A program made the position numbers and the translations under genes. Below are positions 1-64,000 of a stretch of DNA of 64,000 nt, one piece after another; positions within the stretch are counted from its first letter, which is position 1; the number at the start of each line of letters is the position of its first letter. The notes beneath the pieces are model-generated. The model was not told where the DNA came from. It ran no database searches and worked only from the letters and a program-made list of their open reading frames with translations. The stretch lies in assembly GCA_002269645.1 (NCBI GenBank), contig NIVC01001980.1, forward strand, positions 62,001 through 126,000. Direction: 5' to 3'. This stretch comes from Macrostomum lignano. Taxonomy: Eukaryota.

Positions 1-558
1 GAAGGCTGCGTACGGCTGTTCAGTCCAAGGCCTGGGGGGGGGGGTCGCTACACACACCCTCAACAGAGAATATTGAGCATACATAGAATGCCAAAGAATG
101 CCAACGTAGCTTTTAAAAGTGAAGCAGATTTTCGCGTTCCGCCGGGAGTTTGGCTTTGGACCATAGACTAAAGTGTTTTGAGCTAAAATATATTTGTGAT
201 AAATGTAGAAATGAGAACTTTAAATAATTAATTGAATACATCTTTCTAGCTCAGGGCACCTAATTTTTCATATATTTTTAGTCTATGGTCCAAAGCCAAA
301 CTCCCGGCGGAACGAGAAAATTGGCTTCACTTTTTAAAGCTACGAGTCCGTTGGCATTCTATGTATGCTCATCAATCAATATTCTCTAATCCTCATTTAC
401 CCCAGCTAATGCTAGCACCCATTTTACAGCTGGGTGAACTGAAACAATGCAGAATCGAGTGTCTTGCTCAAGGACACAAATTGTTCCGAGTGGGTCGAGA
501 ATCGAACCCCCGACCTTTCAGTCGTAAGACAGACGCGCTAACTGCTAAACCTCCAACG
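1..558 (-). mobile_element. tRNA-derived CORE-like SINE copy, interrupted by a MITE and running off the window start
   Basis: 1-64 and ~390-558 are the reverse complement of the element at 31288-31510. tRNA-like head with B box GGTTCGATTC at ~490-558. Confidence 0.75.
65..388. mobile_element. Foldback MITE with long imperfect TIRs (~120-140 bp) inserted in the SINE
   Basis: agagaatattgagcatacatagaatgcc...ggaccatagactaaa is mirrored by ttagtctatggtcc...ggcattctatgtatgctca...caatattctct. No clear TSD. Confidence 0.75.
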
Positions 559-708
559 AAATTGCCACGAGTTGCAAGTGCAGCGCATGGATGCTTAATA
601 TAATTAATATTTAACTATTGACAATAAGGAAATAAACATCAAATTTAAGAAATCAGCGTCTATCAAACAAAATGTTACAATTAGCCACTCGTGTATTTGC
701 ATGGCAAT

Positions 709-882
709 CATGCTTCGGCGCAACCTAGGGATTCACCCGGCCGTTTCTATTGACAACACACACACACACACGTAAGTCGCTATTGGACAGAATAGTAGTC
801 ACGATACTGCTATCAGCCAATAGCGACTTACATGTGTGTGTTGCCAATAAAAACGGCCGGGTGATTCCCAAGGTTGCGCATG
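709..882. mobile_element. Palindromic MITE (same family as 58258-58429)
   Basis: Near-perfect ~170-bp hairpin (gcgcaacc...ggttgcgc arms). A second copy in opposite orientation at 58258-58429. Confidence 0.75.
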
Positions 883-2357
883 AATGGCCAATGGCAATAC
901 AGTTACTATGTACTAATTAAGTCAGTACCATAGAGTCGTTCTTGAAGTAGCCCAAAGTACAACTCAAATTACGCATCAAAAATATTAATGACAATTTTTG
1001 GTTATAAATTAAAAGACTAACGGATGTCAGAGTTGAATTATTAAATTGTGTAAATCATTCAACAGATTAAAAAATATCAGAGAAATCGTAGTTATAAATC
1101 ATAGTAAACAATTTTGCAGCCTAGTTGATCCTGCAATTACTCGATTGAATAATGCATTGGCCGTCTATGGCACAGACTGGGCCTTTCCTAATACCAATGA
1201 ATTGCGTACTCACAGAATCAACTAGGCTGCAAAAGGGTAGTAACATGTAATGCAAACAGATTATACAGACAGAAGCGAGAATAGAGACATTAGCACCAGG
1301 TATAACATAGATGGCACAACTACTCAAGTAGAAGCACGGGAAAGTACATTTCTTGGAAAATTTTAGGAGACATGCTTTACCGAAAAAGTACATTACGGAG
1401 ATCGGAGGTTTATTATCTACGCACGATCACTCGAAGCTTTTTGTTTCAGGATATGAAATTAATATAAAATTCTAGTTTTATAAATGAAAAACTCTAGGAA
1501 TATCAATAGAACTATAAGAAAGGCGACCTATCAAATGATGAACTTTGGGTCTGCCTCCTATTAAAAACAATAACAATTTTTTAGCTGAAAATTGGAAACC
1601 TCCTGTCTCCGTAATGTACTTTTAGGTTCTTCTACTTGAGTAGTCCTTGGATAACATATCTACGAAAATGTAGCATGTAAAATATAGTAAATTTACATTA
1701 TATAATCTATTGTGTGGAATATAGTTCCCGTACAGAACAAATAGTATACACATTTATGCACATTTAATTAATGATTTTAATCACATTGCAAGGTAAAGGA
1801 ATAATCAACACACGCACAAGGAATGGTAAATAAAAATCCAAAGTAAAAACTATATAGATAGAAAGAGAAAAAAGTCAATCAAATGTTTTGTTCGCAAGCA
1901 GACAAGGCGCAATAACCGCGATGCAATGATGAGCATCGCTACAGAACACAGAGAAGTGCACAAAGACTGGAGTACATTCGTTATAGTTCGTTAGCAACAA
2001 AATACAGTACATAAGAAAGGCTTCAATATTATAGTGAGAAATCAACATGCTAGACAATAGACAGTAACAAGTAATCCAAAGTATGAGGTGATGAATTTGG
2101 CTACTGAAAAAATAAACAGAATGCCCTGATTAGTGGGTCAATCTACCGAGTCAATAGACAGCTTCAAAGCCCTTCTGCTTCATCTGTTGACCTGGCCGGC
2201 TCAGCAATGGCCGGCTTGCCAACAGTTCCAATTATCTTTGTCTCCTTGGCAACCTGGCGAGTGCGTGAAGACGGATGCATTGGAGCAGCATAATAGAATG
2301 ATTTGAATGCGTTTTACATGCTCTCGCCAGTAGTCAACTTGCAAATTTAAGGTAATT

Positions 2358-5300
2358 TCATTGATATTGACGCTGAAAACAGTGCCGCCTCACCCGTCTA
2401 TCCAGCTCGTACACGGAGTCGGGCAGGTCCAGCTGATCTGGCCCGACCAGATGGAACACCTCCTGCAGGCAGTCGGCAAACTGCTGGTAAAGCCCAGGAG
2501 CGGTGAATCTGGCGAACCACCACCAGAACATGCGGGTCCGCCTGTCCGCGTGCAGGTGAATGAGGCAAGCCAGGTTGCTGGACCAGCGCGGATCGCCGGT
2601 GAGCAGGTCGCGCAACTCCTACAGATGGCAGGCAGGTCCCTGTTCAGGCGCTTACCGCTCTGAATTTACAGACCTCTCTTTCCTATTAATATCCTTTTCT
2701 CCGCTACCTCTTCTATTATAAATCTCTCTTGTATATACCCCTCCCTCTCCATCTCTACCCTACCTCTCCCCATCTCTATCCTACCTCTCTACATTTCAAG
2801 CCTCCCTCTCTCCATCTCTACCCTACCTCTCTCCATCTCTATCCTACCTCTCTTTATCTCTGCCCTACGTCTCTCCATTTCTAGACTAGCTCTCTCCATC
2901 TTTAACCTACCTCTCTCCCTACCCTACCCTCTACGGTATCTCTACCCTACCTCTTTCCATCTCAAGCCTCCCCATCTTCATATCTACCCTCCCTCACTCC
3001 ATCTTTACCCTCCCTCACTCCATCTTTACCCTCCCTCACTTCATCTTTACCCTCCCGGCCTCCCTCACTTCATCTTTACCCTCCCGGCCTCCCTCACTCC
3101 ATCTTTACCGTCCCTCACTCCATCTTTACCCTCCCTCACTTCATCTTTACCCTCCCTCACTCCATCTTTACCCTCCCCCACTCCATCTTTACCGTCCCTC
3201 ACTCCATCTTTACCCTCCCTCACTCCATCTTTACCCTCCCTCACTCCATCTTTACCTTCCCTCCCTCCATCTTTACCCTCCCTCACTCCATCTTTACCCT
3301 CCCTCACTCCATCTTTACCCTCCCCCACTCCATCTTTACCGTCCCTCACTCCATCTTTACCCTCCCTCACTCCATCTTTACCCTCCCTCACTCCATCTTT
3401 ACCCTCCCTCACTCCATCTTTACCTTCCCTCCCTCCATCTTTACCCTCCCTCACTCCATCTTTACCCTCCCTCACTCCATTTCAAGCCTGTCTCTCTTTA
3501 TCTCTACCCTTCTTTTCTCCATCTCAACTTTTTATCTGTACCCCTTCTACTTGCCCGTCTACCCTTTCACGGCAAATAAAGAGGCCGAGTTTGCGCACCT
3601 TCAGAAAAGCGGAATGCGGCAGCGCATCGTAGCCGCAGTGCGCGTACAGCAGCACGTATGGCTGGCCAACCAGCGGCTCCAACACGCTCAACACTAGCAG
3701 AGCCAAATCTTCGTAGTTGCGCTGAGCCAATGGCGGCATCCGGGACCCTATGACAACAATAACTGGCCGGCCATGGACATCGTGGCCGCTGTGGAATAGA
3801 CAGCGGGCGGCCCGCAGCCGGCTGAGGTCCTGCTGCCTGGGGAAATAATAATCGAATTGATTTTATAGGTGTAAATCGCAATAATAAAAAATGAAGGTCA
3901 GTTTAGCTGACCTCTGAGCACGCACACGGGTAAGTAAGCAGGCCCAGACTCACAGAGGGTGTACAGCGGCCCCGAGCTTCTCATCCCTTGCCATGCCTCA
4001 AGTAATGATTTGTGCCTTCTGCCCAGGCGCAATAGCAATTAGCTTTTGGCCATTATTCTACAGTTTTCCTACGTTTATCATCTATCCACCCCTGCTTATC
4101 TTTGCAAAAGCGTGAAATAAGCGCGGATACGTACAGTCATATGCACAGGCACCCACTCACACAGGAGTGTACAGCGGCCCTAACTTCATTAGCATGTACA
4201 TTGTACACTTCACTGTGCCTTGGGGGGCTGGCCCTAAAGGCCGTTAATTGACACGAGCAGAGCCAAGCCGAGATTCCAATTTAGCCTCAAATTAATCTTG
4301 ATGCGCATCAACCATGCGTGCGTTTAAAACTCGCTCGTCACTGATCTTGAAATCGGGCCGCAGCAGGCCAGCGTGCACTTCATCTCCATCTCAGGACTCA
4401 ACAATATATCATAAAACAGGATTGCACAAGAGTACAGAAAATACAGAAGTACACAGCACTGGCAAGCCCAACCTGGCCCGGCGCAACCAACGATCGTAGC
4501 GACGCTCGCTAGACAGAACCTGATCGGCGCGAATCACGTCAGCGGACTGTCGCCTGCCACCAGCGTTGACTCGTCCGCTGCCTCCCGCACCTTTTCCTAC
4601 ACCGCCGGCGCCGCCACCGCCACCGCTGCTACTGCCGACGCGCTTCTGCCAACGACTAGCGTCGCTGTCGGGATTCTGCTCCATGCGGGCGAAGGCGTGC
4701 GACCCGACGCCGGATACCGCCAGTCCGGAGTCCTGCTCAGCGCCGTAGCCAGCGAGGACACCGGCCGTGGCAGCGACTGCCGTCTCAATTTGGTCGCCCA
4801 TCGCCGCCTCGGACGGTGGCGGAGACGGGCTGGACTCGCGGGAGCTGTCACTGCAGACAGGAAAGTGACATTACAAGCTGAATAGAATGTCAGCTGCCTA
4901 AAACCGCTACCCTTCCCACTGAAAACTTTACCGTGACAAGAATAGTTAGAGTCATTGCAAACAACTCACTAGTGACTCTAGAGAGTCAGGAGCGCATCAC
5001 GTGAGCTGCAGAATCGTAAGAGTCGCAAAAATTCGTCCAAGAGGTGTTGTGTTGACGCTTAACTTTCTACTAACTCAAGTAGACTAAATAGAGTTATGAT
5101 ATATGCGAAATGCAATTCTAATTGATAAAGTGGCGCAGATGCGCATCAGAGTCTTTTTAAAGTCGCAGGCAATAAAACGCCTCAAATCTCGTCATTTTAG
5201 AGTCGTCTCAGAGTCACTTCTTGCCTATTTTTCCTCTGTTAACTGCAAAGAATACGAAATAACCATGGGGCGACGCGTGACTCTGAGATGCTTCTTAGCC

Positions 5301-5959
5301 TAGGTACTGATTTAATCGGGCTTCCTAATGGAGCTTCTTCGTCATCATCGGACTGTGCTACGCGCTGTCTTTCATCAGTAATCTGCTATCATATCCCACA
5401 CCAATGCAGAGCACATCAAGAAGCCAATTCAATTCAATACAGGCCGCTCACCGCTGCTCGCCAAGCGGATTAGCGGCAATCCGAATGCCCCGGCCCTGGT
5501 GCACCGGTTCGCCCATTAGGCCGCCAAGATTGGCGCCGGCCAGGGCAATTTTTGACTGACGCAGCTCGGCCGGCCGGCGGGGAAAGTACAGGGCGGCCAG
5601 CTCCGGGTAGCAGGCGCCGTTCTGGTCGCCGGTAGCCAAAACCAGGCGGCTCAGGCCGTCGCCGTGTCGTTCAAGAAATCGGCGCAAACAGCGCAGAATG
5701 AGATGGGCGCCTTCCTCTGGCGGATAGCCGCGCTTAATGGAATGAATTGGGGCCAGGCCGAGAGTGTCCAAGCCGCGATCCAGCACCTGTTCCAGCACGG
5801 CTCGGGTGCTGTTGTACAGGGCGCTCTCCGCCGCTGTGCGATACTTGGCGTTGTAGCGGGGCCCGATGGTGTGGATGATGAAGCGTGCCGGCAGGCGGTA
5901 GCCTTTGGTGACCTTGGCCTCGCCTGTTCTGCAACCTGCGCGAGTGGATAGATAGATAA

Positions 5960-5995
<36 letters not shown>

Positions 5996-6348
5996 CTAGA
6001 TAGATAGTAGATAGCGAGAAAGAGCGAGCGAAGCGAGCTCTTTCGAGCTTGCTTGCCGCAGCCAATCACGCTGAAAGCACGCACACAAGATCACCGGAAA
6101 CGATTAAGGCAGCTGGAAAGCCAATGGGCGCGGTAAGCGCTTTTATCCAGAGGAACTACCTACTGGAACCAGCCATGCCGAACGAAAATCAGACTACTCA
6201 AGTAGTGCAAAAGAGTGCGAGCAACTACCGAGAAATCTAATTTTCGTAACCGCTCCGGTGCAGGTCCTGGCAATAGATGGTAGATAGCGAGAAAGAGCGA
6301 GCGAAGCGAGCTCTTTCGAGCTTGCTTGCCGCAGCCAATCACGCAGCC

Positions 6349-6381
<33 letters not shown>

Positions 6382-7489
6382 CAATGTAGATAGATAAATA
6401 AATAGATAGATAGTTAGGTAGATAGACAGGTAGACAGGTAGATAGATAGATAGGTAGATAGATAGATACATACATACATACATACATACATACATACATA
6501 GGTAGATATATAGGTAGGTAGGTAGACAGGTAGACAGGTAGATAGATAGATAGGTAGATAGATACATACATACATACATACATAGGTAGATAGATAGGTA
6601 GGTAGGTAGACAGGTAGACAGGTAGATAGATAGATAGGTAGATAGATAGATAGATAGATGGACAATGTAGATAGATAAATAAATAGATAGATAGTTAGGT
6701 AGATGGACAGGTAGACAGGTAGATAGATAGATAGGTAGATAGATAGATACATACATACATAGGTAGATAGATAGTTAGGTAGACAGACAGGTAGGTAGAT
6801 AGATAGATAGATAGATAGATAGATACATAGATAGATAGATACATACATACATACATAGGTAGATAGATAGGTTGGTAGGTAGACAGACAGGTAGGTAGAT
6901 AGATAAGGTATAGTAATGACTCACTTCGAACAGATTCAGCCACCTCCTGCTGCAGCGCCGGGCCGCCCAGATCAAGGATGCGGACAGACAGCGGATTGCG
7001 ATCGCTCATAGTTTCATTGCTAACGTTAACTATGGCCGTGGCCTTCAGCGTTGCAAGATCGCCGGACCTTGAAAAAATGAATTGTTGATCTTGTGTCACC
7101 ATTGCAATTAGACTGATGTACATCTGTGCTACGGCAGTTCGATAAAAGAACTACAGTTGCTGAAACTAGATCTTTTGTTTCGCCCTGATTTTCTAATCAT
7201 CAGGCTTGGGAATTGGCGCTTATGGGTGTAAATTGAACAACAAACCACCGGCCAATTTTCGTGCTAGTCTACTGACACAAGTAGAAAGTGTAGAGTTTGG
7301 CAGAGCCACTCACCAGAGCACCAGCTTGCTGTTAATGCCGGCATCAATAGGAAATGGCGCGTCGCGACAGCTAGTCTGCTGATCTTCGTCGGTCTCGACT
7401 GAATCGGCGGATTCGCCGCCGGCCTCCTGCCAGGTGGCGAGCTGCATCGGGTCCACGGACACAAGGACAGCGTCTAGCGGATCGGACAT
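2358..7489 (-). CDS. GDAP2: GDAP2 (Macro domain + CRAL-TRIO/BCH domain), 6 coding exons
   Basis: Exons 7489-7314, 7067-6925, 5935-5452, 4850-4473, 3836-3599, 2618-2358 are all GT-AG with matching phases. Motifs MSDPLDA..., KLVLWSGDLA, CRTGEAKVTKGYRLPARFIIHTIGP, GSHAFARME and DQLDLPDSVYELD match the GDAP2 family. The exact 3' end is uncertain. Confidence 0.93.
2700..3525. repeat. CT-rich minisatellite with 21-bp unit CCCTCCCTCACTCCATCTTTA, in GDAP2 intron 5
   Basis: Direct tandem units from ~2990 to 3480, with degenerate flanks. Confidence 0.9.
5946..6905. repeat. (GATA/GGTA/CATA)n microsatellites flanking two copies of a ~60-bp hairpin module, in GDAP2 intron 2
   Basis: The module gaaagagc-gagcgaagcga-gctctttc...gccaatcacgc occurs at 6011-6070 and 6284-6345. 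Confidence 0.85.
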
Positions 7490-8364
7490 CGGGCCGCTAA
7501 CTGCTGCCTATTAGCTATATGGTGATACTTTAAGCTGCCGCTATAGATCAACACTGAAGAGGCGGGTCACCGCATGCGCGACCGTTTATAACGGCTATAC
7601 TGCGCAGAAATTGATATTCTTTTACTTTAATTTTATTTTTCAAGCGCTTTCAAGCTTAAATGAGATAGAGACGAGCTAGAGTGAGAAGGAGCTGATGCTT
7701 ATAGTGAGAGAGAGAGATGGAGAGAGTCGGAGAAGAACGCAATTATTTTTTTGATTACGAGTAGAGGGCCGAGTCGGGATGAATATTTACTCTAGGAAGG
7801 AATAGTCAATGAGGGGAGATAAGGGAACAGGAGTAATGGGGGAGAAAGAGATGAGGAAAGAAAGTGAGAAGGGAGATGGAGAGAGGAAGGAGAGGGGAAG
7901 AGGAGGAAAAAAATAATAAAGAATATAAAATATCTTTATACAAAAAAGTCAGAGAAAAAGAACAAAAAAATCTGAATCGATAGATGAAAAATGAAATATG
8001 CAGAGCTCAAAGCGGATGCATTTATTTCGCTTACAGAATAGGAAAATGGAAAGTAACAACGGGAGAAAGTGAAACTAATAACGGCGTGCGGGCAGTTGCA
8101 TATCTGTTACAGACCCTCCATATTGTTAAACGGAAAGGTTAAACGATAAATTGGTGGTGACCACAGATACTAGAATAACTAGATGTCACTCGAAAAAATG
8201 AGTTTATGTACTCTTTCTCAGCAAAAAAATTTTTGCCTTCAAAGTAAAAAAATCAGTAGAATACACAATGTTAAAGTTTTTTAAGCTGCAACAATTGCAT
8301 CTGGCTTTCTCAGCTTCAGCCAGGCCGATAAACAGCTTGGTTTTCCTCTTTCCCGCTTGTGTCT

Positions 8365-8578
8365 GACTCTCTCATTGGCTGAGCTAGATTGGGCCTGCCC
8401 CCTAGGCTGAGTTTCGTCCGTCGGACTTTCAACTCTCTCCTTACTGCTCTCTCATTGGCTGAGCTATATTGGGCCAGCCCCCTAGGCTGTCCGTCTGACT
8501 TTCAACTCTCTCTCCTTACTGCTCTCTCATTGGCTGAGTTAGATTGGGCCTGCCCCCTAGGCTGAGTTTCGCCTGTCT
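8365..8578. repeat. About three tandem copies of a ~75-80-bp unit
   Basis: ctctcattggctgag(c/t)ta(g/t)attgggcc...cccctaggctg occurs three times. Confidence 0.7.
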
Positions 8579-9384
8579 CGTGTTCACGTGTGCACATCAA
8601 GTTAACTGCTTATTGTTCATTCTTAACCCCAGCATACTGTATCCTCCTGAGGCCGCATACCCCGTGGAAGGAAAAATTTTTAGCTGCCACATTCAATTTA
8701 ACGGACACTGCGCGGACAAACTACTGAAAAAGAGTAGACGCTTTGCTTTTTTTACAACTTTAATTGCGAGTGACACATCTGGTTATTCTAATAACTGTGG
8801 TGGTGACTAAACCAAATTAAGCAAGGTCAGCCCTATACTCGTAGCCGCAAATGCGCCTCTGCTAGAAATCACAGTTTATTCAGATGACTCAAACTTAAAT
8901 ACATTAGGGGAAGTGCTTCATCGTTACAACAAAACAGATAGGAGAGGTTTTTCAACTTATTAAAACACAAGAAAGCAGTGCATTGTTACTATTCTTAGCT
9001 TTTCAGACTCGAGTCCCCCTTCCCTTTTCTTCAATATATGGCTTAATAATATTATATTTGTGGCGCTGACTGCTTGCTTTTATTTTCATAAAATAGCTTA
9101 CACACATCCTTCCTTACTACTGAACTGAAAGTAGAGACACTGTTTTAGCAAGCCAACGTGCCTATGGTCTATCTAGTTTTTAAGTAGTTGTGATATACAT
9201 TAGCCATTATTTGAAAGCCATCGCTTTCGGCACTTGTACAACACTGCGCATTAGTCTAAGTAGTAGTAAGATTCATATTTAGGAATAATATTTATCTACA
9301 AACACATTGGAAGGCTATACCAGAATAGCGAGGGTGCCAAAAAAGCGCAATACGTCAAGTTACAGTTTGGTATAAGGTCAGCAG

Positions 9385-10311
9385 TCACAGGTACATACTC
9401 TCAGCTTGGCTGCTCATCTTCTTAGGCAGTCGGACCAGCTCGTCAAAGTAGGAGGCCAGCTCGTACACGGTCAGATCCGGATAAGCGTCGCCAACCAGAC
9501 GGCAGCGCTCCGTTGAATAGGTCGACGCTTCGCCAACGCCGGCACTGGCTAGTAGAGAGGCTGGTTCCGCTGTGGAATCGCTTGCCGCGGTGCTAACTGA
9601 AGAATCCGATGCCGATGCGGGTTCTGATGGCGCTGCAGCCAGGGCCGCTGGCGGGGCTTCCAGAGCCAGTCGAGCCGCAGTGGTTGGTTTGTCCAAGCCG
9701 AATAGTCGAATATTGCGATCGCGCATCCACGCGCTTGACAACTGGGCCAGGTGCTGGTTGCTAAGCAACAGCTCGGCAATAGCGGTAGTGGATACTAGAA
9801 TAGTACAGCTGGGATTGCGAGACAACTGACAGTGCAATCGGTGCTGCTGCTGCTGCAGTTTCCGCCTGCTTGGCCGGCGCAGCAGTCGGGACGGTTTAGA
9901 TATGCGACGCAACGGGTCGGCGGCGACCGGGTGCTGCTGTTGACGCCTGGAGCAGAAGGCTGCGACCGTGACAGCGGCGGCCGACTCCCGCCTGGCCGCC
10001 AAAGCGTAGCGACGGCACAGCTGAGCCAGACTATCCGACGACAAGTTAGTCTGTCTACTCATTCTAGTAGAGTGAGGTTCCTCATCGGCATCCTGATTGC
10101 CGGCTGGCACAATGGATAGGCTGGACAGGCGGGACAGCAGCGGGAGCAGGGCGCAGCTAGCGGTTGCGCTGCTTTTCACCGCCGAGCATTGCGCAACAAC
10201 CAGGGTGCCACTGTCGACATCGCTCACAGTTGGTGCTGACTCTGGCAATACTGGCTGGCCAGTGTCATCGGCAGCAGAGTCCGAATTCCTGGCACTTGTG
10301 GTTGGATCGAT
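9385..10311 (-). CDS. OSER1: OSER1/DUF776-like serine-rich protein, terminal exon; the start codon is unresolved
   Basis: C-terminus DLTVYELASYFDELVRLPKKMSSQAESMYL resembles the conserved OSER1 tail (DxTIxxLxxYxxxxxxIPKKMSxMAEMMY). Acceptor ttttccag at 10312. First in-frame ATG is at 10062. Confidence 0.65.
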   Translation of the reverse strand: MDPTTSARNSDSAADDTGQPVLPESAPTVSDVDSGTLVVAQCSAVKSSATASCALLPLLSRLSSLSIVPAGNQDADEEPHSTRMSRQTNLSSDSLAQLCRRYALAARRESAAAVTVAAFCSRRQQQHPVAADPLRRISKPSRLLRRPSRRKLQQQQHRLHCQLSRNPSCTILVSTTAIAELLLSNQHLAQLSSAWMRDRNIRLFGLDKPTTAARLALEAPPAALAAAPSEPASASDSSVSTAASDSTAEPASLLASAGVGEASTYSTERCRLVGDAYPDLTVYELASYFDELVRLPKKMSSQAESMYL

Positions 10312-12589
10312 CTGGAAAATAGAATTTAAGTGAAATTGTACTTTAACAATGCTTAAAGCATCAATTGTGATCAAAGATGCCCAACAACCGGCCGACCGGT
10401 GGCGAGAGGTCTGGCCAAAGTAAGTCGCAAAAACGCTAGATTAAAAAGACGCAGTACTATTTATATGACGAGGCATTTAGCTTTAATGACACAATTATAG
10501 TTACTTCTGCCGTTTACCCAAAATTTCGTTAATTTCTGCTTTATTGTTTCTTTCATAGGTAAGTCTCATTTTTAGTCAAAAAGTAAGTCAGGTGAAATGG
10601 CCAGTCAGGCCAGGTGAAATTTCGAAGTTGGGCATGTATGATTGTGATAATCAACTTATTATTGAAAACTTTTTTTTAGTTATGTACCACAATTGCTTTA
10701 GATTTTTAATTTCAAAAATTGTTTGTATGAAACCCTGTATCTCCCTCATTACTAGAACTGATTCAGAGATTATTCAACTAAGGAGGAAGGTTACTGCAAG
10801 ATAAACTGGCATAAGGAACAGTTCACAGCAGTATAGCACTGGGTTTTTCAACTACAAAGAATGTAATTTAATTTGGCATCCAAGTTAAAAAATTAAAATA
10901 TAGTAAAATACACAATTGACATTTTAGATCTTAATAATTTAGTAGTTATAAAAGGATCATTCCAGAATTAGCTTTAGATTCCATTCCATAAGAAATGGAC
11001 ATATAAAGAAATGGAAATTTCCAGATTACATGCAACTAAAGGAGCTATTAAAAAATTCCTATTTTATAAGAAATATCTATGGACAAAAAGCATATCACAA
11101 TTTTAGATTGATTTCTAATTGCCAAATAAGGGTTTTATAGTATTTATTGTTTGAATTAGCTAAAATTTGCTCAAAATTTACTCAAAAAATTGTTAACTGT
11201 GACTAACTATTACTCGTACTACTCATTACTTTTAGCCTGCCTTGAAACTCTAAAGAACAATAAATATCTCTTCCATTGAATGTATTAAAGATAAAACTAA
11301 AATAGAACTGAATTTTCAAATTTTTTGTTGAATTGCTAGACAAATCTGTAATGACCAGGATGCTACAACTAGGATATCAGAAAAATAAATACATAGCAGC
11401 CATAGACTTGAAAAGGTGATTTGCCTCTCTGAAACTATTTAATTGAAAGTTTATTATACATTTATTACTTTTTGCTGATATACTTGATATGTTTAGTTAA
11501 ATGAAAAGAAAATCCTTTCAAAATTTCACCTATTACTTTTCTTTAGCTACTACTAGAATCATAATTAATCAAACTAGAGTTTATTTATAAAGCAATAAAA
11601 CAGTTCCATTTTTTCCTAATAAAATTTGTAATAACAACTTTATTTTCCATGTGTCATTTTCCAGTGCAGGCTTTCTGTCCACCTTTAACTAATAGCTTTA
11701 ATGTTATGACTAACTTTAACTAGAACCATCCAAAAATAATAGATAGTCAAAGTAAAATAAAAACTAAAAAGATATTTACCTTCAACTAAAGGACATTCAG
11801 CATAGAAAAAACTGGGTACCATAGGAGAAACTATTGGGATCCAGGTAGAGGTAGGATAGAATAATCTTAATCTTAATCACAAAATCTTAAAATCCTAGAA
11901 CAATTAGAATCCCAATCTTGTCTAATCCCAAATATTTTTTTCCTAACCTAATCTTTATAATCTTAAAATTCTAGGATCATAATCTTGCAAAATCATAAAA
12001 ATAAAAGACTAAAGTAACTCTATCAAAATATAGACCTTTCTTTTCATTTTTATTTGAGTATTAAAAGTTAATTAGGAAAATGGTACAATGTGCACTAGAA
12101 TAATTTTGGAAAACAATGTGGGTGCCATTTATAGGCCTATACTATTTGTGCACTTTTTATATATTATTTTTGTTCTCTAACCTTAATTTACAAAAAAATA
12201 TTTAAAACCAAAATGGTAACTAGATATTTTGGTTAATAAACATTTATAACAAACTGTATATTATGGTTACAGGTTTTTTCTTAGTTTAAAATTAAAAAAC
12301 AAAAAAGTAAATAAAAAATGGTACTATTTAGCAAAAATAGTAAGAAATAATATATTATACTTTACAAAGACCTTTATTTGTTAATAAAACTTTGTAAACT
12401 TTTAAGACCCTTTTTCTTTTTGCTTTGTTTAACTTTTAACTTTATACAATATTTAAGCATTTTATTTCTTTTTTACTATATATTATAGTATTTTTTTCCA
12501 TATACTAAAATGCATATACTAAAAATGGCTTTTTAGTATTTATTTATCTATCTATGTGATCGATTTTTAACAAAAATGGCCCAACCATT

Positions 12590-13310
12590 GCACTTGATAA
12601 TCCAATGATTATTAGGCTTGATAAACCAAGGATTATTGCACTTGATAAACTAAAGATTATTGCACTCAATAAGCCAAGGATTACTGCACTTGATAAGCCA
12701 AGGATTGTTGCACTTGATAAACAAGGATTGTTGTATTTGATAAACCAAGTATTATTGCACTTGATAGGGCCTAAACTAAGAGTTGTTGCACTTGATAAAC
12801 AAGGATTATTGCACTTGATAAGCCAAGGATTACTGCACTTGATAAGCCAAGGATTATTGCACTTGATAAACCAAGGATTATTGCATTTGATAAACCAAGG
12901 ATTATTGCATTTGATAAACCAAAGATTATTGCACTTGATAAGATAAGGATTAGGCCTATTGCACTTGATAGACTAAGGATTATTGCACTTAATAAATCAA
13001 AGATTATGCACTTGATAAGCCAAGGATAATTGCACTTGATAAGCCAAGGATTATTGCACATGATAAACCAAGGATTATTGTACTTGATAAACCAAGGATT
13101 GTTGCACTTGATAAACTAAGGATTATTTCATTCAATAAGCCAAGCCAAGGATTACACACTTGATAAGCCTAGGATTATTGCACTTAATAGGCCTAAGCCA
13201 AGGATTATTGCACTAGATTAGAAAAGGACTAATGCATTAGCTTAGACATCAATTTTTGCACTTGATAAATAAAGGATTATTGCACTAATTGAGAAAATGA
13301 TTATTGCACT
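12590..13310. repeat. 24-bp minisatellite AAGGATTATTGCACTTGATAAACC, about 28 copies
   Basis: Direct tandem units. Confidence 0.9.
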
Positions 13311-13344
13311 AGCTGAGAATAGGATTAGGCCTATGCTATGGCTA

Positions 13345-13406
13345 TGCAACATGCGACCCCACTGGCTGGGGGTTGCAAGTTGCAACCTACAGGTTGAGAA
13401 CCACTG
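13345..13406. mobile_element. Probable solitary hAT (Charlie/Buster-like) terminus
   Basis: Ends in ggttgagaaccactg, the reverse complement of a CAGTGGTTCTCAACC-type TIR. No partner end seen. Confidence 0.35.
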
Positions 13407-13929
13407 GCTTAAGGCCTACAAAATATAGGTTCTAAAGTAAATAAAAAGAAAATTTAACTAAGGCTCAATATAAAAAAGTAAATCAGATAAGCCTAGCTGA
13501 TTTGATTAGGCCCCTGATGTTATTCAACTAACAATCTGCTTAATTTTATATTGGACAGGCCTACACTATTCTATTGTATAAATATGCCTAACTTTTCCTA
13601 GGCTATGCAGCCATACCCAGGCCATAGTAGTCAAAACATAAGCAGGCTGTGGGCCCAGTTTTAAGCATATCGTTTTTTGTCTGACACAAACTAAACATGT
13701 ACAAAATATTCCAAGTAAATGTAAATACTATATTAGTATATTACTTTGCAAACACTTCCTTACTTAACTTAATTGTATGTTTTAATGAGAAATTATAAGC
13801 CTACCGCATATCTTTCTAATCATAAGTTTAATCATAAGAAAGCCAAAATATCATAATCGCTAGCTTTGTCTGTTTGTACAATTACAAAGGCAAAATGCTT
13901 ATAACGGAATAACGGTGGCTTAACGGAAT

Positions 13930-14308
13930 GGGTCTCCCTAAAACACGCACCGCCCCGCCCCACAGCGCTACACGTTAAAACAAATTGGACTATAGCTGAA
14001 GACAGTTCAAAATATGTTTTATGTTAAGCTTCAAGCTTTTATTAAATTTAGTTTTTTTACTTTGAAATATTAAATTCGGTGTATAATAAGTTATATTTAT
14101 AATAATATTAATAAAATAATAATAATATAATTTAATAATGCAAACGTGAATATGAAAAATAATAATAATATTTAAGGTAATAATTAAATTTAGTTATTCT
14201 GTTACTCTTACAACAAATAGTTTTCTTTGCAATCAAAATACTGCATTGACAAAAAATGTTATAATGTGTAGCGGTCGGGGCGGTGCGGTGCGTGTTTTAG
14301 GGAGACCC
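13930..14308. mobile_element. Mutator-like MITE with 9-bp TSD
   Basis: TIRs gggtctccctaaaacacgcaccgc / gcggtgcgtgttttagggagaccc. TSD TAACGGAAT at 13921-13929 and 14309-14317. Confidence 0.85.
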
Positions 14309-14621
14309 TAACGGAATGGTCTAATTTGACAATCAGACACGTTTTAACAATTCCTTTGATTCATGATTTTTTGAAAGCTAGAACTCAGTCTGATTTAACT
14401 AAATCAAACAAACAATCAAAAAGCTACAACTACATACATAATTACTACTGTAATAAACCACCTGTTGAGAAGTTATCGTTTGTAACTTTTCAAATTCAAC
14501 CTTTCCGCGACATTTTTGTAAAGAATCAGTCATCATCTCACTCTTCTCATAGCAAATCAAGCAAGCCTCAGGGTAGAGTATACGTTAATAGTTTTGCCCA
14601 GTTTGTTACCTTTTTTCGGTA

Positions 14622-17600
14622 ATGTCTCTACAGTTTGCTCTTGAATTAGCTCGGTCTGCTGGCGAGGTATGTTTTTAAAGGGGATTTAGCTTTCGCTTTT
14701 ATAGTATGAAAACATCGCGTCGGTTTTAGTATTAGGATTTTAGCAGTACACTTTCCAACGCGTACTTACTCTGCTCTTAATTTTTTTAGATTGCAACACT
14801 AATATGTTAATTAATTACTTCGCTATTTTTTAGATCATTAAAGAAGGCTACTTTAAACAAAAGGTTATTAGTCAAAAATGCTCGATTGCTGATTTGGTGA
14901 CAGAAACTGATACAAAGGTTGAGAATTTCGTTCAGAAGAAGATATCGGAGCAATTTCCCACGCATGAGTAAGATATTTTGAGGACTATAGCATCTTTCTT
15001 TAATTTTCATATTTTATGCTCCATTATTTCATTGTTTCATACACATTATTAGTTTTAAGCTCATATTTTCTCCCCTTTGTTATAGGTTCATAGGAGAAGA
15101 ATCCGTGTCTAATGGAGCTAAAATTAGTTTCACTGATTCTCCAACTTGGATAATTGACCCCGTCGATGGAACTTCAAATTTTGTTCATCGTTTCCCCTTC
15201 TGTTGTATTTCTATTGCATATGCAGAGAAAAAGAAGGTAAATTTTAAATTTCAGTTTTAATGCTATTTTAATAATATGAGTTAATAAAACTATTTAGCCA
15301 ACAGGGCCAAAAGCAGCAAGAGGGAAGGCACAGGCGTGGCGACAAAGGCAGCGGACGAAACGAGTCCTGCGATAGCGAATATATTTTAGGATTTGAGGCG
15401 ATTAAAAGGGAAGTCACGAAGCAACGGAATAAAAGCATTACAAGAAAATTAATAAAAAAAAATTTTACGAGCCAAAGCGCTCTCGCAGCGCGCACGAGAG
15501 AGCGTGAGCGCACAAATAAAAGGGGGCCGACGCCGCCCACCCCCAACCCAACACCCCGCCTGCCGGCCGGCACCCACCCAGCACCCCACCTTGCGGCAGG
15601 GATGCACACGCGCGGGCCGCACGCACAGACGGGCGGAGGGAGCGGCCCCGTCGGCTAAACACGATTACAGAGCAGGTTAAAACCGGCCCCTGAAATCGCA
15701 ACCTTAGCCAACAGGGCCAAAAGCAGCAAGAGGGAAGGCACAGGCGTGGCGACAAAGGCAGCGGACGAAACGAGTCCAAAAATCCCAAACCAGGGAGGAG
15801 GTCACGCTGAGGGGAGGAGTGAAGCCAGGCGCAGCGGCGCACCGCGCTCAACCGAAGGCGGTAGGTACCGCTCTACAGCGCTGCTTGCCCAGTCACCGAC
15901 TCGCATGATTGAATCGATGGGGATGCCGGCCTCCGCCGCGGATGTAGCGCCACCTCGACGCAACGAGTGCCCAGAGAACCTGGCTGGCTCGGCGAACCCG
16001 GCCTGTCGAAGTGCCGCGGACAGGCGCCTCGCGAAGGTGCGCGCGGTGAGCGGTGCGGTGGACCGTCTGGTTCGGGTACTGAACAAGTGATGCTGGGCGT
16101 CCTGCGGTCGGTTAATGCGCAGCTGCTTCTGGAGCGCGGTGACCGGGCAGAGTGGATGTCCGTCTGGGAGCTGCGGCAAGAAAACTCGGTGCTGGCGCGC
16201 CCCGAACTGGTTGGTCTTCGACCTCGGAATGACGAGGATGACGCCCGCCCTTGACGGCCGGATGCAGCTCGCACTGAGGTCTCGCTGCGGATCGAACCGG
16301 CCGGATACGCACAGGTTGGCTCGCCGTAGCATGGCCCACCAGCCCACGATGCAGGCGCACCAGAATGCGCAGTCCCTGGGCTCTTCAGGTCGCAGCACGC
16401 CGTGCAGCCGCTGCAGGTCGGCCGGCCGCAACGCTCGTTTGCTCCTTGGGGCGGCGCCGAGGAGCCGGCGGGCGCCGCGCAGGGCAAGCTGAACCAGTGG
16501 CTGCCTCGTCGGGTCAGCCACGCTGTTTGATTTGTAGAGCCAAGACACGGCGGCGAGGTGGCAGGATAGGCTGCTGACTGAGAACAGCCGGTTGTTCGCC
16601 AGCTCCGCCAGGTAGTTGCACACGTCGGCGGGCTGCGCTGACAGCGGTTGAAGTCTGTGGGCGGCGCAGAATCGCATCCAGGACGCGCACTGGCTGGCGT
16701 AGGCGGAGCGAGTTGAGCTGGCGAAGCCTTGGCTGAGCAGTCGACGTGCCGGTGCGGAGAGGCCGGGACCCGGGACCACAGGAGGCGGACCTGAAACAGA
16801 AGGTGGGAGGCAGCGGCAGAGCTCAAGCAAGCGGAGGCAAGCAAGCTGGTTGGCACATAGCAGGTGCCATAGAAGCGAAACAGAAAGTTGGCAAGCTGGC
16901 TGGGGTCATGCGCTCTGGACAGCGGGTCTGCGAGCAGCTGGAAGCGGCCAGGCACATGGTGCGCGCGGACGATGATGTCGCGTTGAATGCAGGTCAGGGC
17001 GACGCGCTTCTGCAGGTCGGCAATACCTTGGTGCTTGGCGGAACCCGAGTTAATGATGCCGCAGGCGGCGGTGCTGTCAGTGTAGACTGCAACCGAGCAG
17101 CCGCTGAAGGCTTCTTGGTGCTGCAGAATCGCAACCAGCGGGGCGGCGCACTCCTTGAGGTTGATGTGCAGCTCCTTGAACGCGCCATCACAGTCGGACT
17201 GCCAGTCGATGTAGAGCCAAACCGGTTCTCTGTCGACGAAATGCAGCACAGCACCGCCTCCAATGTCACAGGCGTCAGACTCAATCGCTCCAGCCGGCCG
17301 ACGCGAGGGCCAGGCAGCTCTAGGCGGCAGCGTGCTCAACGCGGTCATCCACCACCTCAGCTGCGACTGGAGCTCCTCCGTGACGCCGACCCTGTCGGAC
17401 GGATGCGCCAGGCTGTTGACCAGCTCGATCAGCGGCCGCAGGAAAGTTCGCCCGTGCTGGGCGGCAGTGCACAAGTGGCTGAGGTGCCCGAGCAGCTTCT
17501 GCAGTTCCGCCTTGCACAGGCTCCTCCGCGAGAGGCAGGTGTCAAGGAGAAGCTGAAGCTTTTCGGCTTTGTCGGCTGGGAAGGAAAGACTGGCTTGCAC

Positions 17601-20600
17601 GGTGTCGATGTCAATGCCGAGGAATCGCAGCTTTGTCGTCGGCGGCACCGACTTTTTCTCGTTGATGGTGAAGCCAAGCCTGGTGAGCAGGTTGCGCAGC
17701 TCGTGGTAGGCCCTGTCACACTCGGCTTTCGTCCTGGCCATGACGAGGAAGTCATCGATGAAAACGACGGTTGCCAGGAACCCCTTGCGACACATCATTC
17801 GCCGGGCCGCTTGCGTGAGGCGATGGAAAATGCTGACGGAGGCTCTGCTGCCGAATGGTAACCGCGTATCCACCAGGAAGGTTGAGCAGCCATTGCCGAA
17901 GTCCCAGTGGATGCCGGTGGCTTGGTAGCACTGCGGAGAAATTGGCACGCTGCGGTAGGCTGACGCGATGTCCACCTTTGCCATAAACCAGCCGGGCTGC
18001 ATCATCCTGACGGCCTCGTCGACGGAGGTGAAGCGGAGACGCCGTTGTTGGGCATAGTGATCGTTCAGGCTGCAGCCGCGAGGGACGGAGCAATCATGGA
18101 TTAGCCGGATGCCGGAGCTGTCTTTCGGAATGGCTCCCAGCGGACAGACCATCGCAGGCTTGTCCACGACTGGGACGTACCTCCCGAGCCGGATTTCTTC
18201 ACCGATAACAGCTTGGACTTGGTCGCGATTCCGGTTGACGGACTGGTAGTTGCTGCAGAGACACGGCGTAAAGTCGAAGTCATCGACAATGGAGAAGCCG
18301 CTCTCGATGCCGTCGAGAATAAAATCAGCGTCGGGGTCGCCCACAAGCTCGGAGCGCCAGGCGTCGATGCAGAGATCGCCCACTGGCTGCGTCAGATCGG
18401 ACATCCGCACTGGAGGCTTGACGATGCAGGGCACGGGAGCGGGCTGAGCGAGGCAGTTAAAAGCAGGAGGGGTAAAATCGGTTTCGCGCGCCGTGTCGGC
18501 GCGCTTGCTCAGTTTTTTGCGTGATTTTGCTCGGAGTGGCTGCCCTCACAGATTCGGCAGGCATGGAGGAATCGGCAGTTGCTCCTCATGCAGCCGTTGG
18601 TGCTGTTGAAGGACAAGCACAGCTCGCGGCCTGAGGATGTCCGCGGACCCATGACGCGGCTCTTGTTGCTAGGCTGGTTTCGCTTGGCTGTCTGATTGTA
18701 CTGGTCCGTCTTAATGCTGAGCAGGTGCCTGATCGACATCTGGGCGCAGTCTTTGCCCCAGCGAAGGCTGTTGGCTGCGCGGTGCTGGCGGTAGTCATGG
18801 TCGAATCTGATCACCCGGTGCGCTGGGAATCTGTCGAATAGCTCGGCCACCTGGACATTGTACTGGGCGTAATCTTTGACTTGCTCAGTTGTGCTGTACA
18901 CTTGGCCCTTGCTGGTCAGCTGCGGCGCTGTGTCTTCAAGTATCTGAAGCAGGACCTTCATACTGCCGGCGAACCACTGCCCAATTGTCATGCCGTCCAG
19001 CTTGGTCGTCGACTTCTTGAGCACGAGGCCGCCAGAGCTGCCCCTGGTGAGCAGCTCGTCAGCCTGGCCTGACAGATCATCGACAAAGTCTCTGACGAGT
19101 AGACACGGCTGCCCGACCGGCCGGGGGTTGGCTCTAGCGCTGACGGGGCCTGTTGGGTTGATAAGTTCAGCGAAAAGATTCTGCTGCTCACCTGATTCTG
19201 TACGAGCAGTCACGACGGCGCGTTCACGAAGCTCTCGTTCGCGTGTTTGAAGCTCTAGGAGCTGCAGCCGTTTCTGCGCCCGCCGAATCTCGCCGTCCAG
19301 GTCCGCCTCCCGTGGGTCCCGGCCTTGGTCTTGGAGCTCCTCCTGCGCACAGGGCGATGCCGATGCCGATGTCAATGCCGATGTCCCGCCGTCTTGAAGC
19401 TGTGACTGCCCCTCGTGTTGTCTCAGTCTGGCTTGCAAGGCCGACTTATTGCCTGCGGTTGAGAGGCCTCGGCTACCCAGCTCACTCTTGAGTTGTTTGA
19501 CTGTTAGTCGGTCCACACGATGCATGATAGCCAGAGCCAGATAGTCGCAAAAAAATTTTACGAGCCAAAGCGCTCTCGCAGCGCGCACGAGAGAGCGTGA
19601 GCGCACAAATAAAAGGGGGCCGACGCCGCCCACCCCCAACCCAACACCCCCGCCTGCCGGCCGGCACCCAGCACCCCACCTTGCGGCAGGGATGCACACG
19701 CGCGGGCCGCACGCACAGACGGGCGGAGGGAGCGGCCCCGTCGGCTAAACACGATTACAGAGCAGGTTAAAACCGGCCCCTGAAATCGCAACCTTTAGTA
19801 ATACTTTTTCAGGTGGCTTTGGCTGTTGTTTACAATCCGATTCTTGATGAGATGTATCATGCTGAGCTTGGCAAAGGTGCATTCCTCAATGGTGCCAAGC
19901 TTTCTGTCAGTGATGCTCAAAGTAAGCAGCTTATTGCTTTATACTTTGTGTACTAATTTACGAGTATAAAGATATTTTTATTAACATAAAGATAAAGGCA
20001 TTGCTTATTTGTCTATGTTGAATTTTGAAATTAAACTAGTAGACAATTTTCTTGGCAAAAAGCAATTCATATTCAGTTGAGTTGAACTCGTTATCAGCCT
20101 GATACGCTAAAGTCTTTGTTCAATAGTCCTAAAATTGATTTGCTACATTTTACTGAATGCTTTGTGTGCTGGAGTTGGTCCAAATAATGAAGGAATCATT
20201 TCTGTTTTTTAATTAATACTGCACACTGTTTGCACAAATTTTAAAAGTCAAAAGTTATTTTAAGCAAAATTTCCTGTTTTTGCTTGCTTAGATCTCTCCA
20301 GCTCGATTCTGTGCTCCGAGTGGGGCTCCCAGCGGGATGCCACGATGGACACAAAGGTGCGCAACATGCACAAAGCCGTGCTGGCCTCTCGGGGCATTCG
20401 ATCCATCGGGTCTGCCGCCCTGTCCTGCTGCATGGTGGCCCGCGGCTCGGTGGAGTCATACTTCGAGTACGGCATTCACTGCTGGGATGTGGCAGCTGGC
20501 GAGCTCATCGTGCGAGAGGCTGGCGGCGTGTCCGCCTCGCCAGACGGTGAGAATTTTGCTAAAGTTTTTTTTCTAAATCTATTTGTCTTGCAGATTTCAA

Positions 20601-21529
20601 AACTGCACAAGCCTTGCGAGTGAATGCTTGATGATAGCGTTTGGTGACTTGGTAATTCGCGGCATATATTTGGTTTGGTTAAATTTAACTAGAATAGCAA
20701 ATGTAACTGAATTATATAAAACGAATGGGGGCCAATAGGCTAATTAAGGTCAATTATAATGAGCCATTGCATGATTAATGACTTATCTGGCTGAATAGCC
20801 CGATGGTGTTTAAAGAATTTTTGTAGTTGAATATTTATAGTGTATCAATTAAGCCAGCATATGTAATTAGACGATTTCAAATATTGTCAGCAGAGGCTGG
20901 GGCGTGGCTGCAGACTGGCTACGGCGCTGAGATTCAGAAATCCTCACCCGGAATCTCTACCCCCCCCCCCGATACGTTCACTCTGGCTCCAACTTTATAC
21001 ATAGCCTCGGGAAATGCGCATATGCACTCGTATTGCACACAGACTGGGTTTATCAGCTTGTAGAACTTTTTCTATTAGGCGCATAAATTATCCTAATCCG
21101 GCTGCTGGCAGACACGAGCCTGCAGTTGCGGAGTAGTGGCCGATCCATTTTCTGGCTGTCTGGGGAATTGGGCTGCCAATAGCCAGGTCTCATCTCGTCC
21201 GTGTTGGAATTTTTTTCGAGGACTAAAAAACAGACAAAAATCGCTCCAGTTCTACTAATCCTCTTTAAATACGCCTAATCCGCACTGCAGAATATAGATT
21301 TAGACTACTATTGGCCAACGTTACATGTTGGGGAGAGCAGTAGTATCAATGGGACAATGTCAATATTTTATGAAATCGATTTCGAAACAATGTCGCCCCT
21401 CCATCTGGGATAATTTTTGCAGGTAGCCCATTCGACCTGATGTCGCGTAGCGTTCTGGTCTCCTGCTGCCGACAGGTATTGGACGAGACCAGCGCCTGCA
21501 TTGAGCGCATTCCGTTTGATCGCGAGTGA
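14622..21529 (+). CDS. IMPA: Inositol monophosphatase (IMPA1/2 family)
   Basis: Exons 14622-14666, 14834-14967, 15086-15236, 19813-19921, 20292-20546, 21423-21529 are phase-consistent. Motifs [47 protein letters not shown]. The first exon/start is less certain. Confidence 0.93.
15294..15367 (-). repeat. Ngaro repeat B2 (74 bp)
   Basis: Identical by eye to 15704-15777. Confidence 0.95.
15456..15703 (-). repeat. Ngaro repeat A2
   Basis: Matches 19549-19793 apart from a 1-bp C-run indel and a 4-bp CACC indel. Confidence 0.95.
15704..15777 (-). repeat. Ngaro repeat B1
   Basis: Directly abuts A2, giving a B1-A2 junction that mimics the circle junction. Confidence 0.95.
15802..16830 (-). CDS. 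Tyrosine recombinase (N-terminal core-binding domain + catalytic domain)
   Basis: STRSAY...FC N-terminal helix, catalytic R (AMLRRANL), [27 protein letters not shown]. Confidence 0.93.
   Translation of the reverse strand: MLELCRCLPPSVSGPPPVVPGPGLSAPARRLLSQGFASSTRSAYASQCASWMRFCAAHRLQPLSAQPADVCNYLAELANNRLFSVSSLSCHLAAVSWLYKSNSVADPTRQPLVQLALRGARRLLGAAPRSKRALRPADLQRLHGVLRPEEPRDCAFWCACIVGWWAMLRRANLCVSGRFDPQRDLSASCIRPSRAGVILVIPRSKTNQFGARQHRVFLPQLPDGHPLCPVTALQKQLRINRPQDAQHHLFSTRTRRSTAPLTARTFARRLSAALRQAGFAEPARFSGHSLRRGGATSAAEAGIPIDSIMRVGDWASSAVERYLPPSVERGAPLRLASLLPSA
15873..18434 (-). CDS. DIRS-type reverse transcriptase + RNase H with a long C-terminal tail overlapping YR
   Basis: [32 protein letters not shown]. 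RNase H motifs [24 protein letters not shown]. The frame is open upstream to at least 18521, across the gag stop. Confidence 0.93.
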   Translation of the reverse strand: MPCIVKPPVRMSDLTQPVGDLCIDAWRSELVGDPDADFILDGIESGFSIVDDFDFTPCLCSNYQSVNRNRDQVQAVIGEEIRLGRYVPVVDKPAMVCPLGAIPKDSSGIRLIHDCSVPRGCSLNDHYAQQRRLRFTSVDEAVRMMQPGWFMAKVDIASAYRSVPISPQCYQATGIHWDFGNGCSTFLVDTRLPFGSRASVSIFHRLTQAARRMMCRKGFLATVVFIDDFLVMARTKAECDRAYHELRNLLTRLGFTINEKKSVPPTTKLRFLGIDIDTVQASLSFPADKAEKLQLLLDTCLSRRSLCKAELQKLLGHLSHLCTAAQHGRTFLRPLIELVNSLAHPSDRVGVTEELQSQLRWWMTALSTLPPRAAWPSRRPAGAIESDACDIGGGAVLHFVDREPVWLYIDWQSDCDGAFKELHINLKECAAPLVAILQHQEAFSGCSVAVYTDSTAACGIINSGSAKHQGIADLQKRVALTCIQRDIIVRAHHVPGRFQLLADPLSRAHDPSQLANFLFRFYGTCYVPTSLLASACLSSAAASHLLFQVRLLWSRVPASPHRHVDCSAKASPAQLAPPTPASARPGCDSAPPTDFNRCQRSPPTCATTWRSWRTTGCSQSAAYPATSPPCLGSTNQTAWLTRRGSHWFSLPCAAPAGSSAPPQGANERCGRPTCSGCTACCDLKSPGTAHSGAPASWAGGPCYGEPTCAYPAGSIRSETSVRAASGRQGRASSSSFRGRRPTSSGRASTEFSCRSSQTDIHSARSPRSRSSCALTDRRTPSITCSVPEPDGPPHRSPRAPSRGACPRHFDRPGSPSQPGSLGTRCVEVALHPRRRPASPSIQSCESVTGQAAL
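18486..18518 (-). promoter_or_regulatory. Putative -1 programmed ribosomal frameshift signal
   Basis: A_AAA_AAC (18518-18512) in the gag frame just before TGA, 7-nt spacer, GCGCGCCG-ACA-CGGCGCGC hairpin (18504-18486). The RT frame is -1. Confidence 0.7.
18509..19525 (-). CDS. Gag-like ORF1 (338 aa) with N-terminal SAP domain, coiled coil and C-terminal Cys/His fingers
   Basis: ATG at 19525. [35 protein letters not shown] fits SAP. C-terminus [28 protein letters not shown]. Confidence 0.85.
   Translation of the reverse strand: MHRVDRLTVKQLKSELGSRGLSTAGNKSALQARLRQHEGQSQLQDGGTSALTSASASPCAQEELQDQGRDPREADLDGEIRRAQKRLQLLELQTRERELRERAVVTARTESGEQQNLFAELINPTGPVSARANPRPVGQPCLLVRDFVDDLSGQADELLTRGSSGGLVLKKSTTKLDGMTIGQWFAGSMKVLLQILEDTAPQLTSKGQVYSTTEQVKDYAQYNVQVAELFDRFPAHRVIRFDHDYRQHRAANSLRWGKDCAQMSIRHLLSIKTDQYNQTAKRNQPSNKSRVMGPRTSSGRELCLSFNSTNGCMRSNCRFLHACRICEGSHSEQNHAKN
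19549..19793 (-). repeat. Ngaro repeat A1 (5' end of the element)
   Basis: Copy of A2 at 15456-15703. Confidence 0.95.
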
Positions 21530-21669
21530 CTCTAAGGAAATCGTTTATGGCCCATTTATGACTATGATGTGAGAGAATAGGCCTGTTGCTTTTAGCTATT
21601 TTTAGTTCACCGTGTCCATATTGATTCTATTTAGTACACCAATAAGCTGTCTATTACACCATGATTCTA

Positions 21670-22341
21670 ACGGGTGTCCCAAAAGGGGGGTGGCACTTTG
21701 TGCGCTCACCGTGAGTGAGCAGTTGGGCCTATAGCACAGTAATTTAACAGGTCCACAGTAAACATTTGTAAGTTTTTCCCACAAACATTTGGTTGCGAAA
21801 AATTGCTCCAGAGGCGAGTTATTGAGCACAGAAGTGTACGCTAGCTTTTCTGCCAAGCTTTGCCATACACAGCTGCCATAGACAATCTTTTGCTTTAAAA
21901 AATCTTAAGGAGCATAGACTCTGAGACGGTGTGTGGTCAAATACCAGTTTATTTGAAAAATCGTTATTGATTTTTTGAGCTTGTAAGTGTACGCTAGCTT
22001 CTCTGCTAAGCTTTGCCATAGACGGAGGCCATAGACAATCTTTTGCGTAAGAAAAATGACAGAGCATGCAAAGACTCTGAGACTGATCTAACGTTAAAAT
22101 TTCTTAAATTTCTTATACGTTAAGATTGTCTATGGCAGCTGTGTATGGCAAAGCTTGGCAGAAAAGCTAGCGTACATTTCTGTGCTCAATAACTCGCCTC
22201 TGGAGAAATTTTTCGCAACCAAATGTTTGTGGGAAAAACTTACAAATGTTTACTGTGGACCTGTTAAATTACTGTGCTATAGGCCTAACTGCTCACTCAC
22301 AGTGAGCGCGCGGGGTGTTGCCCTTTTTTTGGGACACCCGT
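21670..22341. mobile_element. Non-autonomous Tc1/mariner-like element with ~220-bp TIRs and TA TSD
   Basis: ta|acgggtgtccc ... gggacacccgt|ta. 21670-21890 is mirrored by 22113-22341. Inserted into the 20-bp agtacacca minisatellite. Confidence 0.85.
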
Positions 22342-22343
22342 TA

Positions 22344-22640
22344 TTTAGTACACCAATATGCTGTCTAGTACACCAATATGCTGTCTAGTACACCATACGC
22401 TGTCTAGTACACCAATATGCTGTCTAGTACACCAATATGCTGTCTAGTACACCAATATGCTGTCTAGTACACCAATATGCTGTCTAGTACACCATGACGC
22501 TGTCTATAGTACACCATGACGCTGTTTAGTATACCATGACACTGTCTAGTACACCATGACGCTGTCTAGTACACCATGACGCTGTCTAGCACACCATGAC
22601 ACTGTCTAGTACACCATGACACTGTCTAGTACACCATGAC
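22344..22640. repeat. 20-bp minisatellite AGTACACCA(ATAT/TGAC)GCTGTCT
   Basis: About 14 tandem units, plus two units left of the TIR element (~21630-21665). Confidence 0.9.
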
Positions 22641-24106
22641 CCAGCTTTAACTTAATAACTCTGTGAAAGTCAATATCAGCCCATCATATACAGACTCAGC
22701 TGTATGTCCTTTATGTCTAAAACTATCTGTGTTGTTACTTTCGTTGTGAAGCAACAAACTTTTTATTTCTATTATTAGCGGTAGAAATTATATAATAATT
22801 GAATAAGATTAATTTAATAATATCATTGATTTGATTTCAAATGAATACCTACGTAACGCTTTGATTAAACTATTTTATTGCCACTACTTTACTCTGGTTG
22901 TCACGTTGTAGTCTGTGCTAATTGTTAATTGAATAATTACGGTCGCAGTATTCTTTATTATTGTCTAGGTTGCATGCATAATCTATTGTGTTTAGTGAAC
23001 TCTCCTTATCAACTAGTTTTTAGTTTAATAGTCTACTTGTGTCAAAGCTGGTTTTGTAGTTGAAATTCGTATGGATAATTTTTACCCTGATAAGACCGCT
23101 ATTTAAATATACAAAAACTGCTATGCTTAGCTGTGGTTACTAACGGGTAGTTACTATCGTAATTGTCTGACTTAATTTTTACGAGAATCAAAAAACTGTT
23201 TTTTAAAACAAACCGAAACTTTCCGCTGCTATTGAGTTGCGCAATGTCCTACTGTCAGTAGGCTATATATCAGTGCTGTAACCAAGGCCCACAAGCTAAT
23301 ACTCAGCTGATACACATGTAGTACATAAAAATTATGAAGATTTATTTGAAACCCCAACTTTCCAAATTGCTTTCAAAAGCAGCAAACTAAAAAGCAAATT
23401 ACAGGTGTCATATGCTTTCTACGTATTCTTATACCTTTTAATACATTTGCTTGACAATTTTTAACTTTAGTTGGTTCAAAATTCTCGTTACTTTAAAAAA
23501 ATCGAGATGAAAGTTAATTTTGGCAGTGAAAACTACCACAAGTATATTGGTCTCTTTTGCTATTTTTCATTCCGGAAAAAACTGAGTAATATTGACAAGA
23601 TAAGCAGAACCGTCTGAACCCTAGTAGAAAAAGGAAAAAACGATTTTCAAAAATTCGAACCAGGAAAGTAAAAATTAAACGATTGTGTTAGTTTATAGTA
23701 AATCAACGACAATTGTTAAAAAATTTAAAACTCATTAAAAACTTAGAAACTCTGTATTTGTTAAAACAATTGTTTAAAAATGTAAATTCTTATAAATTGT
23801 TATAAATTTACAATTGATAAACACTGATTTATTAAAAAATATTGTTCAGACTTGCAGATCGATACACCAACTTCACATACATTGAAGTTCAGACGCAGAA
23901 AAACTTCAAATCTATTTGGCGTATGCTGAAGAGTTCAATTAAATTTGCATAATCTCGAACTGTCACTACGTCCTCTTACTATAGAATAGCTACACGTGTG
24001 CTTAATGCAAGTGTGCACGATCTTCACCCAGTGCTACGTTTGCAGCGTTGGGCAAGCGGAAATGATGTCTGCGAGGGCACCGGGACAAATATTAGAAAGT
24101 TTGTTT

Positions 24107-24109
<3 letters not shown>

Positions 24110-24146
<37 letters not shown>
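24110..24146. repeat. (CA)n microsatellite
   Basis: Perfect dinucleotide run. Confidence 0.9.
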
Positions 24147-24149
<3 letters not shown>

Positions 24150-24600
24150 GCGCTCATAAGCCGACACGTGGACTGTGGGAGACTGTCCCAGTCAACCCTA
24201 AACTTATTCATCTTGTCAACATCTCGTTTCTTTCTCAACTTGTTTCACTATATCCATTCATCGTTCTTACAAATTTGCTAACTTTTATGATGAAGAGGAT
24301 CGGCACACAGCGACCGCGGGGCACTGGACTCAATGAGTGTGCACACAAAAATTGCATGCGAGACGTTGTGTCTGATTTTTTTCTGACAAGCAAAACGCTT
24401 CATGTGTGCATTTTATGCTTTTTTGTAAATGAATGCAGTGCATTGCCTTGATAGGAAAAGTTAGCAACAACTAAACATCCACCTTTAACTCACGGAGTCA
24501 CGTGGCATAGAAGTTGAGCATTGCGATTCAATAAACAAGCGAAGGTAAAAAGAGTTTCGTCCTAACATGAGGGGCTTATAGCTCTGATTTGCAGGCGTCG

Positions 24601-27552
24601 CTTCATTTGATTAGGCGCCATTTCAGTTGAGTAGGCGCCATTTCAGTTGAGTAGGCGCCATTTCAGTTGAGTAGGCGCCATTTTAGTTGAGTAGGTGCCA
24701 CTTCAGTTGAGTAGGCGCCATTTCAGTTGAGTAGGCGCCATTTCAGTTGAGTAGGCGCCATTTTAGTTGAGTAGGTGCCACTTCAGTTGAGTAGGCGCCA
24801 CTTCAGTTGAGTAGGCGCCATTTCAGTTGAGTAGGCGCCATTTCAGTTGAGTAGGCGCCATTTCAGTTGAGTAGGCGCCATTTCAGTTGAGTAGGCGCCA
24901 TTTCAGTTGAGTAGGCGCCATTTCAGTTGAGTAGGCGCCATTTCAGTTGAGTAGGCGCCATTTCAGTTGATTAGGCGCCATTTCAGTTGAGTAGGCGCCA
25001 TTTAATTTGAGTAGGCGCCACTTCAGTTGAGTAGGCGCCATTTCAGTTGAGTAGGCGCCATTTCAGTTGAGTAGGCGCCATTTCAGTTGAGTAGGCGCCA
25101 TTTCAGTTGAGTAGGCGCCATTTCAGTTGAGTAGGCGCCATTTCAGTTGAGTAGGCGCCATTTCAGTTGAGTAGGCGCCATTTCAGTTGAGTAGGCGCCA
25201 TTTCAGTTGAGTAGGCGCCACTTCAGTTGAGTAGGCGCCATTTCAGTTGAGTAGGCGCCATTTCAGTTGAGTAGGCACCATTTTAGTTGAGTAAACGCCA
25301 TTTCAGTTGAGTAGGCGCCATTTCAGTTGAGTAGGCGCCATTTCAGTTGAGTAGGCGCCATTTAATTTGAGTAGGCGCCATTTCAGTTGAGTAGGCGCCA
25401 CTTCAGTTGAGTAGGCGCCATTTCAGTTGAGTAGGCGCCATTTCAGTTGAGTAGGCGCCACTTCAGTTGAGTAAACGCCATTTCAGTTGAGTAGGCGCCA
25501 TTTCAGTTGAGTAGGCGCCATTTCAGTTGAGTACGCGCCACTTCAGTTGAGTAGGCGCCATTTCAGTTGAGTAGGCGCCATTTCAGTTGAGTAGGCGCCA
25601 TTTCAGTTGAGTAGGCGCCACTTCATTTGAGTAGGCACCATTTCAGTTGAGTAGTCGCCATTTAATTTGAGTAGGCGCCACTTCATTTGACTAGGCGCCA
25701 TCTCATTTGAGTAGGCGCCATTTCAGTTGAGTAGGCACCATTTCAGTTGAGTAGGCGCCATTTCAGTTGAGTAGGCGCCATTTCAGTTGAGTAGACGCCA
25801 CTTCAGTTGAGTAGGCGCCACTTCAGTTGAGTAGGCGCCATTTCAGTTGAGTAGGCGCCATTTCAGTTGAGTAGGCGCCACTTCAGTTGAGTAGGCGCCA
25901 TTTCAGTTGAGTAGGCGCCATTTCATTTGATTGGGCGCCATTTCATTTGAGTAGGCGCGATTGCAGTTGAGTAGGCGCAATTTCAGTTGAGTAGGCGCAA
26001 TTTCATTTGAGTAGGCGCCATTTAATTTGAGTAGGCACCATTTCAGTTGAGTAGGCGCCATTTCAGTTGAGTAGGCACCATTTCATTTGAGTAGGCGCCA
26101 TTTCAGTTGAGTAGGCGCCATTTCAGTTGAGTAGGCGCCATTTCAGTTGAGTAGGCGCCACTTCAGTTGAGTAGGCGCCATTTCAGTTGAGTAGGCGCCA
26201 TTTCAGTTGAGTAGGCGCCATTTCAGTTGAGTAAACGCCATTTCAGTTGAGTAGGCGCCATTTCAGTTGAGTAGGCGCCATTTCAGTTGAGTAGGCGCAA
26301 CTTCAGTTGAGTAGGCGCCATTTCAGTTGAGTAGGCGCCATTTCAGTTGAGTAGGCGCCACTTCAGTTGAGTAAACGCCATTTCAGTTGAGTAGGCGCCA
26401 TTTCAGTTGAGTAGGCGCCACTTCAGTTGAGTAGGCGCCATTTCAGTTGAGTAGGCGCCATTTCAGTTGAGTAGGCGCCATTTCAGTTGAGTAAACGCCA
26501 TTTTATTTGAGTAGGTGCCACTTCAGTTGAGTAGGCGCCATTTCAGTTGAGTAGGCGCCACTTCAGTTAAGTAGGCGCCACTTCAGTTGAGTAGGCGCCA
26601 TTTCAGTTGAGTAGGCGCCATTTCAGTTGAGTAGGCGCCATTTCAGTTGAGTAGGCGCCATTTCAGTTGAGTAGGCGCCACTTCATTTGAGTAGGCGCCA
26701 CTTCAGTTGAGTAGGCGCCACTTCAGTTGAGTAGGCGCCATTTTAGTTAAGTAAGCGCCATTTTAGTTGAGTAGGCGCCATTTCAGTTGAGTAGGCGCCA
26801 TTTCAGTTGAGTAGGCACCATTTTAGTTAAGTAAGCGCCATTTCATTTGAGTAGGCGCCACTTCAGTTGAGTAGGCACCATTTCATTTGAGTAGGCGTCA
26901 CTTCAGTTGAGTAGGCGCCATTTCAGTTGAGTAGGCGCCACTTCAGTTGAGTAGGCGCCATTTCAGTTGACTAGGTGCTATTTAATTTGAGTAGGCGCCA
27001 TTTCAGTTGAGTAGGCACCATTTTAGTTAAGTAAGCGCCATTTTAGTAGAGAAGGCACCATTTTAGTTGAGTAGGTGCCATTTAGTTGAGTAGGCGCCAC
27101 TTCATTTGACTAGGTGCTATTTAATTTGAGTAGGCGCCATTTCAGTTGAGTAGGCACCATTTTAGTTAAGTAAGCGCCATTTTAGTAGAGTAGGCACCAT
27201 TTTAGTTGAGTAGGTGCCATTTAGTTGAGTAGGCGCCACTTCATTTGACTAGGTGCTATTTAATTTGAGTAGGCGCCATTTCAGTTGAGTAGGCACCATT
27301 TTAGTTGAGTAGGCACCATTTCAGTTGAGTAGGCACCATTTTAGTTGAGTAGGCACCATTTTAGTTGAGTAAGCGCCATTTTAGTTGAGTAGGCACCATT
27401 TTAGTTGAGTAGGTGCCATTTAGTTGAGTAGGCGCCACTTCATTTGACTAGGTGCTATTTAATTTGACTAGGCGCCATTTCATTTGAGTAGGCGCCATTT
27501 CAGTTGAGTAGGCACCATTTTAGTTGAGTAAGCGCCATTTTAGTTGAGTAGG
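24601..27552. repeat. 20-bp satellite TTTCAGTTGAGTAGGCGCCA, about 147 copies
   Basis: Homogeneous tandem array, more diverged at the right end. Confidence 0.97.
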
Positions 27553-28260
27553 GGTCATAATTCTCAAATACAGTGTACTGCATGCTGCGTGCTTATTAAG
27601 CTTAATACTGTTGGAAAATTAATTCTCTGAATAGAAAAGACCGCCCATTTTGGCGGATTCGATTCCACAAACAAAAGCATTTTGACGCTCTCCCGTATAG
27701 ACTGCAAGCTCAACGGCTCTGCTTAACGCGAACGAGAATGCGAATAGCCAGAGGCTTCAAAAGAGGTGACGGAAAAAAGTGAGAAATGCAGAGCTCAATT
27801 TGGCCAGATGAATTACAAAATGCCCCCCCCCTTCTCTGGGAGCAGCTGGGTCAGAGCGGTTGTTTTGTGCGGCAGGTGTGAAGCTTAAGGGCAGCTGCAG
27901 CCGGAGCAATTATTCAACTGCCGATAAACAGAGCGGCTAATTATGGGGTTTTGACCTCCTCGAGCAGAGCTCAGCATTAACTCACAAGAATTTAAGCTTT
28001 ATAACAGCCTGTTGCTACCTCTCATTTCAATTTCAGGAGCGTAGCAATACCCATTGCAAAGCAAGATTGAGTTAGTTTATTAAATAATTACTGTACAGCA
28101 TTCGGCAGCACCGATGCTCGATTGGTAGATCGAACCCGCGATTTTGTCCGGGAACTGAGTAAGAGTTTTCACTGATTCACTGTCCAAGTTAATGCAAATT
28201 TGTGCCTGTTGAGCAATTGCTGTAACCTGTCATAAGGCATGAATACTGTTTACCGTAGCC

Positions 28261-28310
28261 CAGGGGTAGGAAAGGTCCGGCCATAGGCCACATGCGGCGG
28301 CCCGCGTAGC
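28261..28310. mobile_element. Possible hAT-type terminal fragment
   Basis: caggggtaggaaa...ggcccacatgcggc...ggcccgc resembles Charlie/Buster termini. Only one end seen. Confidence 0.3.
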
Positions 28311-28364
28311 CTCTCTTTCCGGCTCTCGGGTCCTTTGAGACTTCACAATAGCAATGCGGTGCGC

Positions 28365-28735
28365 TTAAGCTCTCTTCTCTCCTATCCCCTCGTCTCCTTT
28401 CCTTTCCTCTCCTCTCATCTCTCCTCTCTCTTTCATATCCTCTCCCTTCTCCTCTCTCATCTCTACCCTCTCATCTCTCATCTCTACCCTCTCATCTCTC
28501 ATCTCTCCCCTCTACTATCTCGTCTCTACCCTCTCCCCTCTCGTCTAACCCCTCTCCTCTCTCATCTCTCCCCTCTCCTCTCTCATCTCTCCCCTCTCCT
28601 CCCTCATCTCTACCCTCTCCTCTCTCATCTCTCCCCTCTCACCTCTCGTCTCTCCCCTCTACTATCTCATCTCTACCCTCTCACCTCTCATCTCTCCCCT
28701 CTACTATATCATCTCTCCCCTCTCCTCTCTTCAAT
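28365..28735. repeat. CT-rich degenerate 21-bp minisatellite
   Basis: ctcatctct(a/c)ccctctcct units. Confidence 0.85.
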
Positions 28736-29128
28736 CCTCTTATTTCAATCAGCGACTACCTGAACAGGTTGCCCGTCAAAGCTTTTTAAAAGTTCGCAAA
28801 TAAAAAAATTAACCGGCTTTTACATGAGAATAATTCTCATCGATTCCAGGCCGCACTACTTCATGATAGTAGATAGCAGTAGTATGTAAAAGGATTCCAG
28901 ACACCACCCCCATACCCATTACAAAGTCAAGTCATGCGCAGCTGTGGTGCCGACCAATCGGTGAAGACTTTGGCCTTCGCCTGCGGCGGTCCCTGCTCAG
29001 GCTGTGAGGAGGAGGAGGAGGAGGAGGAGGAGGAGCTTAAAAGCTCCTCAGCCGCCGCTGCCGCAGGCGCCTCAGTTGTAAATCTCCGCCAGTCGCTGAA
29101 GCTCAGAACTGCTGCTCCAGACGACAAC

Positions 29129-32100
29129 ATGCCGAAACAGCCGGAGTATCTGCTGCTTTTTCACGCCGTCACCTGCGGCCCAGCCGCCCCCGACTCGGAG
29201 CTGGCTGAGGAGCTGTCGCCGATCTGTCAGCTGGCTTATCTGGTGTACAATGTGCAGCAGAAGAAGGTGAAGATGGCATTAGAGTTTATTAGAGAGGCGC
29301 TACATTGTCTGTCTTGTTGTCTGTCTTTTTGTCTGTCTTGTTGTCTGTCTTTTTGTCTGTCTTGTCTGTCTTGTTGTCTGTCTTTTTGTCTGTCTTGTCT
29401 GTCTTGTTGTCTGTCTTTTTGTCTGTCTTGTCTGTCTTGTTGTCTGTCCTGTTGTCTGTATTGTCTGTCTTGTTGTCTGTCTTTTGTCTGTCTTGTCTGT
29501 CTTGTTGTCTGTCCTGTTATCTGTCTTGTTGTTTGCGTTGTCTGTCTTGTTGTCTGTCTTGTTGTTTGTCTTGTTGTCTCTTCCAGTGTTTGTTTAGAAA
29601 CTGTTCGGATTTAGCTTATGTACTTTTCGAAGAAACCTTGTCTTCAGAAAAGCTTTGTACTTGTTCAATTGTTCATGATGCACCCAAAGTGAGAAATTGT
29701 GACTAATAGTTCCCCTCCGGAAACTTACGAGTCTCCAGGTGATGACGCTGGCCCAACATCCGGTGAAGCCGCTTCTGCCGCCGGGACCTGCCGTCTCCTC
29801 AGATTTTTCCGAGGAAGCGGTCGAGACACGCGAAGACGGCCGGGCACCGGTGTCGGCGGACTGCACGGCGGTGACTGGCGTCACCGAGGAGTCGCTGGAT
29901 GCGGCCGCGCTTCTGGCCGACTGTCTAGACGAGGTGCGATAGTGGATTATCCCTGAGTGCTGTTCGATCCTTCCATTCTGGCCCTGCCTCTATGGATGCG
30001 AATCCCCAGAACCCTGGATGCGAGTCCCCAAACCCTGGATGCGAGTCCCCAGAACCCTGGATGCGAGTCCCCAGAACCCTGGATGCGAGTCCCCAGAACC
30101 CTGGATGCGAGTCCCTAGAACCCTGGATGCGAGTCCCCAGAACCCTGGATGCGAGTCCCCAGAACCCTGGATGCGAGTCCCCAGAACCCTGGATGCGAGT
30201 CCCCAGAACCCTGGATGCGAGTCCCTAGAACCCTGGATGCGAGTCCCCAGAACCCTGGATGCGAGTCCCCAGAACCCTGGATGCGAGTCCCTAGAGCTTT
30301 ATCTCTGAGCCGGTCTTCAATCTTTTAACAGATGGACCGAGCCTTGCTAAACGCGGGCGTCCATCCCAGCGCTGACGGTCGCGACCTCCGTCTGATCACT
30401 GACGGACAGGCGCCACTGCGCCTCCTGCTGCACCCGGAGGCCGCCGCCAAGGGTATCCGCCTGCCCAGCTACTGCTACGCCTTCCACGACCTGCGCAAGG
30501 AGTTCTGCAGGGCGCGCCGTAGCCGACAGCCCGCCACTTCGCTGGAGGAAATGATGGCTGGTCTGTCCTGCCAGCTGTCTTCGTGTCTGTCTGTCTCGTG
30601 TGTCTGTCTGTCTGTCTGTCTATGCATCCGTCTTGTGTGTCTGTTTGTTTTGTGTCTGTCTCAGTGTCTGACTTGTGCTATTCTTAGAGCATGTTTGTTT
30701 GCTTGTCTCACCCAACAGAATGTCCCATACTCGCAGAGCTGGGGCTGCAGCAGCAACATCAGCAAGCCGGGGAGCCTGTCGCAGCGGCAGCCGCAGCGGC
30801 AGCGGCCAGGACTCAGGACACGGGCTTCAGCGCTAGCATGTGCCTGGCCATGTCTCGCATCATTGGCTGCCTGCTTGAAGACGGTGAGTTCCCGTCTGCC
30901 GGATAGTGATAACTGGAGGCAGCACACTCAGTGTCAAGGCCGGCTTCAAGCAACGCAGGCGCAGCTGTTCTTATCTATACTTCATTCCGCTTTTAGGGCA
31001 CAAGTTTCTGGAGCCGGAATCGATATCAAAGGAGTACCGCCCGGCGTTGATGTGAGTTCAGTTGTACCTAAGTACCCGAACCATAACCATAACCCTAACC
31101 CTAACCCAAACCCTAACCCTATCCATAACCCTAACCCTAAACCTAACCCTAACCCTAACCCTATCCCTAACCCTAAACTTAACCCTAACCCTAACGTTGT
31201 GGATGTACATCGGTTTCGTCTTAGCTACTGAAATAACAAAAGATCATTTCTAAAAGCACTCAGAGCCGTATCGATTTTACATGTATAGGGGTTGTAGCCT
31301 AGTGGTTAGAGCGTCTGTCTCGCGACTTGAAGGTCGGGGATTCGATTCCCGATCCCACTGGAACAATTTGTGTCTTTTTATGCAAGACACTTAACTTTGC
31401 ATTGCTTCAGTTCACTCAGCTGTAAAATGGGTGCCAGCATTAGCTGGGGTAGTTGAGGGTGTGTGTGGCGATCCTCCAGTCCTTGGACTGAACAGCCGTA
31501 CGCAGCCTTCAGATGCGCCGCGCAAATAACTGCGGCTGAGCTGTCGGTTGCACATATCGGCCTATTGGGGCAGGTGTAATCAGTTATTGTTACTATTATC
31601 GATATTAAAATCTAATTTAATATCGCATTGTTCGTTTAAAAAAGGAATTAATTAGATTTTACGTTTCGATCAAATTTAAAATGCTTACTAAAGTCAGCTC
31701 ACTTAAATATCAGCCCACTAGTGCAGCATGTATAAACTGTATGCGGGACAAAAATGGACTCAGATGCCTAAAGCTTTGAGTCTTTGATTAATATTAAGCC
31801 CTATATACAGATTGTCTTATCTTTCCTATCCAGATACTGTGTTTAAATCTCCTTGATAGCATGAACGTGATGTCTGGTTGGATTTGTCTATCTCTACCGG
31901 TAGTTCCCGCAATTTCAACCCCCGAACCGGCAGCCGCAAATCCGAGCCGGTCGAGCCCGAGACGGTGGTGCGACTGCGCGGCCTCCCCTGGCAGGCCGGC
32001 GACATCGAGGTGGCCACCGTCTTCTTCAGCGGCCTCAACGTCTGTCCGGGCGGCGTCGCCCTCGTTCTCAGCCGGACAGGCGGCCGGCGCAACGGCGAAG

Positions 32101-35100
32101 CCCTCGTCCGTTTCGAATGCGCCGAGCACCGAGACTTGGCGCTGCTGCGCCACCGGCGCCACCTGGGCCGGCGCTACATCGAGGTGTTCAAGGCCAACGC
32201 GCGCGACTACCTGGCCGTGGCCGCCGCCTGCACGGCGGAGGCCGAGGAATTCCTGGCTCGGCTTGACGGCTCCGGGCAGCAGCTCATCCGCATGCGGGGC
32301 CTCCCCTACGTGGTCACCGCGGAGCAGGTGGTGAGCGACAACTCTTGCCAGCCCTGACACCAGATCTGACACCAGCCCTGACACCAGCCCTGACACCAGC
32401 CCTGACAACAGCCCTGACACCACTCCTGCCAGCCCTGACACCAGCCCTGACACTAGCCCTGACACCAGCCCTGACACCAGCCCTGACACTAGCCCTGAAA
32501 CCAGCCCTGACAACAGCCCTGACACCAGTCTCAATTATATCAAGTTCTACACAACTTGTAAAACAAACTACCAACAAGTATACGGTAGCTTGAAATATTC
32601 AACGCACCCTTCGGGTGCAATCTCAGCAGACCTAGCAGAGTTAACACGCTGCTAGGCCTTTGGCGGCTTGGTCTGGGAGACTTTTTTATCAAGCTTGTTT
32701 CTCTCACAGCAGCGGCAGGCGGCCAGGCGCTCAGCGTTATCACAGACTGGGCTGCGGTTTTAGCTGGTAGTTATACAGTCTGCATTCAGTGATCTCGTCT
32801 GCGATCCACCGCTGCCAACGAATGCGCCCTGGGTTGTGTGTGTGCAATGCGGTTGGTTCGCGTTAACGCAAAAGAGATCTAATTGTTGCTTGAAAGTATT
32901 AGCTGTTTTTTTAGCCTGGAATCGCTTTATCAGATATTATGGCTTCAAGTGCAGAGGGACTTGCTTTTCAAGCATATAAACTGGTATTATTGTCTAGCTA
33001 AATATTTAGTACATTCAGGGGTCAGTAACACGAACAGCTGACACCTCAGACGTTCAGGTGGCTTTGACAGATCTTTGGCGGTAGGGGTTCCAAAGGGTTC
33101 CAAGGGGTTCCAAGGGGTTCCAAGGGGTTCCAAGGGGTTCCAAGGGGTTCCAAGGGGTTCCAAGGGGTTCCAAGGTGTTCCAAGGTGTTCCAAAGGGTTC
33201 CAAGGGGTTCCAAGGGGTTTTGAGGTATTTCAACGGATGTATTGGCGGAGAAAGTGTCACTGAGAGAATATCCAGAGAGGTTTTCCTGGGTAATCGGTTC
33301 GAAATGGAACCGGTTGGTTATAAAAAAATTTTCGAAGCTCCTCGTAGTGTTCCGAGAGAATATACGCTCGCATGAGGTTCCGAAGCATTACCAGAGTTCT
33401 GAAAGAATGTAAGCTCGTAAGTAGTTTGGTAATACATTTACAGCTATGCACTATATTACTACTAAGTAGGCACTAGCGAAAACGACAATTATTCTCTCTA
33501 AAACAAAAAACTCGTCCCCTGCTTTGCCCAGCTGGAATTCTTCGACAAGTCGTCCTGCCCGGTGCAGTTCGGCCGTGACGGGCTGCTCTTTGCCCAGCGC
33601 GCCGACGGACGCGCCACCGGCGACGCCTTTGCTCTGTTTGCCAGCTCCGAGCGCGCCGAGCGCGCCCTGGAACGCGGCCACCGTCAGCACATCGGCAGCC
33701 GCTACGTGGAATTGTTCAAATCAACCCCGGCTGAGCTCAACCAGGTGCTGGGCGGCTTTCAACAACAACAGCAGCAGCAGCAGCAGCAGCAGGTTTATCA
33801 GCATCAAAAGCAACAGCAGCAAATGCACAGTCAGCAACAACAACAACAACAGCAGCAGCAGCAAAAGCAACAACAGCTGCAGCAGCTGTGGCACCAGCGG
33901 CATTTGCTACGCATCGGCGGGATGCCTGCAGAAGCGACCGTTGCCGACATCCTCGGCTTTCTTGAGCAGCACGCGGCCGGCATCGCCTACCAGGTGAACC
34001 TTTTTCGTCACAGCTTCACTCCAGGTGGATTCTCCCAGCAGAGCCCCATGATGGATTCCCGAGGAAAATCCCATGATTGAATTCCCAAGGAAAATCCCAT
34101 GATGGATTTCTATGATGGCTTCGCCTAAGAAAACCCCATGATGGATTTCCATGGATTCCTCGAGGATAATTTCATAATGGATTTCCATGGATTCCCCGGG
34201 AAAATCCCATGATGCTCCCATTATGGATTCCCAAATGAAAATCCCGTGATGGAATTCCCAAAGAAAATCAAATCATGGATTTCTCATGATGGATTCCCCG
34301 AGGAAAATCCCATGATGGATTTCCATGGATTCCCCGAGGAAAATCCCATGATGGATTTCCATGGATTACCCGAGGAAAATCCCATGATGGATTTCCATGG
34401 ATTCCCCGAGGAAAATCCCATGATGGATTTCCATGGATTTCCCCGAGGAAAATCGAATCATGGATTTCCATGAATTCCCCGAGGAAAATCGAATCATGGA
34501 TTTCCATGAATTCCCCGAGGAAAATCCCATAATGGATTTCCCATGATGGATTTCCGAGGAAAATCCCATGATGGATTTCCTATGATGGATTCCATAAAAG
34601 CCAACTTAGAATTTGTTGGTGTAAAATCGATGTCAAGGATTTCCAGATAGAAATAGAAACGAAACTTCCGAATGGCAAACTCAAATATTCGTTGCAATTA
34701 TTCAGAAAATAAATTCTTCCATAGCTGTATTATGTTAAACCACCATGCATCCAACCAGGGGGTGCACCAGGTGTTAAATCACCTGGGTCAGCCCACCGGC
34801 GAGGCGGTCATCGAGATGACGTCAGACTGGGCAGCCCGGATGGCCTGCGAGGCCAAGGACGGCAGTCAGTTCTGGAGACTGGACGGCCGGGGACCGGGCG
34901 GAGTGATTGTCGAAGTGCAGCTCTGCGGCACTGCCGAATTGCCGCCACCTCCGCCTCCGCCTCCGCCGCCGCCGCTGCCGCAGCACCTGCTGCCACCGCC
35001 AAATCCGTCGCCTCTGATGTCGCACGCCCCGATGTTGCTGCCGCAGTTTCCGTTGCTGACGGTGGCGCACTGCCAGCCGCCCTATTTCCCGGCCAATCTG

Positions 35101-36698
35101 CCGGCAGTTCCCGTTGTCCCCGCCTATCCGGTGAGTAGCGCTCTGACACTCTGTTGCAGTTTGTTTTAATCTGTTGCAGCTTGTTTGTTTTAATCTGTTG
35201 CAGTTTGTTTGTTTTAATCTGTTGCAGTTTGTTTGTTTTAATCTGTTGCAGTTTGTTTGTTTTAATCTGTTGAAGTTTGTTTGTTTTAATCTGTTGCAGC
35301 TTGTTTGTTTTAATCTGTTGAAGTTTGTTTGCTTTAATTTGTTGCAGTTTGTTTGTTTTAATCTGTTGCAGTTTGTTTGTTTTAATCTGTTGAAGTTTGT
35401 TTGTTTTATTCTGTTGAAGTTTGTTTGTTTTAATCTGTTGAAGTTTGTTTGCTTTAATTTGTTGCAGTTTGTTTGTTTTAATCTGTTGCAGTTTGTTTGT
35501 TTTAATCTGTTGAAGTTTGTTTGTTTTAATCTGTTGCAGCTTGTTTGTTTTAATCTGTTGCAGTTTGTTTGTTTTAATCTGTTGCAGTTTGTTTGTTTTA
35601 ATCTGTTGAAGTTTGTTTGCTTTAATTTGTTGCAGTTTGTTTGTTTTAATCTGTTGCAGCTTGTTTGTTTTAATCTGTTGAAGTTTGTTTGCTTTAATTT
35701 GTTGCAGTTTGTTTGTTTTAATCTGTTGCAGTTTGTTTGTTTTAATCTGTTGAAGTTTGTTTGTTTTATTCTGTTGAAGTTTGTTTGTTTTAATCTGTTG
35801 CAGTTTGTTTGTTTTAATCTGTTGCAGTTTGTTTGTTTTAATCTGTTAAAGTTTGTTTGTTTTAATCTGTTGAAGTTTGTTTGTTTTAATCTGTTGCAGT
35901 TTGTTTGTTTTAATCTGTTGCAGTTTGTTTGTTTTAATCTGTTGAAGTTTGTTTGTTTTAATCTGTTGCAGTTTGTTTGTTTTAATCTGTTGAAGTTTGT
36001 TTGCTTTAATCTGTTGAAGTTTGTTTGTTTTAATCTGTTGCAGTTTGTTTGTTTTAATCTGTTGAAGTTTGTTTGTTTTATTCTGTTGAAGTTTGTTTGT
36101 TTTAATCTGTTGAAGTTTGTTTGTTTTAATCTGTTGCAGCTTGTTTGTTTTAATCTGTTGAAGTTTGTTTGTTTTAATCTGTTGAAGTTTGTTTGTTTTA
36201 ATCTGTTGAAGTTTGTTTGTTTTAATCTGTTGCAGTTTGTTTGTTTTAATCTGTTGCAGTTTGTTTGTTTTAATCTGTTGCAGTTTGTTTGTTTTAATCT
36301 GTTGAAGTTTGTTTGTTTTAATCTGTTGCAGTTTGTTTGTTTTAATTTGTTGCAGTTTGTTTGTTTTAATCTGTTGCAGTTTTTTTAATTTTTGTTGCAG
36401 TTTGTTTAAATTTGTTCCAGGTTGTTTAATTCTGTGCTCTTAAAATTGAATGCACTTTTACGTCACATTCAGTTGTTCATGTTTGGTTAGATTAAGCTGT
36501 TTTGTACTATGAAAGAAATTTTCGTTTTGTTTGAAAGCACCTGCGTCAAATTGAAATGGAACTCCGATCATCCTGTATACTTATCCGTCACACTCGCAGC
36601 AGCCGCAGACGGCACCCGCCGTTGGTTCGCCAGTGCCGCTGCATCCCGTCAGCGCAGAGGGCCGCCTGCTCGCCTCGCAGACAGTGCTGGCCATCTGA
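29129..36698 (+). CDS. ESRP: Epithelial splicing regulatory protein / fusilli orthologue (N-terminal DEDD-like domain + 3 quasi-RRMs)
   Basis: Exons 29129-29266, 29739-29933, 30332-30560, 30719(or 30737)-30883, 30997-31051, 31904-32330, 33532-33993, 34759-35130, 36600-36698 are phase-consistent. Motifs TDGQAPLRLLLHPEA, FHDLRKEF, VVRLRGLPWQ, GRRNGEALVRF, RATGDAF, GVHQVLNHLGQPTGEA. PolyQ between RRM2 and RRM3. Confidence 0.92.
29305..29580. repeat. (TGTC/TTGT)-rich repeat in ESRP intron 1
   Basis: tgtctgtcttgt units. Confidence 0.9.
29991..30297. repeat. 22-bp minisatellite CTGGATGCGAGTCCCCAGAACC in ESRP intron 2
   Basis: About 14 units. Confidence 0.92.
31081..31195. repeat. Interstitial telomere-like (CCCTAA)n tract
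   Basis: About 19 hexamers with variants (CCATAA, CCCAAA, CCCTAT), 30 bp after the ESRP exon-5 donor. Confidence 0.85.
31288..31600 (+). mobile_element. Full-length tRNA-derived CORE-like SINE
   Basis: A box tagcctagtggttag, B box gattcgattcc. Central gcaagacacttaac...cagttcactcagctgtaaaatggg resembles the CORE domain. AT-rich tail. Second copy at 1-558. Confidence 0.78.
32345..32527. repeat. 12-bp minisatellite CCAGCCCTGACA in ESRP intron 6
   Basis: About 15 units. Confidence 0.9.
33085..33218. repeat. 10-bp repeat CCAAGGGGTT
   Basis: About 13 units. Confidence 0.9.
34030..34600. repeat. ~36-bp quasi-palindromic minisatellite in ESRP intron 7
   Basis: ggattccccgaggaaaatcccatgatggatttccat units. 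Confidence 0.88.
35150..36400. repeat. 24-bp minisatellite TTTGTTTGTTTTAATCTGTTG(C/A)AG, about 52 copies, in ESRP intron 8
   Basis: Tandem units. Explains the spurious 404-aa ORF at 35174-36388. Confidence 0.95.
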
Positions 36699-36904
36699 TT
36701 CAACAGTCTCCATCGCGTAATCCAACGATTGGAGTCCAATATTCTAGGTCACTGCTACTCTGCAGACTGGCATGTCAGCATAAAATTATATAACTTCATC
36801 TTCTCATTTCAAGGTCGTTTCAGTTAGTTATTTTATTGGCTTGAAACATTTGCATGCTTTTAAGTTCTGCATGTATATATTCGTAGAAACAGAGAAAAAT
36901 CGAT

Positions 36905-37480
36905 AACAGATTAGGGTATAGCAGCTGAAGGTGACCCACTGAAGGAACAGACAGGAGCTAAAGGTAAAGGAACAAACAACAGCTGAAGGTGACCCACTGA
37001 AGGAACAGACAGGAGCTGAAGGTGACCCACTGAAGGAACAGGCAGGAGCTGAAGGTGACCCACTGAAGGAACAGACAGGAGCTGAAGGTGACCCACTGAA
37101 GGAACAGACAGGAGCTGAAGGTAAAGGAACAGACAGGAGCTGAAGATGACCCACTGAAGGAACAGACAGGAGCTGAAGGTAAAGGAACAGACAGGAGCTG
37201 AAGGTGACCCACTGAAGGAACAGACAGGAGCTGAAGGTGACCCACTGAAGGAACAGACAGGAGCTGAAGGTGACCCACTGAAGGAACAGGCAGGAGCTGA
37301 AGGTGACCCACTGAAGGAACAGACAGGAGCTGAAGGTGACCCACTGAAGGAACAGACAGGAGCTGAAGGTGAGCCACTGAAGGAACAGACAGGAGCTGAA
37401 GGTGACCCACTGAAGGAACAGACAGGAGCTGAAGGTGACCCACTGAAGGAACAGACAGGAGCCGAAGGTCTACCCCACTG
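36905..37480. repeat. 33-bp minisatellite GCTGAAGGTGACCCACTGAAGGAACAGACAGGA
   Basis: About 17 units. Confidence 0.92.
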
Positions 37481-37924
37481 AACTCTAGGCTTCTCATGAG
37501 GTGTACATGTATGTTTTAAATGTTATTCACTTAGCGGTCAAATTTTTTTCAAAAGTTTTTGTTGACCGATCATTTACATTGTAACAAAGCAATTTTTAAT
37601 TACATTTATTCCAAATATGCATAGTCGCGTTTTTATTTCTGCACATCAGGCCCAATCAGTTGAGGCATGTACAATCGATATAGATCGTATTTAAACATTC
37701 AAGTAAAGTTTGCATCCCGTAAGCTTTGCGTACCACAATTGTTTGCAAAACATCTATTGACATTTTAATGTACTTATCCAAAACATTTAATAATGCTATC
37801 AACCTTTGGCTATTTCATTCCACTAACTCTGTCATTAGCGTCCTATTTTTAAATACATTTCAAGGAACTCCTAAAAGTACGCCAGTCGCTTTGCAAATTA
37901 ACAATTATATTCAAAGCATTAAGC

Positions 37925-38280
37925 ATCAGATTGGCTAGATTAGCAATCCAGTCTATTCCTAATTAGATTGGCTAGATTAGCAATCCAGTCTATTCCTAAT
38001 CAGATTGGCTAGATTAGCAATCCAGTCTATTCCTAATCAGATTGGCTAGATTAGCAATCCAGTCTATTCCTAATTAGATTGGCTAGATTAGCAATCCAGT
38101 CTATTCCTAATTAGATTGGCTAGATTAGCAATCCAGTCTATTCCTAATCAGATTGGCTAGATTAGCAATCCAGTCTATTCCTAATCAGATTGGCTAGATT
38201 AGCAATCCAGTCTATTCCTAATCAGATTGGCTAGATTAGCAATCCAGTCTATTCCTAATCAGATTGGCTAGATTAGCAAC
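37925..38280. repeat. 37-bp minisatellite AGATTGGCTAGATTAGCAATCCAGTCTATTCCTAATC
   Basis: About 9.5 near-identical units. Confidence 0.92.
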
Positions 38281-39163
38281 CTATTTACCACCAATTGTTA
38301 TTTTAACATCAGAAACAAAGAGAAGACAGACAGCTAGAGAAACGGGTTAATTCAATTTTAACAATAATCGAGGCAGTAGTATATATATTGTGTACAGTGG
38401 AAAGCTGAAAAAAGGTAAAGCCAGGTAATACCAACTTGTGCGCCGTAATATTGCACAAAATGAAGGCCTACAAAATTGTAGCATTAATTGTGACAAATAT
38501 CAATTGACTGCAACTAATGGATTTTTAGCATGCTAAATCTAAGCGACGATATACTTATCTGTGAAAAGACAGAAATGGTGCGCAGACCATGTTAAATTGA
38601 AACTTGATTTTTCCAACTGCTGAAAAGCTTCAACAGTAAATAAGAAACGGACTTGTATAACTAATAAAATAATTAATAAATTTGACATTTATATGGAATT
38701 TGAAATGTATAAATAAATAAAAAGTTTGAACACAGACAACTGCAAATACTATAAATAGTATGTGGAGGCAAAGGCGAATGGTGTTAGAAATGAATTGCGG
38801 ACAACATTACAGGCACAACAGTGTAGCTTATTGGGACACAGAGTCCTTGCATGCGCCTTGGGAATTGAATTTCTAGTTTCCGAAGCAAACCCCTGACAGG
38901 CAGTCAGGCCCACACAGGCTCACACAGGGTCTACAGCGGCCCTGACTCTCTCATTAACAGACATGTACACATTCAGTGGTTGGCCAATCGGTCCTCATGG
39001 CAAGACAAGGAATCAGGCACGAAGTCACGCACGTCAATCCCTGTGCTACCCCCCCCCCCACCAAAGGGGAGTCTCTGTTTGCGGTTATAACTATTGAAGT
39101 GCAAAGAAAATTGCGGAAGCAGAGTAACTTGCAGACAGAAGTGCCCATTCTTCTCCAAGCCAG

Positions 39164-39463
39164 TCAGGGCTGGTCGCACGGCTCCTGCACCACAACCAGC
39201 AGGTAGTCTTTGTCTGGAGCCACCATAATCTCATTCTTCTTCGATCTGATCCGCAGGAAGGTGAGGTCATTGCCGGCGTCCAGATCGCGAATTGCTGAGC
39301 GGGACTTGTGCGCCAGCTGCTGGATGAGGGCGCAGTACTGCACAGTGAGGCTGCTGTCTGCAAAGGAGCTGCGAATCGGGATACCATCAAAGTTGACAAT
39401 GATGACGCCAACAACGCCTTTGTGCGCCAGGATGCGCTTGAAGGTTTCTTCTACTTCAGCCAT
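39164..39463 (-). CDS. DYNLRB: Dynein light chain roadblock-type, single coding exon
   Basis: [11 protein letters not shown]...[14 protein letters not shown]...[28 protein letters not shown]. Confidence 0.95.
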
Positions 39464-41567
39464 GCAAATTTACGTTTAAACAAGACTCATTAGAAAAAAG
39501 ATAGTACTCACAGAATATTCTGTGGATTGTACTAACGAAACTTTGACATCCATCTAGTCTGGCATACGAGCTATTAGTCTTAACAAAACTATAAAAATTA
39601 TATAATTGATCAAAAAACCTCCCCCAAGTCTTCTGTCACGGTATTGGCGTAGAGGTTATGACCCTTAAAAGGGCCGTTTGACGAGAATTGTCGTAAGTTG
39701 TTGTAGTCCCAAAATGACTTAAAGCCAATTCTTACAAAGCGGATTGTGTAGCGGAGCACTTGGCGTATAAGGGCAGGAAACTAATTTAATGTTAAGCTAA
39801 TTTATTGTCGAGATCAATATTAGACTGGTCAATATCAATACAAAACTTATAGTGTTCTGGGCACTGGCGGCTGCAACAATGGTTTTGAAGTGATTGGAAT
39901 ATGAAGTCGAGTAGCAGGCGAAGGATACAATGGCGACGCAACGTAGTGAGTGATGTCGATGAGCACAGTGGAGGCAGTGAGTAGTAAGTAGACAGGCAGA
40001 TAAGTAGCGGTGAGAGTGGCGTTAGCCGTGGCAGTACACAGTGGAGTACAGAGTGTAAACAGGCTGGCCCAGACAGAGGAGCCGTGGCGAGAGATAAGGA
40101 GGCTCGAGGCAGCCAGGAGAGAGAGAAGGAAAACGAGAGCCAGACGCCCGAAGCCAGAAGTGAGGAGGCCCCCAGCCCGCCGCCAGGCGGGGGTTAATAA
40201 AGAGCGCAGAAGGGTTAGCATAAAACGCGGAGAGTTTTCATTGGCTGGCGAGAGAGCTTGAAATTATCGATCGTGCTAAAATTTACAGACGAACGCAAGG
40301 CCTACCAAATACACAGTGAATTAGCCATTGATACAGATTATTTGCACGCTACTACAAGTAAACGTTAAAATAAACTATTGGAGAAATTTAAATGAGAAAT
40401 TGCAAGGGAAACTAAAGTCCAACGGCCTTTTTTGCGGGACCACCTTAAACTAGCAACGTCACACTTCTAATGTCTGTGATAAACTCGTTAGATTTAACTT
40501 ATAAGCAGCTATGCTTAACTATTGATATCTGAAATTTAAATATCTTCTTTGTCTTATGCATCACTTTTTCAAAAACAATCAAGAAAACTTTCTATGTCAT
40601 GATATAACAAATTATTCAGAACAAATCTAAAATAACATAGATATAATTGTAGTAATAATAAATATTTTTACAGAAATATCATAAGATATTTTCAATATTT
40701 GGATGACAAATATAACAATAACAATAGTCAATATCCAAATTTTGAACCTAACACCTAACACTAAAAATAAATAGAAACTTGTTATGAACACAGACTTTAT
40801 GGCAAATTTTTATAAAGAATTCCTATTGAATAAATCTCCAGTTTCGAACAAAATGAGGACAAAAGAATCAAATTTGTACTACCTTTTCAATAATGCTAGG
40901 ATCTATTATCAGGGTGTCCACGCGAAATTCAATATCAATTTCCAGGTTTTTTCCAAGTTCAAATAAGTAAAGCTCCAGGTATGTATGCAGCAATGTTTCT
41001 TGATTTAGTGTTTCCTACTACGAACTATATACTATATATTTCATAGATTATTTAGATTATTTATTTCTTGTATTATACTAACTGAAGAACAAAATTAAAA
41101 GTATAAAATAAAAGACTTTTGCTATAAATAGAAAGCTTAATATCAACATTTGAATATGATTACAATTTCTAACAACTTCAACGCGTTTCGCACGCCATGG
41201 TGCATCGTCAGGATTTTATTAGAATGATTAGAATGATTTTATTAGCACGCTGTGTACACTTAGCTTGACATTCAATTACCTAAGCTAGCTACCGCCCCTG
41301 ATTCTGCCTTTTGACCACTGGACAAGAATTGTGTACATTTGGTTTAACTTTCATTCTCAATCTATAATTCTCTCTCCTACCTACTATACCTATGTATGTT
41401 GTTAATGTTAAAGCCAAGTTGTAATCAATTGTTTTCAATCTTACCCTCCTTACCTGTGTACGTTGCAAAAACCAATTCCAGGTTTCCCTTCCCACATTGG
41501 TCTATTTCCATGTTTTTTCTTCTATTTTGGGGGCGTTTCCAGGTTTTTTGCATTTACAGTTTTTTCC

Positions 41568-42533
41568 CATAGAACTTACACAGAATGCTCAATCAGCGAT
41601 TTAATGAAATTAAACTGCGTAGAAATAGATATGCATACAAACTACTAATCTGGTGAAGAAACATAAGTAGCCATAGACTATTACTCAAGTGTGTAGCACA
41701 AGATATATTCATTTAATAGAATTACTTGCAGCAGCATTGTCTTTTCACAAAGAATTTGGATGTTTGGTTTTGCTGCAGTGAAGTATGTCTTCTGCAAAAT
41801 TGCGAAAACAATGTGCTGCCTATGGCTGTCCAAATTATTCCTATTGTTGTCCACCAGAAACCAGGCTTCACAGCTTTCCTTCAAACCGTGCCCGGTAAGC
41901 TTAGTCGAATCGTGACTAATATTATTTGCATGAAAACTTGTGTACGATTTATGTTGAATTTTACGCTTTAGGTGTGAAGACTGGGCTTGTTGCATCTTCC
42001 GTGCTGACCTTCTGGGGAAGAAGTATGAGCACAAATGGGCGACTGCAGTGGTGTGCAGTCAGCACTTTGCTGATCACATGTATATGTGCCCGAAAGACCG
42101 TCATGAGCCGCACAGTTGACTTGTCTGGAATGCGCATCCAACACTGAAGCTGTATAAAGACATGGCTCAGGAGCAGAAGACCCGCTCGCCTCCAAAGCCA
42201 AGAGCCTGTGTCTCAGAAGAGTTACATCTATCCTAGACTCAAACTCAAAAGAAAACAAAATTTTGCGGAATGACTGCCAGTATATCACTGCATCACTTCA
42301 AAACTTTTTGTGCTCCAGTTTAACTGGTTTCTACATTTCACATTTTACGTTTCGATTGCTGCATGGTTTCTGGTTACTGACTTAATAAATCAGGCGGTCT
42401 TGTGCTACATACTTGAGTAATAATCTATGGTTACTTATGTTTCTTCACCGGATTAATAGTTTGTACGCATATCTATTTCTACGCAGTTTAATTTCATTAA
42501 ATCGCTGATTGAGCATTCTGTGTAAGTTCTGTG
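41568..42533. mobile_element. THAP-carrying DNA element with ~135-bp TIRs and a duplicated target site
   Basis: 41568-41703 mirrors 42398-42533. GTTTTTTCC flanks both ends (41559-41567 and 42534-42542). Confidence 0.85.
41785..42236 (+). pseudogene. Spliced THAP-domain ORF with an internal stop
   Basis: Exon 41785-41894 (MSSAKLRKQCAAYGCPN...LHSFPSNRAR), GT-AG intron, exon from 41972 (CEDW...VVCSQHF...*LVWNAHPTL). C2CH residues plus P/W/F and the AxP box are present. TGA at 42117-42119. Confidence 0.8.
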
Positions 42534-43589
42534 GTTTTTTCCAGGTTCTGGACACCCTGATTAATATAATATAATATTAATAGAATTAATATAATATACT
42601 TGGCCTTAAGTAGCATCATTAAAAAAATCATTTTGCACTTGGAAAGAAAAGAAAAAACTTATATTATTGTTTATTAACATTAATGTTTCTCCTTTGTAGT
42701 TCTTCAAACTTATTTCTACAGTGATCTAATTTTTGCAGACTCTTTTAGCCTTTTCACAAAGTCTACTCCAGAATCGGAGTAAATTCTAATTCCAGAACCA
42801 GATTCGCTAGGAAAATGAAAAGCATTGAGTAAATTTTATTTTATGTGAAAAATTACTTAACATTTTTAATAGTTTATTTTTCTAAGTTATTTATTTTTTA
42901 CCTTTGAAGTTATATTTGAATTTAAATTGACTTTAAATAATTTTCATTGTTTCTATAGAAATATGTAAGGAATAAGGTTCCGGAACTGATTCTGAAAACA
43001 GAATCGGCAAAATGAAAAGTATCGAACCAGTTCTAAAAACAGAATCGGAAATATGAAAAGCCTCTTTATTCCCAACCTTTTATCCAATACAGTTTTGTGG
43101 AAAAAATACATTCAATTAAAAAATATAATACAATATTAGAAAGCAGTAAAAACTGCCACATTCACTTTTATACCCTCCTGTAGCCCATCTTTGATTTGTT
43201 TGTTTTTACAGTGCAAAACTTTTATATCAAAATAAATGCAGTAACAATATACACTCCATACAATAGATAAATTCATTTTAATTACAGCAAAGCCGTCATG
43301 ATGCACGATAACTCGAAATTAACCGAATGTGATGAATAAAGGTGAGAAGATGTATGGTTTGTGTAGCGGTTAAATTTAATAATCTAGAGCCAACAGCAGA
43401 CTTCCCTTAGCATAAATTTCAGATTTCAGATTTGGTATGAATTGATGGTTAGGTTTGGATTGGTATTGGTAGCTGCTTATATTTAGTGTGACAAAAGCAA
43501 TTGAATACAATGGCTAAGGGGCCTGCAAGAAGCGGAGCGAAAACCCCGGAGCAAAGGGAGAGAGCAGTGGCTGACTGCAAGCGCAGCCC

Positions 43590-44055
43590 ATTGCACCCGA
43601 CTAGTCAGATAGTCCACTATAGAATAATTACCTGACTAGTCACGTGGATCCACACAGCTGTGGAGTGGATTGAGCTGGACTAGTCAAGCAGCCCCATGGA
43701 CCTGACTAAAAAATGCATTCATGCTGAGCCATGGAGTGGATTGACCTTGACTAGTCAAGCGGCCCCGTGGACTGGACTAAAAAGTTATTTACACTAGTTT
43801 GAAGAGCACTGTAAATTCACCAAAATTGAAGCATCGATATCTTAGCAACTACTCAATATTTTGTAAAGTACAGCTGGTGCAGAATTTCTTTATCTATTAT
43901 TGAGTAAAATTTCATGTGCTAAGTCCATCATTTTGGGGTACAGAATGGCTCGTAAAGAAGTGCAAATTACAACTTGACACTGCTGATCTCCTATGCATCT
44001 TACCGTATATCGTAATTTGAACTTGCACTGCTGGAAATGAGAAACAATAACAAAG
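43590..44055 (+). repeat. Interspersed repeat, inverted copy of 59725-60090
   Basis: Shared gactagtcaag/gtggagtggattga internal duplications and the gcatcttaccgtatatcgtaat segment. Confidence 0.8.
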
Positions 44056-45133
44056 GGAATTTTGCAAAACTAATTATTTGCAAAAATGCACTTTTATTAT
44101 TAGTACTATTATAGTTATGCGAGGTTTTAGTTTATTACAAAGCATTTTATTCTTAAAAACAATTTCAATGCATATTTTGGAAAACTCATCAGTGAGCCCA
44201 CGGTGGTTATACAAAGCTTATAATGGTTATAATCAGATATATAATCAGACAGAGATAGTCAGGTTATATCAGAGATTGTTGAAGCTTATATGGTTATACA
44301 AAGCTGTCGAGTTTTGAGCTCCATAAAAATTTAGACTTAAAGAAAGCCAAGAATGGTTTACATAGCGGCCCAATAATTTCTGCAACAGAATGGTTCACCA
44401 CGTGAGTTAGTTGATCTATGACTATGTTTGGTTTGAAATGGTTTGTAACTTTGTTAGTAGGTAGTTTAAAACTAAATAAAAATGGATTCCAGTCTTCAAT
44501 ATATGAATTTTTAAATAGGTGCTTCAAAGGCTTATATATATAGATTTGATTCCAAAAGTTTATCTAAAATTTTATATGAAAAGTCTGTTGTTTATCTTCA
44601 ATTTGTTTTACTTCTTATTTTAAAAAGTTTGAAACAAAGTGTTTATTTCTAGTTGTTATTGGTTTGATAGCTAGATCAATAGCAAAATAATAATGGTTTA
44701 GTTATAGCTATAGGATTGAGTAATTAAAAGGTTGGATGATGGTAAATAGCTCAGGCAAATAGAACAGAGCCCATTGTTGGAATAGGGCCAATTATTAATC
44801 TCTCTAATAAAAATTGATTTTATGTATTACAAATTAACATAGCAATTTTTAAAAACAAAGAATATATTTGTAACAAGTCTTTTGGCTCTCTATGAAAGTC
44901 CCACATTCTGATACTAAAATTGTACCAGGGTGCTTTCCTTTGTCAAAAAGATTAAAGAAAACTTCAATAAATATTAACTCTGAAAATTATTAGTTTTACT
45001 AATGAGTATATGGAAATAGCAAGGAAGTTTTGTGTATGTACCCTCAATAAAATGTAGTAATTAGGATTTTTCTTTTCATTATCAAATTTCCCTTTTAGAC
45101 TAGACACCAGATCTGCTAGTTCAGTACAAGGCC

Positions 45134-46021
45134 TTGACATCTGAGCAAAAGAACTTGCTGAGGGTTGCAGCTGCATCTTGCCCTAAGCTGCTGAATACAA
45201 TCATAAAAGAACTGAACACTACAGCACTGCCTTATTGCTTGGTCATTGCTGCAAATGGAAGTTCTAGCAGGAAATACTTTATCCCACTTGGTATTTCATC
45301 TTCCATTCAAACTGAGCTCTTGGCTGCAATTGATGCACTAGCGCAAGTGATTGACAAGGGAGCTAAACAGTATTAGGCAGAACTTGCTGTTTCAAGTGCT
45401 GTCAGTGCCGCAGTTGCTACAAGTGCTGCAGGTCCTTCCAGTATTGTGTATGCTACCAGTGCTCAATGTGCTTCATTGGGTAAAGATGTAAAATCATTGA
45501 GGCTCTTTCTGCAGGAAAAAGCTTTTGAAAATGCTGGTCATCAAGGTAAAATTCCTTGGAAGAGACTAGAGTGTGACACAAATAATAAAACACAGCTAGC
45601 CATTGGAATGTTCATTCCTAACATTCAGTGTCCTCATCATTTAAGTAAATTCGAGTGTGTCACTACCTTGAATACTTTAAAAGATGCTGGGGAATTAAAG
45701 TTTGTTAATTATTACCAGAATTCAAGGCCTTCATCGTCTGTTATAGCAAACGAGCTATTAGCAGACACCTCTTATCGGCCCAACACATCTGATGTGTCTG
45801 AGGATGACAAATCATTACTGCTCCCTATTAGTCAGCATTGAGTGACGTTTGGTTTGCCAAGTACGGGTAACGAACTTCCTCAAGTGATGCAGGCAACTGG
45901 TTTAATCCAAAGTCAGCCAATATTGCTACTTGGAGAACTGCAGGAGAATGAAAACGCCATGTTTATGAATGAGAGCATGCTAAAAGGCTACAAAGTGAAT
46001 AAAGTTGACTTTTTAAATTGA
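45134..46021 (+). pseudogene. Decayed ~295-codon reading frame, probably TE-derived
   Basis: ORFs 45134-45376 and 45446-45841 are in the same frame, which continues to 46021. Only two internal stops (45374 TAG, 45839 TGA). Confidence 0.45.
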
Positions 46022-46506
46022 CTTTTTAAGAAGAAAGAAAAGAAGGGATTGAGGAGAAGAGAAAAGAGATAGAAGGGACAAGAGAAGGGAAGGGGGAGAA
46101 GAGATGAGAAGGGACAAGAGAGGGGGAAAGGAGAAAGTATACTGCTATTAATTAAATAGCAGTTTAGTAGTTTCTTATTTTAGCTATTTTATCTTGTTTT
46201 TGTGTCAATATTCCACTGTGCTTCTGACTGACTTAGACTGTTAGTAATCATGATTATGTAGCTTTTTGTCAAACATTTCCTTGTTAATTCTGTCAGAGTT
46301 ATCTTTGAAGCAGGTTAAACACTTTTGAAATCACTCTAGAATCCCTGAGATCTGTCCTAGAATTGCCCTTACACCCTTAGCAGACTGCCCAACTTATAGC
46401 TTTATTTTAAGTCTTATTTAAAATTTAAAATATTGAAGCATGACCTTTAATTTATGATTACACAGTTGCATGCAACTATATAAGGCCTAAAATAAAGCTA
46501 TTAATA

Positions 46507-46750
46507 GTTCCCAGAGTCACCCTTAACCATTCCCCAGAGTCCCCCTTAACCATTCCCTAGATTCACCCTTAACCATTCCCCAGAGTCATCCTAAACCTTC
46601 TCCAGAGTCACCCTTAACCATTCCCCAGAGTCACCCTTAACCATTCCCAGAGTCACCTTTAACCATTCCCCAGAGTCACCCTTAACCATTCCCCAGAGTC
46701 ACCCTTAACCATTCCCCAGAGTCACCTTTAACCATTCCCAGAGTCACCCC
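46507..46750. repeat. 23-bp minisatellite CCCCAGAGTCACCCTTAACCATT
   Basis: About 10 units. A related tcaccctgactc repeat lies at 48595-48815, and a shared 70-bp motif at 46319-46390 and 48817-48888. Confidence 0.85.
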
Positions 46751-47174
46751 TGGGATGTGGGCTTTTTGCGTCGACTGATATTTCTGAGAATCCAATATCA
46801 TGACATTTTGGGTCTTGACAAAGAATACCACAAGGCAAAGGATTGTGACACCATCAGCCGTGGTTGGAACAGATAAGCGACTATGAAGGGGAGCTCATCT
46901 GTGCTGCTGAAGGTAGATAAATCTCAACCAAATAGCATAATTGATAGCATAGGAATTATCAAAGGTATAGATCTTAAGATGGTAAATTTGATTGCAAAAT
47001 CTTTCTGAAAAATATAACGTAACCATGAGTTTTTTCTTCATTTTTTGTATAGATTATTGTGGTTGTGTTTGTTGTGTTGTGACTTCGGGCTGCTTAGCAC
47101 CTGATACTATGATTTTTCAAGTCAATCAGAATTTCTAAACTGTATTTTAGCTCTGCTTACGCCTAGACTCATTC

Positions 47175-48427
47175 TGTTACCCTTGCCACCGTGTTGGTGG
47201 TAAGGGCGTTTAAACTGCGGGGGGAGGGGCTCACTTGGCTAGGGCGGGTGCGTGCGGGGTGGCGTGTGCTGCGGGGGGCGGGGGTTGTGGGGGTGCTAGC
47301 TTGATTTCATATTTAGTCCGGTCCTCCGCTTGTTTGCTGTGCGTTCGTGTTTGCTCAGATTTTTTTGGCTGGTGGGCCATGCTGCGGGCGGCCAATCTCT
47401 GCTCTGTCAGCCGGGCAAACGTCGGCATGGCGGTGCTGATCAGCAATCTTTGCCTGGGCATCAAGGAGGCTCGGATTTCTGTTCGCCTGTCCAAGACGAA
47501 TCAATTCGGAGAGCACCACCATGTCGTTCTTCTGCCCTGCATCTGCAAGAGTGCAACTGCTCCGCTGTGTCCGCTTTGTGCGCTCCATCATCATTTCAGC
47601 CGGAATTCACTAGACATTGCACCTCCTTCGCAGCCTCTGTTCTCGACCCTGCAGTCAGCAGGAAGCTGGATGAGCTTAACTGCAGCGCATGTCCGGCGCG
47701 AGTTGTCCCAGCTTTTTCACCAGGCTGGCCTTCCGAGAAACCACTTTTCAATGCACAGCCTGTGCCAAGGCGGCGCCACCTTTGCCAGGCATTCAGGCAT
47801 TGCGATCGAGGATATCAAAGCCATTGGCGACTGGAAGAGTGATGCAGTGCATCTCTATGCAGGCCAGCAGCCGCAGGTGGCCAGCCGTGCTGTTCGTCGC
47901 ATTGGGGCTGCAGTGCAGGCTATGTTCTAACTGTTTAGCTGTCTAACTGTGTCTGTGCTGGCATTAGCTTCTCCGCTCTTTTAGTTTCCCGGTGTCTTTT
48001 CTTTTACTCCTGTCTCCGTTTCTATCCGTTCTCCAGTTTGGGTTTGGAGGTTCCGTTTTGCACCTCCCTTGTCTTGCCTCGTTCCTTTCCCCACGGTTTA
48101 ATGTTACCCTTGCCATTGTGTTGGTGGTAAGGGCGTTTAAACTGCGGGGGAGGGGCTCACTTGGCTGGGGCGGGTGTGTGCGGGGTGGCATGTGCTGCGG
48201 GGGGCGGGGGGTCGCGGGGGTGCTAGCTTGATTTCATATTTAGTCCGGTCCTCTGCTTGTTCGCCGTGCGTTCGTGTTTGCTCAGATTTTTTTTAGCTTT
48301 TTTTTCTCATTTGGCTATGAAATCTTTTGCAAGAAATAAATAATTCATTGGCTGCCTTTTTTTTGACCAGCAGAGGTTCCATTTCGCGCCATCCCTTGTC
48401 TTGCCTCGTTCCTTTCCCGCAGTTTAA
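47175..48427 (+). mobile_element. Internally deleted Ngaro-type element, second family
   Basis: A1 47175-47366, truncated YR, B1 48047-48101, A2 48102-48294, B2 48373-48427. Confidence 0.88.
47360..47930 (+). pseudogene. C-terminal half of a tyrosine recombinase with a mutated HxxR motif
   Basis: FFGWWAMLRAANL, LSKTNQFG, HSLCQGGAT, GDWKSDAVHLY. Confidence 0.85.
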
Positions 48428-51400
48428 GTCACATTTGCAAAGTTTTTCTTGTGTTAAAAGTTGCCTTTTTAATTCACGGGTCCATGTACCAACTTTAAAC
48501 AATTGTCTACACAAAAATATATGCTCACTTTTATTTCAGTGAATCATTATGTTACAAGGTAAAATAATCTTGTTACCAACTTTCTTCATCCTTGTAGTCA
48601 CCCTACCCAATTCCCCAGTCACCCTAACTGACTCCCTTGTCACTTTAACTGACTCCCCTGTCACCCTGACTCTCCTATCACTGACTTCCCTGTCACTCTG
48701 ACTCTCCTATCACTGACTCCCCTGTCACCCTGACTCCCCTGTCACCCTGACTCTCCTGTCACTGACTCTCCTGTCACCCTGACTGACTTCCCTGTCACCC
48801 TGACTGACTCTCCTGAACACTTTTGAAATCACTCTAGAATCCTTGAGATCTGTCCTAGAATCGCCCTCACACCCTCAGCAAACTGCCCTGAAGCTCTAGA
48901 CCTGAAACCCACAGGCTTGAACTTGAGTTGCAAGCAGCTGTCAGCATTTCTCCAATTTTATTGTTCAATTTTTACCAGGCAACGATTTGCCACCCTGCTA
49001 TTGGCAGTTGACGCAATTCTTGTTTTTTATATTACCACTTTTTAGACCACAAAATCAGCTTTTAAATGTCTTGTCTCACTTGCAGTTTTGTTACAGCAAT
49101 TTATGCTTACTTATTTATATTCTTTATTACTTAATTTTTGCTAATTTTGTTTGCAATATGCTCTATTTGCTACTGTGAATAAGTAGGAGGCAATTATTAT
49201 TGCTTTAATTTTTCTAGCTCCCAAGTTCAAATTGTTTGGTGCCAACACGCGCTGCTGAATTCCAAGTGTCTTTTTAATAGATATTATATTAATATTAGCC
49301 TACTCTACTGCTCAGCAGCTGCACTAAGTAGTATGCTATTCTGCAGTTAAAAAAGCCAAACTAAATATTTTCTAAATCCAGGTTTAAAATTTTGTTCCAA
49401 AGCAACCAGCTCATCAAAATAAGGAGTTGCACCAAGCTGAATTGCTCAGCTGATTCATCAAACTTTAGTGAGAAAAAAATCAAATTGTCTTGTTATTCTT
49501 TTCATTTCTTACTTTGGCCACTTCACCTATTAATTATTGATTGATTCTGAGACTGCGGCTGGTTGCAGGCAATCCATGAGTTGCTAGGGAATTGCTGCGT
49601 CTCTCATGTTGAAGATGGCCAGGCGGAAAAGAATAGAAAAGAATATCCATTTTCTATGTATATTCTTTCCATTGAATCTGCCAGGCACCTTAGTATAGCC
49701 CAGGCAGCTGAAAATGCACTTTAAAAGGTCACTCTTTAGTAGTCAATACTTTAAATAACTATCTAAAGAATATTGAAAGTTTGAATTTCAAGGCACAAAC
49801 TGTGGGAAAACTGCAGTATGCTCAATAGAAAGAGTGATTTTCACTAGTTGTGGGACGATGGAGCCAGTAAGTAGTATAGAAAAAAAGGCGAGCGAAGCGA
49901 GAATTTTTTTCTATACTGCTTACTTTTGCGAAATCGTCCCTGATAAGATGTGGGCCATATGTCATACACTAAAATGACATTTTTCAACTTTTAAACGCTG
50001 CCAATAAAAAACGGTACGACCAATTTACAAACGGTTTTTGCCAAAATGCGTCAAAGACTTGGGGCTACCAGAGCCGCAGTGTTTGGTTGCCATAGCGACG
50101 CGTTTTGGTTGCCATGGCAACCAAAAACTGCGTTTTTTCAACTTTTTCAAAAACTTTGATCTTAATTACAGCGGCAGGAAATTATGGCAGCGCTTAGCGA
50201 GTGGGCTCAGTAAGCGCGGGCATTCAAACGCTACAATGATCCGAAATGGATTTTTTGATTGTACTTTAACGTCTAGGCTAAAAGTACAAAAAACGTGTTT
50301 TTTGAGGTCGAAAATTTGGCATTTTTTTCAACTTTGCCTTACCGCAGCGAAAAGGATGCGCGATAGCGCGGCCTTTGAGCTGCCTCATAGCGTCAATAAC
50401 ACCTGGGGCTGTTTGATGCGCTATAGTTTTTAGGGCTAAAATGTACTTTTCACATGGCTGCCTATCTGCTGTTTAAAAGTACAAATTTTTAGTGCACTTT
50501 TGTGAGGCCTATGGCGTCGAGATGGAAAACTTTATTTTTGCTGTTTTGCATACCAAATAACTCAAATAGATGTCTTTTAATCGGAAACATCGAGATTTGG
50601 CCGATTGGGCCATCAATAACCTGCCCAGGTGCCAAAGAGTGCCTAAAAACGACATTTTTGAAAAATTGGGTCACGTTTTTTAAAAGTAGTCCCAAAAAAT
50701 AAGAAAGTGTTTTATGCTACAGTGTTGAGACTTTAACACAATGTGTCAAACATATGAAAATTTGTTTTCCTGAATTTTCTAAGCATTTGGACCTACCTGT
50801 GCGGAGCAGTGACCCGGAAACCGGGGAAAAAAGAGGCCGGGGGCTCTGCAGAAAATCAGACGTTGTTAAGAAAAATTTTTTAAAATGGGGCGAATTTTTT
50901 CGAGTGTAGTGTCAAATTGTAGCCCATCGGATGCCCTTTTGAATGACATAAGACACTCCTGAAAAAACCCCTGTTAACAGGTACTTTTTACCTGTTAAGT
51001 GAAAAACGGCCCATTTGGGGGTACAAACTTTGGAGTGGAAAAATAAGAAATTTTGCGCACCGATTTTTCTGCATTTTCAATATTGTTTAGTCGAATAGCT
51101 AAAGTTTCACCGGTCATACGCCAATATGGCTGGAAAATTCGTATTTTTGAGAAAATTGGCTCCAAATTTTGAGTAGGCCATTTTCGGGCAAATTTTGAGC
51201 ATACTTTTGCTAATAACTCTGCATTGGCGAGACCTAGAGACTCAAGTTTGGTGTCTAAAAACAGCACTATGGATGCATTATGCAGCTAAATCAGTTTTGA
51301 AAACTGATTCTTAGGTTAACAGGTCTTAATACCTGTTTGATTACCTGTCAGAACAGGTGAAAATTAATATTTTGGTGCCTAGCAGCCGAAAAATTTGTTG

Positions 51401-51591
51401 ACATAATTTGAAAATGCATTGGATGAATGCGCCTTGATGTTATCTCTGTAACGACATGCGACTCGTATTTTTAGGTAGAAGTGTTGCGATGCAACGAGCA
51501 GAAATGTATGAAAAAGCAGCAAAAATGGTAGAAATGGCTGTTATTAGCGATATTCGATATAAAATACGTGTACTATAGGCCAACTTAGTAA

Positions 51592-51664
51592 GCAATTTGT
51601 GGCTCAGTGGCAGAGTTAGTTTCCATATAATTGAGTCCTGCAGGGTTCGATTCCCAAGAGATCC
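51592..51664 (+). pseudogene. tRNA-like sequence (SINE head or tRNA pseudogene)
   Basis: A box tggctcagtggcag and B box ggttcgattccc. Acceptor and anticodon stems do not pair well. Confidence 0.45.
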
Positions 51665-51970
51665 AAAAAATTTTTAGTTTAAAGTTCTTTTAGAGCAAAC
51701 AGATTTTTAGTATTTTTATTTCTCTAACTATTATGTTTTTTATACAATTAAATTACATTTATTTAAATTTATTTTTCTTTTTATACGTATTTAAAGAGTA
51801 ACAGAGAATCTTTTAGTGCGGCACATATGATTGTTAGTGCAAAAGTATATTACGATACATGTCGGCAAGCAAGTATTTGATGTCTGGTCGTTTGAAGGCT
51901 AGAATATAGTTGTAACATATTACAAAGACGTGTTTAGATGTGGGAAAAGTTCTCGAGGGGTGGTGGAGCG

Positions 51971-54900
51971 GTGGGGGAGCCAGCCCCCCTTTACCACTAG
52001 ACTAACTAATGCCAGGGGCGTGGGGGCGGCCAGCCCCCACTATACCACTTAGACTAACTAATGCCAGGGGCGTGGGGGCGGCCAGCCCCCCACTATACCA
52101 CTAGACTAACTAATGCCAGGGGCGTGGGGGGCGCCAGCCCCCCACTATACCACTAGACTAACTAATGCCAGGGGCGTGGGGGGCGGCTAGCCCCCACTAT
52201 ACCACTAAACCACTAGACTAACTAATGCCAGGGGCGTGGGGGCGGCCAGCCCCCCACTATACCACAAGACTAACTAATGCCAGGGGCGTGGGGGCGGCCA
52301 GCCCCCACTATACCACTAGACTAACTAATGCCAGGGGCGTGGGGGGCGGCCAGCCCCCACTATACCACTATACCACTAGACTAACTAATGCCAGGGGCGT
52401 GGGGGCGGCTAGCCCCCCACTATACCACTAGACTAACTAATGCCAGGGGCGTGGGGGGCGGCCAGCCCCCCACTATACTACTAGACTAACTAATGCCAGG
52501 GGCGTGGGGTGCGGCGAGCCCCCCACTATACCACTAGACTAATAAATGCCAGAGGCGTGGGGGCGGCCAGCCCCCACTATACCACTAGACTAACTAATGC
52601 CAGGGGCGTGGGGGCGGCGAGCCCCCTACTATACCACTAGACTAATAAATGCCAGGGGCGTGGGGGGCGGCCAGCCCCCCACTATACCACTAGACTAATA
52701 AATGCCAGGGGCGTGGGGGCGGCCAGCCCCCACTATACCACTAGACTAACTAATGCCAGGGGCGTGGGGGCGGCCAGCCCCCTACTATACCACTAGACTA
52801 ACTAATGCCAGGGGCGTGGGGGGCGGCCAGCCCCCCAATATACCACTATACCACTAGACTAACTAATGCCAGGGGCGTGGGGGGCGGCTAGCCCCCACTA
52901 TACCACTTAGACTAACTAATGCCAGGGGCGTGGGGGGCGGCCAGCCCCCACTATACTACTAGACTAACTAATGCCAGGGGCGTGGGGGCGGCCAGCCCCC
53001 CACTATACCACTAGACTAACTAATGCCAGGGGCGTGGGGGGCGAGCCCCCACTATACCACTAGACTAATAAATGCCAGGGGCGTGGGGGGCGGCCAGCCC
53101 CCACTATACCACTAGACTAATAAATGCCAGGGGCGTGGGGGGCGGCCAGCCCCCCACTATACCACTAGACTAATAAATGCCAGGGGCGTGGGGGGCGGCC
53201 AGCCCCCCACTATACCACTAGACTAACTAATGCCAGGGGCGTGGGGGCGGCCAGCCCCCACTATACCACTAGACTAACTAATGCCAGGGGCGTGGGGGCG
53301 GCCAGCCCCCCCACTATACCACTAGACTAACTAATGCCAGGGGCGTGGGGGCGGCCAGCCCCCCACTATACCACTAGACTAACTAATGCCAGGGGCGTGG
53401 GGGCGGCCAGCCCCCCACTATACTACTAGACTAACTAATGCCAGGGGCGTGGGGCGGCGAGCCCCCCACTATACCACTAGACTAACTAATGCCAGGGGCG
53501 TGGGGGGCGGCCAGCCCCCTACTATACCACTAGACTAACTAATGCCAGGGGCGTGGGGGCGGCCAGCCCCCCACTATACCACTATACCACTAGACTAACT
53601 AATGCCAGGGGCGTGGGGGGCGGCCAGCCCCCACTATACCACGTAGACTAACTAATGCCAGGGGCGTGGGGGCGGCCAGCCCCACTATACCACTAGACTA
53701 ACTAATGCCAGGGGCGTGGGGGGCGGCCAGCCCCCTACTATACCACTAGACTAACTAATGCCAGGGGCGTGGGGGGCGGCTAGCCCCCACTATACCACTA
53801 GACTAACTAATGCCAGGGGCGTGGGGGCGGCCAGCCCCCACTATACCACTATACCACTAGACTAACTAATGCCAGGGGCGTGGGGGGCGGCTAGCCCCCC
53901 ACTATACCACTATACCACTAGACTAACTAATGCCAGGGGCGTGGGGGGCGGCCAGCCCCCCACTATACCACTAGACTAACTAATGCCAGGGGCGTGGGGG
54001 GCGGCTAGCCCCCCACTATACCACTAGACTAACTAATGCCAGGGGCGTGGGGGGCGGCCAGCCCCCACTATACCACTAGACTAATAAATGCCAGGGGCGT
54101 GGGGGCGGCCAGCCCCCCACTATACCACTAGACTAACTAATGCCAGGGGCGTGGGGGCGGCTAGCCCCCCACTATACCACTATACCACTAGACTAACTAA
54201 TGCCAGGGACGTGGGGGGCGGCCAGCCCCCCACTATACCACTAGACTAACTAATGCCAGGGGCGTGGGGGGCAGCCAGCCCCCCACTATACCACTAGACT
54301 AACTAATGCCAGGGGCGTGGGGGGCGGCTAGCCCCCACTATACCACTAGACTAACTAATGCCAGGGGCGTGGGGGGCGGCCAGCCCCCCACTATACTACT
54401 AGACTAACTAATGCCAGGGGCGTGGGGTGCGGCGAGCCCCCACTATACCACTAGACTAATAAATGCCAGAGGCGTGGGGGGCGGCCAGCCTCCCACTATA
54501 CCACTAGACTAACTAATGCCAGGGGCGTGGGGGCGGCGAGCCCCCTACTATACCACTAGACTAATAAATGCCAGGGGCGTGGGGGGCGGCCAGCCCCCCA
54601 CTATACCACTAGACTAATAAATGCCAGGGGCGTGGGGGCGGCCAGCCCCCCACTATACCACTAGACTAACTAATGCCAGGGGCGTGGGGGCGGCCAGCCC
54701 CCTACTATACCACTAGACTAACTAATGCCAGGGGCGTGGGGGGCGGCCAGCCCCCCAATATACCACTATACCACTAGACTAACTAATGCCAGGGGCGTGG
54801 GGGCGGCCAGCCCCCACTATACCACTTAGACTAACTAATGCCAGGGGCGTGGGGGCGGCCAGCCCCCACTATACTACTAGACTAACTAATGCCAGGGGCG

Positions 54901-56423
54901 TGGGGGCGGCCAGCCCCCACTATACCACTAGACTAACTAATGCCAGGGGCGTGGGGGTGGCGAGCCCCCTACTATACCACTAGACTAATAAATGCCAGGG
55001 GCGTGGGGGGCGGCCAGCCCCCCACTATACCACTAGACTAATAAATGCCAGGGGCGTGGGGGGCAGCCAGCCCCACTATACCACTAGACTAATAAATGCC
55101 AGGGGCGTGGGGGGCGGCCAGCCCCCACTATACCACTAGACTAACTAATGCCAGGGGCGTGGGGGCGGCCAGCCCCTACTATACCACTAGACTAACTAAT
55201 GCCAGGGGCGTGGGGGCGGCCAGCCCCCAATATACCACTATACCACTAGACTAACTAATGCCAGGGCGTGGGGGGCGGCCAGCCCCCACTATACCACTTA
55301 GACTAACTAATGCCAGGGGCGTGGGGGGCGGCCAGCCCCCCACTATACTACTAGACTAACTAATGCCAGGGGCGTGGGGTGCGGCGAGCCCCCCACTATA
55401 CCACTAGACTAACTAATGCCAGGGGCGTGGGGGGCGGCCAGCCCCCTACTATACCACTAGACTAACTAATGCCAGGGGCGTGGGGGGGCGGCCAGCCCCC
55501 CACTATACCACTATACCACTAGACTAACTAATGCCAGGGGCGTGGGGGGCGGCCAGCCCCCCACTATACCACGTAGACTAACTAATGCCAGGGGCGTGGG
55601 GGGCGGCAGCCCCCCACTATACCACTAGACTAACTAATGCCAGGGCGTGGGGGGCGGCCAGCCCCCTACTATACCACTAGACTAACTAATGCCAGGGGCG
55701 TGGGGGCGGCTAGCCCCACCACTATACCACTAGACTAACTAATGCCAGGGGCGTGGGGGGCGGCCAGCCCCCCACTATACCACTATACCACTAGACTAAC
55801 TAATGCCAGGGGCGTGGGGGCGGCTAGCCCCCCACTATACCACTATACCCACTAGACTAACTAATGCCAGGGGCGTGGGGGGCGGCCAGCCCCCCACTAT
55901 ACCACTAGACTAACTAATGCCAGGGGCGTGGGGGGGCGGCTAGCCCCCCACTATACCACTAGACTAACTAATGCCAGGGGCGTGGGGGGCGGCCAGCCCC
56001 CCACTATACCACTAGACTAATAAATGCCAGGGGCGTGGGGGCGGCCAGCCCCCCACTATACCACTAGACTAACTAATGCCAGGGGCGTGGGGGCGGCTAG
56101 CCCCCCACTATACCACTATACCACTAGACTAACTAATGCCAGGGACGTGGGGGGCGGCCAGCCCCCCATATAACCACTAGACTAACTAATGCCAGGGGCG
56201 TGGGGGCAGCCAGCCCCCCACTATACCACTAGACTAACTAATGCCAGGGGCGTGGGGGGTGGCCAGCCCCCCAGTATACCACTTAGAATAACTAATGCCA
56301 GGGGCGTGGGGGGCGGCCAGCCCCCCACTTTACCACTAGACTAACTAATGCCAGGGGCGTGGGGGGCGGCCAGCCCCCCACTATACCACTAGACTAACTA
56401 ATGCCAGGGGCGTGGGGGGGGGG
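51971..56423. repeat. ~51-bp GC-rich satellite ACCACTAGACTAACTAATGCCAGGGGCGTGGGGGCGGCCAGCCCCCACTAT, about 85 copies
   Basis: Tandem array with variable G/C runs. Confidence 0.97.
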
Positions 56424-57170
56424 CTTTTTAGCTCTCAATTTAGGTTAAATAAATAGATGTCATAGCCATAAACAATAATGGACACAATATATACCCATCG
56501 TCCCACCTTTGAAGACGACAGCGTCTTCATTCACTAGTTATACACTGCACAGATAGACTAGGATATAAGGTGATTGGCTTCGATCTTGAGACACCTAAGT
56601 ATTATGTGGAGACGTAAAAGTTTGTAGGCACATGTTAGAGTAGATATAGTCTATATTCATGTTGGTTTGATCAGAAAAAGAATATCCTACTCTGAGATGC
56701 AACACTCTGAAAAAGGGGTAATTTTCACCCCAATTACATTATGGATATAGGAGCTTATTTCTAGTCAATGCTAGCACCGAAAGCAGGCACTTCTAGAGCT
56801 GATGATGTGAATTTTCATCATCTCTACGATTATCTAGGAAGACGAAAATGCAAAATTCATTGAAAAAGGGCAAATTAAGTGCTTTTGAAAATCAGTTAAC
56901 ATGCCCTACCACCCATGTTCTATAAATGCCATTAGGGCATCCAACTGGCATGAGCTTGTGCCATGTAAGCATCATGGGGAAGCTATAGGACCCAATTTTT
57001 AAGGGTCAGGATCTTAATCTCATGAGAATCTAATTTCTAGGAATCCTAAGATCTAAGGATTGGGATTCTATCCAATTTTTAGCTTATATAGTATTGCCAA
57101 TAGCAGATCTATATTTCTGTATTAATCTCAAATAAGTAAAAAAATATTAGCTTTCTTAGTTAGTGCTAAG

Positions 57171-57744
57171 CCAGTGTGCGGATCAGTACCCGTGTACGCC
57201 GGAAAAAATTCGGGCGTCAAGGACTTTGTACGCCAGTGTATGCCAAAAACAAAAAGTTGCACTAAATGTACACCAAAAATTCCTAAAAAAAGGTCATTCG
57301 GTTTTCACGAGTAGAGTTTTCTAGGAAATGCTTTGGTATGAAAAGTGTCTTTAAAATATTACGAATTTTTTTCAGTTTAAACAAACTTAAATACTACCTA
57401 CAAAAAATATTATGAAAAATTAATACTTTCAGCAAAATTTTACACTAATTTTATTTTTTTAACTTAAAATAAGCAAAAAGTTTATCATTGACGATATAAA
57501 TTTTCCTTTACTTTACGTAAAAACGTTAATTTACTTTACAATTTTCATGCACGGCATGAATTTATTCACCAAAATTTGTACGCCAAAAAAGTATGCGTGG
57601 CTGTGTTACTTGTGTACGCCAATAGTGTACGCCAACAAAGTGCACCAGGGGTTGTGTACGCCGATTGTGTACGCCAAGGACTTAGGGTGGCCGTTTTGTA
57701 CGCCGGAAAAGTTCCGGCGTACATGCATACCATCCGCAACCTGG
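57171..57744. mobile_element. hAT-like MITE with 8-bp TSD
   Basis: TIRs ccagtgtgcggat / atccgcaacctgg. TSD GTGCTAAG at 57163-57170 and 57745-57752. Many subterminal tgtacgcc motifs. Confidence 0.85.
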
Positions 57745-58257
57745 GTGCTAAGCATTTTGTCTTTCTAAAATTATATATTGTTGGAATTCATAAAATCCTA
57801 TAAAAGGGAAAAGCTCTTTGGCAATTTTATAGTTTATTTTGCATATTTATCTTTAGTTTAAGTTTGAATTTGTACCTAGTTTGAATTACCATTGTAATTT
57901 TCATTCATATTATAATTTATGGCCAGAAGTAATTTAAAAGAGAAACAACTTTACCTGATAAGGTCGGGTATTTCCAGCTGCTATTATCTTATTTATATTC
58001 TAAGCTTTGATTAATTATCCTATATAACAGTTTTCATGACCAGACTTAGTCAAAGTTATTATTATAGTTATGTTTTGTAAACTGCCTATTTAACTTGAAC
58101 TTCATTCCTATAAACTAGGCCTACTTATAATGATGCATATATTTTACCAAAATTAATTTTAGCAAATGTACATTTTGGCAAATACAAGTCTAATAATATA
58201 TGTGGAATTATAATTGTTATGACTGTTGCCCCTTTGACTATCACCCTTTTAATCATA

Positions 58258-58429
58258 CATACGCAACTTTGGGAATCACCTGGCTGTTTCTATTGGCAAT
58301 ACACACATGTAAGTCACTATTGGCTGATACCAGTCACGTGACTACTTTTCCATCCAATAGCGACTTACATGTGTGTGTGTGTTGGCAATAGAAATGGCCG
58401 AGTGAATCCCAAGGTTGCGCCCAAGCATG
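58258..58429. mobile_element. Palindromic MITE (same family as 709-882)
   Basis: Same hairpin arms, opposite orientation. Confidence 0.75.
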
Positions 58430-59012
58430 CTTTTAATTGTTGCCCTTTTGATCTGTCACCATTTTGATCAGTTCCTATATATACACATGTAGTACCCTAA
58501 ACTAAGATAAATGGTCTTATTTAATTAGGAACTACCATTATTACTAATACTTATTTTATTTTATAGGCCCCTACTGTATATTATAGAATATAGTCAGCTA
58601 GGCCTATAGATAGTATAGCTAAATCTTGAAAGAGTAAGAAGGCCAGATAATAGTATTCTTAGGGCCTAGTAGGCCTAGGCCTAAGTAAACAACAGCCAAA
58701 TTGCTCTTTGAAAGGACCAAAATTACTTGATGATTTCTACAAATAAAAACCTTATTGCTATAAGAACTCAAAAGTTTTGTATATCCATATAAGTCTTGGA
58801 CAATCTTAACTGCTAACTCTAGTAACCGCTGCTATTGGAATGGCACGCATTTTCGAAAACGTGCATTGAAATTAAATGCTTTGCATACGAAAAATTTGTC
58901 ATTTGACATTGACACAATGGAATGGGCCTTTTCATATTAGGCCTACCAATTCCAGAACCAGAATCAGTTTGGAATTCCAAGAAAAACAGCAGTATAACTA
59001 TTTAACTCTGTT

Positions 59013-59450
59013 AATATACCTTTTTGCAATCAATTTTGTCATTTCTGCGTTCAATTTCGGTGTGAGCGCTAGTGTGCAGTCCAAACAACTGAGCCATAGA
59101 CACTGGGCAACTTTTGCGTTCAAATTCGGCCTTTTTGCGTCCTATTTCGGCAGCGCAATCACATGGGCCGCACTGTGGGCACAGTTCGATGTTTTTGCCA
59201 TAGACACTTTCTCACTCGATCGCATTCAGTGAGGGTGGACGAAAATTTGTCTCCTAAAGCAGGCCTATAGTCGTCTCCGCAAGTATGTTTGATGCCGTAA
59301 GCTGCCGAAATAGGACGCAAAAAGGCCGAATTTGAACGCAAAAGTTGCCCAGTGTCTATGGCTCAGTTGTTTAGACTGCACAGCACACCACTAGCGCTCG
59401 CGCCGAAATTGAACGCAAAAACGACGAAATTGATTGCAAAAAGGTATATT
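59013..59450. mobile_element. Foldback element with ~145-bp TIRs
   Basis: 59013-59155 mirrors 59301-59450. No TSD identified. Confidence 0.75.
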
Positions 59451-59724
59451 TGACTGCCTTAACAACCTCACTAAGTACAATTTTTCACTTTCTTTTTGGC
59501 GATTTTCATTCAATAATAAAAATTTTATAGCACGTATCTCCCTTTAGCTATGGAGACAAAAAGTTATACTTCACAAGAAAAGGCCCAATGTATCTGCTCA
59601 ATGTATTTATATACACCAGGACAATAAACTTAAAGTTTAAATAAAAGATAAAAAAATAAGAAAATGAACAAATAATAAACGCTAAAACCTTTAACTTTAT
59701 CGTCTATACTTAGGTAACTGACAT

Positions 59725-60090
59725 TCGCTTTGTTATTGTTTCTCGTTTCCGGCAGTCTAAGTTCACATTACGATATACGGTAAGATGCATTGGGGACCAG
59801 CAGTGTCAAGTTGTAGTTTACCGCTAGTCAAAAATATTGAGTAGTTACTGAGATATCGATGCTTTAATTTGGGTGAATTTCCAGTGCTCTTCAAATTAGC
59901 GTAAAACTTTTTAGTCCAGTCCACGGGGCCGCTTGACTAGTCAAGCTCAATCCACTCCACGGCTCAGCCTGAATGCATTTTTAGTCCAGTCCACGGGGCC
60001 GCTTGACTAGTCTAGCTCAATCCACTCCACGGCTGTGTGGATCCACCTGACTGGTCGGGTAATTTTTCTGTAGTGGACTATCCGACTAGT
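59725..60090 (-). repeat. Interspersed repeat, inverted copy of 43590-44055
   Basis: Same shared segments as the 43590-44055 copy. Confidence 0.8.
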
Positions 60091-62682
60091 CAAGAGGCAG
60101 AAGTCAAAGGCAGACAAACCCCCCACGCGGCGCGCAATGTACATGTACAAATTAATCGATAAATTATATCGTGTAAGAATAACAACATACGCCAGTACAT
60201 GTACATAGGTAGAACTACTTTACGAGAATTAATAACGATATGAATGAAATACAAATAATAGAATTAATGCATACGAGGCTACAAAAACAAAGCAATTAAC
60301 TGTAACATTAGCGCAATAATAATGCGTATAGAATATTGTTAAAATAAATTAAAGAATACGTATGCATGCGAGATAAGGAAATACGATCAGATAATTCTAC
60401 GAATTACACTGTCACACGAAATCAAATCTTTTTTGCAGTCTATTGCAGGAATGTTTTCTGTGTTCATATGTTAGTTATGAAGCCAATCTCTGGATGAGTT
60501 TTCTGGCAGTCAGAGTTGCTTTCACTGTTATCTAACAAGCAGTTGAATCTATTTGTGCTCCTTTAAAGACCAGCAGTTTCATTGAAATGCCTTTTAATTT
60601 CCTGCATGCTGAAGCTATCTGTCTAAAGCAGTAAATGTACGATGAAATCTGCAAAGATTATCTACTCCTATTATGTATTGTAAACAAATGTGTATTCCTT
60701 AACATAACATTTCCATTCTGTGCTCATTGGTGTGAGCATTGCTGGTTAATAATGCAATAAAGCTTATCTAAATTAGTAGAGAGCGACTTTCCCAGACCAA
60801 GACAGTGCATTAAAATTGTCCAGAGAATTTCTTGCACTGGAAGCTGAGCTGCTTTGTTCTGATCACGCTATGATTGGGATTGCGGTCGCAGAGGAATTCG
60901 GTGCTAATTTGTACATCCTCTTCGAGCAGTTGCTAGTTGGTCGTAGTCTGAGCTTCCATGCGCACAAAAAGCTAGAGGCAATGCAAAATTAACTGCCCAC
61001 ATCTCCAGGGATTTCTATGTTGCCTATAATCCCAGTCTCTGGCCAATTTTGGTCATTTTTAGAATTTTCCTATTTTCTGCCCCTCCCTTTCCTAAAGTCA
61101 TGAGCTCTGCAAATATCCGCTCGAAGGCCACATGACAGGCAAGTACAGCTTTCGGCACTGGAAAAGGTACTTCGTAACTTTTCCATTAACTCTCCCGTAA
61201 CTTTGTAACTGACTGTGGCACCGCGAGCCGGCCACTCGGCGAGAGCAAGATTAATCCAAACAGGTCGCCCGCTGTCAGGCTGAGTGAAGGTATAAGTAAA
61301 TTTTCTCCAAAGGATTCGACCGGCACGTCTTCGCGCTGAACGAATTTGCATGCCGCCCAGAGCCCGCCAGCCTGATAAATCAATGGAGGAACCGCAGTCT
61401 GTGAATGCCGAACTGCTCATCTGGAAGCTTCTCGTCTGCCCTGCGCCGCTGAAGTGCCGCCTCGGGGAAGTTCGCAGACGCGAAAATCCATTTCATTTAG
61501 GACCTCTGGTTGGCGCTCTTGGCTTTGCAAGACAAAAAATTTACTAAGACATGCCAGCTAGAAAAGAGTACAAGTGACAACCTAAATTTTGAAAAAATGA
61601 GGTCTAAAATTATGTTTCACCACCAGGTTTTCGATCAAAAATTATTACTTCTGTTTTACTACTACTCAAGTCAAGTACGCAAAGTAGTAAAACGACAAAA
61701 CTATTGACACCTTTTTGAAGATCTATTCTTGCTTAAAAAACATTAGCAAAGTTAATTTTGTTCAGTAACCATTACTCAGTAGGGCTTTGATACACTAATT
61801 ATTTCGCCTCTGCAGCTCGTAGTTTGTACAGAGAGGACGTCTTTCTACTGTCAGTAAGTCGTTTTTGACGAGCAGCAAACAATCATAGAATAAAATCGCA
61901 TGCTTATTGTTTCATAAACATTTATGAGCAGTTGTGAACTGCATTCCTTTCTCTGTAGTTTCATACTTTCAATTCATGGTTGGCATGGGCACACGGGGCT
62001 TTTGCTGAAGTGTTCGCAGTGCAGCTGTTCTCTGCAAAACTCTCTATCTCTCGCTGTGTGTCTCCATAGTCAAACACTGTCCAATTTCCTTGACACAGCT
62101 AAATCGACACAGCCGGGTGCCTGGACAGCGCAGGAAAGAATGTTCAATGGCGGCTCTCCTAGCAAATCTCCCTTGCAGTCCTGTCGCAGGGGCACCAGCA
62201 AACGGCTCGCGGACTCCCAGAGCAGGAGCTTCTGCGGGTGCGGAACGGTCCAGCCAGAGTGTGGGGAGGGGGGGGGCAACTAGTCTCAGGAAAGAAAATT
62301 CAGTGCTGTCACGGTGTAGCTTCTCAATCCCTTGTGCCGTCTATGAAATATAACAAAAAATTTATAATACCGCCTGCATGCGAGAACTTGAGAGACACTG
62401 CAAAATAGCTGCAGAGACAGGGAGAGAGAGAGAGGGGGGCAGTCACTGCTTCAAAAAGGATTGGATCGCGCCACACGAGGGGGGGGGGGTAGGCTACGAA
62501 AATCGATCACTAGAATGGCCAGATTGCAAAGAGTCCTGCTGCCCACTGCCCCCCCACTACCCTGCTGGCTTGGCGACTAATAAAATTCAGTTTCCGAGTG
62601 TAACACTTTCCGACAATAATCCGCTCCCTGCACTGCTCACCAAGATTTTCAAATAGAATTATTAATCTACAGAGAAATCGGA

Positions 62683-63594
62683 ATGTCCGACGAGAATTTC
62701 TTGCAGAAATTTCGCGACAAGGACACTCGATCGTTTAAGAATTTCACGGCAGCGCAATTCCTTGAGGTGTGGAATCACTACGACAAGGATGGCAGCGGCT
62801 ACATCGAGGACGAGGAGCTGGACGGCTTCCTGAAGGAGTTCGTGACTTCAATCATTCCGGACCAAATCGGCCAGGAGGTGATCTCGGACAGCGCGCTCAA
62901 GGAGCTCAAAGAGGAGTTCATGCTGGCCTACGACGAGAACGAGGACAATCGAATCGAGATTGGCGAGCTGGCCCAGATGCTGCCGACTGACCAGAGCTTC
63001 CTGCTGCTGTTCCGGCGGGACAATCCGCTCGAATCCAGCGTGGAATTCATGCGCATCTGGAAGCAATTCGACAAGGACAATTCTGGCCAGATTGACAAAG
63101 AGGAACTCAAGGAGTTTCTGCGCTACCTGCTGCAGGAGCGGAACCAGGAGGCCTCGGTGAGCGAGGAGAAGCTGGCCGAGTACGCCGACGCCATCTTGAA
63201 GCTCTTCGACACAAACGGCGACGGTCAGCTGCAGCTGAGCGAGATGGCGAAGCTGCTGCCGGTCAAGGACAACTACCTGAGCCGGCCGCTGCTGAAGAAC
63301 GCCGCTCGGCTGTCCTCGTACGAGATTGACAAAATCTTTCGCAAGTACGACACGGACAAGAGCGGCAAAATCGAGGGCGACGAGCTGGAGGGCTTCCTCA
63401 AGGACCTGCTGGAGCTCACTGGCGAGCAGTTTGACGATCAGAAGATGAAGTTCTTCAAGGAGGTGATCATGGAGCAGTGGGACACTGACAAGGACGGTGG
63501 GATCGGCAAGGATGAGCTGAAGATGATCCTCATGCAGCACAAGCGGATGGCGCAGGAGCAGGAGGCCTATGACAGGGGCCTGTGCGATGAGTGA
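62683..63594 (+). CDS. Cbp53E: Calbindin-32/calretinin-like hexa-EF-hand calcium-binding protein, intronless CDS
   Basis: VWNHYDKDGSGYIE, FLLLFRRDNPLESSVEFMRIW, FDTNGDGQLQLSEMAKLLPVKDN, YDTDKSGKIE. Six EF-hand-like loops. Confidence 0.93.
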   Translation: MSDENFLQKFRDKDTRSFKNFTAAQFLEVWNHYDKDGSGYIEDEELDGFLKEFVTSIIPDQIGQEVISDSALKELKEEFMLAYDENEDNRIEIGELAQMLPTDQSFLLLFRRDNPLESSVEFMRIWKQFDKDNSGQIDKEELKEFLRYLLQERNQEASVSEEKLAEYADAILKLFDTNGDGQLQLSEMAKLLPVKDNYLSRPLLKNAARLSSYEIDKIFRKYDTDKSGKIEGDELEGFLKDLLELTGEQFDDQKMKFFKEVIMEQWDTDKDGGIGKDELKMILMQHKRMAQEQEAYDRGLCDE

Positions 63595-63644
63595 GGCGAT
63601 TTCTGAGAGCTTTGGACCTCAGTGCTGTCAGTCTCTTCTCTGTC

Positions 63645-63650
63645 AATAAA
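63645..63650 (+). terminator. Candidate polyadenylation signal of the calbindin-like gene
   Basis: AATAAA about 50 nt after the stop codon. Confidence 0.5.
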
Positions 63651-64000
63651 AGTTCCATTTCTAGAGGAGAGTCATGTCTGATATCTAAACAAATGTCAGC
63701 CTGCTTTTTCATCGCACCAGATGCTCCACAGCTGCTCTACATGTAGGTTCTAGACAGTTAATTATTAATTAGCTACTCAATCCAGATTCAAAAGCACATT
63801 ATATTGACCATAGTTTGTTGTTAAACTTCTGTTAATTTTATTAATAGCCTAAATAGAATCTATAACTGTCTAAAATATGAATAAATCTTTTTCTTAACCG
63901 CGCTGAATATACTTTTCCGCACCGCAATTTTAATTAATCACGCATTGACAAGTTTAATTAGTTTGAAGGAAGCGCTTTAACCTTTTAAAGTATTAAACCT

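Follow-up and report, generated by a model that had tools for sequence, protein, structure and literature searches.

How does a retrotransposon translate a reverse transcriptase (RT) whose reading frame lies at −1 relative to the gag-like gene ahead of it? The question is raised by an element on the minus strand of the 64,000-nt stretch of Macrostomum lignano DNA analyzed here (the window). Reading frames of the DIRS order, to which the question belongs, have been described as ones that "can be frameshifted" or that "do not usually overlap" (PMC3783388, PMC3266345), and these papers leave open how overlapping or out-of-frame genes are expressed. The element and its repeats are located as follows (coordinates are those of the window).

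15294–19795, minus strand: whole Ngaro element, about 4.5 kb (4502 nt), 62% G+C, delimited by split direct repeats, domains and composition
19549–19795, minus strand: repeat A1 (5′ terminal), from blastn of the region against the window; 98% identical to A2
15704–15777, minus strand: repeat B1, from blastn against the window; 100% identical to B2
15456–15705, minus strand: repeat A2, from blastn against the window
15294–15367, minus strand: repeat B2 (3′ terminal), from blastn against the window

Split direct repeats of the form A1-[ORFs]-B1A2B2 define Ngaro elements (PMC8547959, PMC13465315). The repeats found here read A1-[gag, RT/RH, YR]-B1A2B2, with identities of 98% and 100%, and an 88-nt gap that sets A2 and B2 apart is a small departure from this scheme. 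Direct reading gave the gene order gag, RT/RNase H (RH) and tyrosine recombinase (YR), and Pfam assigned RVT_1, RT_RNaseH, Phage_integrase and a SAM-like N-terminal domain. A Pfam scan of the RT/RH and YR frames detected neither a protease nor a DDE integrase. ORF2 yielded no Pfam match beyond RNase H and no methyltransferase domain, the latter being a feature of DIRS1-like and PAT elements, not of Ngaro (PMC3266345). Domains, repeats and gene order together bear out the assignment made in the original prediction: Macrostomum lignano carries here an intact Ngaro element, a tyrosine-recombinase retrotransposon embedded in A+T-rich DNA. The host is identified by a calbindin-like gene nearby, which is 100% identical. 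Its three reading frames carry no internal stops or frameshifts apart from the proposed programmed frame changes, which, together with terminal repeats that are 98–100% identical, indicates a recent insertion. The coding features are listed below.

18509–19525, minus strand: ORF1, "gag-like", 338 codons, from ATG at 19525 to TGA at 18511–18509, by translation
19412–19513, minus strand: SAP domain of ORF1 (Pfam PF02037, 2e-12)
18521–18619, minus strand: zinc-binding C-terminus of ORF1, from (nearly) invariant columns of a 61-sequence alignment
15873–18545, minus strand: RT/RH frame (ORF2), −1 relative to gag, by translation and Pfam
17610–18029, minus strand: reverse transcriptase domain (Pfam RVT_1, 3e-16; 558 homologues)
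17040–17285, minus strand: RNase H domain (Pfam RT_RNaseH, 7e-4, below the curated cut-off; region conserved among homologues)
18402–18404, minus strand: first ATG of the −1 frame (the Met of "MSDL"), 10 codons ahead of the conserved RT core; a possible internal start
15802–16905, minus strand: tyrosine recombinase frame, −1 relative to ORF2 (Pfam Phage_integrase and SAM-like N-terminal domain)

ORF1 has its SAP domain at the N-terminus, then a long helix and a conserved helical domain, and a zinc-binding region at the C-terminus (AF2 model, pLDDT 80.5). A word-indexed protein search with gag gave no match, whereas an exhaustive HMMER search returned 742 homologues, with the alignment starting at residue 3. 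No capsid-like fold was detected, and SAP domains were the only PDB matches to the fold of the gag model; the label "Gag" therefore rests on position and not on demonstrated structure. The zinc-binding region consists of a CCCH motif (C303, C312, C317, H321), found in 43 of 52 related loci, followed by C323-x2-C326-x3-H330-x4-H335, and stops three residues short of the gag stop. The exact terminus "KN" is shared by 25 of the 150 best gag homologues, the next commonest end dipeptide by 4.

The RT/RH frame is open from 18545, its preceding stop (18548–18546) lying only 9 codons ahead of the slip codons described below, and it overlaps gag by 34 nt up to the stop codon, or 37 nt with the stop codon included. 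These frames confirm two earlier statements, namely that RT is exactly at −1 and open across the gag stop, and that no ATG precedes the region between the GTG at 18434 and the "MSDL" Met, the first ATG being at 18404–18402. The length of "~1200 aa" proposed for a Gag-RT-RH fusion holds as arithmetic (338 gag codons plus about 879 of ORF2), but the last ~330 codons of ORF2 are S/P/A/R-rich, correspond to the YR gene read in another frame, and are probably non-functional. The YR frame itself contains H-x-x-R and a C-terminal Tyr context, with no ATG ahead of its conserved domain.

Three adjoining features mark the gag/RT junction.

18512–18518, minus strand: slippery heptamer A_AAA_AAC, read in the gag frame with AAA in the P site and AAC in the A site; the C ahead of it (18519) is conserved
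18509–18511, minus strand: gag stop TGA, abutting the heptamer directly
18486–18504, minus strand: hairpin of 8 G/C pairs with loop ACA, 7 nt past the heptamer

In the 0 frame, gag ends ...CAC GCA AAA AAC TGA. The spacer TGAGCAA (18511–18505) leads into hairpin arms GCGCGCCG (18504–18497) and CGGCGCGC (18493–18486), with ACA between them; heptamer, 7-nt spacer and 8-bp hairpin match the original prediction base for base. The junction thus combines a 0-frame heptamer, an open downstream gene at −1 with a short overlap, and a structure within 5–9 nt, the arrangement of a −1 frameshift cassette. The hairpin has a folding energy of −16.7 kcal/mol (z = −3.6 against shuffles). AAAAAAC occurs once on the sense strand of the 4502-nt element, gag contains no other canonical X_XXY_YYZ in phase, and 7 nt past the heptamer starts the element's sole perfect hairpin with 8 bp or more (loop 3–10); chance is an unlikely explanation. 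Dinucleotide shuffles produced about 1 such hairpin per element, which corresponds to about 0.001 expected in the 5–9-nt slot. The 40-nt window past the heptamer ranks among the best 3.2% of the element's 40-nt windows, a value that is not extreme in an element that folds well throughout. An Rfam search of 18350–18650 at a permissive threshold returned a chance snoRNA match on the opposite strand and no known frameshift element.

We consider it likely, from the layout of this junction and its conservation among relatives, that the element makes RT/RNase H as a Gag fusion by −1 frameshifting at A_AAA_AAC. On the full-length RNA, most ribosomes would translate ORF1 and terminate at the UGA (18511–18509). 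A fraction would slip back one base with P- and A-site tRNAs on AAA-AAC (18518–18512), re-pair on AAA-AAA and go on in the −1 frame to yield a Gag-RT/RNase H fusion. The 8-bp G/C hairpin 7 nt downstream probably increases the frequency of the slip, and the stop codon directly past the heptamer may contribute too; a stop in this abutting position is present in 9 of 18 heptamer loci, the window's element included.

The slip site was then followed through related Ngaro elements. No same-family copy was retrieved in searches, the window's own gag and ORF2 being absent from the searched protein collection and the closest relative having an RT about 51% identical. C-A_AAA_AAC is nonetheless kept in the canonical gag phase in 17 relatives (RT 34–51% identical where present), with RT at −1 in 16 and the remaining contig ending ahead of RT; loci bearing the heptamer share ancestry, so that they count as independent observations only in part. 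Among 19 surveyed −1 loci, 13 have A_AAA_AAC where gag and RT overlap, and it is also present in L003, L090, L091 and L092. Canonical phase and the preceding C were found at every AAAAAAC site checked (15 of 15, and 3 more, giving 18/18), amid flanking sequence that is unalignable and without conservation among relatives. The residue ahead of Lys varies (P, S, T, A), yet its codon invariably ends in A; Lys is encoded by AAA and Asn by AAC throughout, which makes three synonymous positions invariant. Conservation of the K-N dipeptide could be partly protein-level, following the conserved zinc-binding motif, but constraint on the protein leaves the invariant synonymous bases unaccounted for, and conservation of the slip site extends beyond coding need.

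Two further loci (L093 and L094) have C_CCA_AAA, another canonical heptamer, in phase. In total, a canonical in-phase heptamer occurs at 20 of 26 gag/RT junctions at −1 versus 1 of 27 RT/YR junctions at −1 (Fisher p = 2e-8). Among loci with gag and RT in one frame, AAAAAAC is found in the last 60 nt of gag in 0 of 26 and any canonical in-phase heptamer in 1 of 26; those that retain an HPK motif encode its Lys by AAG or AAA. A scan of viral contigs gave no relatives, and a scan of prokaryote genomes gave three eukaryotic contaminant contigs only.

The downstream hairpin is lineage-specific, being enriched overall and lacking in about half of the loci. A downstream 40-nt window within the best 5% of its own locus was observed for 5 of 18 heptamer loci, with 0.9 expected (Fisher combined p = 7e-4), and about half of the heptamer-bearing loci have no comparable hairpin in a comparison that covered simple hairpins. 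In the window's subclade, three of the four close relatives (L003, L092 and L090) carry analogous G+C-rich hairpins of unrelated sequence that start 5–8 nt past the heptamer. The hairpin at 18486–18504 is probably a frameshift stimulator; the role originally assigned to it is backed in part, by the close relatives, but does not extend to the half of heptamer loci that go without one.

A different junction was found in 26 Ngaro relatives, which have gag and RT in one frame with a single stop between them. The stop is UGA in 14 (followed by C in 12, including CUA and CUC), UAG in 10 (followed by G in 7) and UAA in none; high basal read-through has UGA CUA as its published consensus (PMC4359377). 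These relatives seem, judging by their stop contexts, to make Gag-RT by leaky-stop read-through. The window's element has its RT at −1 and so lacks a junction of this kind, with gag and pol in the same frame and one stop. Frameshift and read-through types are interleaved on a rough neighbour-joining tree without support values, which suggests that lineages switched repeatedly between the two modes. Across the family, the common goal would be a sub-stoichiometric Gag-RT fusion, reached either by a heptamer or by read-through of a single leaky stop.

Other routes to RT were weighed against these comparisons. RT/RH might be translated apart from gag, with 18404 (AUG) or 18434 (GUG) as its start, through leaky scanning, a shorter RNA, or re-initiation by ribosomes that terminated at the gag stop 105 nt earlier; heptamer and hairpin would then be incidental. 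The in-frame AUG 10 codons ahead of the element's conserved RT core fits such a start, and 6 of 21 −1 relatives have an AUG in the same interval; however, the interval is devoid of AUG in 15 of the 21 and in 23 of 26 in-frame relatives, and in several relatives RT homology begins 1–12 codons past the gag stop. A conserved splice acceptor upstream of RT was not found across the compared loci. Independent initiation would also leave unexplained both an in-phase heptamer with invariant synonymous bases across otherwise unalignable sequence and the absence of that heptamer from in-frame loci, and we regard it as improbable.

Even less probable is stuttering of the polymerase on the A6 run, by which one A added in some transcripts would place RT in the gag frame. 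The run of six A is present and a single extra A gives the required frame; potyviruses offer a documented case of transcriptional slippage, at GA6 (PMC7618844). Codon phase is immaterial to a slipping polymerase, whereas the 18 AAAAAAC sites without exception occupy the one phase that permits tandem tRNA re-pairing. In every case the run has exactly six A, with C on both sides, and is never longer, though longer runs slip better, the 3′ C that completes the AAC A-site codon is invariant, and L093 and L094 rely on C_CCA_AAA with a four-A run only. What the loci share is hence one phase, six A and, in two cases, a different heptamer, rather than the phase-independent homopolymer run of the potyvirus type. 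Decay, in which a 1-base deletion split a once continuous gag-RT frame and left a dead element, deserves hardly any weight: frameshifts are common in single transposon copies, and the RT of L091 is broken by one frameshift while L094 and L095 have one RT frame break each, but the element in the window has three intact ORFs and near-identical terminal repeats, and the −1 junction with heptamer recurs in 17 relatives from different hosts. Programmed −1 frameshifting, initially proposed from one sequence, thus gains strong support from the in-phase heptamer of these relatives and from the RT/YR and in-frame controls. Its retention in 17 distant relatives makes a Gag-RT fusion by slippage very probable in these elements.

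Expression of YR was considered separately, and two candidate splice sites were located.

19190–19192, minus strand: predicted 5′ splice site cag/GTGAGC in gag; codon 112 is split after its first base, where the exon ends (19192)
16791–16810, minus strand: predicted 3′ splice site before YR, a pyrimidine tract plus CAG, with AG at 16792–16791

The predicted exon 2 starts at 16790, where two bases complete the split codon. Of 44 loci, 37 have phase-1 donor-like sites at the equivalent place of gag, with 41 sites in phase 1 and 1 in the other phases. Of 45 loci, 40 have the acceptor motif, its distance to the first YR motif being fixed, and 37 of these 40 agree in phase. On the strength of this conservation, YR appears to be expressed by splicing from the gag donor to the pre-YR acceptor. 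In the element studied here, the Gag part of the putative YR fusion comprises the SAP domain and a coiled coil.

Three other candidates for YR were rejected. A −1 slip site at the RT/YR junction is represented by 1 heptamer in 27 loci, with frames varying among −1, +1 and 0. A mini-intron that starts at the conserved "HMS/HVS" codons just before YR has its GT in the wrong phase and a length that fails to restore the frame. A donor at gag Cys326 (t/gtgagg) fits in phase but is missing from L003, and the conserved donor at 19191 was preferred. For Ngaro as a group, we lean towards a retrovirus-like programme in which Gag-RT would be made by frameshifting or read-through, apparently with repeated switches between them, and a Gag N-terminus-YR fusion would be made by splicing from a phase-1 donor to a phase-1 acceptor.

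A_AAA_AAC also serves at retroviral gag-pro and pro-pol frameshift sites such as MMTV gag-pro. The junction described here shares with them the heptamer, its phase at the end of gag, a 5–9-nt spacer, a stable structure and a Gag-enzyme fusion (predicted in this case). It differs in that the stimulator predicted from a search for hairpins is a simple 8-bp hairpin and not a pseudoknot, that the gag stop abuts the heptamer directly, and that the downstream frame begins with RT in an element without protease or DDE integrase. The element also belongs to a different order from retroviruses, characterized by a tyrosine recombinase and split direct repeats. On mammalian ribosomes A_AAA_AAC ranks with the heptamers most prone to shifting (PMC5009743). 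According to PMC5009743, the 2003 survey of Gao, Havecker, Baranov, Atkins and Voytas put pol at −1 for 28 of 51 animal elements, many of them carrying classical heptamers. LTR retrotransposons, to which that survey was confined, share the recoding logic for Gag:Pol dosage. Gammaretrovirus-type gag/pol read-through resembles the putative mode of the 26 in-frame Ngaro relatives, not that of the window's element.

Retroviruses also produce sub-genomic, env-type mRNAs by splicing, and some of their donors lie inside gag and fuse the first gag codons to the downstream protein. The predicted Ngaro scheme is similar, with a donor in gag and an acceptor before the last gene, an intron that removes the rest of gag together with RT, and an unspliced RNA that would serve Gag and Gag-RT. 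It differs in that about 110 gag codons (SAP plus coiled coil) would join the recombinase, a prediction drawn from sequence conservation only. No description of a −1 frameshift route was found in the open-access literature for DIRS, Ngaro or other tyrosine-recombinase elements, in agreement with the earlier remark that such a route is not established for DIRS/Ngaro.

These findings would extend classical −1 frameshifting to a retroelement order without protease and integrase, and the conserved slip site offers a concrete rule for Gag:RT dosage in a superfamily that spans animal phyla. The family provides a natural series of lineages in which one and the same junction has apparently switched between frameshifting and read-through. 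In annotation, ORF2 of Ngaro elements is better modelled as a recoded extension of ORF1 than as a gene of its own whose start codon is arbitrary, and the predicted splice would account for a YR gene that is "start-less" and variably framed.

The minus strand of the window carries an Ngaro retrotransposon (15294-19795), in which gag (ORF1), RT/RNase H (ORF2) and tyrosine recombinase (YR) genes are accompanied by split direct repeats that are 98% and 100% identical in a self-comparison of the window. The A1-[ORFs]-B1A2B2 layout is the definition of Ngaro (PMC8547959; PMC13465315) and classifies the element. Pfam detected no protease, DDE integrase or methyltransferase in it.

Features of the Ngaro element (repeats from self-comparison, coding domains from Pfam)
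19549-19795, minus: repeat A1
18509-19525, minus: ORF1 (gag) from its ATG, with a SAP domain
15873-18545, minus: ORF2, with RVT_1 and RNase H domains
15802-16905, minus: YR frame, -1 relative to ORF2, with a phage-integrase-type tyrosine recombinase and a SAM-like N-terminal domain
15704-15777, minus: repeat B1
15456-15705, minus: repeat A2
15294-15367, minus: repeat B2

Because all three reading frames are intact and the repeats nearly identical, the copy looks recent. It has a G+C content of 62%, against 31-40% in the surrounding DNA. ORF2 extends ~1 kb beyond the RNase H domain, across the YR gene in a different frame (15873-16905, minus), as an S/P/A/R-rich tail also present in the close relative L003; in most relatives it ends 70-200 nt past the opening of the YR frame. 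The long tail is confined to these two G+C-rich elements and probably reflects their composition. An intronless, calbindin-32-like EF-hand gene nearby (62683-63594, plus) is 100% identical to M. lignano BOX15_Mlig008310g1, which identifies the host as the free-living flatworm Macrostomum lignano. Elsewhere, the A+T-rich window contains further G+C-rich blocks (0.50-0.62; 2000-6000, 28000-34000 and 52000-56000), possibly other mobile elements, several of which hold 200-400-codon ORFs without Pfam matches. It also contains an ORF with a Macro domain (5448-6065, minus), a weak tRNA-like Rfam match (30.3 bits; 31288-31357, plus) without an ARAGORN call, and a tandem array of ~24-bp period around 12590-13330.

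The gag 3' end reads ...CAC GCA AAA AAC TGA on the minus strand and is followed by a 7-nt spacer (TGAGCAA, counted from the heptamer) and a hairpin.

Features of the gag-RT junction
18518-18512, minus: slippery heptamer A_AAA_AAC (direct reading)
18511-18509, minus: gag stop (direct reading)
18504-18486, minus: hairpin GCGCGCCG-ACA-CGGCGCGC, a perfect 8-bp G/C stem

The original prediction, a -1 ribosomal frameshift cassette joining Gag to RT/RNase H, had described precisely these elements, and the sequence matches it exactly; three-frame translation likewise bears out an RT frame exactly -1 relative to gag. That frame is open from 18545, after a stop at 18548-18546, and overlaps gag by just 34 nt, not counting the stop codon; its first ATG lies at 18404 and a GTG at 18434. 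AAAAAAC occurs once on the sense strand of the 4502-nt element, and A_AAA_AAC is the only canonical heptamer in phase within gag. The element likewise contains a single perfect hairpin of at least 8 bp, beginning 7 nt past the heptamer; dinucleotide shuffles yield ~1 such hairpin per element, corresponding to an expected ~0.001 in the right slot. The hairpin has a folding energy of -16.7 kcal/mol (z = -3.6) and, since the element is G+C-rich, ranks only in the best 3.2% among the element's own 40-nt windows. We regard it as a probable, still putative, frameshift stimulator.

An RT/RH search returned 558 homologues (top identity 43-45%) from M. lignano, corals, hemichordates and many metagenome or read-archive assemblies. 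DNA of 95 loci was fetched and the joining of gag to RT scored per locus; the upstream ORFs of relatives are homologues of the window gag (tblastn E-values down to 1e-30). Three junction types emerged: RT in the same frame as gag behind one stop, RT in -1, and RT in +1. The -1 set comprised 19 surveyed loci together with the window, L003, L090, L091, L093 and L094; in L092, gag ends as in these loci and the contig stops before RT. Ngaro elements also occur on contigs binned as bacterial genomes (L093 and L094, labelled Flammeovirgaceae; L095, 'bacterium Vin_4'; protein homologue P0051, Candidatus Thiodiazotropha), almost certainly through eukaryotic contamination of the bins.

A_AAA_AAC lies in the overlap of 13 of the 19 surveyed -1 loci, and additionally in L003, L090, L091 and L092. 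All 18 sites, including the window's, are in canonical phase and directly preceded by C; aligned on the heptamer, they show no conservation of the flanks. The amino acid ahead of Lys can be Pro, Ser, Thr or Ala, with a codon that ends in A throughout; AAA is the only Lys codon and AAC the only Asn codon used. Three synonymous positions are thus invariant in 18/18 loci, a constancy that selection on the protein cannot explain. The stop abuts the heptamer in nine loci, among them the window and its four subclade members, and follows 1-11 codons further on in the remainder. L093 and L094 carry another canonical heptamer, C_CCA_AAA, in phase. Overall, a canonical in-phase heptamer is present at 20/26 -1 gag/RT junctions versus 1/27 -1 RT/YR junctions (p = 2e-8), and AAAAAAC is absent from the last 60 nt of gag in all 26 in-frame loci. 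Among the top 150 gag homologues, 'KN' is the exact C-terminus of 25, the runner-up dipeptide occurring four times. Four -1 loci (L029, L049, L053, L059) have no recognisable slip site, gag being cut by the contig end in two. Two others without a canonical heptamer carry shift-prone runs close to the canonical form: T5 abutting the stop (L031, gag end ...CCT TTT TAG) and C_AAA_AAA (L060, ...CTC AAA AAA ATT...).

The in-phase sites, the invariant synonymous bases and the junction controls support programmed -1 frameshifting, and we judge it likely, from these sequence patterns, that the window element shifts at A_AAA_AAC. Independent initiation of RT may operate in the window copy, at the AUG at 18404, and fails as a family-wide explanation: 23/26 in-frame loci have no AUG from the stop to the conserved RT core, no conserved acceptor like that of YR was found upstream of RT, and the conserved heptamer would be left unaccounted for. 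Transcriptional slippage of the polymerase on the A6 run is disfavoured by the strict codon phase of all sites, a run length fixed between two Cs, an A-site AAC that never varies, and the use of C_CCA_AAA by L093 and L094. That the junction is an accident of decay is contradicted by the intact window ORFs and by recurrence of the same junction in independent relatives.

Programmed frameshifting here would resemble that at the gag-pol or gag-pro -1 sites of retroviruses and LTR retrotransposons; unlike those families, the window element has a tyrosine recombinase and split direct repeats, without protease or integrase. In the part of a 2016 recoding review covered (PMC5009743), A_AAA_AAC ranks among the most shift-prone heptamers, pol lies in -1 in 28/51 animal LTR elements, and Ngaro/DIRS elements are unmentioned.

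The downstream structure is the weaker half of the prediction. When the 40 nt from 4 nt past the heptamer were folded and the result ranked among all windows of that length in the locus concerned, 5/18 heptamer loci fell in the best 5% (0.9 expected; combined p = 7e-4): L003 (0.002), L092 (0.008), L037 (0.010), L047 (0.018) and the window (0.032). About half of the 18 loci have no notable fold. Within the window's subclade, a G+C-rich hairpin begins 5-8 nt past the heptamer in L003, L092 and L090, each time in sequence unrelated to that of the window. No such hairpin occurs in L091, where a single frameshift breaks RT. Downstream structure is thus enriched without being general, and the hairpin may plausibly be a lineage-specific stimulator.

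The same-frame type comprises 26 loci (L001, L002, L004, L006, L009, L010 and L012 among them), including two pairs of near-identical copies. Among 24 single-stop junctions, 14 use UGA (12 with C as the next base, mostly in CUA or CUC), 10 UAG (seven followed by G) and none UAA. UGA CUA is the consensus for high basal read-through (PMC4359377), and these junctions look like programmed read-through of the stop. In the seven +1 loci (e.g., L019, L025, L066, L070, L079), which include the outgroup clade, gag and RT overlap by 200-380 nt and the RT frame contains an AUG, suggesting a third expression strategy. In a rough neighbour-joining tree of RT that carries no support values, the window pairs with L003 at the base and heptamer lineages span the whole ingroup, interleaved with read-through lineages, suggesting that the slip site may be old and the mechanism switched several times.

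Gag itself ends in a zinc-binding region (18521-18619, minus; also in homologues P0121-P0270). A CCCH zinc finger 35-60 residues from the end is common to relatives; the window's gag and its homologues add a second motif, C-x2-C-x3-H-x4-H, which ends three residues before the stop. The retroviral counterpart is instead a CCHC knuckle. CCHC motifs are additionally present in three outgroup loci (L066, L070, L079). No capsid-like match in the PDB was found for the central helical domain (about residues 145-282).

The YR frame is -1 relative to ORF2 in 27 loci, +1 in 10 and 0 in 5; it lacks a slip site and often an AUG as well. Just 5' of the first YR motif, 40/45 loci have an acceptor-like pyrimidine tract and YAG, at a fixed spacing of 56 ± 3 nt in 31 loci and in a single phase in 37/40 (p = 7e-15); by eye, a branch-point motif resembling CTAAC is often present ahead of it. 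Donor-like GT sites in gag cluster right before the conserved domain, in the phase that fits the acceptor (41 in phase 1, one in phase 0, none in phase 2), with at least one in 37/44 loci (p = 6e-9 versus the rest of gag).

Predicted splice sites
19190-19192, minus: donor cag|GTGAGC, exon end 19192 (conserved phase-1 site)
16791-16810, minus: acceptor ...ctgtttcAG, AG at 16792-16791 (conserved motif)

The spliced RNA is predicted to join the first 111 gag codons in frame to YR; in a structure model these codons cover the SAP domain and the greater part of a long helix, and the product would be a Gag-YR fusion with a SAP and coiled-coil N-terminus. The intron would take out the remainder of gag together with the slip site and RT/RH. 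In the searchable open-access literature we found no report of YR splicing in such elements, nor one that links Ngaro or DIRS to ribosomal frameshifting, slippery sites or read-through. Gag-YR splicing, if true, would account for the variable frames of YR, its lack of a slip site and its frequent lack of an AUG. The slip cassette is of note for recoding and transposon specialists, and would be more so if a family-wide programme of recoding and splicing proves true.
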